Shown here: positions 1 through 64,000 of the stretch, piece after piece
How positions within the stretch are numbered: the stretch's first letter is position 1
Layout: each line of letters opens with the position of its first letter
Origin: an uncultured delta proteobacterium
Lineage (GTDB): Bacteria; Desulfobacterota; Binatia; UBA9968
Assembly: GCA_963737905.1 (NCBI GenBank)
Contig: CAVTUQ010000007.1
Span: forward strand, 192,001 to 256,000
Length of the DNA stretch: 64,000 bases
Direction: 5' to 3'
Position numbers and translations under genes: made by a program
Notes under the pieces: model-generated
The model's input: only the letters and a program-made list of their open reading frames with translations
The model's database searches: none
What the model was told of the DNA's origin: nothing

Positions 1-364
1 TAATCCGCGGCTGGGTCCAGGCGCCCTAGGTTTCAGCGAAGATACCGAGTACTCGATTCGGATGCGCAGAGCAGGCTTCAAGATCGGTTACAATCCTGGT
101 GCCATCGTTTACCACGAACTCAATCCCGAACGGTATGGTCGAGCGTACAATCGCCGGGCGGAATATCGAAAGGGAGTCAGTCGAAGTATTTACCGGCAGG
201 ATTCGATTTGCTTCAAAGTATTACCTGACCTAATGGCCCAATGTATGCGATACGGAATCTATCGCCTCCTTGGCAAGGCTCAAAAAGCCTACAAAACCGA
301 AGGGAGAATTTTGAAATCCTGGGGCTATCTCAGCGGCAAGTTAGGGTCGTCCAAACCTAGCTAA
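1..364 (+). CDS. Glycosyltransferase family 2, C-terminal part (runs off the window start)
   Basis: Frame is open from position 2 (NPRLGPGALGFSEDTEYSIRMRRAGFKIGYNPGAIVYH), a typical GT2 ED motif region; next to other GT genes. Confidence 0.75.
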   Translation, partial: NPRLGPGALGFSEDTEYSIRMRRAGFKIGYNPGAIVYHELNPERYGRAYNRRAEYRKGVSRSIYRQDSICFKVLPDLMAQCMRYGIYRLLGKAQKAYKTEGRILKSWGYLSGKLGSSKPS

Positions 365-395
365 CTTCCCAAGGGGGTCATTCTTAAGGAAGGTC

Positions 396-1320
396 GTGAT
401 TGAAAACCCCAAAGTATCCGTCGTCATTGCCACCTATAATCGGGCCAATTATATTCGTGAGACGCTGGAAAGTATTTGTCGCCAAGGCTTTCGCGATTAT
501 GAGTTGATTGTAGTCGACGACGGTTCGACGGATGGGACGCGGAAAGTTTTAGAGCCCTACGATTCCCAGATACGCTATATTTACCAGGATAATGCAGGGC
601 CCTCCGCGGCACGCAACACGGGGGTTCGACACGCGAAGGCACCATGGCTTGCATTTCAGGACTCTGACGATTTGACGGAGGCCGATCATTTGGAGACTTT
701 GTATAGCTATGTCGAATGAACATCCCAGCTGTGGAATGGTCTTTGCCAACGGCGCTTATCTCAGCGGCTCGGAGCATAAGCGAGCGACTATTATTCCTTC
801 GCAAAAATCACGTCGCTTTGCCAAGGAGGGAGTCCGGCTGCTCGATTTATTTGAAAAGAGTGTGGTTCGCCTCCAGGCCTGTTTGATCTCTAAAGAAGCC
901 TACCGTGTGGTCGGCGGGCACGACGAGTCTTTGCGTATTTGCATGGATTTGGATTTGTCTTTCCGTCTGTTGCTGAAGTATCCCGTGGCGTATCTCGACC
1001 ACGTTGTTTTTCGATATCGAAAACACGAAGGTAACATCGGTCGGAACGAAGAGCTGCGTCTGACCGAAAATATTCGAGTGATTCAAAAATTGATCGAGCA
1101 GTTTCCCAACGCGAAGCAGGAGCTCGGCGTGCGTCGCATCGCTAAGCGCATGGCCTATCGATATTACCGTCTGGCCAAAGGACGTTGGAAAAGAGGACAA
1201 CGGGCCGAGGCTCGTGCGGCGATTCGAGAGGCGACGGCTTTATACCCGGCTTCTTTGAAGTATTGGTTTTACCAATTGCAATGGAGCTTAAGCTTCGACG
1301 AGCCGGCCGGAAGAATTTAG
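396..1320 (+). CDS. Glycosyltransferase family 2, split by a frameshift near 715
   Basis: ORF 396-719 has VSVVIATYNR, VVDDGSTD and DSDD; ORF 709-1320 continues the GT2 fold (GGHDESLRICMDLDL). Confidence 0.85.
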
Positions 1321-1506
1321 CTTGAACACCGCCAGCTGGCTTGGCGGGCTCTTTAGTAAACGAACCTCCAAGGTCGTAGGCGTGTGACAGATGCTTTTGC
1401 CGAAACATCTCCGCCACCGTAATACGCTATGGGTTATGGCACCCTGGCTGGGAAAATGGCTACGATAGTTTGATTTTTTAGACCGCAACTCCTATCTTTT
1501 GCCAGC

Positions 1507-2316
1507 ATGAACGTTCAGGAAGCCAAGGCGAGTGCGACGCCTACGGTATCCGCCATTGTTGTTTGCTTCAACGAAGAGCGGAATATTGGCGCTTGTCTCG
1601 ATAGCGTGCGCTGGTGCGATGAGATCGTAGTGGTGGATTCCTTCAGCACGGATCGGACCGTGGAGATCTGCCGGCGATACACGAACCGTGTAGTGCAGCG
1701 GAAATGGTCCGGCTACCGTGATCAAAAGGCCTTTGCTCATTCCCTCGCGACGAAGGATTGGGTTCTACTTGTGGATTCCGACGAACGAGTTTCGCCGGAA
1801 CTCAAAAATGAGATTAACGACAACTTGGCGTCCTATGACAATACCTGTGCCGGGTTTTCAGTGCCGCGTCTAGTGTTTTATTTGGATCGTTGGTGGTGGC
1901 GAGGCGGTTGGTATCCGGATTATGACATTCGATTGTTCCGCCGTGACCGCGCGACTTGGGGCGGCACGGATCCTCACGAAAAGATTATAGTCGATGGCAA
2001 AGTTCGACGCCTCCGGAACCCCCTCCATCATTTTTCTTACCGAGACATCGCCGACCACGTGCAACGGATTAACCAGTTCACGTCCATTTCTTCGCGCGAG
2101 CTATTCAACGAGCGCAGGCGTTGGCGGTTGAGCGACGCCCTGGTCCGGCCAGCTTTCCGCTTTTTTCGCTCGTACATTTTGCGTCGCGGTTTTCTCGAAG
2201 GCTTTGCTGGTTTTCATGTGGCGTTGATGGCGTCCGTTTATGTGTTCCTTAAGTATGCTAAGCTTTGGGAGCTAGAATCAAAGGAGAAAGACGACGGTGA
2301 GCGCAAGCGGTCATAG
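1507..2316 (+). CDS. GT2 LPS-core beta-1,4-glucosyltransferase-like (WaaE/KdtX family)
   Basis: NEERNI..CLDSV.WCDEIVVVDSFSTDRT, DSDER, GGWYPD and PHE motifs. Confidence 0.85.
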   Translation: MNVQEAKASATPTVSAIVVCFNEERNIGACLDSVRWCDEIVVVDSFSTDRTVEICRRYTNRVVQRKWSGYRDQKAFAHSLATKDWVLLVDSDERVSPELKNEINDNLASYDNTCAGFSVPRLVFYLDRWWWRGGWYPDYDIRLFRRDRATWGGTDPHEKIIVDGKVRRLRNPLHHFSYRDIADHVQRINQFTSISSRELFNERRRWRLSDALVRPAFRFFRSYILRRGFLEGFAGFHVALMASVYVFLKYAKLWELESKEKDDGERKRS

Positions 2317-3439
2317 CCGCGGGCTCAGAATTTTGCACATCGATCCGGAGCGGAAGTGGGGTGGTGGAGAGGCTCAAGTTCTCGGTCTTTTATCCTACCT
2401 TGCACAGCGGGGTCATCGCAACGACCTGCTCACGCATCCCCACGGCCGGTTGTTTCAACAGAGTCAAGCGCTGAACGTCAGAACGATTCCTCTGGTTGTA
2501 CGAAATGACTTGGATTTACGGCCCGTGCCGGGTCTGAGGCGGCTTATACGCCGCGAGGATTACGATATTGTTCATTTGCACACGAAGCGAGCCCATGCGC
2601 TTTCGCTTTGGCTATCCCACAGATCCGCAAGACCAAAATACGTCGTGACCCGCCGTATGGATTATCCGGAGTCCAACACTTGGTATACGCGGTGTCTTTA
2701 CAATCGAAAAGCAGATGGCGTGGTGGCGATCTCACAGGAAATATTCGACCTGCTGGTCGAAGCTGGAGTAAAGTCCCACGGGATCCGTTTGATCCACAGC
2801 GGGGTTGACCCGCGACCATTTGCAGCTTCCGCCAGGGGATCTCACGAACACCCCGAACGCATCGTGGTTGGCATGGCTGCGGTTTTGGAAAAAAGGAAAG
2901 GCCATCGTTTGCTATTGGAAGCCGCTCGGCGGCTCAAAGAGCAGGGGTGTCAGATTAGCTACCGCCTCGCAGGTGAAGGGTCATTAAAAGAATCTCTCGA
3001 AGCACGGACCCTACAGCTAGGCTTGCAAGAGGATGTCCAGTTCCTGGGCTTCGTCGCCGACATGCCTGGCTTTCTAGCCAGTGTCGATGTTGTGGTCTTG
3101 CCGTCCCTCTTCGAAGGTCTCGGAGTGTCGATTCTGGAAGCTATGGCGGCGGGAAAAGCCGTCATCGCGAGCCGGGTGGGAGGGCTCCCGGAACTCGTGG
3201 TCGATGGGGCGACGGGAGTTTTGGTGGAACCGCGTGATGTCGCGGGACTCGTCAGAGCGATTGCGAAACTGGGGAGTGATCGAGCCCTGATTCGAAGCAT
3301 GGGTCAAAAGGGTAGAGAGCGGCTGAAAAACAACTTTACTATGGAACAAATGGGGCGGAAGAATGAAGCCTACTACTATGACCTTCTCCAAAGCACGGGA
3401 CGGTCGCCTATGACTGAGACGAGTTCAACTTGGGCATGA
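2297..3439 (+). CDS. Glycosyltransferase family 4
   Basis: WGGGEAQ N-terminal motif; PSLFEGLGVSILEAMAAG EX7E motif. Confidence 0.9.
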   Translation: MSASGHSRGLRILHIDPERKWGGGEAQVLGLLSYLAQRGHRNDLLTHPHGRLFQQSQALNVRTIPLVVRNDLDLRPVPGLRRLIRREDYDIVHLHTKRAHALSLWLSHRSARPKYVVTRRMDYPESNTWYTRCLYNRKADGVVAISQEIFDLLVEAGVKSHGIRLIHSGVDPRPFAASARGSHEHPERIVVGMAAVLEKRKGHRLLLEAARRLKEQGCQISYRLAGEGSLKESLEARTLQLGLQEDVQFLGFVADMPGFLASVDVVVLPSLFEGLGVSILEAMAAGKAVIASRVGGLPELVVDGATGVLVEPRDVAGLVRAIAKLGSDRALIRSMGQKGRERLKNNFTMEQMGRKNEAYYYDLLQSTGRSPMTETSSTWA

Positions 3440-4422
3440 AGCCTCTATTGGATATTCTCCACCGGTTTCGCCGCTCCCATCTGTTAGTGGTGGGCGATCT
3501 GATGCTGGATCGCTTTATTTGGGGAGATGTCGAAAGAATTTCACCGGAGGCGCCGGTTCCGGTTATGCGGGTTATGGCGGAGAGTCATCGCCTCGGTGGG
3601 GCGGCCAACGTTATAAACAACGTTCTTTCGCTGGGCGCGCAAGTGACCGCTTGCGGGGTCATCGGACGGGATATGGCGGGGAGACAGCTCGTGCATGACC
3701 TGCGTCGAGCGGGCGCTTCTACGGCTGGCATTGTCGGTGACCAGCAAGTTCAAACGACTCAAAAAAGTCGGATCATCGCCCGGCCGCGGCATCAACAGAT
3801 CGTGCGTTTGGACCGGGAGAATCAAAACCCGATTGCAGACGCAACCCTCAAGCGACTGCGCGAGTTCGTGCTCGTCAGGGCTAAGACATGCGATGGCATC
3901 GTCATCTCGGATTATGGGAAAGGCGTCGTGCATGGGAGCCTCTTAAGATCGATTGCACCTTTGGTCAGGCGAAAAAAGCTTATCTGTGTGGTCGATCCAA
4001 AAAAGGAAAATTATGCGGTTTATCGGTTTCCGACTTTGATCACGCCGAACAAAGATGAGGCGAGCGAGGCCTCGGGGATCTTAATTCGAGATGACGCCAG
4101 TCTCCGGGCTGCGGGGGAGAAGTTGGTGCGCATGTGGCAGGCGGAGGCCGTTTTGATCACGCGCGGGCCGGATGGGATGAGCCTTTTTCGGCGGAACCAC
4201 GCCGTTAAGCATTTCCCCACCCAACCGAGAGATATGTTCGACGTTACCGGGGCGGGCGATACGGTGGTCGCGATTTGTGGTTTGGCGCTGGCGTGCGGCG
4301 CGAGTTTTGAAGAAGCGGCCGTGGTCGCCAATCTCGCCGCCGGGCTGGTGGGCGCGGAAGTTGGAACCGTGGCGGTCTCGTTAGAAAAACTGAAGCAAAG
4401 CATCCAGAACAAGCAACTATGA
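3436..4422 (+). CDS. hldA: D-glycero-beta-D-manno-heptose-7-phosphate kinase (RfaE domain I)
   Basis: VVGDLMLDRFIWGDVERISPEAPVPV, LGGAANV, SDYGKG and DVTGAGDT PfkB motifs. Confidence 0.93.
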   Translation: MKPLLDILHRFRRSHLLVVGDLMLDRFIWGDVERISPEAPVPVMRVMAESHRLGGAANVINNVLSLGAQVTACGVIGRDMAGRQLVHDLRRAGASTAGIVGDQQVQTTQKSRIIARPRHQQIVRLDRENQNPIADATLKRLREFVLVRAKTCDGIVISDYGKGVVHGSLLRSIAPLVRRKKLICVVDPKKENYAVYRFPTLITPNKDEASEASGILIRDDASLRAAGEKLVRMWQAEAVLITRGPDGMSLFRRNHAVKHFPTQPRDMFDVTGAGDTVVAICGLALACGASFEEAAVVANLAAGLVGAEVGTVAVSLEKLKQSIQNKQL

Positions 4423-5286
4423 AGAGCATGACAGGTTACGGCGAAGCATCGAGTCAAATTCGAGGAACAAGCGTCACCGTTCAGGTCAGGAGCTTGAACC
4501 ATAGACATTTGGATCTGCAATTGAGGGCACCGAGGGAATACCTCTCCTTTGAAGAAGAGATTCGCAAAGTGATTCGCCAGAAGATTTCAAGGGGAAGGCT
4601 GGACGTCTTTATTAATCGTTCGCCGGCAAAAGGACAAGGTCGCAGGACTCGAGCTCGACGAGAAACTGTTAGGGGAATATTTGGCCACGGTCCGGCAGGC
4701 CAAACGAAAGTATCAATTGAGTGGAGACTTCAACGTGTCCCTGCTTTACAGTGTTCCAGACCTGTTGCGGGTTCGGGAAGTCGAGTTCAATGCGGCCGCG
4801 GAGCGGGAAGGGGTTTTCAAAATCCTCGATCAGGCGTTGGCGAGGCTCGAACGGGCGCGGGAACGGGAGGGACGACAACTTAAGTCGGATATGCAGTCAC
4901 AGATCCGGCACTTAAAACGGATCTCGATTCTGCTTGGATTACGGGCGAGCGAGATCGGCACCCGTCCGCAAAAGACCGCGGTTGTAGCGAAGGACCGAGA
5001 GGGCTCATTGCGAGCCGACAGAGATACGCCGGAAACAGCCAATTGGATTCTCAAGGGCGACATCAACGAGGAAGTGGTGCGCTTGAAAAGCCATGTGGAC
5101 GCCTTGTCGCGTGTGCTCGGGGAAAAAGAGCCGGTGGGAAAAAAGGTCGACTTCATGCTTCAGGAAGTGCAACGAGAGCTCAATACGATCAGTTCCAAGG
5201 TTCCCCACCTTCCTGTCGTTCAACTCGTGCTCGAAGGCAAAGAACGGGTCGAGAAGATCCGGGAGCAAACTCAAAACATTGAATGA
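4419..5286 (+). CDS. yicC: YicC/YloC family endoribonuclease, frameshift near 4640-4660
   Basis: MKSMTGYG..RSLNHRHLDL in ORF 4419; DINEEVVRLKSH, GKKVDFMLQE.QRELNTISSK and EKIREQTQNIE in ORF 4681-5286. Confidence 0.9.
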
Positions 5287-5918
5287 TTCGCAAAACCAAA
5301 CATTTCGCCCGGCGAGAGGGAATTATATTTATTCTCTCGGCTCCGTCAGGGACAGGGAAAACAACGCTGATTAAAGGCTTACGGGCGGTTTATCCCGAAA
5401 TGAGGCTGTCTGTTTCCTTTACCACACGGGCGCGTCGCCAAGGCGAAAGCCACTCGCGTGATTATAATTTCGTTAACGCGCCAAAATTCGCTGCCATGAA
5501 AGCCAACGGTGATTTTGCGGAATGGGCCAAGGTCCATGACTTTTTTTATGCGACGCCGCGCCGACCGCTGGACCAGTGCGTTCGTCGAGGCCAGGACATT
5601 CTTCTGGACATTGACGTCCAGGGGGCTAAAAGGATCAAGCGGAAGTATCCCCAGGCCGTTTCGATCTTTCTCCTTCCCCCTTCATGGCGTGAGTTGCGGC
5701 GGAGATTGGCCCGGAGAGGGACCGATGGCAAAGAGACCATCCGTCGGCGATTGGTTAACGCCCTAGGTGAAATAGGAGAAATAATCAAGTATGATTATTA
5801 TGTCGTCAATCGCGAGGTTAAGACATCGGTGGAACTTTTGAAAGCCATCGTTGAGGCTGAGCGAGTCAAAACCTTCCGCGTAAAGCAATGGCGCATCGAG
5901 CCGTTGCATCGGCAATAA
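5283..5918 (+). CDS. gmk: Guanylate kinase
   Basis: SAPSGTGKTT P-loop, SVSFTTR, LDIDVQGA. Confidence 0.96.
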   Translation: MIRKTKHFARREGIIFILSAPSGTGKTTLIKGLRAVYPEMRLSVSFTTRARRQGESHSRDYNFVNAPKFAAMKANGDFAEWAKVHDFFYATPRRPLDQCVRRGQDILLDIDVQGAKRIKRKYPQAVSIFLLPPSWRELRRRLARRGTDGKETIRRRLVNALGEIGEIIKYDYYVVNREVKTSVELLKAIVEAERVKTFRVKQWRIEPLHRQ

Positions 5919-5931
5919 GGTGCCGGTGGCC

Positions 5932-8133
5932 ATGAGCAAGGAAGTAAAAATCACCGACCTTGTAGATCAGGTTCAATCCTATTATCCGGCCGCGGATGTC
6001 GAACTCATCCGGAAAGCTTACGATTTTTCCGCCAAAGTGCATCAAGGGCAGAAACGGCTCTCCGGGGAACCTTATTTGATTCACCCGATGGCTGTGGCCG
6101 GCGTCATTGCCGACTTGAAGATGGACGTGCCTAGCGTCATCGGTGGTTTACTGCATGACACGGTGGAAGACACTCTGACGACGCTGGAAGAACTGAAAAG
6201 TATTTTTGGTCGAGAGATCGCCTCCTTGGTGGACGGCGTCACCAAACTCAGTCGGACGAATTTCAACAGCCGGGAAGAAAAACAGGCGGAAAACTTTCGC
6301 AAGATGCTGTTGGCCATGGGAAAGGACGTCCGCGTGATTCTCATCAAGCTCGCGGACCGGGTTCACAACATGCGCACCCTCGATCATTTGCCGCTTGAAA
6401 AACAGATTCTGACCGCCGAAGAAACGCTGGATATTTATGCGCCCATGGCGCATCGCTTGGGGGTCGCTTGGATCAAAACCGAACTTGAAGATCTTGCCCT
6501 CAAGTATTTGCACCCGGAGATCTACTACCAGCTGAAGCGCAATGTCGCCAAAAAGAAGAGTGATCGCGAAAAATACATCGCCGAAGTCATCTCCGTCATT
6601 AAAAGAAAGCTTGATGGCGAGGGTATCGAGGCGGATATTACGGGCCGGCCGAAGCACTTTTTCAGTATCTACCAAAAGATGGAAAGCCAGAACCTTCTCT
6701 ACGACCAGATCTACGACTTGGTCGCCTTTCGGATTTTGGTAGATACGCTGAGGGAATGTTATGAAACGTTGGGCGTGATCCATTCCCAATGGCGTCCCGT
6801 ACCGGGACGATTCAAGGACTACATCGCATTACCGAAGCCGAACATGTATCAGTCCTTACACACGAGTGTGATCGGGCCTTACGGTGAGCGGATCGAAATC
6901 CAAATCCGCACCCATGAGATGCATCGTGTCGCCGAGGAGGGAATCGCGGCCCACTGGCGTTATAAAGATGGGACCGATTTCCGGGTTAACGATAACCAGC
7001 GCTTTGCTTGGCTTAGGCAATTGCTAGAGTGGCAGCAAAACCTGCAGGACCCGCAAGAATTTTTGCACAGTCTTAAAGACGATCTTTTTACCACGGAACT
7101 TTATGTGTTTACGCCCAATGGTGACCTGTTGAATTTCCCCAAAGGGTCGACGGTTATCGATTTCGCGTACCGAATTCATTCCGACATCGGCCATCACTGC
7201 TCCGGAGCACGGGTCAACGGGCAGTTGGTTGCTCTAAAGTACATATTGCGCAGCGGTGATACCGTGGAGATTATCACGACACCTCAGCAGGTCCCGTCCC
7301 GGGATTGGCTGAAGCTGGTGAAAACGCCCCGGGCCAAAGCCAAAATCCGAGACTGGTTAAAATCACAACAGCGCGAAAGAAGCGTGGCGCTCGGACGAGA
7401 GATTCTCGACAGCGACCTGCATCGCTACGGATTGGATTACCCCACCTTGCGTAAAGAAGGCCACATCGGTTCCTTGACGAAAGAGTTAGGGCTGAAGGAC
7501 GAAGAGGCCCTTCTAGCCGCTCTCGGATATGGAAGAATAACTCCCAGGCATGTGCTCGCCAAGTTGGTTCCTCCGGAGAAACTTGATGGGGCCCACAAGA
7601 AGAAGGAAGGTTCTTTGGAGCGTCTCTTTCGGCTGGCGTCAGGGCAGAAGCAGGGTTTGGGTATTCGAGTGAAGGGTGTTGATGATGTCTTGGTGAGATT
7701 CGCTCTATGTTGTCATCCTTTGCCGGGAGAGCAGATCGTCGGTTTCATCACTCGAGGGAGAGGCGTTACCGTTCATACGGTGGGTTGTCCGACGGTTCTC
7801 GAAAGTGACCCTCATCGCAAGATCGAGGTGAGTTGGGAAGAAAAAAGCGGTCAGACACCGCGCGCGGTGAAAATAGAAGTTACCTGCATAGACCAACCCG
7901 GCCTCTTGGCAGCTATTAGCTCCGCGATTACGAGCGCGGAAGCCAACATTGCGCGGGCTCAGGTAAGAACGTTCTCGGGCCAGAAGGCGCTCAACATCTT
8001 CGACGTGATGATCAAGAATTCCAAACATCTCCAGCAGGTGTTACAGAATATCTCAAAAGTGAAGGGCGTTTACAAAGCCGTCCGTGGGCGCGGTCGAACG
8101 GGAGCGGAGGTCCGGGACCCGGCGGTCCAGTGA
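5932..8133 (+). CDS. spoT: Bifunctional (p)ppGpp synthetase/hydrolase RelA/SpoT
   Basis: HD domain (LLHDTVEDT), synthetase (RFKDYIALPKPNMYQSLHT), TGS and ACT domains. Confidence 0.95.
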   Translation: MSKEVKITDLVDQVQSYYPAADVELIRKAYDFSAKVHQGQKRLSGEPYLIHPMAVAGVIADLKMDVPSVIGGLLHDTVEDTLTTLEELKSIFGREIASLVDGVTKLSRTNFNSREEKQAENFRKMLLAMGKDVRVILIKLADRVHNMRTLDHLPLEKQILTAEETLDIYAPMAHRLGVAWIKTELEDLALKYLHPEIYYQLKRNVAKKKSDREKYIAEVISVIKRKLDGEGIEADITGRPKHFFSIYQKMESQNLLYDQIYDLVAFRILVDTLRECYETLGVIHSQWRPVPGRFKDYIALPKPNMYQSLHTSVIGPYGERIEIQIRTHEMHRVAEEGIAAHWRYKDGTDFRVNDNQRFAWLRQLLEWQQNLQDPQEFLHSLKDDLFTTELYVFTPNGDLLNFPKGSTVIDFAYRIHSDIGHHCSGARVNGQLVALKYILRSGDTVEIITTPQQVPSRDWLKLVKTPRAKAKIRDWLKSQQRERSVALGREILDSDLHRYGLDYPTLRKEGHIGSLTKELGLKDEEALLAALGYGRITPRHVLAKLVPPEKLDGAHKKKEGSLERLFRLASGQKQGLGIRVKGVDDVLVRFALCCHPLPGEQIVGFITRGRGVTVHTVGCPTVLESDPHRKIEVSWEEKSGQTPRAVKIEVTCIDQPGLLAAISSAITSAEANIARAQVRTFSGQKALNIFDVMIKNSKHLQQVLQNISKVKGVYKAVRGRGRTGAEVRDPAVQ

Positions 8134-8152
8134 TGCGCGATGACGGCGGTGC

Positions 8153-8344
8153 TTATGCAACTTTTTGAACGCGTCCAGAATGAATACAGTCCGTGCAAAC
8201 CAAAGCGCGCTTCACCTGCCCGTTAAAGTTGGCCCTAACGCGCTGCAGATTGGGGCGCCAAGAGCGCTTGCTCTTGTTGTTGGCGTGACTGACGTTGTGG
8301 CCGACCGAGCGGCCCTTCCCGCAAATGGAACAAATCCGCGCCAT
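8153..8344 (-). CDS. rpmB: 50S ribosomal protein L28
   Basis: [34 protein letters not shown]. Confidence 0.97.
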
Positions 8345-8349
8345 ATTTT

Positions 8350-8820
8350 TTAACTCCTTATCTTCGCAATGATTTCCGTCGTCGAGAAGCCCTTCAAATA
8401 GGGAACGACAACGATTTTACCGCCAGTCCTTCTGACGAGATCGGCGCCTACGACTGCTTCGGCGGACCAATCGCCGCCTTTAACAAGTATGTTTGGGCGC
8501 AAGATCGAAATAACATTGTACGGATCCGGCTCGTCAAACAACAGCACGTAATTTACCATCTCCATTGCGGCAATCAACTCAAGTCGATCGGTCTCCGATA
8601 CGATTGGGCGGCTCGGTCCCTTAATCGTCTTAACGGATCGGTCGCTGTTGACAGCGACGACCAGCAGATCCCCCAGCGCCTTGGCCTCCCGCAAAAGGTA
8701 GATGTGTCCCCGATGGATCAGGTCAAAACAGCCGTTGGCAAAAACTACAATCTTTCCATTTGTTCTCGCGGCGGCGGTGAGCGTCTTAAGCTCGTCTAGG
8801 CTTTTAACCTTGTCCGACAC
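8350..8820 (-). CDS. hldC: D-glycero-beta-D-manno-heptose-1-phosphate adenylyltransferase (RfaE domain II)
   Basis: [30 protein letters not shown] and GFSTTEII; GTG start at 8820 is inferred. Confidence 0.92.
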
Positions 8821-8979
8821 ATTCAATGGGTAACATGAGAAACTGGGGTTTTCAATTGGAAGTTCCCGTGTTTCAAGGATATTCGATGTCTTGACCCACC
8901 CGCAAATTTTCGCTAAGGTCGAAGGCAACTCGAAAACGCCGCACTTTTGTCACCTCGTTCCCGAAATCAGGAGGAAAAA

Positions 8980-10419
8980 ATGGAATATCAAGATCTTAGA
9001 GATTGGATCGAAATCGCCGATGAAATGGGGGAGTTAAAAACCCTCAAAGGCTGTGACTGGAACCTAGAAATTGGCGCCGTTACCGAGCTGGTGGCCCACA
9101 AAGAAGACGGTCCCGCCGTTTTGTTTGACGATATTAAGGGTTATCCAGCGGGCTACCGGGTGTTGTCCAATTCCCTTGCCTCGAGGAAACGGCTGGCGTT
9201 GACCCTCGGTCTTCCGGCGGGCGACACTAAAATGGACTTCGTCAAAATCTGGAAAGACAACTACAAGAATATCAAACCCGTTCCGGCGAAGTTTGTTAAG
9301 AAGAGCCCGCTATTTGATAACGTTTACAAAGACGGCGACATCGATATGTTTAAGTTCCCAACGCCGTTTTGGCACGACAAGGATGGGGGACGCTACATCG
9401 GCACCGGGAGCGTAGACATCACACGCGACCCGGACGAAGGATGGGTGAATTACGGTACTTACCGCGTCATGATTCATGACAAGAATAAGGTGGGATTCTA
9501 CATTTCGCCTGGTAAGCACGGCCGCATGCAACGCGATAAATACGCCGCCAACGGTCAGCCCTTTAAGATGGCTATGTCGTTCGGCCACGATCCGCTGACC
9601 TTTTTGGCGGGGAGCATCGAAGTTCCTTACGGCGTTCCCGAATATGAATTTATTGGCGGTATTCGTGGCGAACCGTTCGAAATGATCGAAGGCGAGTACT
9701 CCGGACTACCGATTCCGGCAAACGCCGAGATCGTCATTGAGGGCGATGTACATTTCGATAATCCAAAGGTCGAAGGTCCATTCGGTGAATGGACGGGTTA
9801 TTATGCTAGCGCAGAACGGTCGGAACCCTGGGTGGAAGTGAAGCGGCTTTACCACCGCAACAATCCGATCATCCTCGGTTCCCCTCCTGGCCGGCCTCCT
9901 TCAGAGCTCGGGTGGTACCGCTCTTACCTCCGTTCCGCGCTAATTTGGGACGAGATGGAGAAGGCCGGTGTGCCGGATGTCAAAGGGGTTTGGCTTACCG
10001 TGTCGGGCGGCAGCCGGCTGATGATGGTGGTTTCGATCAAGCAGCGATATCCGGGCCATGCCAAGCAAGCCGCCGTCATTGCATCGCAATGCCACGCTGG
10101 CGCCTATCTCGGCCGTTTCGTGGTGGTGGTCGACGATGACATCGATCCGTCGAACACGGACGACGTCATCTGGGCCATGGGTACCCGCTGCGAACCGGAA
10201 CAGGATATCGACATCCTCCGCCGTTGCTGGAGCGGGCCGCTCGATCCCGTCATTCAAGTGGGCAAGAAAGGCTTCAACTCTCGCGCAATCATTGACGCGA
10301 CGCGGCCCTACGAGTGGATGAAAGACTTTCCGCCGGTGGCGGAATCTTCCAGAGAAGTTATGGACGCTACAGCCAAAAAGTGGGGCGCGGAGCTGTTCGG
10401 CAGCAACGGAAAAAAGTAG
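8980..10419 (+). CDS. UbiD family prFMN-dependent (de)carboxylase
   Basis: DLRDWI, WNLEIGA, DGGRYIGT, NYGTYR, EGPFGEWTGYY and VVVVDDDID; RBS AGGAGG at about 8969. Confidence 0.92.
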   Translation: MEYQDLRDWIEIADEMGELKTLKGCDWNLEIGAVTELVAHKEDGPAVLFDDIKGYPAGYRVLSNSLASRKRLALTLGLPAGDTKMDFVKIWKDNYKNIKPVPAKFVKKSPLFDNVYKDGDIDMFKFPTPFWHDKDGGRYIGTGSVDITRDPDEGWVNYGTYRVMIHDKNKVGFYISPGKHGRMQRDKYAANGQPFKMAMSFGHDPLTFLAGSIEVPYGVPEYEFIGGIRGEPFEMIEGEYSGLPIPANAEIVIEGDVHFDNPKVEGPFGEWTGYYASAERSEPWVEVKRLYHRNNPIILGSPPGRPPSELGWYRSYLRSALIWDEMEKAGVPDVKGVWLTVSGGSRLMMVVSIKQRYPGHAKQAAVIASQCHAGAYLGRFVVVVDDDIDPSNTDDVIWAMGTRCEPEQDIDILRRCWSGPLDPVIQVGKKGFNSRAIIDATRPYEWMKDFPPVAESSREVMDATAKKWGAELFGSNGKK

Positions 10420-10445
10420 AATCGGCTAGCGAATTTAAGTTGCGG

Positions 10446-11245
10446 TTACGAGGGCAAGTCGATCATAATAAGGGTCGGCTTGCCCTTTTTTGTGACTTCC
10501 AATTTGATCTGAGTCTCCGCCTTTCTGGACTGGACAAATGCCTCCAGTTCATGGGCGGATTGAATCGACTTGGTCGTCTCGCTTTCGTGATGACGTCTCC
10601 GCGTTGCATTCCCGCAACCATCGCGGCACTGCCTTTGGCCACGTCAACCACCAGAACGCCTCTCTGGAACGGAATGTCCAAAAGGGCTGCGACTTCTGCG
10701 GTCAAATCCTGCGCTTGGATGCCTGACCGTTTTTGTAACTCTCTGGTGGGAGGAGGAGTGTTGAGCGCCGGCAACGACTTGGATTTCGCTAGTACCTGGG
10801 TCGACGCGTAGATAGGCACTTTCATTCTCAAGGCGACGGCAAGGGCGTCGCTTGGTCGCGCATCGATCTGCAAGTCCTGACCCCTCATGACTAAGAATAG
10901 AACGGCGAAGTAGGTATTGCGCCGAAGGTCGGTAATCATCACCCGTTGCAGGGTTGCGCCTAATCCTTGGATGATGTTGCGAATCAGATCGTGAGTCAGC
11001 GGTCGCGGCGGTGTCACATGCTCAAGTTCGAGGGCAATGGCTCTTGCTTCGGGCACGTCGATCCAGATCGGCAGGAGTTTTTTGTCAGCCACGGTTTCAA
11101 GAACGACGATTGGGCTTTGTGTATTCGGATCGAGCATGAGAGTTTTGATTTTTGCCTCCACGGAGCTGATCTCTTGCGCGGCGTAGAGGCAGATAGGAAA
11201 GAAAAAGAGAAGCGATAACAGAAAAAGCCATGGGCTACGTTTCAT
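10446..11245 (-). CDS. Bifunctional-nuclease (DUF151) domain protein with N-terminal signal peptide and C-terminal PDZ domain; frameshift near 10575
   Basis: LPIWI..EARAIA, PRPLTHDL and DARPSDALAVALR; GVLVVDVAKGSAAMVAGMQRGDVI (PDZ) is completed in a shifted frame (..KSIQSAHELEAFVQS..KKGKPTLIMIDLPS*). Confidence 0.82.
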
Positions 11246-11396
11246 ACAAGCCTCCTTCGCTAGAGTGGTGGCTGTTATCCCATCGTTTCCTCTGCCCCAG
11301 CTTATCCGTGGCCGTTGGAGGATGTCAACAATGCCGTTTTTCTTGACCCGGTGATTCGGGCTGAGTTATTGTCGGCCCTAGGAGAGCTTTCCCGTC

Positions 11397-13131
11397 GTGA
11401 AAATTCACATTCTCTCGGATGAGATGGCGAGCCGCATCGCCGCCGGCGAGGTGGTCGAGCGTCCGGCGTCGGTGGTTAAGGAGCTCATAGAAAATTCCTT
11501 GGATGCCGGTGCGACGGAGATCTCCGTCTCCATTGAAAAGAGTGGCACGGCACTGATTTGCGTGACTGACAACGGTGAAGGCATGGGGTCTGAAGATCTC
11601 GCCCTAGCGGTAGAAAGACACGCGACGAGCAAACTGAGAAACGAAGAGGATCTCTTCCGCATCGCCACTTTGGGATTTAGGGGGGAAGCGTTGCCGAGTA
11701 TCGCCTCCGTTTCAAGGATGGAAATCGTGTCTCGCCTGCCCCTGTCGGAAACGGGATTCCGGATACGGATCGAAGGAGGAAAAAAGGCAGCGCCTTTGGT
11801 GACGGGTTCGCCACCGGGGACGAGTGTTGAGATCAGAGATATTTTTTTCAACACTCCGGCTCGACGCAAGTTTCTCAAATCGCCTGCTACTGAGCTGAGC
11901 CATATTTGTGACGTGTTTAACCGCATGGCGTTAGCCCATCCGGAGGTTCACTTTCGTCTCTCTCATGAGGGCAGGACGATTGCGGATCATGCAGTCGTGA
12001 ACCAGCTCAGCGATCGCTTTTATCAGGTTTTAGGGCGCGAAATCGCAAAGGATTTGATCCCTTTCTCTTGGGTCCGAGGCGATTTGCTTGCCAGCGGATA
12101 CCTAAGCTCTGTGCCGACTTCGTTCCCCAATTCGCGCTATCTTATTACATTTGTTAATCGCCGTTTTGTACGGGACAAGACGTTGACGCACGCGGTGTTG
12201 CAGGGCTATGAGACTTTGCTGATGAAGGGCCAGTATCCTGCGGTGGTCCTCTTTCTGGACATTCCGTCTGCCGAGGTAGACGTTAATGTCCATCCGGCAA
12301 AGTATGAAGTTAAGTTCCGCCGACAGTCGATCGTGCACGAAACGGTTGCCGAGGCCATTCAGCAAAAGCTAAAAGAAAAAGCCAAAGAACCGTCACGAAA
12401 CACATTCCCAACCATGTCCGGGCCGTTTGCCGGGGTGATGGAGGCGCAGCTACCGTATCGACCGTGTCGCAGAGCAAGAAAGGCACCCCGGGACGGATGC
12501 GTTTCCGATTTCCGGCGGCGGACACGCGGAATCGATCCCCAGTGGATTTTTCTCTTCTTTGAGTATCTTGGGCCAGATTCTTGGCTGCTATTTGGTTTGT
12601 TCCTCTCCGCAGGGATTGGCGCTTATCGATCAACATGCCGCCCACGAGCGGGTTTTCTTCGAAAAGTTCCGGCAACAATTGATTGGGGGGAATGTTCAGA
12701 AGCAGAGCCTACTCATCCCGCAAACGATTGAACTAACCGCCGGAGAGCTGATGCTCTTGGAGCAAAAACTTCCGGCCTTGGAGCGGTTGGGATTTCTTCT
12801 GGAGCCGTTCGGTCCTGCTTCCTACGCTATTACTGGAGTCCCGGCGCTTTTGCCGGAAGGTGATTACCGTCCCATCGTGCGACAAATGGTTGCGGAGTTG
12901 GCGGAGGTGGAGAATTCAGAGAAACTACGACAGCATCTGGAAGAGCGACTGGCGAGTATGGCATGCCATAGTGTTATACGGGCCAATCGTAAACTAGAAA
13001 TGCGCGAAATGCAGGCGCTGCTAAGCGAGCTGGATGGAATTGAATTTGCTACCCAATGTCCCCATGGTCGCCCGGTGCTGATCGAATTTGGCCGCGATGA
13101 GCTTGATCGGATGTTTAAGCGCGTGGTGTAG
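11397..13131 (+). CDS. mutL: DNA mismatch repair protein MutL, frameshift in the linker at about 12460
   Basis: IAAGEVVERPASVVKELIENSLDAG, GFRGEAL and DVNVHPAK; C-terminal DQHAAHER, MACH and CPHGRP lie in ORF 12559-13131. Confidence 0.95.
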
Positions 13132-13146
13132 TCTCTAGGGAGTTCT

Positions 13147-13220
13147 GGTTCAAGGTTCAAAGTTGCGGGTTCGAGGTTCTGAGTATTCACCTTGAACATT
13201 GAACCTTGAACTTTTGAACC
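13147..13220. repeat. Gene-less inverted 7-mer microsatellite hairpin (GGTTCAA)n / (TTGAACC)n
   Basis: GTT units at 13148, 13155, 13162, 13169 and 13176; TTGAAC at 13192, 13199, 13206 and 13214. Confidence 0.85.
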
Positions 13221-13245
13221 GAAAGGACCTCGTCCCCACTTTTCC

Positions 13246-14163
13246 ATGAAGCCTAAACTAGTGATTGTCCTTGGCCCTACGGCCGTGGGCAAGAGCGAGG
13301 TTGTGCTGGAGCTCGCGCCACAGCGAAATGCGGAGATCATCAACGCCGACTCGCAACAAGTGTACCGACAAATGGACATTGGCACGGCGAAGCCGTCTTC
13401 CAAGCTGCGCAAGAGGATTCCGCATCATGTGATCGATGTTGTTGATCCGGATCAAGAGTTTAATGCCGCCAAGTATCGGGAACTGGCTTCAGCCAGCATC
13501 CATGATATCCGGAAACGAGGCAAAGAGGCGATAGTCTGCGGTGGAACGGGACTGTACATCAAAGCGCTCACGCGGGGTTTGTTCGTTGGCCCCGCACAAA
13601 ACGCTGGAATCCGAGCAGCCCTCACCCTGGAGGCGGAGGGGAGTGGCCTCAGACCGCTTTACGAGCGGCTTGAGCGAGTCGATCCGTCAGCAACCTCATG
13701 GATTCATCCCAATGACCGACAGCGAATCATTCGCGCGCTGGAAGTTTATGAATTGACGGGCAAACCCATGAGCGAGTGGCAGAAAGAACATGGTTTCAAG
13801 GAGGGCCCTTTTGAGACACTCAAGATCGGAATGGTCCGTGACCGTGCAGAACTTTACAATTTAATCGATCAACGTTCTGACAGAATGATCGAAGAAGGCT
13901 TGGTCGACGAAGTGAAGGGCCTTTGTGAGAAAGGTTATGGCCTCGGTCTAAAACCGCTTCGAAGTGTTGGTTATAAGCATGTTGGATTTTTTCTCGAGGG
14001 GCAGATGACTTTGAAGGATGCCGTGTCTTTGATGAAAAGAGATACGCGCAGACTTGCCAAACGGCAACTCACGTGGTTTCGAAGCGATAAAGAGATTCGC
14101 TGGTTCCATCCCGAGCTTGAACGAGCAAAGATTAAAGGTTTAGTCGAAGAATTTTTGCATTAA
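13246..14163 (+). CDS. miaA: tRNA dimethylallyltransferase
   Basis: GPTAVGKS, INADSQQVYRQMDIGTAKP, CGGTGLY and AKRQLTWFR. Confidence 0.96.
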   Translation: MKPKLVIVLGPTAVGKSEVVLELAPQRNAEIINADSQQVYRQMDIGTAKPSSKLRKRIPHHVIDVVDPDQEFNAAKYRELASASIHDIRKRGKEAIVCGGTGLYIKALTRGLFVGPAQNAGIRAALTLEAEGSGLRPLYERLERVDPSATSWIHPNDRQRIIRALEVYELTGKPMSEWQKEHGFKEGPFETLKIGMVRDRAELYNLIDQRSDRMIEEGLVDEVKGLCEKGYGLGLKPLRSVGYKHVGFFLEGQMTLKDAVSLMKRDTRRLAKRQLTWFRSDKEIRWFHPELERAKIKGLVEEFLH

Positions 14164-14211
14164 ATCATGCCTGTCTCGCATGGGTTGCCGGGAAAGACTC
14201 ACGATCACGCG

Positions 14212-15468
14212 CTAGCAACAGGGGAGCGGATTTTCGATTAAATTATAGACATGATCGAAGGTGACTTCGTTGATGCGCGCGAGAATTTTGAAAGTCCGCG
14301 GCGGCTCGTTCTTGAGAAATACCATGATTGCGGTCTCGACGGGTGGACATCCGGCTTTCACGCAGGGAACCTCTTTGACCACAACCGGCGCGTCGGGGGG
14401 GAACGTTAGGATAGTCTGTACCCAGTAGCGAATCTGATCGAGAGTGAATTTGGAAACGTCTTGCTTACGACCGAAGGGGTCCACTTCATCGGCAGGGCCT
14501 GTGCCGTTGTCCGTGGTAATGCATTGCATGAAACCCTGAGTAATTTTGTCTTTGTCCAAGTCGCGACCGATAAAAACCAGGCGATTGAGCCGTTCTTCAT
14601 CCGCCGCCCACGCACGACCGGGCCGACCCTCAAAGAGCATATGGACGCCCTGAAAGACGAATTGGTCTGTGTCTTTGCGCAGGTTTAAAATGCCCTTCAT
14701 GCGCATGATTTTTTCGCCGAATTCGGCGATGAGCTCGCGAAACCACTGGCTCACTTTTACGCCATCCAGATCACCCGGTGTCGCGATGGCAACCGTTTCG
14801 ATGTCTTGGGTGTGACTGTGGTTGTGGTCGTGGTTTTGCGATTTCACTTCGAGCTCGAGAGCGCGTAAATCCAAGATCGTGCCGATATCGACATCGGAAT
14901 TCCTCGTCTGGCAGATTCGGGCCGCGCCGTTTAAATTACGAATCTTATATTCCAGCTCCGGTAAATCTTCGGGGTTGATGAGATCGATCTTGTTCAGCAG
15001 CACCATGTCGGCGAAGCCGATCTGTTCTTTCGCTTCGGGGGATTGTTTCAATTGTTGGTAGACGTGCTTGGCGTCGACAACGGTGACCACGCCGTTCAGT
15101 TGATATGCCGTCTTGATCCGATCGTCGATAAAAAAAGTTTGTACGACCGGTGCCGGATCAGCCAGACCCGTGGTCTCGATCATCAAGGTATCGAATTTCT
15201 CGCGGTGCTCGAGAAGCTGGAAAAGACTGCGCACAAGATCACCGCGCACGGTGCAACAGATGCAGCCGTTGCTCATTTCCACGACTTCCTGATCCGATGA
15301 GATCAACAAGTGGTGATCGATGCCCACTTCACCGAATTCATTGACAATCACGGCGACTCGGCGTCCGTGGTCCGCGGTCAGTATGCGGTTCAGCAATGTG
15401 GTCTTTCCAGCGCCTAAAAACCCCGTGAGGACGGTCACCGGGACTCTCTGATCATTCTCATTTGCCAT
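14212..15468 (-). CDS. CobW/COG0523 metallochaperone GTPase with an extra C-terminal Cys-rich domain
   Basis: GFLGAGKTT, NEFGEVGID, GCICCTVR, ETTGLADP, His-rich linker and CobW_C; the tail has CVKAGCPP and ends in PCC. Confidence 0.9.
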   Translation of the reverse strand: MANENDQRVPVTVLTGFLGAGKTTLLNRILTADHGRRVAVIVNEFGEVGIDHHLLISSDQEVVEMSNGCICCTVRGDLVRSLFQLLEHREKFDTLMIETTGLADPAPVVQTFFIDDRIKTAYQLNGVVTVVDAKHVYQQLKQSPEAKEQIGFADMVLLNKIDLINPEDLPELEYKIRNLNGAARICQTRNSDVDIGTILDLRALELEVKSQNHDHNHSHTQDIETVAIATPGDLDGVKVSQWFRELIAEFGEKIMRMKGILNLRKDTDQFVFQGVHMLFEGRPGRAWAADEERLNRLVFIGRDLDKDKITQGFMQCITTDNGTGPADEVDPFGRKQDVSKFTLDQIRYWVQTILTFPPDAPVVVKEVPCVKAGCPPVETAIMVFLKNEPPRTFKILARINEVTFDHVYNLIENPLPCC

Positions 15469-15575
15469 CGGCGTCAAGTACCTCCGCAATTCTCCTTTGA
15501 AAAAATAACAACGGGGCGGAGTTGAGTCAACCTGGAAGCAATTGTATATCTAGTCCAATTGCGGAGGTTTGTCAG

Positions 15576-16325
15576 ATGAAGCTCGAGGGAAAAGTGGCAT
15601 TGGTCACGGGATTTGGTTCGGGTCTAGGCCGGGCGATTTCGGTGCTGTTCGCCAAGGAGCGCGCAGCCGTGGCGGGAACGTCAACCACCGAGGCCAAGGG
15701 GCGAGACACGGCGGCGATGATTGAAAACGACGGAGGAAAAACGTTCTTTCGCCCGGGGGATGTAAGCGACTCTGAGCAGATGAAGGCAGTGATCGACGAG
15801 ACGATCCAACGATTCGGCGGCTTGGATATTGTAGTCAACAGCGCGGGTGTGCGAACCAACGGGAGCATTACTGAGATTACCGAAGAACAATGGGATCGAA
15901 CCCTCGACGTAAACCTCAAGGGGGTCTTTGTTGTTTCGCGTCTTGCGATCCCGCAAATGATCAAACGCGGCGGCGGAGTGATTCTCAATATCGGGGCGCG
16001 TTCAGGGATGGCCGGCCAGGCCGGACGCGCGGCGTATTGCGCCTCGAAGGGTGGGTTGATCACTTTGACCGAGGCCATGGCCATGGATTATGCTGGGCAG
16101 AAAATTCGCGTCAACTGCATTTGTCCGGGACCAACGAGAACGCCGATGGTCGATACCTCGACGCCGGAACGGCTCGCGCATTACCAACGACGGGTGCCCA
16201 TTGGACGGATTGGCGAACCGGAAGACATCGCCCGGGCGGCTCTTTACTTGGCATCCGACGAGGGATCCATGGTGACCGCCGCCGTTTTGCCGGTGGACGG
16301 GGGTATGCGTTTGACCGGTAGGTAA
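15576..16325 (+). CDS. SDR family oxidoreductase
   Basis: TGFGSGLG, VNSAG, YCASK and VNCICPG. Confidence 0.92.
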   Translation: MKLEGKVALVTGFGSGLGRAISVLFAKERAAVAGTSTTEAKGRDTAAMIENDGGKTFFRPGDVSDSEQMKAVIDETIQRFGGLDIVVNSAGVRTNGSITEITEEQWDRTLDVNLKGVFVVSRLAIPQMIKRGGGVILNIGARSGMAGQAGRAAYCASKGGLITLTEAMAMDYAGQKIRVNCICPGPTRTPMVDTSTPERLAHYQRRVPIGRIGEPEDIARAALYLASDEGSMVTAAVLPVDGGMRLTGR

Positions 16326-16369
16326 ATTCGTCGATGACTGAACCGGAAGGCTTTTTTGAGGCGACGCAC

Positions 16370-17260
16370 TCAGCCGGAAGTGAGACGTTTCAGAGTCCTT
16401 GCCAGATCAACGGGCAGGGAGGCTACCCAACTGCCTCGCTTGCCACAGTATTCCAAGGCAACCATCGACGCGTGAAGGAACTGGCGGCGCAGCCCGTGCG
16501 CCTGGCGAAATTTCTTGTTGAATGAAAAGTCTCCGTGCTGATCGTCCAAAACGACAGGGTGGCCATAGCGCGCGAAATGAAGACGAATTTGATGCATCCG
16601 GCCCGTGGCGATGATCGCTCGAACCAAAGTAGTTTCCGAGAATCTCTTGACGACCCGAAAACGGGTTAGAGCGCGAACCGGTTTGCCCTCCCTACCTGGA
16701 AGCCGCAACTCTATCGTCCCTTCGTTCTCTTGAAGCCGCCCCGCCAACAAGCAGACATACTCTTTTTCCACCCTCCCCTCAGCAAATAAGTTCTCCAACT
16801 CTCTCGCCATCGGTTCGTTCTTGGCCGCGAGCAATACGCCGGAAGTGTCCTTATCGAGGCGGTGAATCAGCCGTGGTGCAATTCCCTGAGGGCGATATCT
16901 TGTTTCCAATATCCCTAAAATGGAATGCCGCTTGAGAATGTCTCTGCCCTCGTGAACCGCAATGCCCGCCGGTTTGTTGAGGACGATAATTTCATCGTCT
17001 TCAAAAATAATTTCCAAGTCAGACTGGGGTGTGGCATTTTGGCGGGTTGGCTGTGGGCTTTCCTCGAATGGAATGTAGAGTTGAATGCGATCTCCCGGGA
17101 CGATTGGATCGGCGGGTTTGGACCGTCTGCCGTTAACCCGCACGCCATTCTTACGGAAGAGTTTTCTTACATAACCGATGGGAAAGCGTTTCTTGAGAAA
17201 ATTCTCCAACTTCTTGGAACTTTCTCCAGCCGTAATGGAGATTTCTTGTATCACGCTCAT
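16370..17260 (-). CDS. RluA/RluC family pseudouridine synthase with S4 domain
   Basis: NKPAGIAVH, HRLDKDTSG and TGRMHQIRLH. Confidence 0.92.
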   Translation of the reverse strand: MSVIQEISITAGESSKKLENFLKKRFPIGYVRKLFRKNGVRVNGRRSKPADPIVPGDRIQLYIPFEESPQPTRQNATPQSDLEIIFEDDEIIVLNKPAGIAVHEGRDILKRHSILGILETRYRPQGIAPRLIHRLDKDTSGVLLAAKNEPMARELENLFAEGRVEKEYVCLLAGRLQENEGTIELRLPGREGKPVRALTRFRVVKRFSETTLVRAIIATGRMHQIRLHFARYGHPVVLDDQHGDFSFNKKFRQAHGLRRQFLHASMVALEYCGKRGSWVASLPVDLARTLKRLTSG

Positions 17261-17385
17261 GAGATAACCAAGACGGCGCTCCGTCGTCAAGAGTACAATA
17301 TGGCAATATTTGCAATTCTGTAGGAATTAAGATACGTTACGCGGGTGGCGCCAAGGAATAAGCCTTGTTGTAGCGCCTGGGTGAG

Positions 17386-18468
17386 GTGTTATTGAGCCGT
17401 AAAGAGTCGGTCGATGCTCTCAGAAAAAAGATCGATCAGATTGATGAAAAAGTTGTTGCTCTTCTAAACGACCGTGCTTCGCTCGCACTACGGATCGGTC
17501 ATAGTAAAAGGCTCAACCACGAAGGAGTTTACGCGCCTAGCCGCGAGCAGGAAGTCCTTCATCGGGTCGGCAAGTTAAGTCGCGGGCCGCTGTCTCAACA
17601 GGCACTTCGTTCTGTCTTCAAAGAAGTTATCGGCGTTTGCCGTTCCCTCGAATCACCCTTGAGGGTTGCATTTTTCGGGGCTGAGGGCACGTACTCCCAT
17701 CTCGCCGCCAGGGAAAAATTCGGCTCTGCGGTCACTTTACTCTCGACCCCCAGCATCAGCGATGTCTTTCAGGAGGTCAGGCAGGGACGAGTTTCTTTTG
17801 GCGTCGTGCCAATAGAAAATTCGACCGAGGGTGTCGTGGCTCATACCCTCGATCTATTGGTGGAATCTGACTTGCAGATTTGCGCGGAAATTTTCCTGGA
17901 CATTCATCATAACCTGTTATCGCGCAGGGGTCGCGCCGAGGACATTCAGAAGATCGTTTCCCACCCTCAGGCGTTGGGCCAGTGTCGTCGTTGGCTCGCC
18001 AGCCATTTTCCCAAGGTGGAGGTGGAGGAGGTGGCAAGCACCGCCCACGCCGCGATGATGGCAGCAACGGATGCCGCACTCGCTGCCATATCGAGTAGCT
18101 TGGCCAGGGAAGTTTATGATCTTCAACCCGTTGCGGAAAATATCGAGGATCAGAGCAATAACATCACGCGCTTCCTGGTCATCGGACACGATGATTCGAA
18201 GCCCAGTAGAGATGACAAAACTTCACTGGTCTTCTCGGTGAAAGATGAGCCCGGAATTTTGCACCGGATGCTGGAACCTTTTGCCAAAGGCCGAATCAAC
18301 TTGACGAAGATCGAGTCGCGCCCTTTGAAGAATAAACCCTGGGAGTACATGTTTTTCATCGATTTCAAGGGACACAAAGAAGAAGGGGGGGTCAAAAGAG
18401 CCATCAAGAAGTTGAAGAACAATTGTCTCTTCTTAAAGATCTTGGGCTCTTATCCGAGCGGCATATGA
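17386..18468 (+). CDS. pheA: Chorismate mutase/prephenate dehydratase
   Basis: LRKKIDQID, PIENSTEG, SHPQALGQC, NITRF and LTKIESRP. Confidence 0.95.
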   Translation: MLLSRKESVDALRKKIDQIDEKVVALLNDRASLALRIGHSKRLNHEGVYAPSREQEVLHRVGKLSRGPLSQQALRSVFKEVIGVCRSLESPLRVAFFGAEGTYSHLAAREKFGSAVTLLSTPSISDVFQEVRQGRVSFGVVPIENSTEGVVAHTLDLLVESDLQICAEIFLDIHHNLLSRRGRAEDIQKIVSHPQALGQCRRWLASHFPKVEVEEVASTAHAAMMAATDAALAAISSSLAREVYDLQPVAENIEDQSNNITRFLVIGHDDSKPSRDDKTSLVFSVKDEPGILHRMLEPFAKGRINLTKIESRPLKNKPWEYMFFIDFKGHKEEGGVKRAIKKLKNNCLFLKILGSYPSGI

Positions 18469-19562
18469 GCCCGATGGATCGAGTCCCAGAATATATCCGC
18501 ACGTTGGTGCCCTACCTCCCCGGTAAACCCATTGAAGAGGTCGAGCGGGAATACGGCATTTCCAATTCCGTCAAGCTCGCTTCCAACGAAAACCCGTTGG
18601 GTCCTTCGCCCAAGGCGATGCGCGCCATTCGGGACAAACTGGACCAGTTGCATCTCTATCCGGACGGCGATTGTTTTTATTTGAAATCCGCTTTGGCGGA
18701 CAAGTTAGGGATCGAAGGCGAACGACTGATCTTTGGCAACGGCTCCAATGAACTCATTGAGTTGGCGGTTAGAACCTTTATGCGTCCCGGCGATGAAGCG
18801 GTGATGGCCCAACAGGCCTTCGTAGTTTATCAATTGGTGGTTCAAGCCGCGGGTGGCCTAGGCAAAGTCGTACCGCTGCGGGACTTCACGCATGATCTTT
18901 CAGCCATCGCCGAGGCCATCGGCCCGAAAACGCGGATCGTTTTTTTGGCCAATCCGAACAATCCCACCGGGACGATCTATCGCCGCGACGAATGGGAACG
19001 CTTTCTCCAACGGGTATCTCCCCACGTCTTGATTGTCGTTGATGAAGCCTATTTCGAGTATGTCGGCGACGCAAACTATCCCGATTCATTAAAATATCAT
19101 GATCATGGAAGGACACTGCTGACACTCAGGACCTTTTCCAAGCTTTATGGTCTAGCCGGCTTGAGGATCGGTTATGGCGTAGCGTCCAAGGAGATCGTGG
19201 ATCTTCTGCACAGAGTTCGCCAGCCATTCAACGTCAACGCTGTGGCGCAGTGGGCCGCCTTGGCGGCGTTAGAGGATCACGAACATGTCCGGCGGAGCCT
19301 CGATGTCAACCGAAAAGGTATGCAGTACCTCAGCAAGGAGATCGCCCAACTCGGCCTGGAGCAGGTTCCAAGCAGCGCGAATTTTATTCTGACTCGGGTG
19401 GGAAATGGAAATCATGCGTTTCAACAACTGCTCGCGCACGGAGTGATCGTGCGGCCGATGGCGGTCTATGACCTTCCGGAATACGTCAGGGTCACGGTCG
19501 GTACCAAGGAGGAGAACCGGAGATTCATCGACGCCTTAAAGAAAGTCATTAAGGCTTTTTAG
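18465..19562 (+). CDS. hisC: Histidinol-phosphate aminotransferase
   Basis: KLASNENPLG, ANPNNPTG, DEAY and RTFSKLYGLAGLRIGY. Confidence 0.95.
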   Translation: MSPMDRVPEYIRTLVPYLPGKPIEEVEREYGISNSVKLASNENPLGPSPKAMRAIRDKLDQLHLYPDGDCFYLKSALADKLGIEGERLIFGNGSNELIELAVRTFMRPGDEAVMAQQAFVVYQLVVQAAGGLGKVVPLRDFTHDLSAIAEAIGPKTRIVFLANPNNPTGTIYRRDEWERFLQRVSPHVLIVVDEAYFEYVGDANYPDSLKYHDHGRTLLTLRTFSKLYGLAGLRIGYGVASKEIVDLLHRVRQPFNVNAVAQWAALAALEDHEHVRRSLDVNRKGMQYLSKEIAQLGLEQVPSSANFILTRVGNGNHAFQQLLAHGVIVRPMAVYDLPEYVRVTVGTKEENRRFIDALKKVIKAF

Positions 19563-19586
19563 TTTTGGGGGGAGAGATTTGTCGCG

Positions 19587-20600
19587 ATGATTGTTGTTTT
19601 AAAGCCTGAAATTCAACCCGACGAGATTCAGAGAGTTGTTGAGCGAATCGAAAGCTTCGGCCTTCGTGCGCATCTATCGCAGGGAGAGGAAAGAACGATC
19701 ATTGGGGCCATTGGCGATGAACGGCTTCTGGCAGATCAAACACTGGAGTCCTTTCCCGGCGTCGAAAAGGTGCTCCCCATCCTTAAACCCTATAAGCTCG
19801 TGAGCAGAGAGTTTCAACCCAGCAACACCATCATTCAGATTAACGGACGCAGAATCGGCGACAAGAGAATACACGTTATGGCCGGTCCCTGCTCCGTCGA
19901 ATCGCAAGAGCAAGTTCTGGGGGCTGCCATTCCAGTCAAAGAAGCCGGGGCGACGTTTCTGCGCGGCGGCGCTTACAAGCCGAGAACCTCGCCCTATAGC
20001 TTCCAGGGTTTGGGCCCGCAAGGTTTGGATCATTTGGCTCATGCTCGCGAAGTGACCGGATTGCCGATCATCACCGAAGTTCTCGATCCCCGGGATTTGG
20101 AGATTGTATGCAAGTATACCGACATTCTTCAGATCGGCGCGCGCAACATGCAGAACTTCAAGCTGCTCACGGACATCGGCAAACTCGACAAACCGGTCAT
20201 GCTCAAGCGGGGCTTGAGCGCTACCATCCAAGAATTCTTGCTTTCCGCCGAATACATCGCGGCGGAAGGCAATCGAAGAATCATCCTCTGTGAACGCGGC
20301 ATCAGAACGTATGAAACCGAGACGCGCAACACGCTCGACTTAAGCGCGGTACCCGTACTCAAGCAGTTGACGCACTTGCCGGTGTTCGTCGATCCGAGTC
20401 ACGGCACCGGAAGGTGGGATCTAGTGGCACCGATGGCCCTAGCGGCTATTGCAGCGGGAGCGGACGGGCTTTTGATAGAGGTCCATCCAAAGCCCGAAGT
20501 GGCCCTGAGCGACGGCCCGCAGTCGCTCAAGCCGCTCAAATTCGCCGCCCTTATGGAACAGCTAAAGAAGGTGGCGGTGGCTTTGGGTAGGGAGGTTTAG
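19587..20600 (+). CDS. aroF: DAHP synthase, class I-beta
   Basis: [34 protein letters not shown] and DPSHGTG. Confidence 0.95.
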
Positions 20601-21463
20601 TGGCGTTGATTTTTCGGCGGATGGTGGTTGTGGGAGTGGGACTGATCGGTGGATCGTTGGCGCTCGATGTGCGGAGGCGCGGCTTGGTAGAAGAGATCAT
20701 GGGTGTCGGCCGAAGCGAAAAGAATCTCCAATTTGCCCAGCGGCAGGGTATGATCGATGGTTATGTTACGAAGGAGACGGACGTTCCCGAAGATACGGAT
20801 CTGTTGATGATGGCCACGCCGGTTCAAACCACGGTCGCTCTTACCAAAGGATTTTTGCCCGCGTTGCGGCAGGGTTGCATCGTCAGCGATGTGGGCAGCG
20901 TGAAGGCGGAAATTGTTCACGGAATGGAAAAACTACTGCCGTCGGATATTCCGTTCGTAGCGGGTCATCCGATCGCGGGAGGTGAACAATGGGGCGCCCG
21001 GGCCGCAAAAGCGGATCTTTTTGCAGGTCATCGTTGCATTCTAACGCCGACGAAGAGAACCGATGCAGCGGCCTTGAGAAAAATCGCCCTGCTGTGGCGC
21101 AAAGTGGGGGCAAAAGTAGAAATGATGGATCCGGAAACCCACGACCGAGTGCTGGGCATCATCAGCCACTTGCCCCATGTGTTAGTCTATGCTCTTGTGA
21201 ACACTTTGGCAGAGACTCGGGTTCGCGGTATCGATCTGAAAACCTACTGCGCCGGCGGCTTTAAGGATTTTACCAGGATCGCCTCGAGCCGGCCCGAATT
21301 GTGGCGCGATATATGCCTGTTGAATCGCCGCGCCCTCGGCGAGTCGCTCGGGGATTACATCAAAAGCCTTGAGCAACTTAAACGTTGGATTGAGGACGGC
21401 GAGGGCGCTTTGCTGGAAAAGGAGTTTGCGCGGGCCAATCGAATCCGCACCCAGATTGTCTAG
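20600..21463 (+). CDS. tyrA: Prephenate/arogenate dehydrogenase
   Basis: GVGLIGGS, SDVGSVK, GHPIAG, SHLPH and DFTRIASS. Confidence 0.93.
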   Translation: MALIFRRMVVVGVGLIGGSLALDVRRRGLVEEIMGVGRSEKNLQFAQRQGMIDGYVTKETDVPEDTDLLMMATPVQTTVALTKGFLPALRQGCIVSDVGSVKAEIVHGMEKLLPSDIPFVAGHPIAGGEQWGARAAKADLFAGHRCILTPTKRTDAAALRKIALLWRKVGAKVEMMDPETHDRVLGIISHLPHVLVYALVNTLAETRVRGIDLKTYCAGGFKDFTRIASSRPELWRDICLLNRRALGESLGDYIKSLEQLKRWIEDGEGALLEKEFARANRIRTQIV

Positions 21464-21474
21464 CGCGCTACGAC

Positions 21475-22782
21475 ATGAAACGAATCGAGCCAGCCCGAGG
21501 CCCGCTGCATGGAGATATCACCGTGCCGGGAGACAAATCCATCGGACATCGCGCGGTGATTTTTGCCAGCATCGCTTCCGGCCGAAGCCGCATTTTCAAT
21601 CTCTCGGGGGGCGAGGACAATCTGCGAACCGTCCAAGCGTTCAAGGATATGGGGATTAAGATCTGGTCCGAAGGCAATTCTCTTTACCTGGAAGGAAGGG
21701 GCTGCAACGGTTTGTCGGCGCCCGGTAAAACGATTGACTGTGGTAACTCAGGAACCGCCATGCGCCTTCTCTCCGGAGTATTGGCCGGACGTCCTTTTAC
21801 CAGCCGCCTCGACGGCGACGCTTCGCTTCGACAGCGACCGATGCAGCGAGTGATCGACCCGCTGGGACGCATGGGAGCCCAGATCAGAAGCCGGGAAGGC
21901 AAAGGCCTCGCCCCTCTGGAAATCCAAGGCGCCAAGTTGAAAGCCATCGACTATAGAATGCCCGTCGCCAGTGCCCAGGTAAAATCGGCGATCCTGTTGG
22001 CGGGGCTGCAGGCCGAGGGGGTCACAAGTCTGGAAGAGCCGCAAAGTTCGCGTGATCACACCGAGCTGATGATCAAGGGCTTTGGAGGTGAAGCCAAAGT
22101 TGAGGGTCGCTCGGTCACGGTTATGGGCGGACAAGAACTTTCCGGAAGAGAAGTGCGCATCCCGGGTGATATTTCGTCTGCTGCTTTTTTCCTTGTGGCG
22201 GCAGCGGTGATTCCCGGTTCGGAAATCATCGTCCGGGATGCCGGCGTGAATCCCACCCGTGATGGCGTGATTGAAGTCCTGCGCCGTATGGGAGCCAAAG
22301 TCCAATTTCTCAACCCGCGAATCGAAACGGGCGAGCCCGTCGCTGACATTAAAGTATATGGCGGTCAATTGACGGGCGTTGAGATCGGCCCGGAGATGGC
22401 GGCGCGAACCATTGACGAGTATCCCATTTTAGCGGTAGCGGGAGCACTGGCGGCGGGAGTGACCACGATCTCGGGCGTCAAGGAACTCCGCTACAAGGAG
22501 TCGGATCGTATCGCCACCATGACAGAGGGCCTTCGTCATCTGGGCGTCGAGGTCGAAGAACGAGAAGACGGCATGACCATTCGAGGCGGGAAGCCCCTTG
22601 AGGCAGCAACGGTAAAGACCTATGGTGATCATAGGGTCGCTATGTCATTGGCGATCGCCGGTTTGTCCACCAACGGCGGCCTGCAAATGGACGATGCAGG
22701 CTGCGTCGATACTTCGTTTCCCGGGTTTTTTGAGTTATTGAAACGGATGTGTTCGCATTCGGTAAGCTTAGAGAGTATATAG
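21475..22782 (+). CDS. aroA: EPSP synthase
   Basis: PGDKSIGHR, DCGNSGT, ASAQVKSA, KESDRI and DHRVAMS. Confidence 0.96.
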   Translation: MKRIEPARGPLHGDITVPGDKSIGHRAVIFASIASGRSRIFNLSGGEDNLRTVQAFKDMGIKIWSEGNSLYLEGRGCNGLSAPGKTIDCGNSGTAMRLLSGVLAGRPFTSRLDGDASLRQRPMQRVIDPLGRMGAQIRSREGKGLAPLEIQGAKLKAIDYRMPVASAQVKSAILLAGLQAEGVTSLEEPQSSRDHTELMIKGFGGEAKVEGRSVTVMGGQELSGREVRIPGDISSAAFFLVAAAVIPGSEIIVRDAGVNPTRDGVIEVLRRMGAKVQFLNPRIETGEPVADIKVYGGQLTGVEIGPEMAARTIDEYPILAVAGALAAGVTTISGVKELRYKESDRIATMTEGLRHLGVEVEEREDGMTIRGGKPLEAATVKTYGDHRVAMSLAIAGLSTNGGLQMDDAGCVDTSFPGFFELLKRMCSHSVSLESI

Positions 22783-22794
22783 GCGCGAAAGACG

Positions 22795-23472
22795 GTGAGC
22801 GCATTGATTATTGCCATCGACGGGCCATCCGCAGCGGGTAAAAGTACACTGGCGAAGCGGCTCGCCAAGGATTTGGGCTTTACCTACTTGGATACGGGAG
22901 CCATGTATCGAGCTCTCGCGCTCAAAGTCTTAAGGGAAAGCATCGATATCGGCAACGACGCGGCGCTTACGAAACTCATGGACGGCACGGAAATCGACCT
23001 CGTAGAAAAGGGAGGCAAACTTCAGGTGCTGTTGGATGGCGAGGACGTTTCGGAGGCGATTCGGACTCCAGAAGTCAGTCAAATGGCGTCGAAAGCTTCA
23101 GCGCTGAAGGTGGTGCGTCATGGGCTGTTGGTTTTACAGCGGGCCTTCGGGCGAAGAGGGAATGTGGTGGCAGAGGGTAGGGATATCGGCACCGTCGTGT
23201 TCCCCGACGCGGAAGTGAAGATTTACCTGGATGCTTCGGCGGAGGAGAGAGCGCGCCGGCGCGTCGAAGAGTTGCGGAAGACGGGCCGGCAAGTGAGTCT
23301 CGATGAAACGCTCCGGGAGATGGGGGAAAGAGATAAAAGGGACAGCGAGCGCGATCTGGCCCCGCTGCGAAAAGCGAACGATGCTATCGCCCTCGACTCC
23401 ACCGCGCTGGACGCTGAAACCCTGGCGCAGACAGTGATGCAACAGATTCGTAAGAAGCCTTTAGAAAATTAA
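22795..23472 (+). CDS. cmk: Cytidylate kinase
   Basis: IAIDGPSAAGKST, DTGAMYR and EGRDIGTVVFP. Confidence 0.96.
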   Translation: MSALIIAIDGPSAAGKSTLAKRLAKDLGFTYLDTGAMYRALALKVLRESIDIGNDAALTKLMDGTEIDLVEKGGKLQVLLDGEDVSEAIRTPEVSQMASKASALKVVRHGLLVLQRAFGRRGNVVAEGRDIGTVVFPDAEVKIYLDASAEERARRRVEELRKTGRQVSLDETLREMGERDKRDSERDLAPLRKANDAIALDSTALDAETLAQTVMQQIRKKPLEN

Positions 23473-23492
23473 AGTAGATTGGAGTTACCTCC

Positions 23493-25244
23493 ATGGCTCA
23501 GAAGGAAGAAGAAATAAAAGGCCCGCCCCCTGGCGGCGCTAATGAATTTGCAGCGCTGTTTGAGGAGAGCCTGCGCTCGGTCAAACCTGGGGGTGTCGTC
23601 AAAGGCAGAGTTGTCGGCATCACATCCACTCACGTTCTGATTGACGTCGGGTACAAGTCGGAGGGACAAATCCCGCTCGGGGAGTTTTTGGACAGAGAGG
23701 GCAATCTCCAGGTTAAGGTGGGTGACCAAGTTGATGTTTTCTTCGATTCTTCCGAGGGAGAAAATGGCGGTATTGTCCTGTCTCGCCAGCGGGCCGAAAA
23801 TATCAAGATTTGGGAAGAGATCGAAAACGCCTATAACGAGGGCAGGGGAGTCGAGGGTTTTATTATCGGCAAGGTTAAAGGCGGGTTCAAGGTCGACGTG
23901 GGAGTGCCGGGATTCTTGCCGGGATCTCACGTGGATATCCGTCCAACACGTAATTTGGACAAGTTCATCGGTACCAGAGATCGTTTTGCGATTCTAAAAT
24001 TCAATCGTGCGCGCGGCAATGTCGTGGTGTCGCGCCGAGCGTTGCTGGAAAAAGAACGCGACACGCTTAAGCAGGAAGTGCTGAAGGTCATTGAGGAAGG
24101 TGTCATTCTGGAAGGGACGGTCAAGAATATCACCGGCTATGGGGCGTTCGTAGATCTAGGCGGCATCGATGGTATCCTCCACATCAGCGACATGTCTTGG
24201 GGCCGGATCAATCACCCTTCCGAAATCGTGCAGGTGGGAGAGAAAGTAAAAGTTGTGGTCTTGAAGTTCGATGCCGAGAAGGAGCGAATTTCCCTGGGCA
24301 TGAAACAATTGACGCCTGACCCGTGGCACACGGTCGCCGATCGATATTCCGTAGGCGCTCGGGTCCAAGGCAAAGTCATAAGTCTGATGGACTATGGAGC
24401 CTTTGTTGAGCTGGAGAGCGGTATCGAAGGGCTCATCCATATTTCAGAGATGTCATGGACCAGAAAAATTTCCCATCCTTCCAAGGTGCTTCAGGTTGGG
24501 CAGACTGTTGAGGTTGTCGTTCTCAACGTAGACCCGAACCACCGTCGTATTTCCTTGGGACTCAAACAAGTCATGGCCAATCCCTGGGAGCTTGCCAAGG
24601 AAAAATATACGGTCGGAACCGTCATCACAGGACCGGTCCGAAACGTCACCGATTTCGGTATTTTCGTGGGCATAGAAGAAGGCATCGATGGTCTGGTTCA
24701 CATTTCGGATCTTCATTGGACCAAGAAAATCAAGCACCCATCGGAGCTCTATAAAAAAGGCGATATGGTGGAAGCCAAGGTGCTGGGGGTCAACGTCGAA
24801 AACGAGCGTTTCTCCCTCGGTGTCAAACAACTGACCACCGATCCGTGGAAGATTATTGCTGAACGGTTTCCGGTAGGCTCCAAAGTCAAAGGACAAGTGA
24901 CCAGCGTGCCAGATTTCGGTGTCTTTGTGCGCTTGGACGAGGGAGTTGAAGGGCTCATCCATGTCTCTCAATTGAGCACCGAACGGGTGGATAAACCTTC
25001 TAGCCTGTTCAAAGTCGGAGACGAGTTAGAAGCGGAGGTCATCAATCTGGATGTCAACGAAAGAAAGATTGCCCTCAGCGTCCGCGCGTTGCGCAAGACG
25101 GAAGAACGGCAGGAAATGGAGAACTATCTGAGCCGGGAAAAAGAGGGAGGGCGATTCTCCTTTGAATCTATCCTTAATGAGGAGCTTCGGCTAGACCGAG
25201 ACGAAGAGGGTGGGCAACAGGGTCGTAAAAAACAAGGAGGGTAA
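23493..25244 (+). CDS. rpsA: 30S ribosomal protein S1
   Basis: Six S1 repeats (YGAFVDLGGIDGILHISDMSW and similar). Confidence 0.97.
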   Translation: MAQKEEEIKGPPPGGANEFAALFEESLRSVKPGGVVKGRVVGITSTHVLIDVGYKSEGQIPLGEFLDREGNLQVKVGDQVDVFFDSSEGENGGIVLSRQRAENIKIWEEIENAYNEGRGVEGFIIGKVKGGFKVDVGVPGFLPGSHVDIRPTRNLDKFIGTRDRFAILKFNRARGNVVVSRRALLEKERDTLKQEVLKVIEEGVILEGTVKNITGYGAFVDLGGIDGILHISDMSWGRINHPSEIVQVGEKVKVVVLKFDAEKERISLGMKQLTPDPWHTVADRYSVGARVQGKVISLMDYGAFVELESGIEGLIHISEMSWTRKISHPSKVLQVGQTVEVVVLNVDPNHRRISLGLKQVMANPWELAKEKYTVGTVITGPVRNVTDFGIFVGIEEGIDGLVHISDLHWTKKIKHPSELYKKGDMVEAKVLGVNVENERFSLGVKQLTTDPWKIIAERFPVGSKVKGQVTSVPDFGVFVRLDEGVEGLIHVSQLSTERVDKPSSLFKVGDELEAEVINLDVNERKIALSVRALRKTEERQEMENYLSREKEGGRFSFESILNEELRLDRDEEGGQQGRKKQGG

Positions 25245-25273
25245 CCCGTAGCCGGTTCGCTGCAGGAAAGTCC

Positions 25274-26173
25274 ATGGCAAAAATGCATTCGCTATTTAAA
25301 GGTTTAGGGATCCTTTCGGCATTGATCTTGGTGTTTTTTGTGCTGGTATTCTTCTATGCGTATCTCACGGGGGGTGATGCTAAAGTCCTTTCCTTTCTTT
25401 CGGGGGACGGTGTGGGTGTGCTACAGATCGAAGGCGCGATCGATGATTCCCGCGACGTGGTGGGTGAGCTCAAGCGATTCAATGAGGCGCCTTGGATCAA
25501 GGCCATTGTCGTGCGCATCGACTCTCCGGGAGGAGCGGTGGCTCCAACTCAGGAAATCTTTGACCAACTGCAGAAGACCAAGAAAAAGAAACCGCTGATC
25601 GCTTCCATGGGGAGCATGGCGACGTCGGGAGGCTACTATATCGCCAGCGCGTGCGACAAGATTATCGCGAATCCAGGCACCTTGACCGGTTCCATCGGCG
25701 TTATTATGCAGCTCACTAATGTCGAGGACTTGATGAAAAAAGTTGGCGTCAAAGGTTACAATATCAAGAGCGGAGCGAACAAGGATATCGGATCTCCGTT
25801 TCAGCCGCTTTCGCCGGAGGGCAGAGAGATCCTTCAAAGCCTGGTCGATAACGTACACAGTCAGTTTATCAGCGCCGTGGCCAAAGGAAGAGGCATGAAC
25901 GAATCGCAAGTTAGAAAACTGGCTGACGGCCGCGTTTATTCCGGCGCGCAGGCCAAAGAGCTCGGGTTAGTGGACCAGTTCGGGACGCTGGACGATGCCA
26001 TCGAATTCGCCGCTAAACGGGTAGGTTTGGAAGAGAATCCGACGGTTTACTATTCCAGTCCCGAGGAGGAGCGTTGGTGGGAGAAGATGTTTTTCGCAGC
26101 GATGGGGAATCGGTTCCCCATCTCGCAACGAGGTTGGCTCCGCTACGAATGGTCGCCCTCTCTGCTCCAGTAG
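25274..26173 (+). CDS. sppA: Signal peptide peptidase SppA (36K type)
   Basis: RIDSPGG, ATSGGYY, TGSIGV and ADGRVYSG; N-terminal TM helix. Confidence 0.93.
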   Translation: MAKMHSLFKGLGILSALILVFFVLVFFYAYLTGGDAKVLSFLSGDGVGVLQIEGAIDDSRDVVGELKRFNEAPWIKAIVVRIDSPGGAVAPTQEIFDQLQKTKKKKPLIASMGSMATSGGYYIASACDKIIANPGTLTGSIGVIMQLTNVEDLMKKVGVKGYNIKSGANKDIGSPFQPLSPEGREILQSLVDNVHSQFISAVAKGRGMNESQVRKLADGRVYSGAQAKELGLVDQFGTLDDAIEFAAKRVGLEENPTVYYSSPEEERWWEKMFFAAMGNRFPISQRGWLRYEWSPSLLQ

Positions 26174-26234
26174 CGGGGAAGGGAAATTGCGAGACATCGG
26201 TTCAGATTCTTTCTTGTGTTGTGAGGGAGATGTT

Positions 26235-26543
26235 ATGACGAAACGGGACTTGATTGACGAGGTGAATAAAAGGTTTCCGCATCTTTCACGAAGAGATTCG
26301 GAAGTGATCATTAATGCGATCTTCGATTCCATGGTGGACGCTCTTGCGCAGGGTGACCGGATCGAGATACGCGGCTTTGGAAGTTTCGTCGTAAAACATC
26401 GGCGAGCACGTCAGGGACGGAACCCGAAGAGTGGGGTTCTGGTATCCGTCGCCGCCAAACGAGTCCCGTTTTTTAAAGTCGGTAAAGAACTAAGACTGAG
26501 GGTGGATGGCAAAGATCCGGGGACCGCAGAGGCATCGGAATGA
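26235..26543 (+). CDS. ihfB: Integration host factor beta subunit
   Basis: MTKRDLI..RIEIRGFGSF..GRNPKSG..FFKVGKELR; follows rpsA-sppA. Confidence 0.92.
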   Translation: MTKRDLIDEVNKRFPHLSRRDSEVIINAIFDSMVDALAQGDRIEIRGFGSFVVKHRRARQGRNPKSGVLVSVAAKRVPFFKVGKELRLRVDGKDPGTAEASE

Positions 26544-27016
26544 AACAACTGTGGGCTCCATGGAGGATGACCTATATCAATGAAGTTTCTAAGGATGAAG
26601 GCTGTATCTTTTGTCGGAAGATGCGAGAGAATGATGCCCGTGAAGCTTTGGTCCTGGCTTGTACCGGCCACTCCGTGATCATGCTTAACAAATACCCTTA
26701 CGCTAACGGTCATCTCCTTCTTGCTCCCAAGCGGCACGAAAAGGAGCTCTCTAACCTATCAGCAGATGAGTACGGTGATCTCAATGAGGCGCTACGGCGT
26801 TCCGTCGATATCATTCGGAAATCTTACAATCCAGCCGGTATAAATCTGGGCATGAATCTAGGCAAATGCGCTGGCGCCGGCATCGAGGACCACCTCCATT
26901 GGCATGTTGTGCCGCGCTGGGAAGGGGACAACAATTTCATGCCTGTCATAGCAGAAACCCGGGTGATGCCGCAGCATCTACTTGAAAGTTACGACCAGCT
27001 AAAAACTTATTTCTAA
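26540..27016 (+). CDS. HIT family hydrolase (Ap4A phosphorylase-like)
   Basis: LWAPWRM, CIFC, NKYPY and HLHWHVVPRW. Confidence 0.92.
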   Translation: MKQLWAPWRMTYINEVSKDEGCIFCRKMRENDAREALVLACTGHSVIMLNKYPYANGHLLLAPKRHEKELSNLSADEYGDLNEALRRSVDIIRKSYNPAGINLGMNLGKCAGAGIEDHLHWHVVPRWEGDNNFMPVIAETRVMPQHLLESYDQLKTYF

Positions 27017-27130
27017 TATTTTTGTCGATGAAAGAAGAAAAACCAGCTAAGATGGAAAGGTCATCAACAAGGACCAGCAACGGTTTGTCTCGAGGCGTAA
27101 AAAATTCTTGACCAAGGAGGCCATGTCCAA

Positions 27131-28531
27131 GTGAATGAGGCAAAAACCTTAGGAGAGCTTAAGAAGAACGAGGTGCGGGTTTTATCGGTCCGCGACGAGA
27201 TGCGCAAAAATCTCGTCGATCGTCTGGAAGCCGGGACGCGCATATTGCCCGGGATTATCGGCTATGATGATACCGTAATCCCGGAGATTGAGAACGCGAT
27301 CCTCTCCGGACACCATATGGTGTTCCTCGGCGAACGCGGTCAAGGCAAATCGCGAATTATTCGTGGCCTCACTAGCCTCCTTGACGAGCGCATACCCATC
27401 GTTCAAGGATGTGAGATCAACGACAACCCGTTTAAACCCATTTGCCAGGCTTGTCGGAAGAAATCCGCGGAAATGGGAGACGGATTGCCCCTCCAATGGA
27501 TCGACCGCGACGCGCGATACGGAGAGAAATTGGCCACGCCGGACGTCTCGATCGCCGATATCGTTGGCGAGATCGATCCCATCAAGGTTGCCGAGGGGAG
27601 ATACCTCGCCGACGAAGAAACCATTCACTATGGACTCGTCCCACGCACCAATCGCGGCATCTTCGCTATCAATGAGCTTCCCGATTTGACGGAAAAAGTT
27701 CAGGTGGGTTTGTTCAACCTGATGGAAGAGAAAGATGTGCAGATTAAGGGCTACAAGATTCGCTTGCCTTTAGACGTCGTGATCGTTGCCAGCGCCAACC
27801 CCGAGGATTACACGAGCCGGGGTCGGATCATCACACCGCTCAAGGATCGCTTCGACGTGCAGATTCGCACCCATTATCCAAAGAGCATCGACGACGAAAT
27901 CGTTATCATGGAGCAGGAGGCTGCGCCGATAGATCAACGAAGCCGCAAGGTGGAAGTGCCGCGCTTTCTGAAGGAAATCCTCGGCCACTTGACCTTTGAG
28001 GCTCGGAAGTCCAACGAAATCAATCAGTCATCCGGCGTGAGCGTCAGGGTTACGATCAACAATTTTGAAAGCCTGATCAGCAACGCGGAAAAGCGATCGC
28101 TCCGATGCAAAGAGAATGAGATCGTTCCGCGGGTCAGCGATATGCATGCGATTTTGGCGTCGACGAGTGGCAAAATCGAGATGGAATATGTCGGAGAGGA
28201 CAAAAAAGAAGACGACCTGGTAGAAAAACTCCTCAACCGTTCGATCGTCAAAGTTTTCGACCAATATTTCAGCCTGAACTCATTGCAAAAGGTCGTTGAG
28301 TATTTCAACTCCGGTTGGGGCGTCGAAGTGTCGGACCAAATGGCGTCCCAGGATTATCTGCAAGACATCAAGGAAATTCCAGGGTTAAAAGAAGCCATCC
28401 GGTCTCTAGGAATTCAAGACTCACCTTCCCTCATGGCATCGGCAACCGAGTTTGTTTTAGAAGGTCTTCACCTGCACCAGAAGCTGAACAAGGAAATCGA
28501 AGGGGGAAGAGTCACCTACGGTAATAAATAG
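27131..28531 (+). CDS. AAA+ ATPase, Mg-chelatase/MoxR-like
   Basis: GERGQGKS Walker A, FAINELPDL and ASANPEDY. Confidence 0.85.
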   Translation: MNEAKTLGELKKNEVRVLSVRDEMRKNLVDRLEAGTRILPGIIGYDDTVIPEIENAILSGHHMVFLGERGQGKSRIIRGLTSLLDERIPIVQGCEINDNPFKPICQACRKKSAEMGDGLPLQWIDRDARYGEKLATPDVSIADIVGEIDPIKVAEGRYLADEETIHYGLVPRTNRGIFAINELPDLTEKVQVGLFNLMEEKDVQIKGYKIRLPLDVVIVASANPEDYTSRGRIITPLKDRFDVQIRTHYPKSIDDEIVIMEQEAAPIDQRSRKVEVPRFLKEILGHLTFEARKSNEINQSSGVSVRVTINNFESLISNAEKRSLRCKENEIVPRVSDMHAILASTSGKIEMEYVGEDKKEDDLVEKLLNRSIVKVFDQYFSLNSLQKVVEYFNSGWGVEVSDQMASQDYLQDIKEIPGLKEAIRSLGIQDSPSLMASATEFVLEGLHLHQKLNKEIEGGRVTYGNK

Positions 28532-28576
28532 CAGCACGAGCTAGCGATCGAATTCGAATTTCGACCCCATACCCTT

Positions 28577-30169
28577 ATGGTACACATAAGATACAGCCGT
28601 TGGGACAGGAACGCGCGGGACTCTCTAGATTCCGAGAGCGTGTTCGATCAGCTCAACGACTACATGAACGACAGTGGCGACCTCCAGCAGGCGATGCGGC
28701 GGCTCATGCAGAAGGGCATCAAACAGGGGGAAAAACAGACCAAAGGAATCGATGATTTGTTGTCTCAAGTGGCGCGGGAAATGCGCAAACTCTACGACGA
28801 GTATCGCCTTCAGTCCGCTATGGACGAAGTGCAGGAGCAACTGGAGTCCATCGTCGATCAGGAGCGCCAGACCCTAGAGGAGTTAGACCAAGCCGGCCAA
28901 AACACCCAGGAACAAAAACAATTTTTGAACAACCTGCCCGGCAAAGTCAGCGAGGCGGTTGAAAAGCTGACTTCTTACCGCTTCGAAAATACCAACGCCG
29001 AGAAAGAGTTCCAACAGCTGCTCATGCAGTTGGAGCAGATCCGCAAGCTGGAAAACTGGCTGCGTCGCGAAGGGAGTCTCTTTCGCGGCCAAACTCCCTT
29101 GCAATTTCAGGAGTCCATGGACCTCATGGAGCGCATGGAGGAGCTGCGGCGTCTGGAAGGCCAGTTATCGAGCATGCAACTGCGCGACGTCGACAAGGAG
29201 CTTTTGGAAAAACTCCTGGGCGCCGATCCGAAGCAGGACTTCGAAGGCGTTATGCGGATGCAATCCTTGCTCGAAGAGGGCGGCTACGTCTTGGAGCAGG
29301 GAGACCGTTTCGAGCTGACTCCGCGCGGCATCCGACGCGTGGGGCAGTTGGCCCTGAGAGATATTTACCAGCAGCTGCGCCGGGACGGCATGGGCAGGCA
29401 TTCGGCTCGCTACCGGGGCAGCCAGGAAATACAGATCGAGAATAGCCGGCCCTATGTCCAAGGGGACGCTCTCCATATCAACATGATTCAAACCCTCAAA
29501 AACGCGCTGCTCAATGGCGGAGGTGTGCCGGTTAGAATTCGTCCCGGAGATTTTGCCGTCTATGATTCCGAGCACACCACTCGCGCCGCCACGGTTCTGC
29601 TTTTGGACATGAGTTGGTCCATGAGCTGGGAAGGGCGTTTCGCCGCGGCGAAAAAAGTGGCATTAGCGATGGAGAGTCTCGTTCGGTCGCTTCACCCGCG
29701 GGACTATTTCGGTATCGTTGGTTTCTTCACCCGTGCCGTGGAGCTGAAGGCAAAGGATCTGCCACAGGCGACCTGGAATATGGGCGATCCGTTTACCAAT
29801 CTCCAGGACGGATTGCACCTGGCTGCCGAGATGTTGGAGCGACGACCGAGCCCGAATCAACAGATGATCGTCATAACGGACGGTCAACCCACCGCTTATT
29901 GCCGCCAGGGGCGGCTTTACTGCGAGTGGCCCCTGAGCTTTGGCGGCATCAGCCAACGCGCCGCCGAGGAAACCTTGAAAGAGGCCGAGCGCATTACCCG
30001 TAAGGGGATCACGATCAACACCTTCATGCTCGACGATAGCCCGGTGCTCCGCGGCTTTGTCGATGATCTCACCCGCATCAACAGAGGCCGCGCCTTCTAC
30101 ACACGACCGGATCGTCTGGGTCAATACTTGCTCATCGACTACCTCTCTCACCAAAAAAAGAAAGTCTAA
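28577..30169 (+). CDS. VWA domain protein, probable partner of the AAA+ ATPase
   Basis: LLLDMSWSM MIDAS motif, TNLQDGL and ITDGQPT; coiled-coil N-terminus. Confidence 0.88.
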   Translation: MVHIRYSRWDRNARDSLDSESVFDQLNDYMNDSGDLQQAMRRLMQKGIKQGEKQTKGIDDLLSQVAREMRKLYDEYRLQSAMDEVQEQLESIVDQERQTLEELDQAGQNTQEQKQFLNNLPGKVSEAVEKLTSYRFENTNAEKEFQQLLMQLEQIRKLENWLRREGSLFRGQTPLQFQESMDLMERMEELRRLEGQLSSMQLRDVDKELLEKLLGADPKQDFEGVMRMQSLLEEGGYVLEQGDRFELTPRGIRRVGQLALRDIYQQLRRDGMGRHSARYRGSQEIQIENSRPYVQGDALHINMIQTLKNALLNGGGVPVRIRPGDFAVYDSEHTTRAATVLLLDMSWSMSWEGRFAAAKKVALAMESLVRSLHPRDYFGIVGFFTRAVELKAKDLPQATWNMGDPFTNLQDGLHLAAEMLERRPSPNQQMIVITDGQPTAYCRQGRLYCEWPLSFGGISQRAAEETLKEAERITRKGITINTFMLDDSPVLRGFVDDLTRINRGRAFYTRPDRLGQYLLIDYLSHQKKKV

Positions 30170-30187
30170 CGCGCCTAGGGCGCGAGA

Positions 30188-30265
30188 CAGTTCAAAGTTC
30201 AAGGTTCAAAGTTCAAAGTACTCGGAGCCTCTGTCCTTGAACCTGGAACCTTGAACATTGAACTG
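30188..30265. repeat. Gene-less inverted 7-mer microsatellite hairpin, 4x GTTCAAR / 4x TTGAACN
   Basis: GTTCAA at 30190, 30197, 30204 and 30211; TTGAAC/TGGAAC at 30237, 30244, 30251 and 30258; loop of about 18-20 nt. Confidence 0.9.
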
Positions 30266-30284
30266 GGCGTCGCCCCGGCGCCTA

Positions 30285-30313
30285 TTGACACCTGAAACTA
30301 TTTTCAGTATATA
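30285..30313 (+). promoter_or_regulatory. lexA promoter with a putative SOS box CTGAAA-CTAT-TTTCAG in the spacer
   Basis: TTGACA (30285), 17 bp, TATATA (30308); the spacer holds a 16-bp palindrome of CTG-N10-CAG form (30292-30307). Confidence 0.7.
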
Positions 30314-30319
30314 GAGCTT

Positions 30320-30928
30320 ATGCTTCCTTCGCTGACTTTTAGGCAAAAAGAAATTTACGATTTCTTGCTCAAGACGATTCGCGAAAAGGGCTTTGCCCCT
30401 TCGATTCCCGAGATCGGCAGACAGTTTAAGATCGCCTCGACCAATGGCGTTTCCGATCACCTCAAGGCCCTGGAAAAAAAAGGTTACATTCGCAGAGTCG
30501 GTAAACGAGCCATCGAGGTTTTATCCGCTGTCGGCAAGCCGGTTCTGACAGCGGTTCGCGACATTCCGATTGTGGGCAGGGTCCCCGCGGGCAAGCCGTT
30601 TCTCAGCGAAGAAAACGTCGAAGGGCTTTTGACGGTCCCCAGCGATATGGGATCGGGAAGACTTTTCGCCCTGCAGGTCAAAGGAGACAGCATGACCGGC
30701 GCCGGCATCCTAAACGGCGACCGGGTGATCGTGAAGCAACAGGGGACCGCGGAGAACGGCGAGATCGTCTGTGCCCTGATCGAGGGGGAAGCGACCTTGA
30801 AGCGTTTCTATAAAAAAGACGGCGCCATAACCCTTAAAGCAGAGAACGAAAAATATGCTCCGATCACCATCTCAGCCGGAGAATTTCGCGTCCTGGGCAA
30901 GGTGGTGGGGTTGATGAGGAAATTCTAA
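30320..30928 (+). CDS. lexA: SOS repressor LexA
   Basis: LTFRQKEI..PSIPEI..HLKALEKKGYI wHTH; VPAG cleavage site; VKGDSM (catalytic Ser) and ATLKR (catalytic Lys). Confidence 0.96.
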   Translation: MLPSLTFRQKEIYDFLLKTIREKGFAPSIPEIGRQFKIASTNGVSDHLKALEKKGYIRRVGKRAIEVLSAVGKPVLTAVRDIPIVGRVPAGKPFLSEENVEGLLTVPSDMGSGRLFALQVKGDSMTGAGILNGDRVIVKQQGTAENGEIVCALIEGEATLKRFYKKDGAITLKAENEKYAPITISAGEFRVLGKVVGLMRKF

Positions 30929-30933
30929 AAATA

Positions 30934-30972
30934 GTTCAAAACGTTCAAGCCGTTCAAAACGTTCAAGTCGTT
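30934..30972. repeat. Left arm: 4x 9-mer GTTCAANNC
   Basis: GTTCAAAAC GTTCAAGCC GTTCAAAAC GTTCAAGTC GTT. Confidence 0.92.
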
Positions 30973-30985
30973 AGGAGAAAAACCG

Positions 30986-31423
30986 ATGCAAGTAAGAAAC
31001 TTTGAAGATCTGGAAATTTGGAAGGACGCTAGAGCACTAACACGGGAAATCTATCAGCTGACAAGCGATTCTAAATTCTCAAAAGATTTCGCCCTGCGGG
31101 ATCAAGTCCGGCGTGCAGCGGTCTCGATCATGTCAAATATCGCGGAGGGGTTTGAACGAGGAGGCAACCAAGAATTCATTCAGTTTCTCTATGTTGCCAA
31201 AGCGTCTTGCGGTGAAGTTCGCTCTCAACTTTACGTAGCCTTGGATCAATCTTATGTAGCACCTAAAGATTGCGATGATGCCAGCAAGTCTTTTCGGCGT
31301 TTATCAATCATGATCAGCAACTTAATCGATTACTTAAAGCGCAGCGGTCTGAAAGGATCAAAATATACCGCGACAAATCGTCCAAAAAGTCCGACATCTT
31401 TGATTCCCACCGAAACGGCTTGA
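30986..31423 (+). CDS. Four-helix-bundle protein (23S rRNA IVP / TIGR02436 / Avd-like family)
   Basis: [32 protein letters not shown] and [19 protein letters not shown] signature. Confidence 0.93.
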   Translation: MQVRNFEDLEIWKDARALTREIYQLTSDSKFSKDFALRDQVRRAAVSIMSNIAEGFERGGNQEFIQFLYVAKASCGEVRSQLYVALDQSYVAPKDCDDASKSFRRLSIMISNLIDYLKRSGLKGSKYTATNRPKSPTSLIPTETA

Positions 31424-31452
31424 ACGGCTTGAACGATTTGAACGTCTTGAAC
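31414..31452. repeat. Right arm: 4x 9-mer TTGAACNNN, reverse complement of the left arm
   Basis: AACGGC TTGAACGGC TTGAACGAT TTGAACGTC TTGAAC; the gene's stop TGA lies in the first unit. Confidence 0.92.
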
Positions 31453-31462
31453 ATTCAAGCAG

Positions 31463-32059
31463 ATGTTTTCTTCTACCCCAGAACTCAGACACGATATCGT
31501 CCAGCCGTCGCCCTGGAATCTCGCGGCGATCGCCGGGCGGTTCATCGAGATTTCGGCCTCGGCCAGCGCCGCTTCATTGACTCTCGCCTTTGGTCTCGTT
31601 CGGGAGGCGCAAATACGGGGCGAGCCTGCGGGCTGGGTGACATCGATGGAGAGTTTTTTTTATCCACCCGATGCGGCTTACGGCGGAATTGATCTTGCGG
31701 CACTGGCCGTTGTTCGTGTGCTTCATGCTGTAACCATCCCTCGCGCGGGAGAAAAGCTTTTACGCTCGGGCGGCTTCGGTCTGATCGTGCTCGATCTCGG
31801 AATTGCCGATATTCCTATGCCGCTCCAAAGCCGTCTGACCGGACTGGCCCAACGTTACCATACCGGCTTGGTTTGCCTTACAGAGAAGGAGAGCAAGGCA
31901 TTTTCACTGGGATCATTGGTTTCATTGCGGGCTCATGCCGAACGGCAACGAAGTTCTGACAATCGCTTTACTTGTAGGCTCCGTGTTCTCAAAGACAAGC
32001 GGCGCGGACCGGCCTGGAGTCATGAGGAGTTTTGCTGTGGTCCGGCTGGCTTGTGTTGA
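31463..32059 (+). CDS. imuA: ImuA/RecA-like mutasome accessory protein
   Basis: Degenerate RecA fold (GRFIEIS, FYPPDAA.GGIDL, LLRSGGFGLIVLDL); lies between lexA and imuB. Confidence 0.8.
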   Translation: MFSSTPELRHDIVQPSPWNLAAIAGRFIEISASASAASLTLAFGLVREAQIRGEPAGWVTSMESFFYPPDAAYGGIDLAALAVVRVLHAVTIPRAGEKLLRSGGFGLIVLDLGIADIPMPLQSRLTGLAQRYHTGLVCLTEKESKAFSLGSLVSLRAHAERQRSSDNRFTCRLRVLKDKRRGPAWSHEEFCCGPAGLC

Positions 32060-33568
32060 TTTACCCGCCTTTCCGCTTCAGCTTCTGCTCCGGCGCCATC
32101 CCGAGTGGGCGTCTCAACCGGCGGCCGTGGTGGCCGAAGACAAGCCGCAAGGATTGATTCTCTGGGTCAACGAAAAGGCCAGGCAACATGGTGTGCTGCC
32201 CGGGCTGCGCTACGCTGCGGCCTTGTCTCTCGCGACGGAACTTCGTGCCGGTGCAGTTGCGTCGACTGAAATCCAAAAGGGCCATCAAAGAGCTAACCTA
32301 TCGGTTCATGTATTTCAGCCCAGAAGTGGAGCCTTCCTCTGAAGAGCCTGGAGTCTTCTGGCTCAATGGTATGGGTTTGAAGCTTCTTTATCCCTCTTCC
32401 GAGAAATGGGCTCAAGCGCTTCATGCCGATATCGCAGCGCAGAAATTTCATGTGAGTGTAGTCGCAGGCTTCACGCGCTTCGGTACTTATGCGGTCGCCA
32501 AAATAAAAAAGGGGATAACGGTTTTCAACGATCCTGCCGAAGAGCGGCAGGCTGCGCAACGAAGTTCCATTGCATCGTTTGGATCTCGATCCGGATTTTC
32601 GCGACACGCTTTTTAAGCTCGGCATCAGAACTGTCGGCGCCTTGCTTTCACTGCCGCCGGTGGGGTTGCGCGAGCGTTTCGGACCGAAGGCTTATCGTCT
32701 CCACCGCATGGCTGCCGGCGATCTCTGGACGCCGCTGGATCCATGCAAGCCCGAAGAGCCGGTCAAGCAACACCGCATACTCGACGATCCGGAAGACGAC
32801 ACCACCCGGCTGCTCTTCCTCATCAAGCAGTTGCTCCACCCGATGCTGGCAACTCTTGCCGCGCGCGCTCAGGCGCTGGCGGCGTTGTGGCTATCTTTTC
32901 TGATCGATAGAAACGGCTGGCTGAAGGAGCAGATCCGTCCAGCGGTGCCCACCTTGGATTCAAACCAGATACTCGATCTGGTTTGGCTGCGCCTGGAGGC
33001 CATGCAGTTTTCTGCCGGCATCACTGAGATCGCGCTTGAGGCAGAAGCATGCGCGGCCACAACCGAACAACTGCGCCTTTTCAGCGAGGGGCCGGCGCGC
33101 GATCTCGATGCCGCCAATCGAGCTCTGGCTCGCTTGCGTGCGGAATTTGGCGACGGTGCTGTTGTGCAGGCGAAGTTAAGAGATGGACACCTTCCCGAAG
33201 CCCGCTTCGCCTGGGAACCTCTCAATCGCGTCAAGCTTCCCCGAAACGACTTGACCGATTTGAACGAATTGAACGACTTGAACGATTTGAACGGGCCAGT
33301 TCCGAGACCGTTGGTGCGCCGGATCATGGCGAAGCCCATGCCTTTGCCCGGCGGGCCGCGCCATACCCATGAGGACGGCTGGCTTATCCTCGGACATAAA
33401 TATGGCAGCGTCGATAAGCTCTCCGGGCCCTACGTTTTCTCCGGCGGCTGGTGGAACAGAGAAATCCAGCGCGACTACTACTTCGCCGAAACCCGCCGCG
33501 GCGCCATCGCCTGGGTTTATTACGATCGGGTGCGGCGAAGATGGTTTTTGCAGGGATTAATTGAATAA
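32037..33568 (+). CDS. imuB: ImuB, inactive Y-family polymerase; two frameshifts at about 32280 and 32560
   Basis: RLACVDLPAFPLQ, FSPEVEP, LGIRTVGALL.LP..GLRERFG and C-terminal GPYVFSGGWW..RDYYFAE..WFLQG; RBS GAGGAG at 32024. Confidence 0.85.
33245..33294. repeat. In-frame 9-mer TTGAACGAN array inside imuB, encoding NDLTDLNELNDLNDLNG
   Basis: TTGA(A/C)C at 33251, 33260, 33269, 33278 and 33287. Confidence 0.9.
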
Positions 33569-33571
33569 CGC

Positions 33572-33604
33572 GGTTCAAAGGTTCAACGTTCAAAAAGTTC
33601 AAGC
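33572..33604. repeat. Left arm of the second element, 4x GTTCAA
   Basis: GTTCAA at 33573, 33581, 33588 and 33597. Confidence 0.85.
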
Positions 33605-33640
33605 CCAGATGAAGATTAAACAGATCGTAGGAGGGCAGCA

Positions 33641-34040
33641 ATGGCTGGTGAAAAACTTTGAAGATCTGGAAATGTATGGAAGCAAGCCCGGCAACTAACT
33701 CAAGAAATTTATCGTTTAACGAAAACGAAAAATTTCAAAGGATTTCGCTCTGCGGGATCAAATCCGACGGGCAACAATCTCAATCATGTCAAATATCGCA
33801 GAAGGATTTGAACGAGGAGGAAACCAAGAATTCATTCAGTTTCTTTATGTCGCGAAGGCATCGTGCGGGGAAGTAAGATCGCAACTTTACGTCACCCTTG
33901 ATCAGGAATATGCGACAGCGAATGAAAGCGAAAAGTGACTCCAACTTTTCAGGCGTTTATCTATCATGATCAGCAATCTGATTGCTTATTTGCGGGAGAG
34001 TGAGATGAAAGGCGAAAAATTCATCGTTCAAAGCCGGCCT
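33641..34040 (+). pseudogene. Second four-helix-bundle gene, disrupted
   Basis: Close nucleotide paralog of 30986-31423 (..[51 protein letters not shown]..); several 5' frameshifts and an in-frame TGA near 33937. Confidence 0.85.
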
Positions 34041-34044
34041 TACG

Positions 34045-34067
34045 TTGAACTGTTGAACCATTTGAAC
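34045..34067. repeat. Right arm of the second element, 3x TTGAAC
   Basis: TTGAAC at 34045, 34053 and 34062. Confidence 0.75.
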
Positions 34068-34085
34068 AACTATCTAAGGAGTAAC

Positions 34086-34367
34086 ATGATAGTCCATCCT
34101 GGCAGAATCCTACTGGAGGAATATTTAGCTCCGAGAGGAATCAGCGTCTGGCATCTGGCCAAAGACATCGGTGTTTCTGCGCGGCGCGTCTACGAGATCG
34201 TCCAGGCACAACGACCTATCACCACCGACATCGCCCACCGCCTCGCGCATTACTTCGGCATGTCGGAGCGGTACTGGCTCGATTTGCAGACGCGATATGA
34301 CGGGAAGGGAGAAGCAAAGTTGTCGCAAGAGATTAGCAGAAGACAATCGTTAAGGTACGCCGGATAA
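34086..34367 (+). CDS. higA: HigA/VapI family antitoxin (XRE HTH), orphan
   Basis: [46 protein letters not shown]; RBS AAGGAG. Confidence 0.85.
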
Positions 34368-34383
34368 ACAAGGGAGGATCGTT

Positions 34384-35478
34384 ATGATAGACAGTGTTAA
34401 CACACCGAGGCCGACGACCCGTACGCTCGCGGTGATCGACGGCGGATTGAATGTCAACGCTCGCGTTCACCCGCTTCCATCCAGCGGGAAGCCGAAGCTC
34501 CTGGAGCAAGTCCGCCAGGCCATCCGAACCCGGCACTACAGCAACAAAACTGAGAAAGCCTATGTGCATTGGATCAAGCGATACATATTTTTCCACGATA
34601 AACGCCATCCACTGGAAATGGCGGAGTCCGAGATCGCCCAGTTTCTCTCCGGTCTGGCGACGGAGAGACGGGTCAGCGCATCCACGCAGAACCAGGCCTT
34701 TAACGCAATTTTATTTCTCTATAATGAAGTGCTGAGCAAAAAGATCGGACTGATTGACGGCGTTGTTCGCGCGAAGAGGCCGCTGAGGTTGCCGTTCGTG
34801 CTCACGAAAGAGGAAGTTAAGAAAGTGATCGATCGGATGAACGGTGTGCCACGTCTGATGGCGATTCTTCTCTACGGTGGTGGTTTGCGACTGATGGAAT
34901 GCTGTCGTCTCCGGGTCAAAGATATCGACTTTTCTCGCAACGAGATCGTCGTTCGGGCGGGCAAAGGTGACAAAGACCGTCACACAATGCTGCCGACAGC
35001 GATCAAGGAGTCTCTTTTCAGACATATTGAGGCGATTCGATGCCAGCATCAAGAAGATATCAAAAAGAGACTCGGTCGCGTCGCGTTGCCGAATGCTTTG
35101 GAGCGCAAATATCCTAACGCGGGTCGAGAATGGGCGTGGCAGTGGGTTTTCCCTGCTCCCCAACATTACACCGATCGGGTTACTGGCGAGAAGCGCCGGC
35201 ATCATCTTCACGAATTTGTGGTGCAGAGGGCGGTGAAAGAGGCTGTACAGAAAGCTGGGATATCCAAACCGGCGAGCCCGCACACGTTTCGCCATTCCTT
35301 TGCCACCCATCTACTTGAAGACGGATATGATATCCGGACGGTGCAGGAGCTATTGGGGCACAGGGATGTCAGTACTACGATGGTCTGTACCCACGTATTG
35401 AATCGAGGTGGACGAGGAGTACGTAGTCCTGCGGACAGTTTGGGTTCGGTACTCGGCGCCGAACTCAGAGGTTTCTGA
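34384..35478 (+). CDS. intI: Integron integrase IntI, catalytic Tyr replaced by Cys
   Basis: [37 protein letters not shown], integron-specific insert ([23 protein letters not shown]), [13 protein letters not shown] and TTMVCTH. Confidence 0.95.
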
Positions 35479-35641
35479 ATATACAGAAGCAGCTTTCAGC
35501 TTTTGTCGGATTGGGTCATCACAGACGACTTTACAAATCATCGTCGCCATTGTAAAAGCAGCCCAAGTGACAGCGACCGCGCCCCGTAATATACAGAAGC
35601 AATGAAGTTCTATACGGAACTAGATAATCTTGGTTATCCGA
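35478..35641 (+). other. attI region downstream of intI; crossover G|TTATCC at 35633/35634
   Basis: GTTATCCGA (35633-35641) is the exact reverse complement of TCGGATAAC at the first attC; a 14-bp direct repeat AATATACAGAAGCA occurs at 35478 and 35588. Confidence 0.7.
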
Positions 35642-35648
35642 ATAGACG

Positions 35649-35973
35649 ATGAAATTACCCGCTGCGGAACGTGCAGTTATTGCACCGGCCAAGATTCGGG
35701 ATTACCGTCTTTCGACATCGCATCCGGTCGGACGTTTTAAGGCTCCATTTTTCGCCAGCCTAGGTTACACAATTGCTAATTGGCCCCGCCTTGAAGAAGA
35801 TCTAGCGGTCTCGGGTGACGCGGAACTCGGAAAGCGTACTCGAGAAGTACGAAATTCGTGCTATTCTCAGAGGACCTTCAGGGAGGTCTGCGGGAGTGTT
35901 GACGGTCTGGATAATTTTGTTCGGCGGCGACGCGCCGCAATTCGTCACTGCTTTCCCGGGGGAAACGACATGA
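35649..35973 (+). pseudogene. Cassette 1 gene A: DUF6883-like putative toxin, frameshifted
   Basis: MKLPAAERAVIAPAKIRDY.LS..HPVGRFKA.FF..LGY; the C-terminus (KYEIRAILRGPSGRS..TVW..PQFVTAFPG) is in another frame. Confidence 0.65.
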
Positions 35974-36193
35974 TGTACAAACTTCTCGATACCGTTGTGC
36001 TTGACCGAGACCTACCCGAGCATGGTCTTCGCAACGGAGATCTTGGGGCTGTCGTGGAGGTGTACGCGCCGATGGCTTGGAGGTGGAGTTCGTGACCGCA
36101 TCTGGCAAAACTCAATCTCTTGTCACCCTCAACGTCAAAGACGTGCGGCCCGTGCAAGACAGTGATCTCATTGCCGTCAGGTCCGTCGCCTAA
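35970..36193 (+). pseudogene. Cassette 1 gene B: DUF4926 protein, frameshift near 36071
   Basis: YKLLDTVVLDRDLPEHGL..GDLGAVVEVY / GLEVEFVTASGKTQSLVTL. Confidence 0.75.
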
Positions 36194-36223
36194 GCCGAGT
36201 CGCATTGATCCACCCGGATGATC

Positions 36224-36308
36224 GGATAACCCGCCGCTTGAGCCGACGATCAAGGTTCGTGATGGATAAATTCATTTCTGATAGCGGCTTAGCCGCATGA
36301 CGTTAGGT
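36224..36308 (+). other. attC site 1
   Basis: R'' GGATAAC, L'' GCTTGAGCCG ... L' CGGCTTAGC, R' GTTAGGT. Confidence 0.85.
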
Positions 36309-36340
36309 TCAACGACAGGTTGGTTTGACTCGAATTCTGT

Positions 36341-36361
36341 GGTATGAAGTATCGTCATACC
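36341..36361. promoter_or_regulatory. Putative antitoxin operator palindrome
   Basis: GGTATGA-N7-TCATACC just upstream of the RHH antitoxin gene, near TTGACT at 36325. Confidence 0.55.
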
Positions 36362-36373
36362 GCGAGGTGAGTC

Positions 36374-36616
36374 ATGGCGAGATCGAAAGTTGCAATTTCT
36401 TTAGATGAATCCACCCTCAACCGTCTCGATCAACTAGTTAAAAAACAAGTCTTTCCTAACCGCAGCCAGGCGATCGAGGAAGCTGTTGCGGAGAAACTCG
36501 CACGGTTGGAGAAAAGTCGTTTAGCCGAGGAGTGTGCGAAACTGGATCCAAAATTCGAGAAGGCGCTTGCGGAAGAGGGGCTTTCTGGGGATTTGGCCGA
36601 ATGGCCCGAATACTGA
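36374..36616 (+). CDS. Cassette 2: CopG/RHH antitoxin
   Basis: [13 protein letters not shown]...[12 protein letters not shown]; overlaps the toxin start. Confidence 0.85.
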
Positions 36617-36939
36617 GAGGGGAGATCCGGTGGGCCGACCTAAATCCTGTACGGGGGCGAGAACAAGCAGGACAGCGTCCCATTTTGATTTTGAGCCAGG
36701 ACGTTTTCAATGACCGCTCCGGAACGGTCATTGCCGTTGCGCTCACGAGTCAACCCCAACGTGCCGGCTTTCCTTTAACGCTTGAACTTCATGCAAGAGG
36801 GCTCCCGAAAAGATCGTGGGTGAAAATCAGCCAAATTCGAACGCTCGCCGTTGAACGCATAGACAAAGTGATTGGTCGCGCGTCTCCGGAGGAGCTGGCT
36901 CAGGTGGTCGAAGGATTGAACGAGATCATCGGAACCTAA
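36601..36939 (+). CDS. mazF: Cassette 2: MazF/PemK toxin
   Basis: [30 protein letters not shown] and [11 protein letters not shown]. Confidence 0.9.
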
Positions 36940-36986
36940 CCAACAAACGGCTTGAGCCGATTTCCGGCTCAGCCCTAGCGTTAGGG
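36934..36986 (+). other. attC site 2 (very short)
   Basis: R'' ACCTAAC (complement of the cassette start GTTAGGT), L'' GCTTGAGCCG, loop ATTTC, L' CGGCTCAGC, R' GTTAGGG. Confidence 0.85.
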
Positions 36987-37057
36987 TCAAAGGCGAGTGT
37001 TATTGGAAGGGTGATTTGAAGAGGGCTTTTTGATATATTCCACGGGCAGAGGCGTCG

Positions 37058-37276
37058 ATGACAAAGCGATTCCAAAAGGCCTTTGACGAGGCTTCGAAGC
37101 TTCCTGAAGGTGAGCAGGACGCACTGGGGCGCATCTTGCTGGATGAACTGGCGTCGGAGCGGCGCTGGGATTAGCTCTTTGGCGGATCACACGATTTACT
37201 CGCTGAACTCGCCGACGAGGCATTGGCAGAGCACCGTGCGGGGCGAACCGCGAAGCTTGATCCGGACAAATTGTGA
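37058..37276 (+). pseudogene. Cassette 3: antitoxin-like gene with a premature TAG at 37172
   Basis: MTKRFQKAFDEASKLPEGEQDALGRILLDELASERRWD*LFGGSHDLLAELADEALAEHRAGRT. Confidence 0.7.
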
Positions 37277-37553
37277 TCTCCCATACGACCGCGCAGTTCC
37301 GGAAAATGTTCGCCGAACTGCCCGTAGAGGTTCAACGTCAAGCCCGTCGAGCATATCGAGTCTTCACGCAGAATCCGAATCAACCCAGCCTTCGTTTCAA
37401 GCCGGTTCATCTTACACGGCAATTTATTCTGTTCGGATCGGTCCTGGTTATCGAGCAGTGGGAATCTTGGAAAACGACGAAATCGTCTGGTACTGGATCG
37501 GCTCGCATGCGGACTATGATAAACTTCTTTCACAATCGCGGCGTAGACCCTGA
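37273..37553 (+). pseudogene. Cassette 3: RelE/ParE-like toxin, frameshift near 37418
   Basis: TTAQFRKMFAELP.EVQ..AR.AY..F.QNP.QPSLRFK / IYSVRIGPGYRAVG..IVWYWIGSHADYDKLL. Confidence 0.75.
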
Positions 37554-37606
37554 CCCCTGGGTTGAGAAGGACGCCGAAGACGCGCCTCTCACCCGAAGCC
37601 TTAGAT
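37548..37606 (+). other. attC site 3 (degenerate R'' and R')
   Basis: CCCTGAC, GGTTGAGAAGG ... CCTCTCACC, CTTAGAT (G>C at the crossover base). Confidence 0.75.
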
Positions 37607-37622
37607 GCATTGGGATGGACTC

Positions 37623-37949
37623 ATGGCTGTAATCGCGAAATTCATCTATGAAGTAAATCCGGGTCGCATGAGTGACTTCATGGCGAAGCTCGCGCAAGCA
37701 GCCGCGCCAAAGTTCAACAGTGCGGTCATGCCCAAATCATTCCGGCTCTTTAGAAGCTCCGTGCCCGGTCCGGACACAGGCAATGTGATCATGCTTATCG
37801 AGTACGAAGACATGGCTGCCTATGATGCTCGAACCGCATTTGAGAATTCCGACCCTGAATGGAAGCGCTTATTTGCGGCCGCACCGGATTCCCCGGAACG
37901 ATTGGTCTCCGTTGAGCTGCTTACGGAGTTCTTTCCAGATGCCATCTAA
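37623..37949 (+). CDS. Cassette 4: small dimeric alpha-beta barrel (NIPSNAP/ABM-like) protein
   Basis: YEVNPGRMSDF..MLIEYEDMAAYDA...DPEW pattern; bounded by attC3 and an attC left half. Confidence 0.55.
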   Translation: MAVIAKFIYEVNPGRMSDFMAKLAQAAAPKFNSAVMPKSFRLFRSSVPGPDTGNVIMLIEYEDMAAYDARTAFENSDPEWKRLFAAAPDSPERLVSVELLTEFFPDAI

Positions 37950-37990
37950 AATCCGGCTGGTGCGGACGGACCAAAGGACGCGCTGCAGAA
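37944..37990 (+). other. attC site 4, left half only
   Basis: ATCTAAA (close to ATCTAAC, matching the cassette start TTAGAT) followed by GCTGGTGCGGAC; the right half is missing. Confidence 0.5.
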
Positions 37991-38180
37991 TTGCTTCTTA
38001 CGGGAAAACTCATCATTGCCGAGGAGGCTGTACAGTTAGGACTCATAACCAAGGTTGTTGAAACTGAGGCTCTCATTTCTCAGACAGAAAATCTCATCCA
38101 TGAGATTTTGTCACAGGCGCCCATCGCCGTGAGAATGACGTGGGAAGGCCTTCATTGCGGCATGAATGTCACTCTGGAAC
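37991..38180 (+). pseudogene. Enoyl-CoA hydratase/crotonase C-terminal fragment
   Basis: LLTGKLIIAEEAVQLGLITKVV..ILSQAPIAVR. Confidence 0.65.
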
Positions 38181-38245
38181 TAGGAGCACCGGCTGAGCGT
38201 AGCGTTAGCGAGGCGGACGGAAGTCGACAGAAGGAGGGGACACGC

Positions 38246-38866
38246 ATGGGGCATTTGATAATCAGGGTCGTCATCGTTGTGTCGACGCTGGCGCTGGCCG
38301 GTTCGGCATGGGCTCAGCAGCCCATAGCTCCCGTCGATTTCAGGCCGTTTGTCGATGGTCGCAATTGGATTGTCAGGCAGCCGCTCACCTACAAGATCGG
38401 CGTTTCGAACGACAGCCTCACAGTTCCGCCCGGCTTCGTAACCGACTTCGCCAGTATTCCACCAGCGCTTCAATCGATCATTCAGCAGAACGGCCCATAT
38501 CTCCTACCGGCGGTCGTGCACGACTATCTGTATTGGAAGCAGACGTGCACGCGGGCTCAGTCCGATCAGATTCTGCTACTCGCGATGATCGAGAACAACG
38601 TTCGGGCCGTCCACCGCATTGCTATCTACGAAGCTGTGAAGGCAGCTGGCAGTTTCGCCTGGGACGAGAACGCCAGCGACCGGGCCAAGCGCTTGATTCG
38701 GATTATTCCACCCGAGCACCATAGCATCAATGCCAATACGCTTTGGCCTGATTACCGATTACAACTGCTTCAGCAGGGAGTCGTCGAGGGACCAGACACA
38801 CAAGTGCCTCCGGGGTTCTGTGCTCGCGGCGACATGTCCGTCGGTGACGCCCTCGGGAAGCCTTAA
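38246..38866 (+). CDS. DUF1353 domain protein with signal peptide
   Basis: VPPGFVTDFASIP and PAVVHDYLY; hydrophobic N-terminus with AWA cleavage site; RBS AAGGAGG. Confidence 0.85.
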   Translation: MGHLIIRVVIVVSTLALAGSAWAQQPIAPVDFRPFVDGRNWIVRQPLTYKIGVSNDSLTVPPGFVTDFASIPPALQSIIQQNGPYLLPAVVHDYLYWKQTCTRAQSDQILLLAMIENNVRAVHRIAIYEAVKAAGSFAWDENASDRAKRLIRIIPPEHHSINANTLWPDYRLQLLQQGVVEGPDTQVPPGFCARGDMSVGDALGKP

Positions 38867-38896
38867 GTGCTACTACGGGCCGCGCTTGACGCGCGC

Positions 38897-39040
38897 GGTT
38901 AACCACCGGCTTGAGCACGCGAGCCTGGCCTAACCAATAAGGATTGAGACGACTTCAGAAGTCGTTTCAAATCGACTGTTCAAGAAGCCCGTCATTGGCG
39001 GCGGTTATTATTCAGGCTCAGCGATTTTTTCGGCTAACAG
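38897..39040 (+). other. Cluster of degenerate or nested attC remnants
   Basis: GGTTAAC-CACCG-GCTTGAGC; GCCTAAC..GATTGAGACGAC..GTCGTTTCAAATC..GTTCAAG; GGCTCAGC. Confidence 0.45.
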
Positions 39041-39248
39041 TTGAGACGTGGAGAGTGAATTTGTTCGCAATACGGGTGCGCTTCACTCCCATCCCTTGCG
39101 CAGCGGTTTAGTTCAGTAGTAGACGGTGGAGAGATAGGCGTAGTTGTGGCAGGTTTTGATGTGGGAAAGAAGGCTTCGGACTTCATCGCCGCTTAAGACT
39201 GGCGGGCAGGCATCGCTCAGTTCTCAACGAACTGGACGAGGAGGGTAA

Positions 39249-40317
39249 ATGGCGCTGTATTACGGAATTTTGCGAGGACGGGTCGATATCTTCAAGCGTG
39301 AGGAGGATCTCAGCACGCCGCATCTTCAGATTCGCCTGGTCGATGGTCACAGCCAGGCGTGGCGTGTGCCGGTCAATGTCTTATCCGGAGACCAGTCGCG
39401 GGTGATCTTTCACCGGGCGGACCCGCTGCAGAACCACCCTATTCTGGCGGCACTGCCACAAGTCACGGCCGGGTTCACACTACTCCCGCCAGCCGCGCGC
39501 TCCGCTTCCTCTGCGTTGGACTATTTTCGGGCCCCCTTGTTCGACTGGCCGACTGGCGTGGCTATTCCTCCGACCGGCCCGGGCGCGACCGACGATCTGC
39601 AAGATGTATTGGTCGCTTATCTGAAGCAACTGCGAGATCAGGACGGTGAACTTTTCGTCTTCGGAGCCAAATTCCCGGAGCCCGGCCAACAACCTAACCC
39701 GCGGCCGATCGACCACGAGTTTCACACTGTCCAAGGGGTCCATGATGTACACATGAACCAGGGCAATCCGAAGCCCGGTTCCTTCGCCGATGATAACGGC
39801 GTGTTCCAGGACGGCGGGTTGGTTCTGAGATTCGGATCCCGAGACGTCGGACTCTTTCTCAGGTTTGAGACGCAGTGGCTGCCAACCGACAACGCTACCG
39901 GGCACCGCTTGCCGGGGGCCCAGCCGATCCCTGCAGGGGGTTCGCCTGCTCCAGGCGGTGGCGGCTGGGCCGACACCCGTAACCCATCCGATCGTGTATA
40001 TCGAACGAGCCCTCGTCAATCCCCAGGGAGACGATCCCGGCAAAGAAGTTGTCGTGATCGGAAACACGACCACAGCGCCAGTAGATCTGACCGGCTGGAG
40101 CATCACGGACAGAAATAACAATATCGAAACCTTGCATGGCGTGCTGTTACCGGGCGGGGAGTCCCGCGCGGTGTTCTTGTCGGGGAATACGGTTCAACTC
40201 AGCAACAAGGGCGGAACGATCACATTGAAAAATCCTGCGGGCGAGCAGGTCCATGCGGTCAGTTACTCGAAAGAGGACGCGGGACAAGAAAACCGCTACA
40301 TTCGGTTCAACACCTGA
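39249..40317 (+). CDS. YukJ/DUF2278 protein fused to a lamin-tail domain; frameshift near 39965
   Basis: YGILRG, PHLQI, ALDYFR, GVHDVHMNQGN and QDGGL; LTD (IERALVNPQGDD..EVVVIGNTT..VDLTGWSI..LSNKGGTITL) lies in the next frame. Confidence 0.8.
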
Positions 40318-40357
40318 GCCGGAGACGCCACGACATTGGCAAAATCAGATCTATGAT

Positions 40358-41500
40358 ATGAAGCAAACCGTTCCAACGGTAAAAAAACAAGGTATCCCCA
40401 AGGATTCAAATCAACTGCCAATTGAGCTCTCGATTGTCGTTCCGACGTTTAACGAAAAAGACAACGTGGAAAAACTGATTGAGGGCATCGAGCAAGCTCT
40501 GGCTCACGTTAGATGGGAGATCATTTTCATCGACGACGACTCTCCAGACGGAACGGCTGATTTCGTACGCGGCCTAGCCCAATCGAAATCGCACGTTCGT
40601 TGTCTCCAACGGATTGGTCGCCGGGGTCTTTCAAGAGCCGTTATCGAGGGAATCCTCAGCAGTAGCGCTCCCGTGGTCGTCGTCATGGATGCCGACCTAC
40701 AGCATGACGAGACCATTCTTCCGACGATGTTGGATCAAATAAGGAACAACGAAACAGACATCGTCATTGCAAGCCGTTACTGCGCTGGGGGCAGTATGGG
40801 CCCATGGAATGCGCAAAGAGCGGCCATGAGCCGATTGGCCACCCTTCTGAGTCGAAGCCTCGTGAGCCCGCAGTTAACCGACCCTATGAGCGGTTTTTTT
40901 ATGATTCAGCGCGAGACGTTCCATCGGATCGTTCGGCGCCTGTCGGGAGAAGGTTACAAGATCCTACTCGACCTGGTCGCTTCTTCGCCAGAGCCTTTGC
41001 GCCTTGTCGAAGTGCCGTATGCTTTTCGGGAGCGTGTGGCGGGTGAAAGCAAACTCGACTCGGCAGTCGTCTGGGAGTATTTGCTGCTCGTGGTTGATAA
41101 AAAATTCGGCCACATTCTACCGGCTCGGTTCATATTGTTTTCGTTAGTGGGGCTGACCGGAGTCGCCGTTCACTTTCTTGCTTTGGCGATAACTTTCAAA
41201 TTTCTGGGTCTAAACTTTTCTATTGCCCAGACCGTCGCCACGTTGAGCGCGATGACATCTAACTTTGCGTTGAACAACATTTTAACTTACCGTGACATGC
41301 GCCTGCGCGGGCGGAGATTTATGACGGGCTTGTTCACATTTTACTTGGTGTGCGGCATCGGTGCGATAGCCAACGTCGGGATCGCGAACTTCGTGTTCCG
41401 ACGCGATTACACATGGTGGCTTGCCGGCGGCGCCGGCGCTCTCGTTGGCACAGTTTGGAATTATGCGGCCTCGTCAATCCTAACTTGGGGGCGCAAATGA
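40358..41500 (+). CDS. Polyprenol-phosphate mannosyltransferase-like GT2 fused to GtrA
   Basis: VVPTFNE, DDDSPDGT, MDADLQH, TDPMSGFF and GESKL; C-terminal 4-TM GtrA domain (NFALNN.LTY). Confidence 0.9.
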   Translation: MKQTVPTVKKQGIPKDSNQLPIELSIVVPTFNEKDNVEKLIEGIEQALAHVRWEIIFIDDDSPDGTADFVRGLAQSKSHVRCLQRIGRRGLSRAVIEGILSSSAPVVVVMDADLQHDETILPTMLDQIRNNETDIVIASRYCAGGSMGPWNAQRAAMSRLATLLSRSLVSPQLTDPMSGFFMIQRETFHRIVRRLSGEGYKILLDLVASSPEPLRLVEVPYAFRERVAGESKLDSAVVWEYLLLVVDKKFGHILPARFILFSLVGLTGVAVHFLALAITFKFLGLNFSIAQTVATLSAMTSNFALNNILTYRDMRLRGRRFMTGLFTFYLVCGIGAIANVGIANFVFRRDYTWWLAGGAGALVGTVWNYAASSILTWGRK

Positions 41501-41821
41501 TACAGCATCGCAGATCATATCTTGCCAAGAGTGGTTCTGGCCGCCATTGCCTAGGATGATTACGATCGAGCTCCCCGAGGATGGTTTCGCGGGCTTTGAA
41601 CCTCCCGGCCCTGGTGTTGGGAATGATCAGGCTGGCAGGAGTGGAACAGGCGTGGTAGCTATTCGGCATGAGCGGTCGCTGCGGATAATTTGACGGAGCT
41701 TTTCCTTCGGAACAGCCATTTACCTTGCTCTGGTGTTTGGGAATTACGATGGACTGACCGTTAGAGTTTCCTGCCCATAGTCTCATCAATTCGACTACAC
41801 GTTAGGAAGGAGGTAGTTTCC

Positions 41822-42709
41822 ATGACGATGAGTGCCATCGATACAGTTAAGCGCGTTGCTCCCGGCGCATGCGCCAACTACCTCGAGGCGATCCGCCAAG
41901 GGGACCCGCTGTTCGCGCACCACGGCATCACGACGCCGCTCCGTATGGCGCATTTCCTGGCTCAAGCCTTGCACGAAACAGGTGGATTCAAGGTCCTGCG
42001 CGAGAACATGAACTACTCGGCGGCGCGACTGATGGAGATTTTTGGGGTCAATCGTCATTCTGCTGCGGTGACCGCGGCAGAGGCTGCTAGGCTCGCTAAT
42101 CATCCGGAAGCGATTGCTGAAAGAGTCTATGGCCTCGGCAACCCCAGAAAGGCCCGCGAACTCGGCAATACGGAACCGGGCGACGGCTTTCGCTATCGGG
42201 GCAACGGAGTCCTGCAAACGACCGGTCGGGGCAATCACCGCCGCGTCGGAGCAGCCTGCGGGATCGATTTCGAAGCCAGTCCGGATTTGGTGACAGCTCC
42301 TGAACACGCTCTTAAGCCTGCTTTATACGAGTGGAGTCGGAGTAATCTGAATTCTTTCGCGGACAAAAACGACATCCGCACCATCACCCTCCGCATCAAC
42401 GGCGGCTTCAACGGACTCCGCGAGCGTGAAGCCTGGTTTGATAAGTTATGGCCCTTGCTGAAGGAGCAGAGCCAGCCGGCAGAACCCTGGGAAGCAAGCG
42501 ATGAGGATGACAAAGTGAAGCGGCTTCAGCAAAACCTCAACGACCTTGGTGCAGACCCCAAGCTCGTCGTTGATGGGCGCTACTGCCCAGCCACACGGCA
42601 GGCGGTGAGAGTTTTCCAACGTGCCGCGGGCATGCCTGCCGACGGCATCGCCGGGCCTGTTACGGAGGCTGCGATCAAGATGAGGCTCGATACGATCAGG
42701 GGAGCCTAA
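41822..42709 (+). CDS. GH19 chitinase/lysozyme-type muramidase with C-terminal peptidoglycan-binding domain
   Basis: AHFLAQALHETGG..ENMNYSA, LGNTEPGDGFRYRG.G..Q.TGR.N and INGGFNGL; VKRLQQNL..DG.Y..T..AV..FQ..ADGIAGP.T. Confidence 0.9.
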   Translation: MTMSAIDTVKRVAPGACANYLEAIRQGDPLFAHHGITTPLRMAHFLAQALHETGGFKVLRENMNYSAARLMEIFGVNRHSAAVTAAEAARLANHPEAIAERVYGLGNPRKARELGNTEPGDGFRYRGNGVLQTTGRGNHRRVGAACGIDFEASPDLVTAPEHALKPALYEWSRSNLNSFADKNDIRTITLRINGGFNGLREREAWFDKLWPLLKEQSQPAEPWEASDEDDKVKRLQQNLNDLGADPKLVVDGRYCPATRQAVRVFQRAAGMPADGIAGPVTEAAIKMRLDTIRGA

Positions 42710-42724
42710 GAGGAGAGGGTTTCT

Positions 42725-43501
42725 ATGCGGGGTTTGAGAGCTATCCTGGCTATCGCCACACTGGTTGCTCCGGGCATTGTGGCCGGGACAAGCTTCGACT
42801 GTTCGAAAGCCCGCACCGACGTCGAGAAGACCATCTGTGCGAGCGCTGCGCTCTCTGGTTTAGATGATCAGCTCGCCAAAGCGTATGAATCGGCTATTTT
42901 GTTGAGTGACAATCCTGGCCGGCTCAAAAACCAGCAAAGGGAGTGGCTACGCAACGTCAGAAACAGGTGCCAGGGCGAGACTTGCCTGAAGGCTGCCTAT
43001 GAGACCAGGCTGGCTCAATTGTCCACGACAAAGCAGGTAGAATGGAATACTTTCCGTGATACCAATCTAGGCATCGAGTTCTCCTACCCAAGCAGCCGAA
43101 AACTGAAGGTCGGCTGTCGCGGTAGCAAGAACTGCATCGCCCTTCTCGGCAACCCCATGCCCAATAGCGAATACCTGATTGCGTTCGAAGTATTTGACGG
43201 TGGCCTAGAGAAGGTCGCTGCAGAGAAAGCCGTTTTCGAAAAGAAAAACGACAGCTGGATTGCTAAAGGGCGCTTTGCTGAACATCCGGTGGTGGAGATG
43301 GTAGGACCTGGTTGGCAGGGCCTCAAGTCGACGGTGGACTGTGGAATTTCCGGCGGCAACGGTTTTCATGCCGGCGCGGGTGAATGCATGTGGGTAGTGA
43401 TGAGTAACGGCGAACGCTCTGTGGTGGTGGATACTCAAGGTATTGTCGGGATCGATGAAGCGTCGATGCGCTCGATCCAGTCCGTCCGATTTAGCAAGTA
43501 A
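42725..43501 (+). CDS. Exported lysozyme inhibitor LprI (DUF1311) family protein
   Basis: Signal peptide; SFDCSKA.T.VEKTIC....LS.LD..LAKAY, QREWL..RN.C....CL..AY..R. Confidence 0.85.
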   Translation: MRGLRAILAIATLVAPGIVAGTSFDCSKARTDVEKTICASAALSGLDDQLAKAYESAILLSDNPGRLKNQQREWLRNVRNRCQGETCLKAAYETRLAQLSTTKQVEWNTFRDTNLGIEFSYPSSRKLKVGCRGSKNCIALLGNPMPNSEYLIAFEVFDGGLEKVAAEKAVFEKKNDSWIAKGRFAEHPVVEMVGPGWQGLKSTVDCGISGGNGFHAGAGECMWVVMSNGERSVVVDTQGIVGIDEASMRSIQSVRFSK

Positions 43502-43632
43502 ATGCCAATCCAGGCGCTGCCGCGGCCAACGCACTGCGCGCGGGACTCGGAGTGTGGGTTGGCTATGTTTTCACCGTACGACGCTTATAGTTCTAATATC
43601 TCGCCGGTTGACCGGCGCACAAAGGAGACACT

Positions 43633-43926
43633 ATGGCAATCCGACTCATTGTAACGATCACGGCGGGGCCGGGAAGGGGCGCCGAGCTCGCGCAGGCGTA
43701 TAGAGGCCGTTGCGCAGAGATAATGAAAGAGCCCGGCTGCGAACAGTTCGAGGTCTTTCAGAGCGTCATCAATCCCGACAAGCTGGCGCTGCTCGAGCGC
43801 TGGACCGACCAGGCAGCGTTGGACGTGCATGCACAATTGAACAGCACTCGTCCCCCGCTGCCGCCCGAGCTGCGAGCGGGGGGCAGACCCGAGCGCGAAG
43901 ACTACCAGTATAACCGCACGCGCTAG
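43633..43926 (+). CDS. Antibiotic biosynthesis monooxygenase (ABM) family protein
   Basis: EPGCEQFEVFQS..ALLERWTDQAALDVH. Confidence 0.85.
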   Translation: MAIRLIVTITAGPGRGAELAQAYRGRCAEIMKEPGCEQFEVFQSVINPDKLALLERWTDQAALDVHAQLNSTRPPLPPELRAGGRPEREDYQYNRTR

Positions 43927-43986
43927 CGGTCTCGTGACGGTAGACCTAAGGGGCTAACAAAACCTTGGACGCGGCGTGCTTTAAGC

Positions 43987-45405
43987 TCATAGACCGGGCC
44001 CGGGGGTGGCTGTGGCTTCCAGAACCGCTTCGCGCCACTCTCGCTTTAGCGGAAGGACCGGCGGCATCGGTGAGACGTCGGGCGCCGCGGTGGGTTCGGC
44101 GATCGCCTCCTTGCGATCGGTAGCAGAGCCCTTCTTCATGAACAGGTTGTAGATCGACCATTGGAGCCGGCTACGCTTTCCCCGAACCGGGAAGCGCCGA
44201 ACCATGGACGATGGCGTGTAAAAATTCTTGTAGGCGGATTCTTGACCCAGCCGGAGTTCGTCTCCCGACATCTGCGCCGGTCGATAGACGACGTTTGCCT
44301 GGTCATATTTGGTCCAATCAAAGGAGACAATCCGATTGGCCTTCTTCATTTCGTACCACGTCAAGGTGCCTGGATAGGGGGTGAGGACCGAAAAAGCGCA
44401 GGCATCGTAGTTCGCATCAATGCAGAACTTTACCGTTTCCTCAAATACCGAAGGATCGTCGCCATCGAACCCGAACATGAAAAGGCCGAAAACCATGATT
44501 CCATAGGAGTGTACCTTCTCAACGAGTGAAATAAATGTCTCGGGCCGGTTCACATGCTTGTGCACGCTGGTGAGGGTGGAGCGCGTGATCGACTCGAAAC
44601 CGATGCTCATCAAGGTGCAGCCGCTTTCGGCGGCGAGTTCCAGCATTCGATCATCCTGTGCGAGCTTAGAGGTCACTCCAGCTTGCCAGTGAACCCCTCG
44701 GCCCTTGAGCGCACGCATGACTTCCTTCGGACGCTCGGGCGTGCCAAAGAAGTCGGAATCATTGATCGAGATCATACGCGACTCGCAAGCGTCCACTTCG
44801 CGCATCACCTCGTCGATTGGACGGTAGCGGAACTTGAGCCCGTTCATCAGCGGCTCGCAGCAGAACGTACAGCCCTGGTGGCAGCCGCGAGAGGTTTGCA
44901 CAAACGTGCAGTTGACATAGCGATGCTTCTTGATCAGATCATACCGCGGCATCGGCAAGCCCACCATCGGGTGCAGCTTCTCCGATTTGTAAGTACCGCG
45001 CATCTCGCCACGCTCGAGATCGTCCAGGAGCTTATCCATCACAAGCTCCACTTCTCCGATTACCACGGCGTCGCAATGCTTGAGCGCCTCCTGCGCCATA
45101 AAGCTTGGATGCACACCGCCCATCACCACCGGTACCCCGCGCGCCCGGAAAGCGTCGGCAATCTCGTAGCCGCGGTTGACGTACGCCGTCATCGCCGAGA
45201 TGCCGATGAGGTCAGCCTTCAGGTCGAAATCGATAGATTCGATGTTCTCATCGGTCATCACGACCTCATAGCGGTCACGCGGAATCGCGGCTGCCACGGC
45301 TATTAAGCCCGCAAGGGGCGAATAAAGCGCCCGATTGAAGTAGAGTGTGCGTGTGGTCAACGAATGAGTTTTTGGATTGATGAGATGTATAACCCGATGA
45401 CGCAT
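43987..45405 (-). CDS. B12-binding domain radical SAM protein
   Basis: VVMGGVHPS, VVIGE, SRGCHQGCTFC (CX3CX2C), IGFES and PYPGT. Confidence 0.92.
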   Translation of the reverse strand: MRHRVIHLINPKTHSLTTRTLYFNRALYSPLAGLIAVAAAIPRDRYEVVMTDENIESIDFDLKADLIGISAMTAYVNRGYEIADAFRARGVPVVMGGVHPSFMAQEALKHCDAVVIGEVELVMDKLLDDLERGEMRGTYKSEKLHPMVGLPMPRYDLIKKHRYVNCTFVQTSRGCHQGCTFCCEPLMNGLKFRYRPIDEVMREVDACESRMISINDSDFFGTPERPKEVMRALKGRGVHWQAGVTSKLAQDDRMLELAAESGCTLMSIGFESITRSTLTSVHKHVNRPETFISLVEKVHSYGIMVFGLFMFGFDGDDPSVFEETVKFCIDANYDACAFSVLTPYPGTLTWYEMKKANRIVSFDWTKYDQANVVYRPAQMSGDELRLGQESAYKNFYTPSSMVRRFPVRGKRSRLQWSIYNLFMKKGSATDRKEAIAEPTAAPDVSPMPPVLPLKREWREAVLEATATPGPGL

Positions 45406-45581
45406 ATGACGGCTCCTCCCCGCGCTTGCGCTCGCATCAGCAATTGCTCTTGATAGGAAGCTCCTTTTTAGGTGTCAGCGCAAGACAACTATCTCTCAGT
45501 ATCCGATTTTGGGCGCCTATGTCAACCTGTTTTCGGCTTAGCTGATGAATAGTCTAGGTGCACATCTTTTCGGGTTTGTGC

Positions 45582-47806
45582 TCAAACATCATGCTTAGGA
45601 TTAGGCGCATCACGCCGCGTGTTCAGGTGGGCGACGACTAGCCGGATCTGTTCATAGGTCACCTTGCCACCAAGGCGCTCGAAGACAGGCTGCAGGTATT
45701 CGGTGCCCAACTCTTTCACGGCGTCGGCAATTGATCGATATGTCTTTTGATTGATCCAGGGCTCCAATCCCTCCGGGCGGCGATTTTGGATAAACTCTGC
45801 GAGGTAGCCCCAGGTCGTGCCAAGGGCGCGGCCGGTTCGCTTTGTGACTTGTTCCACGCTGGCACCGTTGACGAACAATTCAAAAGCTGTCTCTTTCGAC
45901 ATCGTTCGGCTTGCGGACGCGTTCGCGATGGGGACGACTGCTGAGGGCGGCGTCCAGCGGCAAGTTCCGTGGGCACGACAATAGGTCGCGATGAGCTCAA
46001 GGAAAGTTGTCCGAGGTCGGCGAGCTTGCGCTCGCCGACACCACGAATACCGAGGAGTGCGGACGCTGATCCTGGTCGGGCTCTTGCCATGTCGCGCAAA
46101 GTGTCGCGTCGCTGAATAGGACGTAAGCGGGCACGTTCCGCTCGTCGGCGATTTGTCGCCGTAAAGTCCGAAGACTATCGAACAAACCGACGATCGACTC
46201 TCTCCCAAGACTGTTCGTCGAAGCGGGGCTTGCCGACCTCTGCCTTTGGCTGCAGCAACCGCACGGTGCGTTTGCCGCGCAATACCGTCCACGATGCGTC
46301 GTTAAGGCGAAGAACCGGGCGTTCCTCCGCGCGTCCGCTCAAGTAGGCCGTCATCAAGAGTTGGTAGAGCATATTGGTCAGCGTCTTGCGCTTCGTACCC
46401 TTCATCAAGCCGTAGGTACTAAGCTGCTCGTGGCGCCAGCGGCGCACGCGTTCGGTATCGGCGCCCAACAGCACATCCACGATATGCTCGGCGCCAAAGC
46501 GCTCGCCCACGCGCGCCACGCACGACAGGATCTTTTGCGCTGTGACCGTCGCGTCCGCAAGGCCTTCCACCTCGTTGAGACAGAGGTCGCAGGCGTCGCA
46601 GCTCGTCTTCGAGTATTCCTGCCCGAAGTATTCGGACAGCTTGCGGTGGCGGCAATGAACCCCGGTAGCAAAATCGGCGCATGTGTTCGAGCAGCTCGCG
46701 CGCCGCGGCGATCACCTCGCTAGGGGCGCCGGCTTCGGCGGCGCTTTTCTCGATCAGCGATTCCCAACGAATGACATCAGCGGCTGAGTAAAGCAGTACG
46801 CACTCCGCCTCTAGCCCATCACGCCCGGCGCGGCCGGTTTCCTGCTGGTAGTGCTCGATCGATTTAGGCATTGCGGCATGGATGACGCAGCGAACGTCGC
46901 TCCGGTCGATACCCATGCCGAACGCTACCGTCGCCGCGACCACGTCGATTTCCTCCGCCGCAAAGGCGTCCTGTGTTCGGCGCCGTTCCTCCGCCTCCAT
47001 GCCAGCGTGGTAGAAAGCAGCGCGCAGCCTATTGGCTTGCAACCACTCCGCCATGGCTTCGGTGTCCTTGCGGCTGATGCAATAGACGATCGCTGCCTCG
47101 CCCGGGCGACGCCGCAGTACTTGCAGCACCTGCATTTGCGCATCGACGCGGGGAACGATGCGATACATTAGGTTGGGACGGTCGAACGTGCCGACCAACA
47201 CCGCCGGGTTCTGCAGACGCAACTGCTCGGCGATGTCCGCGCGCACGCGCGCGGTGGCCGTCGCCGTATAGGCGTGTACGCTGGCCTGCGGAAAACGGGT
47301 CTTGAGTTCGGCGAGCTGGCGGTACTCCGGCCGAAAGTCGTGACCCCAGTGGCTGATGCAATGCGCTTCATCGATGGCGAATGCCTGGACCTGCAAACGC
47401 TCGATGACCTGCAGAAAGCGCGGCGTCAGCAGGCGCTCGGGCGCGACGAATACCAGGCGATAGCGGCCGGCCGCGATCTGCGCTTCGGTCTCCCGGATGG
47501 CATCGAGAGGCATGCCGCTGTATAGGGCTCGCCGCCGGATAGCCGGATTCACGCAGCCCGTCGACCTGATCCTTCATCAATGAGATGAGCGGCGAGACCA
47601 CGATATCGGTCCGCTGCGCCAGCTCGGCGGGAACCTGGTAACAGAGCGACTTTGCCGCCTCCTGTCGGCATGACGACGAGCGAGTCGCGCCGCTCGAGTC
47701 CCGCCCGAATCGCTTGCTCTTGCAGCGGGCGCAGCTCGGAGAATCCCCAGTAACGGCGCACCGTGGCGAGGATGTCAGCGGTCGAGTAGTGTCTCGGTTG
47801 GCTCAT
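45582..47806 (-). CDS. recQ: DNA helicase RecQ, multiple frameshifts
   Basis: [59 protein letters not shown] and HRDC domains, spread over about 6 ORF pieces. Confidence 0.9.
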
Positions 47807-47896
47807 GCTCTTTTCGCTACGATCCAAATCAATGCATGAGACGCTCGAATGAGTCAATGAGCAGATCGTGGGAGACGCCGAAAAGCGGGTTTGAAA

Positions 47897-48611
47897 CTAA
47901 ATTCCTTCCCCCATGCCTCTCTGCGTGCCCTGGATCGGTGTCCGGTTCCATTCCAGGGCCTCATCGATCTTGCGCGGGAAAGGGGGCTTCCGAGAGGTCA
48001 TGAATTGGACGAATTCATCTCTGGTGGAAATGAGCATCCTAGAGTTGGTTTTCTTCTCATCCCCCAGCGTTGAAACAGCCTCCCGGTAGTCATGGCCGGG
48101 ATAAACGCGAATCTGATCGCCGAGGGTTTTGAGCTTCGCCAAACTGTCGTACTGCCAGTCGGCATTGCCCCCGGGCAGATCGGTCCTGCCGCAACCCCCT
48201 ATCAAAAGTGTGTCGCCGGTGAAGATTCGGTCCTTGAACAGCAGACACATGGCATCCTGCTGTGTGACCGGGAGTGTAAATGACTTTGAGTGAAAGTTGG
48301 CCGAATTTAATCTCTTGTCCGTCTTCGAGTCTTACATCCACGTAGGGCGCCTCGGTGGCGCGGTGCATGACGACTTGGATGCCGTAGCGCTCGCGCATCA
48401 CTTTGCAGGCGGAATTGTGGTCGGCATGGGTGTGGGTGTCGATGGCGTAAAGAAGCTTCGACCCGAAGAAACGCGCCAGCTCGACGTAGTCGTCGGCTTT
48501 GTCGATCTCCGGGTCGATGACAACGCCAACTTTCCCTTGCTTGCAGCCGAGGATATAAGAAAGACAGCCGCTTGAGCGGATCTGTTCGAAGAAGATTTCT
48601 TCTCCAGCCAT
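47897..48611 (-). CDS. MBL-fold metallohydrolase, persulfide dioxygenase (ETHE1)-like; frameshift near 48255
   Basis: CLSYILG, DTHTHADH, TPGHT, FTGDTLLIGGCGRTD and YPGHDY. Confidence 0.85.
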
Positions 48612-48626
48612 AGGGAGTGCCGGCAA

Positions 48627-49181
48627 TCAGACTTTGGCGACTGTTCCTTTTTCCATATTGTAACGGTAACGGTCGATTTTTTCGAGGTCGTAACTCAAGA
48701 AACGGAAAATCACCCCAGGTCCTTCGACAGCGTTGGTGGAGTGGATATCCCCCGGAAGATAAGGCACGACCACTCCAGGAGTGAGGCGATCAAGCCTTTC
48801 TTTCTCCAGCGCGGCGACGCCAGGCCGTGAACCGTCGTCGGTGCGTTGGTATTTCGTGATTTCCGTAACACCCTTATAGGATCCATAAACGACCCAACAC
48901 GGCCCGTGATCGTGGGGCTTGTTGCCGTGACCCTGTTTGTGGATGTGACCCATCTGAATGAAGCCATAATCCGGATCGCGGTAAAGCTCTCGAGAAGGCT
49001 TCCCGTCTCGGATCAACTCCGCCATCCACGGATCATCCGGACGAGTCGTTGCAAAAAGTTTTTCCATCAAGGCTTTCACCTTGAAGGGCAATTGGGGGTC
49101 CTTGCCATTACCCCACACGGCCCGAACTTCCGCAATGTATTTGTCTAGGGTGTTATCGGCTCTTTGTTCCTGTACAGCCAT
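48627..49181 (-). CDS. Cupin, cysteine/thiol dioxygenase-like
   Basis: PHDHGPCWVVYG..G ... PGDIHS 3-His pattern. Confidence 0.65.
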   Translation of the reverse strand: MAVQEQRADNTLDKYIAEVRAVWGNGKDPQLPFKVKALMEKLFATTRPDDPWMAELIRDGKPSRELYRDPDYGFIQMGHIHKQGHGNKPHDHGPCWVVYGSYKGVTEITKYQRTDDGSRPGVAALEKERLDRLTPGVVVPYLPGDIHSTNAVEGPGVIFRFLSYDLEKIDRYRYNMEKGTVAKV

Positions 49182-49320
49182 ACGCGCCTCCTCTTTTGTT
49201 TACAATTGTTTTTATCATTTTTATCGACCGGCCGTCCAGGCCATCGGCGCTGGTTTCCGCTCGATTGACAGGGCGAGGGCGCCTCTGGTACCTGTGAAGA
49301 AGACGTAAATGCCAAAAAAT

Positions 49321-49800
49321 ATGGCCATCGAATCACAAGAGCTGCGGCGAATACTAGGTCACTTTGTGACTGGCGTCACCGTGATCACGACGAAAGACGA
49401 TGCCGGCTCTCCTTTTGGTCTCACAGCCAACGCCTTTACCTCGTTATCTCTCAATCCACCGCTGATCCTGATTTGCGTCGACAAGGCAGCCCAGTGCTAT
49501 TCGTGCTTTGTTGAATCCAATGTTTTTACGGTCAACTTTCTCCATGAAGATCAAGAAGAGATCTCGCGCCGCTTCGCCACCAAGGGCGCCGATAAGTTCG
49601 CCGGCTTGACTTGGCACGAAGGCGCTCACGGCGCCGCCGTCTTGGACGGCGCTATCGGTTATCTCGAATGCAAGATCGTGCAGAGCTATGAAGGGGGTGA
49701 TCACACCATTATCGTGGCCGAAGTGCTGGCCGGCTTCGCTAGCCACGACCGGCCTTTACTCTTCTTCAGAGGCAAGTATCATCGGATGCCCAACACTTAG
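49321..49800 (+). CDS. Flavin reductase family protein
   Basis: FVTGVTVITT, GLTANAFTSLSLNPPL and GGDHTI. Confidence 0.92.
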   Translation: MAIESQELRRILGHFVTGVTVITTKDDAGSPFGLTANAFTSLSLNPPLILICVDKAAQCYSCFVESNVFTVNFLHEDQEEISRRFATKGADKFAGLTWHEGAHGAAVLDGAIGYLECKIVQSYEGGDHTIIVAEVLAGFASHDRPLLFFRGKYHRMPNT

Positions 49801-49833
49801 GGGCTGCTCCTTGTGAACCCTGGCGCGGGCAGG

Positions 49834-50641
49834 TTACCCTTTGTCCCAGAGGTCCTCGAATAGCTTCGCCGATCCGGGACCATAACCCGCATAGTAGTTG
49901 CTGAAGAATGTGTAGGTTTTCGATCCTTGGGCGACAATTTTTTTTAACTCACCGGCCCAGATCGTCATCTCATCGGTTTTATCATCCTGGAGCTTATCGA
50001 ATGTTTCCGTCTTGCTCTCCTGTTCTTGGCGATCCCCCATGAAGCGGACATAGCAAAAATCTCCGGTGACCAGATCCAACGCCTTTGCGAGCGTATCGAT
50101 TCGTGGCATCCAGGCCTGGGCCAGAAGCGTGAAACCCACAGACCGTTCTCTCAGGAGCTCCAGAAAATCCCAACTGATCCAGTTCTTATTGCGAATCTCA
50201 ACTGAGAATTGGAATCCTTTTGGCAATGCGTCCAGAAAAGGGCGCAGGAGTTTGTCGAACTGTTCTCTCGAAGCAAAAGCATTTTTGTTGAAGTAGGGAA
50301 ACTGCAGATAGCAGGGGACCCAGTTTGTCCCCGAGAGCCTCCATGATTTTGAGAAAACTGGAAAGTTCTTTTTGGCAATCACTCAAGATTTTTTGGTGCG
50401 TGATCACTCTCGGGATTTTGGCGGCAAAGACAAATCCGGCGGGGGTCCTATCTCTCCAACCGGTGACCATGGAACGGGGCGGAATGCGATAGAAGGTAGA
50501 GTCGATTTCCACGGTGCGAAATGTGCCTGCGTAGTGCCGGAGAAACTCGGAAGGCTTGAGACTCGTGGGATAGAAAGAACCGACCCAGTCTGCCTTCGAC
50601 CAGCTTACGGTTCCGATATAGAGGTTATCGGGCAGCGCCAT
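49834..50641 (-). CDS. DUF72 (YecE) family protein; frameshift near 50315
   Basis: IGT..WS..DWVGSFYP, VEIDSTFY, KIPRVITH, LQFP, VEIRNKNW and YVRFMG. Confidence 0.88.
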
Positions 50642-50709
50642 AGTCACTCTTCACCATATTCGAAAGTGGGCGTCAACCAGGAGCCGGTCTTGTGAAAGAC
50701 AACGATTTC

Positions 50710-50758
50710 TTGACAACTCCCCTCCATCCGTTTACCTTCAGAAAACACGGGTGTTTTC
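50710..50758 (+). promoter_or_regulatory. Sigma70-type promoter plus perfect palindromic operator upstream of merR-mutS
   Basis: TTGACA (50710), 17 bp, TACCTT (50733); GAAAACAC-GG-GTGTTTTC at 50741-50758. Confidence 0.7.
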
Positions 50759-50779
50759 ATTTCAACGGGGGCAACATTC

Positions 50780-51265
50780 ATGAACGAGGCCTACGATAGC
50801 AAGATGGCAAGCCGAATCGTCGGAATCAGCCTCCGGCAGATTCAGTACTGGGACGAGCGGGGGTTTGTCAGACCGTCCGTCAAGCCGGCCCAAGGACGGG
50901 GCACGAAGCGACTCTATTCGTTCCATGATTTGGTTTGTCTCAAGGTTGTGAAGGATCTGACCCATCATGGAATCAGCCTGCAAAAGATTCGTCGCTGCTT
51001 ACAGCCCTTGAGGCAATATGCCGCACGCGCAGAGCCGCCGGTGGATTCGCTTAAATACCTGACCGATGGGGAAAAGCTTTTTGTGATTACTAGCGACCGC
51101 AAGAAAATCCTCGACGCCATGGAACGCCATTTTGTGCTCTCCTTGGGGATTGGAAATTTGGTGCGCGAACTGAACGGCGAAATGCGGCGGGTGGCTCAGG
51201 CTGTCGGTGGGGAAACCTCCGGGACATTGCGCCGCCTCCAGGAAAAACGGACGGGATCGGCCTAG
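50780..51265 (+). CDS. MerR family transcriptional regulator (Rv1830-like)
   Basis: GISLRQIQYWD..GFVRPSV..AQGRGTKRLYSFHDL..LKVVK.L...GISLQKIR. Confidence 0.88.
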   Translation: MNEAYDSKMASRIVGISLRQIQYWDERGFVRPSVKPAQGRGTKRLYSFHDLVCLKVVKDLTHHGISLQKIRRCLQPLRQYAARAEPPVDSLKYLTDGEKLFVITSDRKKILDAMERHFVLSLGIGNLVRELNGEMRRVAQAVGGETSGTLRRLQEKRTGSA

Positions 51266-51271
51266 CCTTTG

Positions 51272-53872
51272 ATGGAGCTCACTAAGATTACACCGATGAT
51301 GCATCAGTACCTCCGGATCAAGGAGAGGTACCGGGATGCGATTCTCTTTTTTCGCCTCGGTGATTTTTATGAAATGTTCTTCGAAGATGCCGAGACGGCC
51401 TCCAAAATTCTGGACATAGCGTTGACATCGAGGAACAAGCACGAAGACTCCATCGTTCCCCTGTGTGGAGTGCCTTATCATTCGGCAGAGCCCTATATTC
51501 GAAAACTCTTGGAAGCGGGCCACAAGGTGGCGGTCTGTGAGCAAGTGGAAGATCCAAAGACGGCCAAGGGAGTGGTTCAGAGGGAAGTCGTTCGCGTGAT
51601 CACTCCCGGGACCGTTACGAGCGCCGACGCCTTAGAGGCTCGCGACAACAATTTTCTGGCCGCTGTATACGAAGGGCCCGGGAACTTTGGCTTGGCAGTC
51701 ACGGATATTACGACGGGCGAATTCCGCTTTACCCAACTGGCCGAAGAGCAGTTTCTATTTGACGAAATTAGCCGGGTGAAGCCGAGTGAGCTGCTGGTCG
51801 CCGAACGCGCCCCCGCGCTACGAGAACAGCTTCAAAAGAGCTTCCCGGCCGTTCATATCACGTTGCTGGCGGACTCTTTTTTCTCCGCGACGGCGGCCGT
51901 TAGACGGGTGAACGACGATGTACCGGGGGCTGACCATTGGCAGGAGGGAATCCGGGCTGCATCCGCGGTGGTCGGTTATCTCGAAAGCAATGCCGCCGAA
52001 TCACTTAACGTTTTGCGTGATTTGTCACCCTACGTGGCCTCCGGCTCTATGGTGCTCGACGAAACAACGCGAATCAACCTTGAACTCGTCACGAACTATC
52101 AGGGGGATAGAAAAGGTTCATTGCTGGCCGTCATCGATCGCACTTTGACGCCGATGGGCGCCAGGCGATTGCGTCAGTGTCTGCTGTACCCGCTGCTTGA
52201 TGAGCAGGCGATAAGAGAACGTCATGAAGGGGTTCAGGAGCTGGTCGACCATTTCCAGATGCGCCAGGAATTAAAGATCTGGCTGCGTCGGATGAGTGAT
52301 CTTGAGCGTCTTAGTGGCAGGGTGGTTGCGGGCAGCGCGCTGCCAAGGGATCTCGTTTCGATCCGGGAGACGCTAACCCACGTGGGGGCCGTGCGCGCAG
52401 AGATCAGTCCCTGTAACTCGACCATGTTGAAGGCGCTGCAAACAAAGATTGCGGAGTTACCTGATGTGGTTTCGCTCATCGATAGAGCTATCGTCGACGA
52501 GCCGCCGTTGTCGGTCAGGGAAGGCGGTTTTATTCGAGCCGGCTTTGATGCGGAGCTCGATGAGCTTCGCGGCATGCGCGCTCATGCCAAAGAATGGATG
52601 GCCAATTTCGAGGCTGGAGAGAAACGGCGCACGGGAATTCAATCCCTGAAGGTGAGATACAACCGCGTCTTCGGTTATTACATTGAAGTGACCAGGTCGA
52701 ATCTCAGGGCAGTGCCGGCAGACTACATTCGCAAGCAGACCCTCGCCAACGGCGAACGCTATATCACCCCGGAACTGAAAGAGTATGAGGCTAAGATTCT
52801 TAACGCCCAGGAACTGATCGAAAAAATAGAGATCGCCTTGCTCGCCCGCGTGCGCCAAGAAGTCGCCGTCCATTTTGTCGCTTTGAAGGAGATGAGCGTC
52901 GCTCTCGCGACCCTAGATATGCTGTTGTCGTTTGCAGAAGTCGCCGAGTCACTGCACTTCACCCGGCCGCGCGTGGATAAGGGCTTCGCGCTGTTCATCA
53001 GAGAGGGGCGCCATCCGGTGGTGGAAGCCACGTTGGGACGGGGCGGCTTCGTTCCCAACGACTCCCTTCTCGACCCGGCATCGAATCAGATCCTCATGCT
53101 GACGGGACCCAATATGGCGGGCAAGTCGACCTACATGCGGCAGGTCGCGTTGATCGTCATTCTCGCTCAGATGGGCAGCTTTGTGCCTGCAACCGAGGCT
53201 CGCATCGGTATAGCGGACCGTGTCTTTACCCGCATTGGAGCCACAGATTCACTGGCCCGCGGCGAGTCGACTTTCATGGTTGAGATGAAGGAGACTGCGA
53301 AGATCCTGCGTCATGCGACTCAGCGCAGTCTTATTTTGCTGGATGAGGTCGGCCGGGGCACGAGCACATTTGACGGCATCTCCATTGCCTGGGCGGTGGC
53401 GGAGCGTCTTCATGATATGCCGGAGCGACCGCGGACTCTTTTTGCAACCCACTATCATGAACTCACCGATTTGGCGCGGACAAAAGAAAGAATCAGGAAT
53501 TTTAACTTCTCTGTCAAGGAATGGCAGGGGGACGTCATTTTCCTGCGCAATCTGGTGGCAGGCGCCGCCAGTCACAGCTACGGAATCCACGTGGCACGGT
53601 TGGCCGGCCTGCCGGCGGTGGTCATCGAACGGGCCAAGGAAATTTTGCAGAACCTGGAGAGTGGCGAGGCCGAGGGAAAGAGAGCCGACACCGAAAAACG
53701 AGGAGCGGATGGAGGCGAACCGGTGCAGATGGCGCTGTTCGGATCCATGGAGAGAAAATTGAGCGAAGAACTAAGAAAACTCGATGTAGCACACCTATCG
53801 CCTATCGAGGCGCTCAATCTACTCTATGAATGGTCAGCGGTAGCGAAAAAAGTAGGCGCGGAAAAAAGGTAG
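51272..53872 (+). CDS. mutS: DNA mismatch repair protein MutS
   Basis: TPMMHQY, FRLGDFYEMF, TGPNMAGKSTYMRQ, STFMVEM, DEVGRGTST and SYGIHVA. Confidence 0.97.
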   Translation: MELTKITPMMHQYLRIKERYRDAILFFRLGDFYEMFFEDAETASKILDIALTSRNKHEDSIVPLCGVPYHSAEPYIRKLLEAGHKVAVCEQVEDPKTAKGVVQREVVRVITPGTVTSADALEARDNNFLAAVYEGPGNFGLAVTDITTGEFRFTQLAEEQFLFDEISRVKPSELLVAERAPALREQLQKSFPAVHITLLADSFFSATAAVRRVNDDVPGADHWQEGIRAASAVVGYLESNAAESLNVLRDLSPYVASGSMVLDETTRINLELVTNYQGDRKGSLLAVIDRTLTPMGARRLRQCLLYPLLDEQAIRERHEGVQELVDHFQMRQELKIWLRRMSDLERLSGRVVAGSALPRDLVSIRETLTHVGAVRAEISPCNSTMLKALQTKIAELPDVVSLIDRAIVDEPPLSVREGGFIRAGFDAELDELRGMRAHAKEWMANFEAGEKRRTGIQSLKVRYNRVFGYYIEVTRSNLRAVPADYIRKQTLANGERYITPELKEYEAKILNAQELIEKIEIALLARVRQEVAVHFVALKEMSVALATLDMLLSFAEVAESLHFTRPRVDKGFALFIREGRHPVVEATLGRGGFVPNDSLLDPASNQILMLTGPNMAGKSTYMRQVALIVILAQMGSFVPATEARIGIADRVFTRIGATDSLARGESTFMVEMKETAKILRHATQRSLILLDEVGRGTSTFDGISIAWAVAERLHDMPERPRTLFATHYHELTDLARTKERIRNFNFSVKEWQGDVIFLRNLVAGAASHSYGIHVARLAGLPAVVIERAKEILQNLESGEAEGKRADTEKRGADGGEPVQMALFGSMERKLSEELRKLDVAHLSPIEALNLLYEWSAVAKKVGAEKR

Positions 53873-53880
53873 CTCGTCTT

Positions 53881-55197
53881 ATGCGTAAGCGACTTCTGCA
53901 CGGCATCATCGGATTCATAGCTTTGAGCCTATGGGTTCCGCAGGGCTGCGCGGGAGGTCCGGGAGCCTCCTATCGGCTCGCTCAGGTTCAGAAGCGGGAT
54001 TCGTCCAGAAACCCAACGACGAACGCTCGTAATAGCAATAAGCCGGAAAATGACAGGACCAATAATTCCGCTCAGGTGGCAGGTTTGTCGGAGAGACCAC
54101 GTCTCACCGCAGTGCGCCTTTTGTCGTCGAAGACCTCCACTCAAGTCATCATGGATTTGTCCCAAGAGGTGCGTTGGGAGATCAATCGACTCAAGGAGGA
54201 TGCGTCCAAAGGGTTGCCGTTTCGGATCTATATCGATCTATTCAATGCCACGCTCTCGATGGATTCGAAGAAGCCCATTGCGGTCGACGACGGCTTGCTC
54301 CGTCAAGTGCGGATCGCTCAATTCAGTACCGATGTCGTGCGCGTCGTAATAGAGATGACGAGTGCCGGAGAGCACAAAGCCTTCCTGTTGCCCGATCCAC
54401 ATCGACTTGTCGTTGACATCCAAGGACAGAAGAACGCCGAAGGCGTCGCTGGTATCGAAGAAAAGAAAACGGCGGCCCCGGCCATAAAAAGCAAACCGCT
54501 TGCGATTTCGGGAATCCGCAAGATTGTTTTGGATCCCGGGCACGGCGGCAAGGATCCGGGAGCCATTGGAATCGGGGGGATTGCAGAAAAGGACATTGTT
54601 CTGGCCATAGCGAAGAAATTAGCCAAGAAGCTACAACAAGAGATGGGGCTGGAGGTTGTTCTGACCCGGAAGGATGACCGGTTCATTCCTCTGGAAGACC
54701 GGACCGCCATCGCCAACGCCGAAGGAGCTGACCTTTTTCTCTCTTTGCATATGAACGCGAGTCCGAATGGTGAGGCGAAGGGCTTGGAGACTTATTATCT
54801 GGATAATACAACCGATGAGGCTTCGCTGAGGCTTGCGGCTCGAGAAAACGGTACCTCGCGCCGGAATGTTTCGGATTTACAGTTCATCTTGAGCGATATG
54901 ACACAGAACATGAAGCTCGAAGATTCGATTACCCTGGCCCATCATCTACAGCATTCCCTGGTCGACGGCCTGTCAACGAAGCTCGCCGATGTAAAGGACC
55001 TGGGGGTCAAAAAATCTCTCTTTTCCGTACTGGTGGGAGCGCGCATGCCCAGCGTTCTTGTGGAAATGTTTTTCATCACTAACAAGACAGAAGGACGCGC
55101 CATGAGTCAAGAAGGCTACCAGAACGCCGTGGTTGACGCTTTGTACGAGGGGATCGTGAAATACAAGGAAAGCACCGTGGCAAGCAAGACTCTATAA
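53881..55197 (+). CDS. amiC: N-acetylmuramoyl-L-alanine amidase with AMIN domains
   Basis: VLDPGHGGKDPGA, LTRKDD, SLHMNA and PSVLVE; AMIN (VRIAQF..VVRVV, DPHRLVVDI). Confidence 0.9.
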   Translation: MRKRLLHGIIGFIALSLWVPQGCAGGPGASYRLAQVQKRDSSRNPTTNARNSNKPENDRTNNSAQVAGLSERPRLTAVRLLSSKTSTQVIMDLSQEVRWEINRLKEDASKGLPFRIYIDLFNATLSMDSKKPIAVDDGLLRQVRIAQFSTDVVRVVIEMTSAGEHKAFLLPDPHRLVVDIQGQKNAEGVAGIEEKKTAAPAIKSKPLAISGIRKIVLDPGHGGKDPGAIGIGGIAEKDIVLAIAKKLAKKLQQEMGLEVVLTRKDDRFIPLEDRTAIANAEGADLFLSLHMNASPNGEAKGLETYYLDNTTDEASLRLAARENGTSRRNVSDLQFILSDMTQNMKLEDSITLAHHLQHSLVDGLSTKLADVKDLGVKKSLFSVLVGARMPSVLVEMFFITNKTEGRAMSQEGYQNAVVDALYEGIVKYKESTVASKTL

Positions 55198-55211
55198 GGG
55201 GACACTTCGGC

Positions 55212-57920
55212 GTGGACGCAATTGCACTTTCCCGTTCTCTCCTGGATGAAACCCAAGCGGAGTCCGACCTCAGACGCGCTGCGCGGACCTATGTAAAAAA
55301 GGGCCGGGAGTTGCTTCTGGAAAGACACCGAGCGGGTGCGGGCGGCTTGGAGGTGGTATCCGCCTACTCGACGATGATGGATCAACTGATCCGGTATCTT
55401 TTCGGTAAAGTGAGCGATGACTTCATTCGAAGATATCCCAGTGAAAATCAACGCTGCACCGTCATTGCCCAGGGCGGATACGGGAGGGGAGAGCTCAATC
55501 CTTATTCCGATATCGATCTGCTGTTTCTCTACGCCTGGAAAATCTCGCCCTACGTCGAAGCGGTAACGGAAAGGCTGCTCTACACGTTGTGGGACGCCGG
55601 ACTCCAGGTGGGTCACGCCACTCGCACCGTCAAAGAATCCATTGCGTTGTCGGCCTCCGATATGAAAGTGAAGACGGCGCTTCTGGACGCGCGTTACCTA
55701 TGCGGTCATTATGAACTCTACCAGGAGTTTGACAAAGCCGTGGAGAACCGCTTGGTCAAAAGGCGAGTCAATCGATTCGTCCATGACAAGTTGACGGAAA
55801 ATCAACTGCGCCATGAAAGCTACGGAGGATCGGTCTATCTATTGGAGCCCGACGTGAAAGACGGCGAGGGTGGCCTTCGCGATATCCATACGACCCGATG
55901 GATCGGCCGCGTCAAGGCAGGCGCGAAGGATCTCGATGCGCTGGCTTTAAAGGGGATCGTCAGTGCGGGCGATGTCGGCAAGCTCAAAATCTCCCAGGAT
56001 TTTCTGTTGCGGGTGCGCAACGAGCTTCATTTTTCCACCGGCAAACATCAGGACCAGCTGACTTTCGAAGAGCAGCAAAAAGTAAGCCACGCCCTTGGCT
56101 TCGAAGGCGAGGGAACTCTGAAGGCGGTTGAAGTTTTCATGCGGAATTATTATTTGCATGCCGCGCAGATCAGCCGCCTCACCTCACTGATCATTCACCG
56201 CCTAACCGATGCGTCGTACCCGCTCGTGGGCGGACTTTACAACCGCGCCAAGACTGTGCGCGAGGGTATCTGCATTTCACACCGCCAGCTCTACATCACA
56301 AAGCCGGGTATTCTCAAAGCTGATCCGGCCAATCTCATCGAAGTGTTTCTCGAGATGCAGAAGCATCGCTCGGAGCTGAGTCACGAAACGCGGGAGCTCT
56401 TACGCGAACAGATCGGGTTGATCGATGATCGCTTGCGCGGCTCGGCGGCGGCCAATGTTCCGTTCTTCAAAATCCTCAAGGGGAGAGAGAGGGTTTACGA
56501 GACCCTTTTAGAAATGCATCGATGCGGGATTCTCGGAGCGTTTATCCCCGAGTTCGGCCGGCTACTTTGTATGGTGTTGCATGATGCGTACCACACTTAC
56601 ACGGTGGATCAGCATTCCCTCAAATTGATCCAGGAGATCGAGAGGCTTAAAGCGGGAAAATACAAGGAGGGGCTGCCCCTCCTCACCCAACTAGCGCGCG
56701 AGACGGACAAAGTCGAATTGCTGTATCTCGGGCTGATGTTTCACGATATCGGAAAAGGATTTGGCGGGGGACATTCGGAGATCGGCGCCCGTTTGGTGCA
56801 GCCCATCGCGCAACGCATGGGTCTCAACGCCGACGACGAGGCGCTGGTGGAATTTTTAGTGCGCTATCATCTGTTGATGACCCATACGGCGTTTCGGCGG
56901 GATTTGGAGGACGACAAAACGATTTTTGACTTCGCCAAAACAATGGGCAACGTCAACAACTTAAAAATGCTTTATTTGCTAACGTTCGCCGACGTCAAAG
57001 CTGTCGGGCCGGATGTCTGGAATCCATGGAAGGCGTCGTTACTGGGCGAGCTTTATTTTAAGACATTGAAGATACTGGAAGAAATGGAAAAGGGCGAGTT
57101 CCAACGCGAAGATGTGCGGGCGGTGCTAAGAAGAATCCAGGACCGGGTCCGGCAGCAGCTAGCCAAAGATCATCCGGCCCACAGGGTGGATCACTTTCTG
57201 GAGGCGATGCCGGAAAGATATTTTCTTTCCACTGCGGAAAACGACATTCCGGGTCACTTCGAGTTGATGGAAAAGTTTGCAGGAAAGGGGGCGGTCACCG
57301 CCGTCGAACACTTTCCGGAAAGGGATTGCAGTTCAGTAGGGATCTGCACTCAAGATCGCCCCGGGCTTTTTGCCTCAATCACGGGCACGTTGACAGCCCA
57401 GAATTTAGACATTCTGAACGCCAGGATTTTTACTTCCAGCGACGGTCGAATCCTGGACGTCTTTCGGATCTCTCACCACGGGCGCTCCGAGCTTGTCATG
57501 GCGGAGCAGAAGTGGAGCAAATTTCGCTCGACCCTGGATCAAGTCCTAGAAGGTCGATCGGATGTGGCCCGGCTCGTGGAAAATTCCCAAAGTTCCTCCT
57601 TCCTCCAAAAGCACGTGCCGAAAGTACCCACGGTTATTCAGGTGGATAACGAGGCGTCGGACTACTTTACGATCGTGGAAGTATTTACCGAGGATCGGAT
57701 CGGCGTCCTGTTCAAGATCACTTACGCGCTGCATCAACTCGGTTTGTCTATCCACGTCGCCAAGATATCGACCAACGTCGATCAGGCAGCCGATATTTTC
57801 TATGTTACGGACGAAAATGGAAAAAAGATTCAAGAGCCGGCTCGACTCGAAGGGATTCGCTTGTCTCTTTACGAAAGCTTAGCACCGCAGGATGAAAGAA
57901 TCGCTCAGTCCTTACATTGA
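55212..57920 (+). CDS. glnD: [Protein-PII] uridylyltransferase
   Basis: GGYGRGELNPYSDIDL, EPDVKDGEGGLRD, HTYTVDQH, HDIGKG and two ACT domains. Confidence 0.95.
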   Translation: MDAIALSRSLLDETQAESDLRRAARTYVKKGRELLLERHRAGAGGLEVVSAYSTMMDQLIRYLFGKVSDDFIRRYPSENQRCTVIAQGGYGRGELNPYSDIDLLFLYAWKISPYVEAVTERLLYTLWDAGLQVGHATRTVKESIALSASDMKVKTALLDARYLCGHYELYQEFDKAVENRLVKRRVNRFVHDKLTENQLRHESYGGSVYLLEPDVKDGEGGLRDIHTTRWIGRVKAGAKDLDALALKGIVSAGDVGKLKISQDFLLRVRNELHFSTGKHQDQLTFEEQQKVSHALGFEGEGTLKAVEVFMRNYYLHAAQISRLTSLIIHRLTDASYPLVGGLYNRAKTVREGICISHRQLYITKPGILKADPANLIEVFLEMQKHRSELSHETRELLREQIGLIDDRLRGSAAANVPFFKILKGRERVYETLLEMHRCGILGAFIPEFGRLLCMVLHDAYHTYTVDQHSLKLIQEIERLKAGKYKEGLPLLTQLARETDKVELLYLGLMFHDIGKGFGGGHSEIGARLVQPIAQRMGLNADDEALVEFLVRYHLLMTHTAFRRDLEDDKTIFDFAKTMGNVNNLKMLYLLTFADVKAVGPDVWNPWKASLLGELYFKTLKILEEMEKGEFQREDVRAVLRRIQDRVRQQLAKDHPAHRVDHFLEAMPERYFLSTAENDIPGHFELMEKFAGKGAVTAVEHFPERDCSSVGICTQDRPGLFASITGTLTAQNLDILNARIFTSSDGRILDVFRISHHGRSELVMAEQKWSKFRSTLDQVLEGRSDVARLVENSQSSSFLQKHVPKVPTVIQVDNEASDYFTIVEVFTEDRIGVLFKITYALHQLGLSIHVAKISTNVDQAADIFYVTDENGKKIQEPARLEGIRLSLYESLAPQDERIAQSLH

Positions 57921-58818
57921 CTCCTTTCTAACGATGATCGCGGTGGAGAAGGGGTTGGCCAAAAATACGGTTGAGGCCTACAGCCGCGACCTGATTCGAT
58001 TGGTAGAGTTTTTGGCCGGCCAGGGCGTTGCATCCTGGGAAGGCACCGAAAGCGTTCATCTCCGTTCCTACGTATCATCGCTGCGGCGCAACGGGCTAAG
58101 CGCGCGTTCCATAGCCCGCCATGTCGTGACAGTGCGCCGATTTTATCGCTTTTTAGAAACGGAAGGGGTCGTCGGCGAGAGTCCCGTACTTTCATTCCAT
58201 CTGGCCGCCAGCGGGAGAAAGTTGCCGCAAACGCTATCGGCGGACGATGTTCGAAAGCTGCTGGCTCAGCCGAACCTGAAGGAGCCGCTTGGAGTCCGTG
58301 ATCAGGCGATGCTCGAACTTTTGTACGCCACCGGGTTGCGGGTTTCTGAACTGATTCTTTTGCAGATGCAGCAGGTCAATTTTCAAGGTAATTTTTTGAC
58401 TGTGAAGGGCAAGGGCTCGAAGATGAGAGCGGTTCCCTTCGGAAAATGGGCCCGGCAAAAGTTGCTCGACTACATCAATGGTACGAGACCGCGGCTGTTC
58501 AAGGGTAGAGCCAGCGTTTTTGTATTTATCAAACGCTCGGGGCGGCCTTTGACGCGCCAGGGGTTCTGGAAGCTTGTTCGAGCTCACGCGCTGGCAGCCG
58601 GAGTCGAGAAACGAGTCACGCCGCACACCTTACGCCATTCGTTTGCTACCCATCTTCTCGAAGGGGGTGCCGATCTCCGCTCCGTGCAATCGATGTTGGG
58701 TCATGCGGATATCTCGACGACACAAATTTACACCCACGTGAACGGCGCGAGACTCAAAGAAGTTCACCGGCGACATCATCCGAGGGAGCACGGCGGCAGG
58801 AAAAAGGCCCTGGAGTAA
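57892..58818 (+). CDS. xerD: Site-specific tyrosine recombinase XerD
   Basis: RDQAMLELLYATGLRVSEL, GKGSK, TRQGFW, HTLRHSFATH and LGHADISTTQIYTHV. Confidence 0.93.
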   Translation: MKESLSPYIDSFLTMIAVEKGLAKNTVEAYSRDLIRLVEFLAGQGVASWEGTESVHLRSYVSSLRRNGLSARSIARHVVTVRRFYRFLETEGVVGESPVLSFHLAASGRKLPQTLSADDVRKLLAQPNLKEPLGVRDQAMLELLYATGLRVSELILLQMQQVNFQGNFLTVKGKGSKMRAVPFGKWARQKLLDYINGTRPRLFKGRASVFVFIKRSGRPLTRQGFWKLVRAHALAAGVEKRVTPHTLRHSFATHLLEGGADLRSVQSMLGHADISTTQIYTHVNGARLKEVHRRHHPREHGGRKKALE

Positions 58819-58893
58819 TGGAGTAGTGGAGCGGAGGAGTATTGGGGAAGACTGATCGCTCATAACAAGAACCCATCACTCCAGCTCTCTTCA
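58811..58893. repeat. Inverted 8-mer microsatellite (TGGAGTAR)n ... (CATCACTCCA)
   Basis: TGGAGTAA TGGAGTAG TGGAGCGG AGGAGTAT TGGG ... CCCATCACTCCAGCTCTCTTCA. Confidence 0.7.
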
Positions 58894-58954
58894 TGCTTGT
58901 CTTTTCACAGGGCTTGCCGTATTCATGTTAAGATAGCGAATAAATGAGCCGATT

Positions 58955-59626
58955 TTGGTAGACGCCATCCAACAAATTGCCCTCTGGGCTCTTCCGGTCC
59001 TGGTCGCAATCATCTTTCACGAAGTATCCCATGGATGGGTGGCCTATCGGTTGGGGGATCCTACCGCGGCGAGAATGGGTCGGCTGACGCTCAATCCGAT
59101 CGCTCATATAGATCTGATTGGAACCATCTTGTTGCCGGCGCTATTGATCATTTCCAACGCGCCATTTTTGTTTGGTTACGCGAAACCCGTGCCGGTGAAT
59201 TTCCAGAATCTTAGGAACCCAAAGCGGGATATGGTCTGGGTGGCATTGGCCGGGCCGGTCATGAATCTTTTATTGGCGTTGGGTTGCGTCCTGGTTTTAA
59301 AGATGGGCTTGCCGCTCATCGCGTCGGGAGCGATCCATTCGTCTTCATCCGCGTTAGTGGACTTTCTCGCGCCCGTGGCCCTCATGGCCAAAAATGGAGT
59401 GCTCATCAACATCGTCTTAGCTGTTTTTAACGCGTTACCGCTCCCTCCATTGGATGGGGGTAGGGTGGCGGTGGGATTGCTTCCGGAGCCGCAATCCTCC
59501 ATGCTGGCCCGGCTTGAGCCCTACGGTTTTTTGATCCTTATCGTGTTGCTTATGACGCACCTGCTGGACAGAATTATTGGACCCCCGATTGAATTTTTAA
59601 TTAACTTTTATTTCAAGCTGCTTTAG
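58955..59626 (+). CDS. Site-2 protease (M50) family
   Basis: HEVSH, LGDPTA..GRLTLNP, AGPVMN and FNALPLPPLDG. Confidence 0.93.
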   Translation: MVDAIQQIALWALPVLVAIIFHEVSHGWVAYRLGDPTAARMGRLTLNPIAHIDLIGTILLPALLIISNAPFLFGYAKPVPVNFQNLRNPKRDMVWVALAGPVMNLLLALGCVLVLKMGLPLIASGAIHSSSSALVDFLAPVALMAKNGVLINIVLAVFNALPLPPLDGGRVAVGLLPEPQSSMLARLEPYGFLILIVLLMTHLLDRIIGPPIEFLINFYFKLL

Positions 59627-59637
59627 AATTTACGATT

Positions 59638-60615
59638 ATGGATACCATCGTCAGCGGTATGCGGCCCACGGGGCGCCTTCATTTGGGTCATCTTCATGGC
59701 GCGCTGAAGAACTGGCTGAGACTTCAGGAGAATTATCGTTGTTACTTCTTCGTCGCGGACTGGCACGCACTCACAACCGATTACGCCAATCCGCAAGGCA
59801 TCAATCCGAGCACCAAAGAGATGGTCATGGACTGGTTAAGCGTGGGGCTGGACCCAAATCGCTCGACACTTTTTCGGCAATCGCGTGTCAAAGAGCATGC
59901 GGAGCTGCACCTGCTTTTTTCCATGATTACACCGGTTCCATGGCTGGAGCGCAACCCCACGTATAAAGACCAGATCAAGGAATTGGTGGAAAAGGATCTG
60001 TCCACGTACGGCTTTCTGGGTTACCCGGTTTTGCAGGCTGCGGACATTACCATTTATAAGGCCCACAAGGTCCCCGTCGGAGTCGATCAAGCGCCGCACG
60101 TTGAACTGACGCGCGAGATTGTACGGCGCTTCAACCAGATTTACCGCCCCATCTTTCCGGAGCCTGAAGTTCTCTTGACCGAGGCTCAGAAAGTGCCTGG
60201 GTTGGACGGGCGCAAGATGAGCAAGAGCTATAACAACGCCGTGTTTCTGGCCGACACACCACAGGAAATCGACCAGAAATTGAGTCGCATGATGACCGAT
60301 CCGGCGCGCGTCAGACGGACCGATCCCGGTGAACCGGAAAAGTGCCCGGCCTTCCAACTGCACAAGATCTATTGCACCCAGGAAGAGATCGACTACGTTT
60401 CGCAGGGCTGTCGTACCGCCGGCATCGGTTGCCTGGACTGCAAGAAGGTTATGATCAGGCATGTGATCGAAGATCTGGGGCCGTTCCGTGAGCAAAGGGC
60501 GCGCTACGAGGAAAACCCCGACCAGGTCGAAGCGGTGCTGGCAGCCGGTAACGAGATCGCTCACCAAAAAGCGACCGAAACCATGGTCGAAGTGCGCGAG
60601 GCTGTAGGGCTGTGA
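59638..60615 (+). CDS. trpS: Tryptophan--tRNA ligase
   Basis: SGMRPTGRLHLGH, YPVLQAADI, VPVGVDQ and KMSKS. Confidence 0.96.
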   Translation: MDTIVSGMRPTGRLHLGHLHGALKNWLRLQENYRCYFFVADWHALTTDYANPQGINPSTKEMVMDWLSVGLDPNRSTLFRQSRVKEHAELHLLFSMITPVPWLERNPTYKDQIKELVEKDLSTYGFLGYPVLQAADITIYKAHKVPVGVDQAPHVELTREIVRRFNQIYRPIFPEPEVLLTEAQKVPGLDGRKMSKSYNNAVFLADTPQEIDQKLSRMMTDPARVRRTDPGEPEKCPAFQLHKIYCTQEEIDYVSQGCRTAGIGCLDCKKVMIRHVIEDLGPFREQRARYEENPDQVEAVLAAGNEIAHQKATETMVEVREAVGL

Positions 60616-61382
60616 CGACTCGAGTACAACTCGAAATCTTCGAAGGTCCATTGGACCTGCTGCTTCATCTGATTAAAAAAAATGAAGTCAGCATCACCGA
60701 TATTCCGATCGCGACCATCACCGAGCAGTATCTGGCGACTCTGGATGTCATGCAGAGTTTGAGTCTTGATGTCGCGGGTGAATTTTTGGTCATGGCGGCT
60801 ACCCTCATCCACATCAAATCGCGCATGCTACTGCCCATGACAGACGAGGAAGAGGACGAAGAAGAGGGGGCGGATCCCCGGGCGGAGCTGGTGAGGAGGC
60901 TGCTCGAATACCAGCGCTTCAAGGATGCGGCGGATCAATTGGAGCGAAGAGAGCTCCTGACGCGGGACGTGTTCGTCCGTTCCGCAGCTCCAGCCGAAGA
61001 CATCCCCGCGCCGGGATTTCGTGAAGTATCGGTATTCGAACTTTTGACGGCACTGAAGCGGGTTATGGATCGATTGCCTAAGGATGTCGTCCATGAGGTC
61101 ATGCTGGAAAAGACCACCGTGCGCGAAAAAATGACCCTGCTGCTCGATCAATTGCGCGCCCAGGGAAAACTCCTATTTGAGTCGCTCTTCAGCGATATGA
61201 AGACCCGGTTGGAAGTGGTCGTTACCTTTCTCGCGATGTTGGAGCTGGTTAAAATGCGCGCCATCAGAATCTTTCAGGAAGAAAGAAGCGGGCCGATTCA
61301 GATCGAAGCGGCAGCGGGTATCGAGAACATACCGGCGGTTATTGCGACGCCGGGCACCGAGGAAGATCAGCATGGAACGTGA
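60612..61382 (+). CDS. scpA: Segregation/condensation protein A
   Basis: FEGPLDLLLHLI, EFLVMAATL..IKSRMLLP and FLAMLEL. Confidence 0.94.
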   Translation: MTTRVQLEIFEGPLDLLLHLIKKNEVSITDIPIATITEQYLATLDVMQSLSLDVAGEFLVMAATLIHIKSRMLLPMTDEEEDEEEGADPRAELVRRLLEYQRFKDAADQLERRELLTRDVFVRSAAPAEDIPAPGFREVSVFELLTALKRVMDRLPKDVVHEVMLEKTTVREKMTLLLDQLRAQGKLLFESLFSDMKTRLEVVVTFLAMLELVKMRAIRIFQEERSGPIQIEAAAGIENIPAVIATPGTEEDQHGT

Positions 61383-61947
61383 AGACATAAAGTCGATTAT
61401 TGAAAGCTTGTTGTTCGTTGCCGACGGACCCCTGACCATCCAGAGGTTGGGCGAAGTGCTGGAAGGCGTTGAGAAGGAGGATATTCGGTCGACTCTGGAT
61501 GAACTACAGACGGAGCTAGAAAGCAACCGGCGCGGAGTTCGGCTCGTCGAGGTCGCCGGCGGCTACCAGTTACGGACGGCGAAAGTCAACGCCGATTGGG
61601 TCAAAAAATTCCTCGGGGGGCGGCCCGCGCGCATGGGTCGAGCAACCCTCGAAACTTTGGCAATCATAGCCTATCGGCAACCGATCACCCGAGCGGAGAT
61701 CGAGGCGATCCGGGGCGTCGATGTGGACGGTGTCATCAACACGCTTTTGGATCGGAGTTTGATTCGCGCCGTAGCCCGCAAGGACGTCCCCGGGAGGCCC
61801 TTTCTCTACGGGACGACGCCTGAATTTTTGCAGTTATTCAATCTCAAGGATCTGACCCATTTGCCCACGCTCAAAGAGATGCAAGAGATCACTTTGCCGG
61901 AGATACCCGGTGAAGAGCTACCGCTCGAAAGTGCCGAAGAGTGCTAG
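61372..61947 (+). CDS. scpB: SMC-Scp complex subunit ScpB
   Basis: IESLLF, LETLAIIAYRQPITRAEIEAIRGV and PGRPFLYGTT. Confidence 0.95.
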   Translation: MEREDIKSIIESLLFVADGPLTIQRLGEVLEGVEKEDIRSTLDELQTELESNRRGVRLVEVAGGYQLRTAKVNADWVKKFLGGRPARMGRATLETLAIIAYRQPITRAEIEAIRGVDVDGVINTLLDRSLIRAVARKDVPGRPFLYGTTPEFLQLFNLKDLTHLPTLKEMQEITLPEIPGEELPLESAEEC

Positions 61948-61988
61948 ACTAGACAAAGACTAGCTTCTTACTGAAAAACCTCTCGGAG

Positions 61989-62052
61989 TCCTTCGACGGC
62001 GCTCAGGACGAGCGGAGGGGAATTTTCCGTTCATGCTGAGGATCTCGAAGCA
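61989..62052. repeat. REP-like palindromic element
   Basis: TCCTTCGACGGCGCTCAGGACGAGCGG ... CCGTTCATGCTGAGGATCTCGAAGCA imperfect inverted repeat. Confidence 0.6.
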
Positions 62053-62078
62053 TTCTGAAATTTCTCCAGCAACCTGTT

Positions 62079-62855
62079 ATGGAACGTTTACAGAAAATCT
62101 TGGCCCGCGCCGGGCTGGCTTCGCGCCGGGAAGCTGAACGATGGATTGTGGAGGGGCGGGTATCCGTCAACGGGACGGTCGTTTCCAAATTAGGCTCCCA
62201 GGCCGATCCCGCGAGAGACAGCATCAAAGTGGACGGCAAGCGAATCAGACCCGCCGCAGCGCCGCTCTATTTCGCATTCCATAAGCCGCCGGGAGTCATT
62301 ACCACTCTTAACGATCCGCAGAAACGTCCAGACCTCGCGCAGTTTATAGAAAAGTTGGGGCGCAAACAGAGAGTTTTTCCCGTGGGCCGGCTGGATTTCA
62401 ATTCCGCTGGGCTTTTGCTTTTGACCAATGACGGCGAACTGGCCCGGCGGCTCACCCATCCCCGCTTCGGCGTGAAAAAGGTTTACCGCGTAAAACTGAG
62501 CGATTGTCCGACCGAGGAGGCGTTTGCGCTGTTACGGAAAGGCATGCGATTGGAGGACGGGGTGACCGCTCCGGCGCGGGCGCGAGTCGTGGAGAGACTA
62601 AAAAAAAATGCCTGGGTGGAAATTGAATTACACGAGGGACGCAATCGTGAAGTTCGTCGCATTTTCGAGGCGCTGGGCTATTTCGTCGAAAAGCTGATCC
62701 GTGTGCGTGTCGGCCCGATATCCCTCGGTTTTTTGCGGCCCGGTGAAATCCGACCGCTTTCGCAAATCGAGATCGCGGCTTTGAAGGCTGCCGTCGGCCT
62801 TCTTGCGGCTCTCACGCCTAACCCCTCACGTGGGGGGCAAAGGGTGAGGCGTTAA
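62079..62855 (+). CDS. rluB: 23S rRNA pseudouridine synthase RluB/RsuA family
   Basis: ERLQKILARAGLASRR S4 domain, VGRLD, LLLTNDG and EGRNREVRR. Confidence 0.9.
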   Translation: MERLQKILARAGLASRREAERWIVEGRVSVNGTVVSKLGSQADPARDSIKVDGKRIRPAAAPLYFAFHKPPGVITTLNDPQKRPDLAQFIEKLGRKQRVFPVGRLDFNSAGLLLLTNDGELARRLTHPRFGVKKVYRVKLSDCPTEEAFALLRKGMRLEDGVTAPARARVVERLKKNAWVEIELHEGRNREVRRIFEALGYFVEKLIRVRVGPISLGFLRPGEIRPLSQIEIAALKAAVGLLAALTPNPSRGGQRVRR

Positions 62856-62866
62856 GGGTACAGAAG

Positions 62867-64000
62867 TTAGTGACGCAGGCTGCAGAACTCTTCGTAGTCG
62901 ATGAGTTTGTGGATGGTGGGATGATCGCCGCACATCGGGCAGTTCGGATCACGCCGCAACTTCAGCGTATTGATCTCCATCGTCAAGGTGTTGAAGCACA
63001 GGAGCCGGCCGATCAATGTGTCGCCCTTGTCAAGAATCAGTTTAATCGCTTCCAAGGCTTCGATGACTCCGATCAGCCCGGGCAAAACGCCCAACACGCC
63101 CGCTTCAGCGCAACTGGGCGCCATTTCCGCCGGAGGGGGTTCAGGATAGAGGCACCGGTAGCAAGGCCCCTTGCCGGGATAGAAAACTGTCGCTTGACCT
63201 TCGAATTGAAAGATACTTCCGTGCACGTTCGGTTTGTTGGCCAGAATACAGGCATCATTGACCAGGTAGCGGGTCGGAAAGTTGTCGCAGCCATCGACGA
63301 TGATGTCGTAGTCTTTGATGATATCCATGATATTTGCGGACGTCAGCTTGTCTTGATAGGTGATGACATTGACGTCGGGGTTTAGCGCCTGCAGCGTCTG
63401 CTTGGCCGAGTCTACCTTCGGTTTCCCCACGCGATCGTTGGTGTGAAGAATCTGCCTTTGTAGGTTGGAAATATCCACCACGTCGTTGTCGATAATCCCC
63501 AGAGTGCCCACGCCCGCGGCAGCCAGATAGTAGGCGGAAGGGGACCCCAGGCCGCCGGCACCGACCATGAAGACTTTGGCTTGCAGGAGCTTGGCCTGTC
63601 CTTCTTCCCCTACCTCGGGCAGGAGAAAATGGCGGCTATAGCGAACCAGCTGTTCCGGGGTATATTGAAAATCCTGTACCCATCTGTAACCGGCGTTCTT
63701 CCACGCCCCATAGCCTCCAGCCATCGACGTGACGTTCTGATAACCCATTTCTCTTAGAGCCTTGCCGGCGATCAGCGATCGCACGCCGCCCGCACAGTAA
63801 GTGATTATGGGTGTATTCTTGTCGGGAACCGTGCTCTCCACCTTGATTTCGAGAAATCCGCGAGGCAGCGAAAGCGCCCCTTCCAGGTGCCCCTCGCGCC
63901 ACTCGTCTTTTTCGCGAACATCAAGGACTACATGAGACTTACCGTTGTTGGTCAAGAGATCATTGACTTGCTGAGCCGTCAGCTCAGGGATTTCCTTTCG
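62867..64000 (-). CDS. moeB: MoeB/MoeZ molybdopterin-synthase adenylyltransferase with N-terminal rhodanese (5' end beyond the window)
   Basis: LDVRE..EW..GH and YCAGGVRS rhodanese; RYSRH, GAGGLGSP, SNLQRQ, GPCYRCLY and SCAEAGVLG. Confidence 0.93.
   Translation of the reverse strand, partial: RKEIPELTAQQVNDLLTNNGKSHVVLDVREKDEWREGHLEGALSLPRGFLEIKVESTVPDKNTPIITYCAGGVRSLIAGKALREMGYQNVTSMAGGYGAWKNAGYRWVQDFQYTPEQLVRYSRHFLLPEVGEEGQAKLLQAKVFMVGAGGLGSPSAYYLAAAGVGTLGIIDNDVVDISNLQRQILHTNDRVGKPKVDSAKQTLQALNPDVNVITYQDKLTSANIMDIIKDYDIIVDGCDNFPTRYLVNDACILANKPNVHGSIFQFEGQATVFYPGKGPCYRCLYPEPPPAEMAPSCAEAGVLGVLPGLIGVIEALEAIKLILDKGDTLIGRLLCFNTLTMEINTLKLRRDPNCPMCGDHPTIHKLIDYEEFCSLRH

Follow-up and report, generated by a model that had tools for sequence, protein, structure and literature searches.

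The DNA analysed here (hereafter the window) is a stretch of 64,000 nucleotides from an uncultured delta proteobacterium, which carries on its + strand an SOS operon and, within and behind it, two units in which a small four-helix-bundle gene is enclosed by inverted tandem-repeat arms. The upstream neighbour of unit 1 is lexA (30320-30928, 202 aa; Peptidase_S24 1.3e-31, LexA_DNA_bind 5.4e-20, TIGR00498 5.2e-61), which ends in a TAA stop codon at 30926-30928. The LexA-box consensus is CTG-N10-CAG, and a pattern search of the window for CTGN10CAG returned 11 matches versus 12 expected (no enrichment), of which the SOS-box-like CTGAAACTATTTTCAG in the lexA promoter region (30292-30307, + strand) is the sole palindromic instance. 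Downstream of unit 1 lies an imuA-like ORF (31463-32059, + strand, 198 aa), recognised by reading of the ORF and by its orthologue in a related MAG (L001); the window ORF gave no family match in profile searches, and its counterpart in L001 has a match to NF033429 ImuA (3e-07) that stays under the curated cutoff. Next comes imuB (32037-33568, + strand), read from its ORFs and by comparison with L001; two apparent frameshifts spread it over three frames in the window, and in L001 it is intact (538 aa). Unit 2 then separates imuB from a higA-like gene, and an integron integrase gene (34384-35478) begins 300 nt downstream of unit 2. No promoter or terminator patterns were found on the + strand from lexA to the integrase gene.

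Unit 1 fills the lexA-imuA spacer. Its left arm (30934-30972, + strand) consists of four copies of GTTCAANNC followed by GTT, with a period of 9 according to tandem-repeat detection, and reads GTTCAAAAC GTTCAAGCC GTTCAAAAC GTTCAAGTC GTT. A Shine-Dalgarno-like AGGAG (30973-30977, + strand) stands 8 nt 5' of the ATG of an ORF of 145 aa (30986-31423, + strand), which is assigned to PF05635/TIGR02436 by profile match and by its structure model. The right arm (31414-31452, + strand), four copies of TTGAACNNN by the same detection, reads AACGGC TTGAACGGC TTGAACGAT TTGAACGTC TTGAAC, and the TGA stop codon of the ORF (31421-31423) falls within its first TTGAAC. Direct reading of the sequence at 30934-31452 therefore agrees with the initial annotation, which had described a unit of about 520 bp composed of arms, ribosome-binding site and a 145-aa ORF, with the stop codon in the first unit of the right arm.

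Chance does not account for the repeats of unit 1, since the window contains GTTCAANNNGTTCAA 11 times versus 0.02 expected (at least 11 in 0 of 100 shuffles) and GTTCAA and TTGAAC occur 35 times each, in 9 clusters, versus 12.8 expected from base composition. The two 39-nt arms had also been described as reverse complements able to form a long stem; they are 85% complementary (33 Watson-Crick positions of 39, 2 G-U, 3 A-C and 1 other), and in segment 30920-31470 the predicted MFE and centroid structures are each closed by the paired arms. The segment as a whole is only slightly more stable than its background (z-score -1.13). No rRNA match was found in 29900-34500.

The encoded protein matches both family profiles above their curated cutoffs (PF05635, E 3.5e-34, 117.7 bits, cutoff 33.8; TIGR02436, E 1.1e-32, 112.4 bits, cutoff 24), in keeping with its earlier assignment to 23S_rRNA_IVP/TIGR02436. 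Its AF2 model (pLDDT 90.9) contains four long helices (residues 10-26, 35-58, 61-87 and 93-120) and a disordered tail from about residue 121, and is a four-helix bundle like XCC0516 and BT_0352. Foldseek retrieved 2GSC (E 5.6e-6, TMt 0.90) and 2RLD (E 1.5e-4), and phmmer against the PDB retrieved 2GSC at 3.8e-14, XCC0516 being the only sequence match. Similarity to the fold of Avd, likewise proposed from the sequence, is supported by target-normalised TM-scores of 0.77-0.88 to 4DWL and the 8UB* RNP entries (Foldseek). In the conserved family motif GxxRxxxSxxxNxxE (PMC3936711), R43, S47, N51 and E54 are present in the unit 1 protein and the leading G is Q40; across 72 sequences N51, E54 and G55 never vary and S47 hardly does. 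The depositions of 2GSC and 2RLD each contain five chains, and the unit 1 protein is presumed to form a homopentameric ring by homology to these entries and from the literature. Neither the ORF nor imuA matched defence-system models, and a protein-mode search of a phage collection returned no match.

The family is large, with 17,992 representatives at 50% identity matching PF05635/TIGR02436 at E<=1e-3; it is known mainly from ORFs of 23S intervening sequences (IVSs) and as a fold relative of Avd, and its function is unassigned. The closest 120 relatives are 77-96% identical, about three quarters of them on contigs shorter than 5 kb. A well-supported clade (99/96) unites the copies of the window, L001, Riemerella and Cyclobacteriaceae, and GTTYAA-type arms flank all four. 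Footprints of the arms as tripeptide repeats in homologous proteins are clear only in a few over-extended ORFs (P0005, P0040, P0065, P0067, P0169). Ser-rich tripeptide-repeat matches among the homologs are ambiguous in this respect.

The same arms were said to recur in the window with a paralog, without any gene and inside a coding sequence, and these recurrences are all genuine, though the descriptions need correcting. Unit 2 (33572-34067), whose arms are shorter than those of unit 1, comprises a left arm of the GGTTCAAA type (33572-33602, + strand, period 8/9 by tandem-repeat detection), a decayed paralogous ORF (33641-34040, + strand) and a right arm of three TTGAAC repeats (34042-34067, + strand). 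Profile matches to the ORF fall in three frames, with an in-frame TGA at 33936-33938 in addition to frame breaks and indels, the best match being 33720-33935 (E 2.4e-42); the homology between the two units runs from arm to arm and ends at the arms. Two gene-less hairpins of period 7 were found, one between the stop of a VWA gene and the lexA promoter (30190-30263; four AGTTCAA, a 16-nt loop and four CCTTGAA-type repeats; -35.5 kcal/mol, z -5.6) and the other between mutL and miaA (13148-13219; GGTTCAA and TTGAACN heptamers; z -4.3), and for each 0 of 200 shuffles folded equally well. A search of known RNA families yielded only sub-threshold miRNA-precursor matches to a gene-less hairpin. The third recurrence, a TTGAACNNN array inside imuB (33245-33293, + strand; tandem-repeat detection and alignment) that encodes DLTDLNELNDLNDLN, is an in-frame (LNx) repeat found lineage-wide with variable length, and its interpretation as a fresh insertion was rejected in favour of an established linker repeat of ImuB. 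This array is predicted to pair with unit 2's left arm.

Comparison with related genomes gives different pictures for the two units. Unit 2 is kept in L001 and is syntenic in both relatives (81% mean column identity in the DNA alignment of the locus in two genomes), and is therefore considered old and vertically inherited there. At the site of unit 1, L001 has arms of a variant hexamer (GTTCCA/TGGAAC; fold z -4.1) directly upstream of imuA and no gene between them, so that the junction comparison proposed in the initial annotation uncovered a gene-less site and the four-helix-bundle gene is not a fixed part of the operon. The loop of this site scored 18 for similarity to the gene, versus a shuffle mean of 16.5 (90 of 300 shuffles scored at least 18), so that no remnant of the gene interior is visible above chance and the site is compatible with either gain or loss of the gene. 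The proposed family of gene-carrying and gene-less members is likewise recognisable, both kinds coexisting with the same motif in the window and on a Nostoc plasmid.

Beyond this lineage, complementary tandem-repeat arrays bracket all 21 family genes whose flanks were examined, with 13 different repeat units; besides the 2 units of the window, the set consists of 2 loci from genomes and 17 from plasmids, the latter taken from 32 matching records and mostly cyanobacterial with close relatives included, and it amounts to about 13 independent arm types. At the plasmid loci the arrays abut the gene in 11 cases, one arm is 80-150 nt away in 4, and an ISL3 transposase gene lies between left arm and gene in 2. 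Arrays are concentrated 23-fold at gene ends (25 in 5.3 kb versus 13 in the other 64.8 kb of the same loci, p = 2e-19), and among neighbouring genes used as controls 12 of 14 lack flank pairing, the other 2 sharing an arm with a unit. Only 3 of 60 CDS are bracketed in a 50-kb stretch of the Nostoc plasmid, namely the family gene, its arm-sharing neighbour and one 66-aa ORF. The arms mostly contain about 3-5 repeat copies (range 2.6-12.6; TRF), and the 5' arm is purine-rich in 15 of the 21 units, often reading as a series of SD-like motifs immediately 5' of the ATG.

The cassette build recurs in five phyla and in diverse hosts, including cas operons, nrdB-nrdA, parA-parB, cysD-cysN (the last in a Cyclobacteriaceae MAG) and 23S rRNA; within cas operons, genes with arms stand between cas10/cmr2 and cmr3 and between cas6 and cas4. 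In Azospirillum, a family ORF (2456-2857) with arms of GAGGACG (3.9 copies) and GTCTTCT (4.1 copies) lies within the LSU rRNA gene (1292-4490) and constitutes a classical IVS. Three of the 21 units (L126, L132 and L134) are antisense to their neighbours, and a transcript of the host operon would not serve for their translation. The association is one-sided: every examined gene has arms, but arms do not predict the gene, which is present at only 2 of 123 GTTCAA-array loci (a single-query tblastn and a subsequent profile search found 2 loci each time). These 123 loci come from many phyla and include 20 gene-less hairpins and 99 arrays with no partner within reach. For 11 of 16 units, the sense flank duplex, which extended past the arms, was more stable than the antisense duplex (p = 0.12), and an arms-only census of mismatches counted 22 G-U and 14 A-C (p = 0.24); neither comparison gave a signal of selection at the RNA level. 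The literature searched contains no description of arms around non-rRNA copies of the family gene, and to that extent the element is, as was claimed, undescribed.

Each of these cassettes is a PF05635 gene between two inverted short-tandem-repeat arrays, the same kind of object as the ORF-bearing 23S IVS, a likeness already drawn for unit 1 and evident in the way inverted arms enclose its ORF. On balance we favour the view that unit 1 belongs to a widespread class of compact IVS-type cassettes, here residing in an SOS operon spacer, and is transcribed, cut by RNase III and maintained as a selfish passenger. The unit would be transcribed from the lexA promoter together with the rest of the operon, and its arms would form an imperfect stem (about 35 bp) that, by analogy with rRNA IVSs, RNase III can probably cleave. 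The cut would release the ORF RNA and part lexA from the imuAB message, so that operons and rRNA helices could accommodate a cassette with little penalty. The encoded protein may bind the stem, as Avd does, and the element would spread and decay through a DNA-level route.

An alternative that we consider rather unlikely places the weight on the protein: the arms, as a stem or as single-stranded repeats, would chiefly bind the encoded oligomer, for control of its own translation or for a stable RNP, and RNase III would be incidental. This explanation is compatible with the favoured one, the sole difference being the step that counts. The fold relative Avd (4DWL, target-normalised TM-score 0.88) is reported to bind an 11-bp stem-loop beside its own gene; furthermore, the arm motif follows the protein clade across phyla, the usual 3-5 repeats per arm invite comparison with the five-chain entries 2GSC and 2RLD, and the purine-rich 5' arms with their SD-like motifs would allow pairing or binding to gate translation. 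On the Nostoc plasmid, the arm unit of the resident family gene makes up 11 of 16 arrays. However, co-inheritance alone predicts a shared motif within a clade equally well, no single geometry fits periods of 7, 8 and 9, and the copy numbers are widely spread. A bolder proposal, which we hold to be doubtful, is that PF05635 oligomers are dedicated trans-acting partners of tandem heptanucleotide arrays, engaging one repeat per protomer in the manner of the flipped-out bases of Avd; the gene-carrying unit would be autonomous, the far more numerous hairpins that share its motif and replicon but lack the gene would be its targets or offspring, and the resulting genome-wide RNA or ssDNA structure system would also explain rRNA IVSs.

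It is unlikely that the arms act primarily in DNA, as terminal inverted repeats or extruded hairpins recognised by a trans-acting recombinase, with the RNA stem a by-product and gene-less pairs as miniature derivatives or preferred targets. Such mobility would be consistent with window units that are homologous only from arm to arm, with both orientations relative to neighbours, with the unrelated contexts of the units (cas, nrdB-nrdA, parA-parB, cysD-cysN, 23S rRNA), with a clade of one arm type that spans two phyla, with the gene-less arms upstream of imuA in L001 and with the integron integrase gene beside unit 2. Against it, tandem-repeat arms that vary, with sides differing in period and copy number, are unlike recombinase-recognised ends, and L001 has no integrase at the same position. 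Inspection for direct repeats flanking the arms found none at unit 1 or unit 2, although the initial annotation had proposed a search of related junctions for target duplications, nor is there a transposase in or beside either; a transposon or MITE was rejected on these grounds, and at the syntenic unit 2 movement must therefore be rare or ancient. An integron cassette carries a single attC site at its 3' end, and this assignment was rejected on layout, the arms here flanking the gene on both sides.

That there is no element at all, and that the small gene came by accident to lie between two ordinary intergenic repeats of the host (REP- or STRR-like insulators or stabilisers), is very unlikely. 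The gene-less hairpins of the same hexamer in the window and at 20 of the 123 array loci, together with the 99 unpartnered arrays, would suit such an account, as would the known abundance of tandem heptanucleotide arrays in some genomes; however, 21 of 21 family genes are bracketed versus 2 of 59 other CDS in the 50-kb control, the enrichment is 23-fold, arms and gene were duplicated together, and the same build occurs within a 23S rRNA gene. The repeats could finally be regulatory sites of the SOS operon, since LexA boxes in some lineages are GTTC direct repeats and unit 1 lies within that operon, but this was rejected as most improbable because of the distribution of the arms, which also occur between mutL and miaA, after imuB and, in Bacteroidota, around the copy of the gene in the cysD-cysN spacer, and the lexA promoter already has a conventional CTG-N10-CAG palindrome of its own.

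If the arm rule is general, most family members would be IVS-type cassettes of operon spacers as well as of rRNA, their cas, nrd, par, cys and SOS sites would reflect tolerated insertion and not shared function, and the long-unexplained tandem heptanucleotide arrays would gain a candidate protein partner. Unit 1 places a possible processing site in the lexA-imuAB transcript, and the cassette reading predicts, testably in tractable cyanobacteria, cuts in the arms and binding of the protein to its own arms.

With the 23S IVSs of Leptospira, Coxiella, Xanthomonas, Azospirillum and others, unit 1 has in common an overall size of about 430-520 nt and a loop that a PF05635 ORF (about 120-145 aa) occupies and that terminal inverted repeats some 30 nt long close off. 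Short tandem repeats within the arms are a further shared trait, seen in Azospirillum and reported for Coxiella (GACAGAT, 2-3 copies). The Coxiella IVS is reported to have a 28-bp terminal stem, to be excised by RNase III and to contain tandem heptamers of variable copy number; rRNA IVSs are also described as having an ORF prone to decay, as in unit 2. Unit 1 differs in its position in the lexA-imuA mRNA spacer rather than in an rRNA helix, in its own good ribosome-binding site and in a repeat period of 9 instead of 7, and RNase III excision, documented for rRNA IVSs, is only a prediction in the case of unit 1.

The Avd pentamer is reported to bind a stem-loop of the RNA next to the avd gene, with all five protomers in contact and flipped-out bases between protomers, and a duplex forms between the sequences flanking the template. 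The unit 1 protein has the same fold with a structure-based sequence identity of only about 15%, and, unlike in a DGR, neither a reverse transcriptase nor a template/variable repeat pair was found beside the gene (68 ORFs scanned; neighbours lexA, imuA, imuB, the higA-like gene and intI).

In form, the gene-less hairpins of the window are tandem heptanucleotide arrays, and the window arms and those of all related units are spacer arrays of 7-9 nt repeats (TRF). Cyanobacterial STRRs are arrays of the same type. Such arrays (TAACTGA in Beggiatoaceae, paired heptanucleotide sites in Geobacter) are described as lying in spacers, with a unit of 7-9 nt repeated 3-8 times and some of them forming inverted pairs, and the accessible sections of these reports do not connect them with PF05635 genes. 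PF05635 genes wedged into cas operons (cmr3/cmr2) were previously read as a functional link to CRISPR-Cas (PMC3936711); in the present set, cas operons are one among many unrelated settings, and the copies found in them have arms as well.

Unit 1 occupies positions 30934-31452, in the spacer between lexA, whose end at 30928 was read from the sequence, and an imuA-like ORF starting downstream at 31463, and the layout proposed in the initial annotation matches the sequence exactly from the one boundary to the other. Its left arm (from 30934) consists of four 9-mers (GTTCAAAAC GTTCAAGCC GTTCAAAAC GTTCAAGTC) plus GTT and is directly followed by AGGAG (30973-77) and by a four-helix-bundle ORF of 145 codons (30986 to 31423), the stop TGA of which (31421-23) lies within the first TTGAAC of the right arm (from 31414; AACGGC TTGAACGGC TTGAACGAT TTGAACGTC TTGAAC). 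The window contains 11 copies of GTTCAANNNGTTCAA versus 0.02 expected, a count reached in 0 of 100 shuffles, and 35 copies each of GTTCAA and TTGAAC versus 12.8 expected; the arms are therefore not a chance occurrence. Over 39 nt they are 85% complementary (33 Watson-Crick pairs, 2 G-U, 3 A-C, 1 other) and pair as the stem that closes the fold in the MFE and centroid predictions alike, in keeping with the earlier suggestion that they could pair and loop out the gene, while no unusual stability was found for the 551-nt segment as a whole (fold z = -1.13). The left-arm 9-mer GTTCAANNC (window 30934-30972) resembles, possibly by coincidence, the tRNA consensus over positions 53-61, which cover the T-loop and the pair that closes it.

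The window is ordinary bacterial chromosome, and the names attached to its protein relatives are those of Candidatus Binatia or Deltaproteobacteria MAGs. Only one palindromic CTG-N10-CAG site is present, in the lexA promoter, and no promoter or terminator pattern was found on the + strand from lexA to the integrase gene, so that unit 1 should, by this reading of the sequence, share one transcript with lexA and imuAB. The gene in question, an integron integrase gene (34384-35478, +; TIGR02249, 455.7 bits), shares its strand with the row lexA-imuA-imuB-unit 2-higA, comes directly after it and is itself followed by small ORFs including a MazE/MazF-like pair (36374-36939); no integrase ORF was seen at the corresponding position of L001, a locus from a related MAG that is orthologous to this one.

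As initially reported, the arms recur with a paralog. Unit 2 (33572-34067) follows the imuB stop and precedes a higA-like gene; it aligns with unit 1 over 575 columns at 81% mean column identity, the similarity spanning arm to arm and ceasing beyond the arms. Its arms are shorter, and its ORF contains an in-frame TGA and frame breaks. The unit has been duplicated as a whole, arms and gene together, and one copy, unit 2, has decayed. Three other genes are split by frameshifts into two or three frames, namely imuB (32037-33568), mutL (11397-13130) and recQ (46422-47857), and these are either pseudogenes or assembly indel errors, imuB being a single intact 538-aa ORF in L001; because of such possible errors, the in-frame stop is the only firm evidence of the decay of unit 2.

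The GTTCAA/TTGAAC hexamer also recurs without a gene, again as first noticed, in two period-7 hairpins, one between a VWA gene and lexA (30190-30263, fold z -5.6) and the other between mutL and miaA (13148-13219, fold z -4.3). The claimed recurrence within a coding sequence stands only in so far as an array, encoding DLTDLNELNDLNDLN, is present in imuB (33245-33293). At least two tandem LNx units are found at this spot in 106 of the 112 relatives, among 120 listed, that contain both anchor motifs, and the repeat segment varies from 13 to 41 residues, being essentially absent in one. A new insertion is rejected on these grounds; the array is a length-variable microsatellite, read in frame, that has long been part of the ImuB linker in this lineage. 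In the predicted MFE and centroid folds of 33235-34080 the left arm of unit 2 (33572-33602) is paired to this array, enclosing the last ~280 nt of imuB, and not to the unit's own weak right arm. L001 has both arrays as well.

The L001 DNA (1035 alignment columns, 81% mean column identity) retains the imuB array and also unit 2, each arm of which has four GTTCAA/TTGAAC repeats of period 9. Directly upstream of imuA, where the locus ends and lexA itself lies outside it, is an inverted GTTCCA...TGGAAC array with a ~70-nt loop (fold z -4.1) that contains no gene and no gene remnant. The proposed search for an empty site has in this one relative yielded arms, of a variant hexamer, without the gene. 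On the minus strand (4827-4760), what can be seen of the upstream gene's end apparently continues through the GTTCCA arm (PFQLFQQFQMFQ...), which may again be an arm within a coding region, 14 nt of the gene proper being included in the locus. In the Cyclobacteriaceae locus L007, a 47%-identical gene lies exactly between cysD and cysN, with heptamer arrays that are GGTTCAA-like on the left and CCTGAAA/CCTTGAA on the right.

GTTCAA arrays did not predict the family gene when the genome collection was scanned for the arm pattern (periods 7-9; at least 123 loci, 80 of these with 2-kb flanks, taken as a sample rather than a census). A profile made from the window protein together with 133 diverse representatives detected the family gene in just 2 of 123 loci among the matches listed, so GTTCAA arrays as such are not tied to it. 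Among these same matches, 20 of the 123 loci form hairpins that lack the gene and have loops of ≤150 nt, 4 have a partner array 151-700 nt away, and 99 have none within reach (49 of them with short flanks). One Desulfobacterales contig (L051-L053) contains several different tandem 7-8-mer arrays and a long inverted repeat, the ends of which are AGTTCAA arrays followed by GTTAGGAGT, ~500 nt apart; the profile search found no family gene inside it.

Approached from the gene, the association holds. A tblastn survey of plasmids matched 32 records, and in all 17 that were fetched the gene is surrounded by complementary tandem arrays, which abut it in 11 loci, have one arm 80-150 nt away in four (L132, L134, L138, L140) and, in two, have an ISL3-family transposase gene between left arm and gene. 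In the latter (L135, 913-3409; L136, 1174-3409) the left arm consists of AAGGCAG repeats, and the ISL3 gene has apparently been inserted into the unit. In the first 14 loci, 25 arrays fall within the 5,348 bp lying ≤150 nt from gene ends versus 13 in the remaining 64,812 bp, a 23-fold density (p = 2e-19); with the two window units and two genome loci, 21 of 21 units are bracketed, bearing out the initial link between arms and four-helix-bundle genes. Of 14 neighbour-gene controls, the two that share an arm with a unit gave z = -3.7 and -7.9, and the other 12 ranged from -1.7 to +2.2. A 50-kb Nostoc plasmid stretch has 60 annotated CDS, and only three of these are bracketed, namely the family gene, an arm-sharing neighbour and one 66-aa ORF. 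Within this stretch (Nostoc sp. ATCC 53789 pNsp_a), GTCAGRA, also the arm unit of the sole family gene, occurs in 11 of 16 tandem arrays (12 with AATTCTG), including nested gene-less hairpins beside the family gene and the bracketed 66-aa ORF (22424-22624).

The anatomy of the unit is kept while the arm sequence changes. Plasmid repeat units have period 7 (GGTTTAA, GGGAAAA, GTAGGGA, GTCAGRA, CAGGGAA, GTGTAGG, TTAGCTG, AAAAGGG, AAGGCAG, GAGGACG, ACAGGTG) or 8 (AGGAGATA, GAGGGCAG), and host contexts are unrelated (cas10/cmr2-cmr3, cas6-cas4, nrdB-nrdA in antisense, parA-parB, after integrase or transposase genes, and a 23S rRNA gene). The arms show a common polarity in 15 of 21 units, with purines prevailing in the 5' arm (≥0.69), often as repeated SD-like motifs directly before the ATG, and pyrimidines in the 3' arm (≤0.33); none of the 21 is clearly reversed, and GTTCAA-type arms are neutral. 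In a protein tree (n = 20), the window and L001 copies cluster with those of Riemerella and Cyclobacteriaceae (99/96 support), and each of the four has GTTYAA-type arms. The three GTCAGRA copies form a clade, as do the three AAGGCAG copies, and deeper neighbours carry other units. That arm motif follows protein clade fits co-inheritance of arms and gene, across phyla too, and in this sample specific recognition would also fit.

Within the operon transcript the arms would be expected to pair, and by analogy with rRNA IVSs there is about an even chance that RNase III would cut the stem. Neither a G-U excess among arm mismatches of the 21 units (22 G-U versus 14 A-C) nor a sense-strand stability advantage (sense more stable in 11 of 16 units) was found, and 3 of 21 units are antisense to neighbour genes. 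As to the suggested mobility, neither target duplication nor transposase was detected at the window units.

The unit 1 protein is a clear PF05635/TIGR02436 member. Its confident model (pLDDT 90.9) shows a four-helix bundle followed by a disordered tail, and among solved structures it comes closest to XCC0516 (2GSC) and BT_0352 (2RLD), then to Avd (4DWL, 8UB*). The 120 closest protein clusters listed (P0001-P0120) are 77-96% identical to it, and about three quarters lie on contigs <5 kb, a pattern that a unit present in several copies and interrupting assemblies would be expected to give. PF05635 genes are known within cas loci (PMC3936711), and other reports describe IVP ORFs in CPR rRNA insertions and heptanucleotide arrays in Beggiatoaceae, cyanobacteria and Geobacter. 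In the open-text literature searched, no statement was found of non-rRNA PF05635 genes bracketed by inverted tandem arrays; such bracketing gives this large, functionally uncharacterised family a rule that is general among the genes examined and apparently not described before.

Unit 1 is best read as a cassette of the IVS type that lies in the spacer of an operon. It is not classed as a 23S IVS proper, which is defined by its location in rRNA, since it lies between lexA and imuA; judged by sequence, it is built like an rRNA IVS but has a host other than rRNA. Of the initial interpretation, the IVS-type build and the tie of gene to arms survive, but the arrays do not predict the gene. A plasmid counterpart does lie in rRNA: in Azospirillum lipoferum, the gene (2456-2857) is inside the LSU rRNA gene (1292-4490), with arms of GAGGACG x3.9 and GTCTTCT x4.1. 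For possible protein binding at the arms, Avd offers a precedent: its pentamer is reported to hold an 11-bp stem-loop adjoining its own gene, with 5 of 5 protomers in contact and flipped-out bases gripped between protomers. The Coxiella IVS is reported to have a 28-bp terminal stem within which RNase III cuts, tandem GACAGAT heptamers of variable number at its 5' side and an ORF undergoing reductive evolution, four features that fit the comparison with rRNA IVSs.
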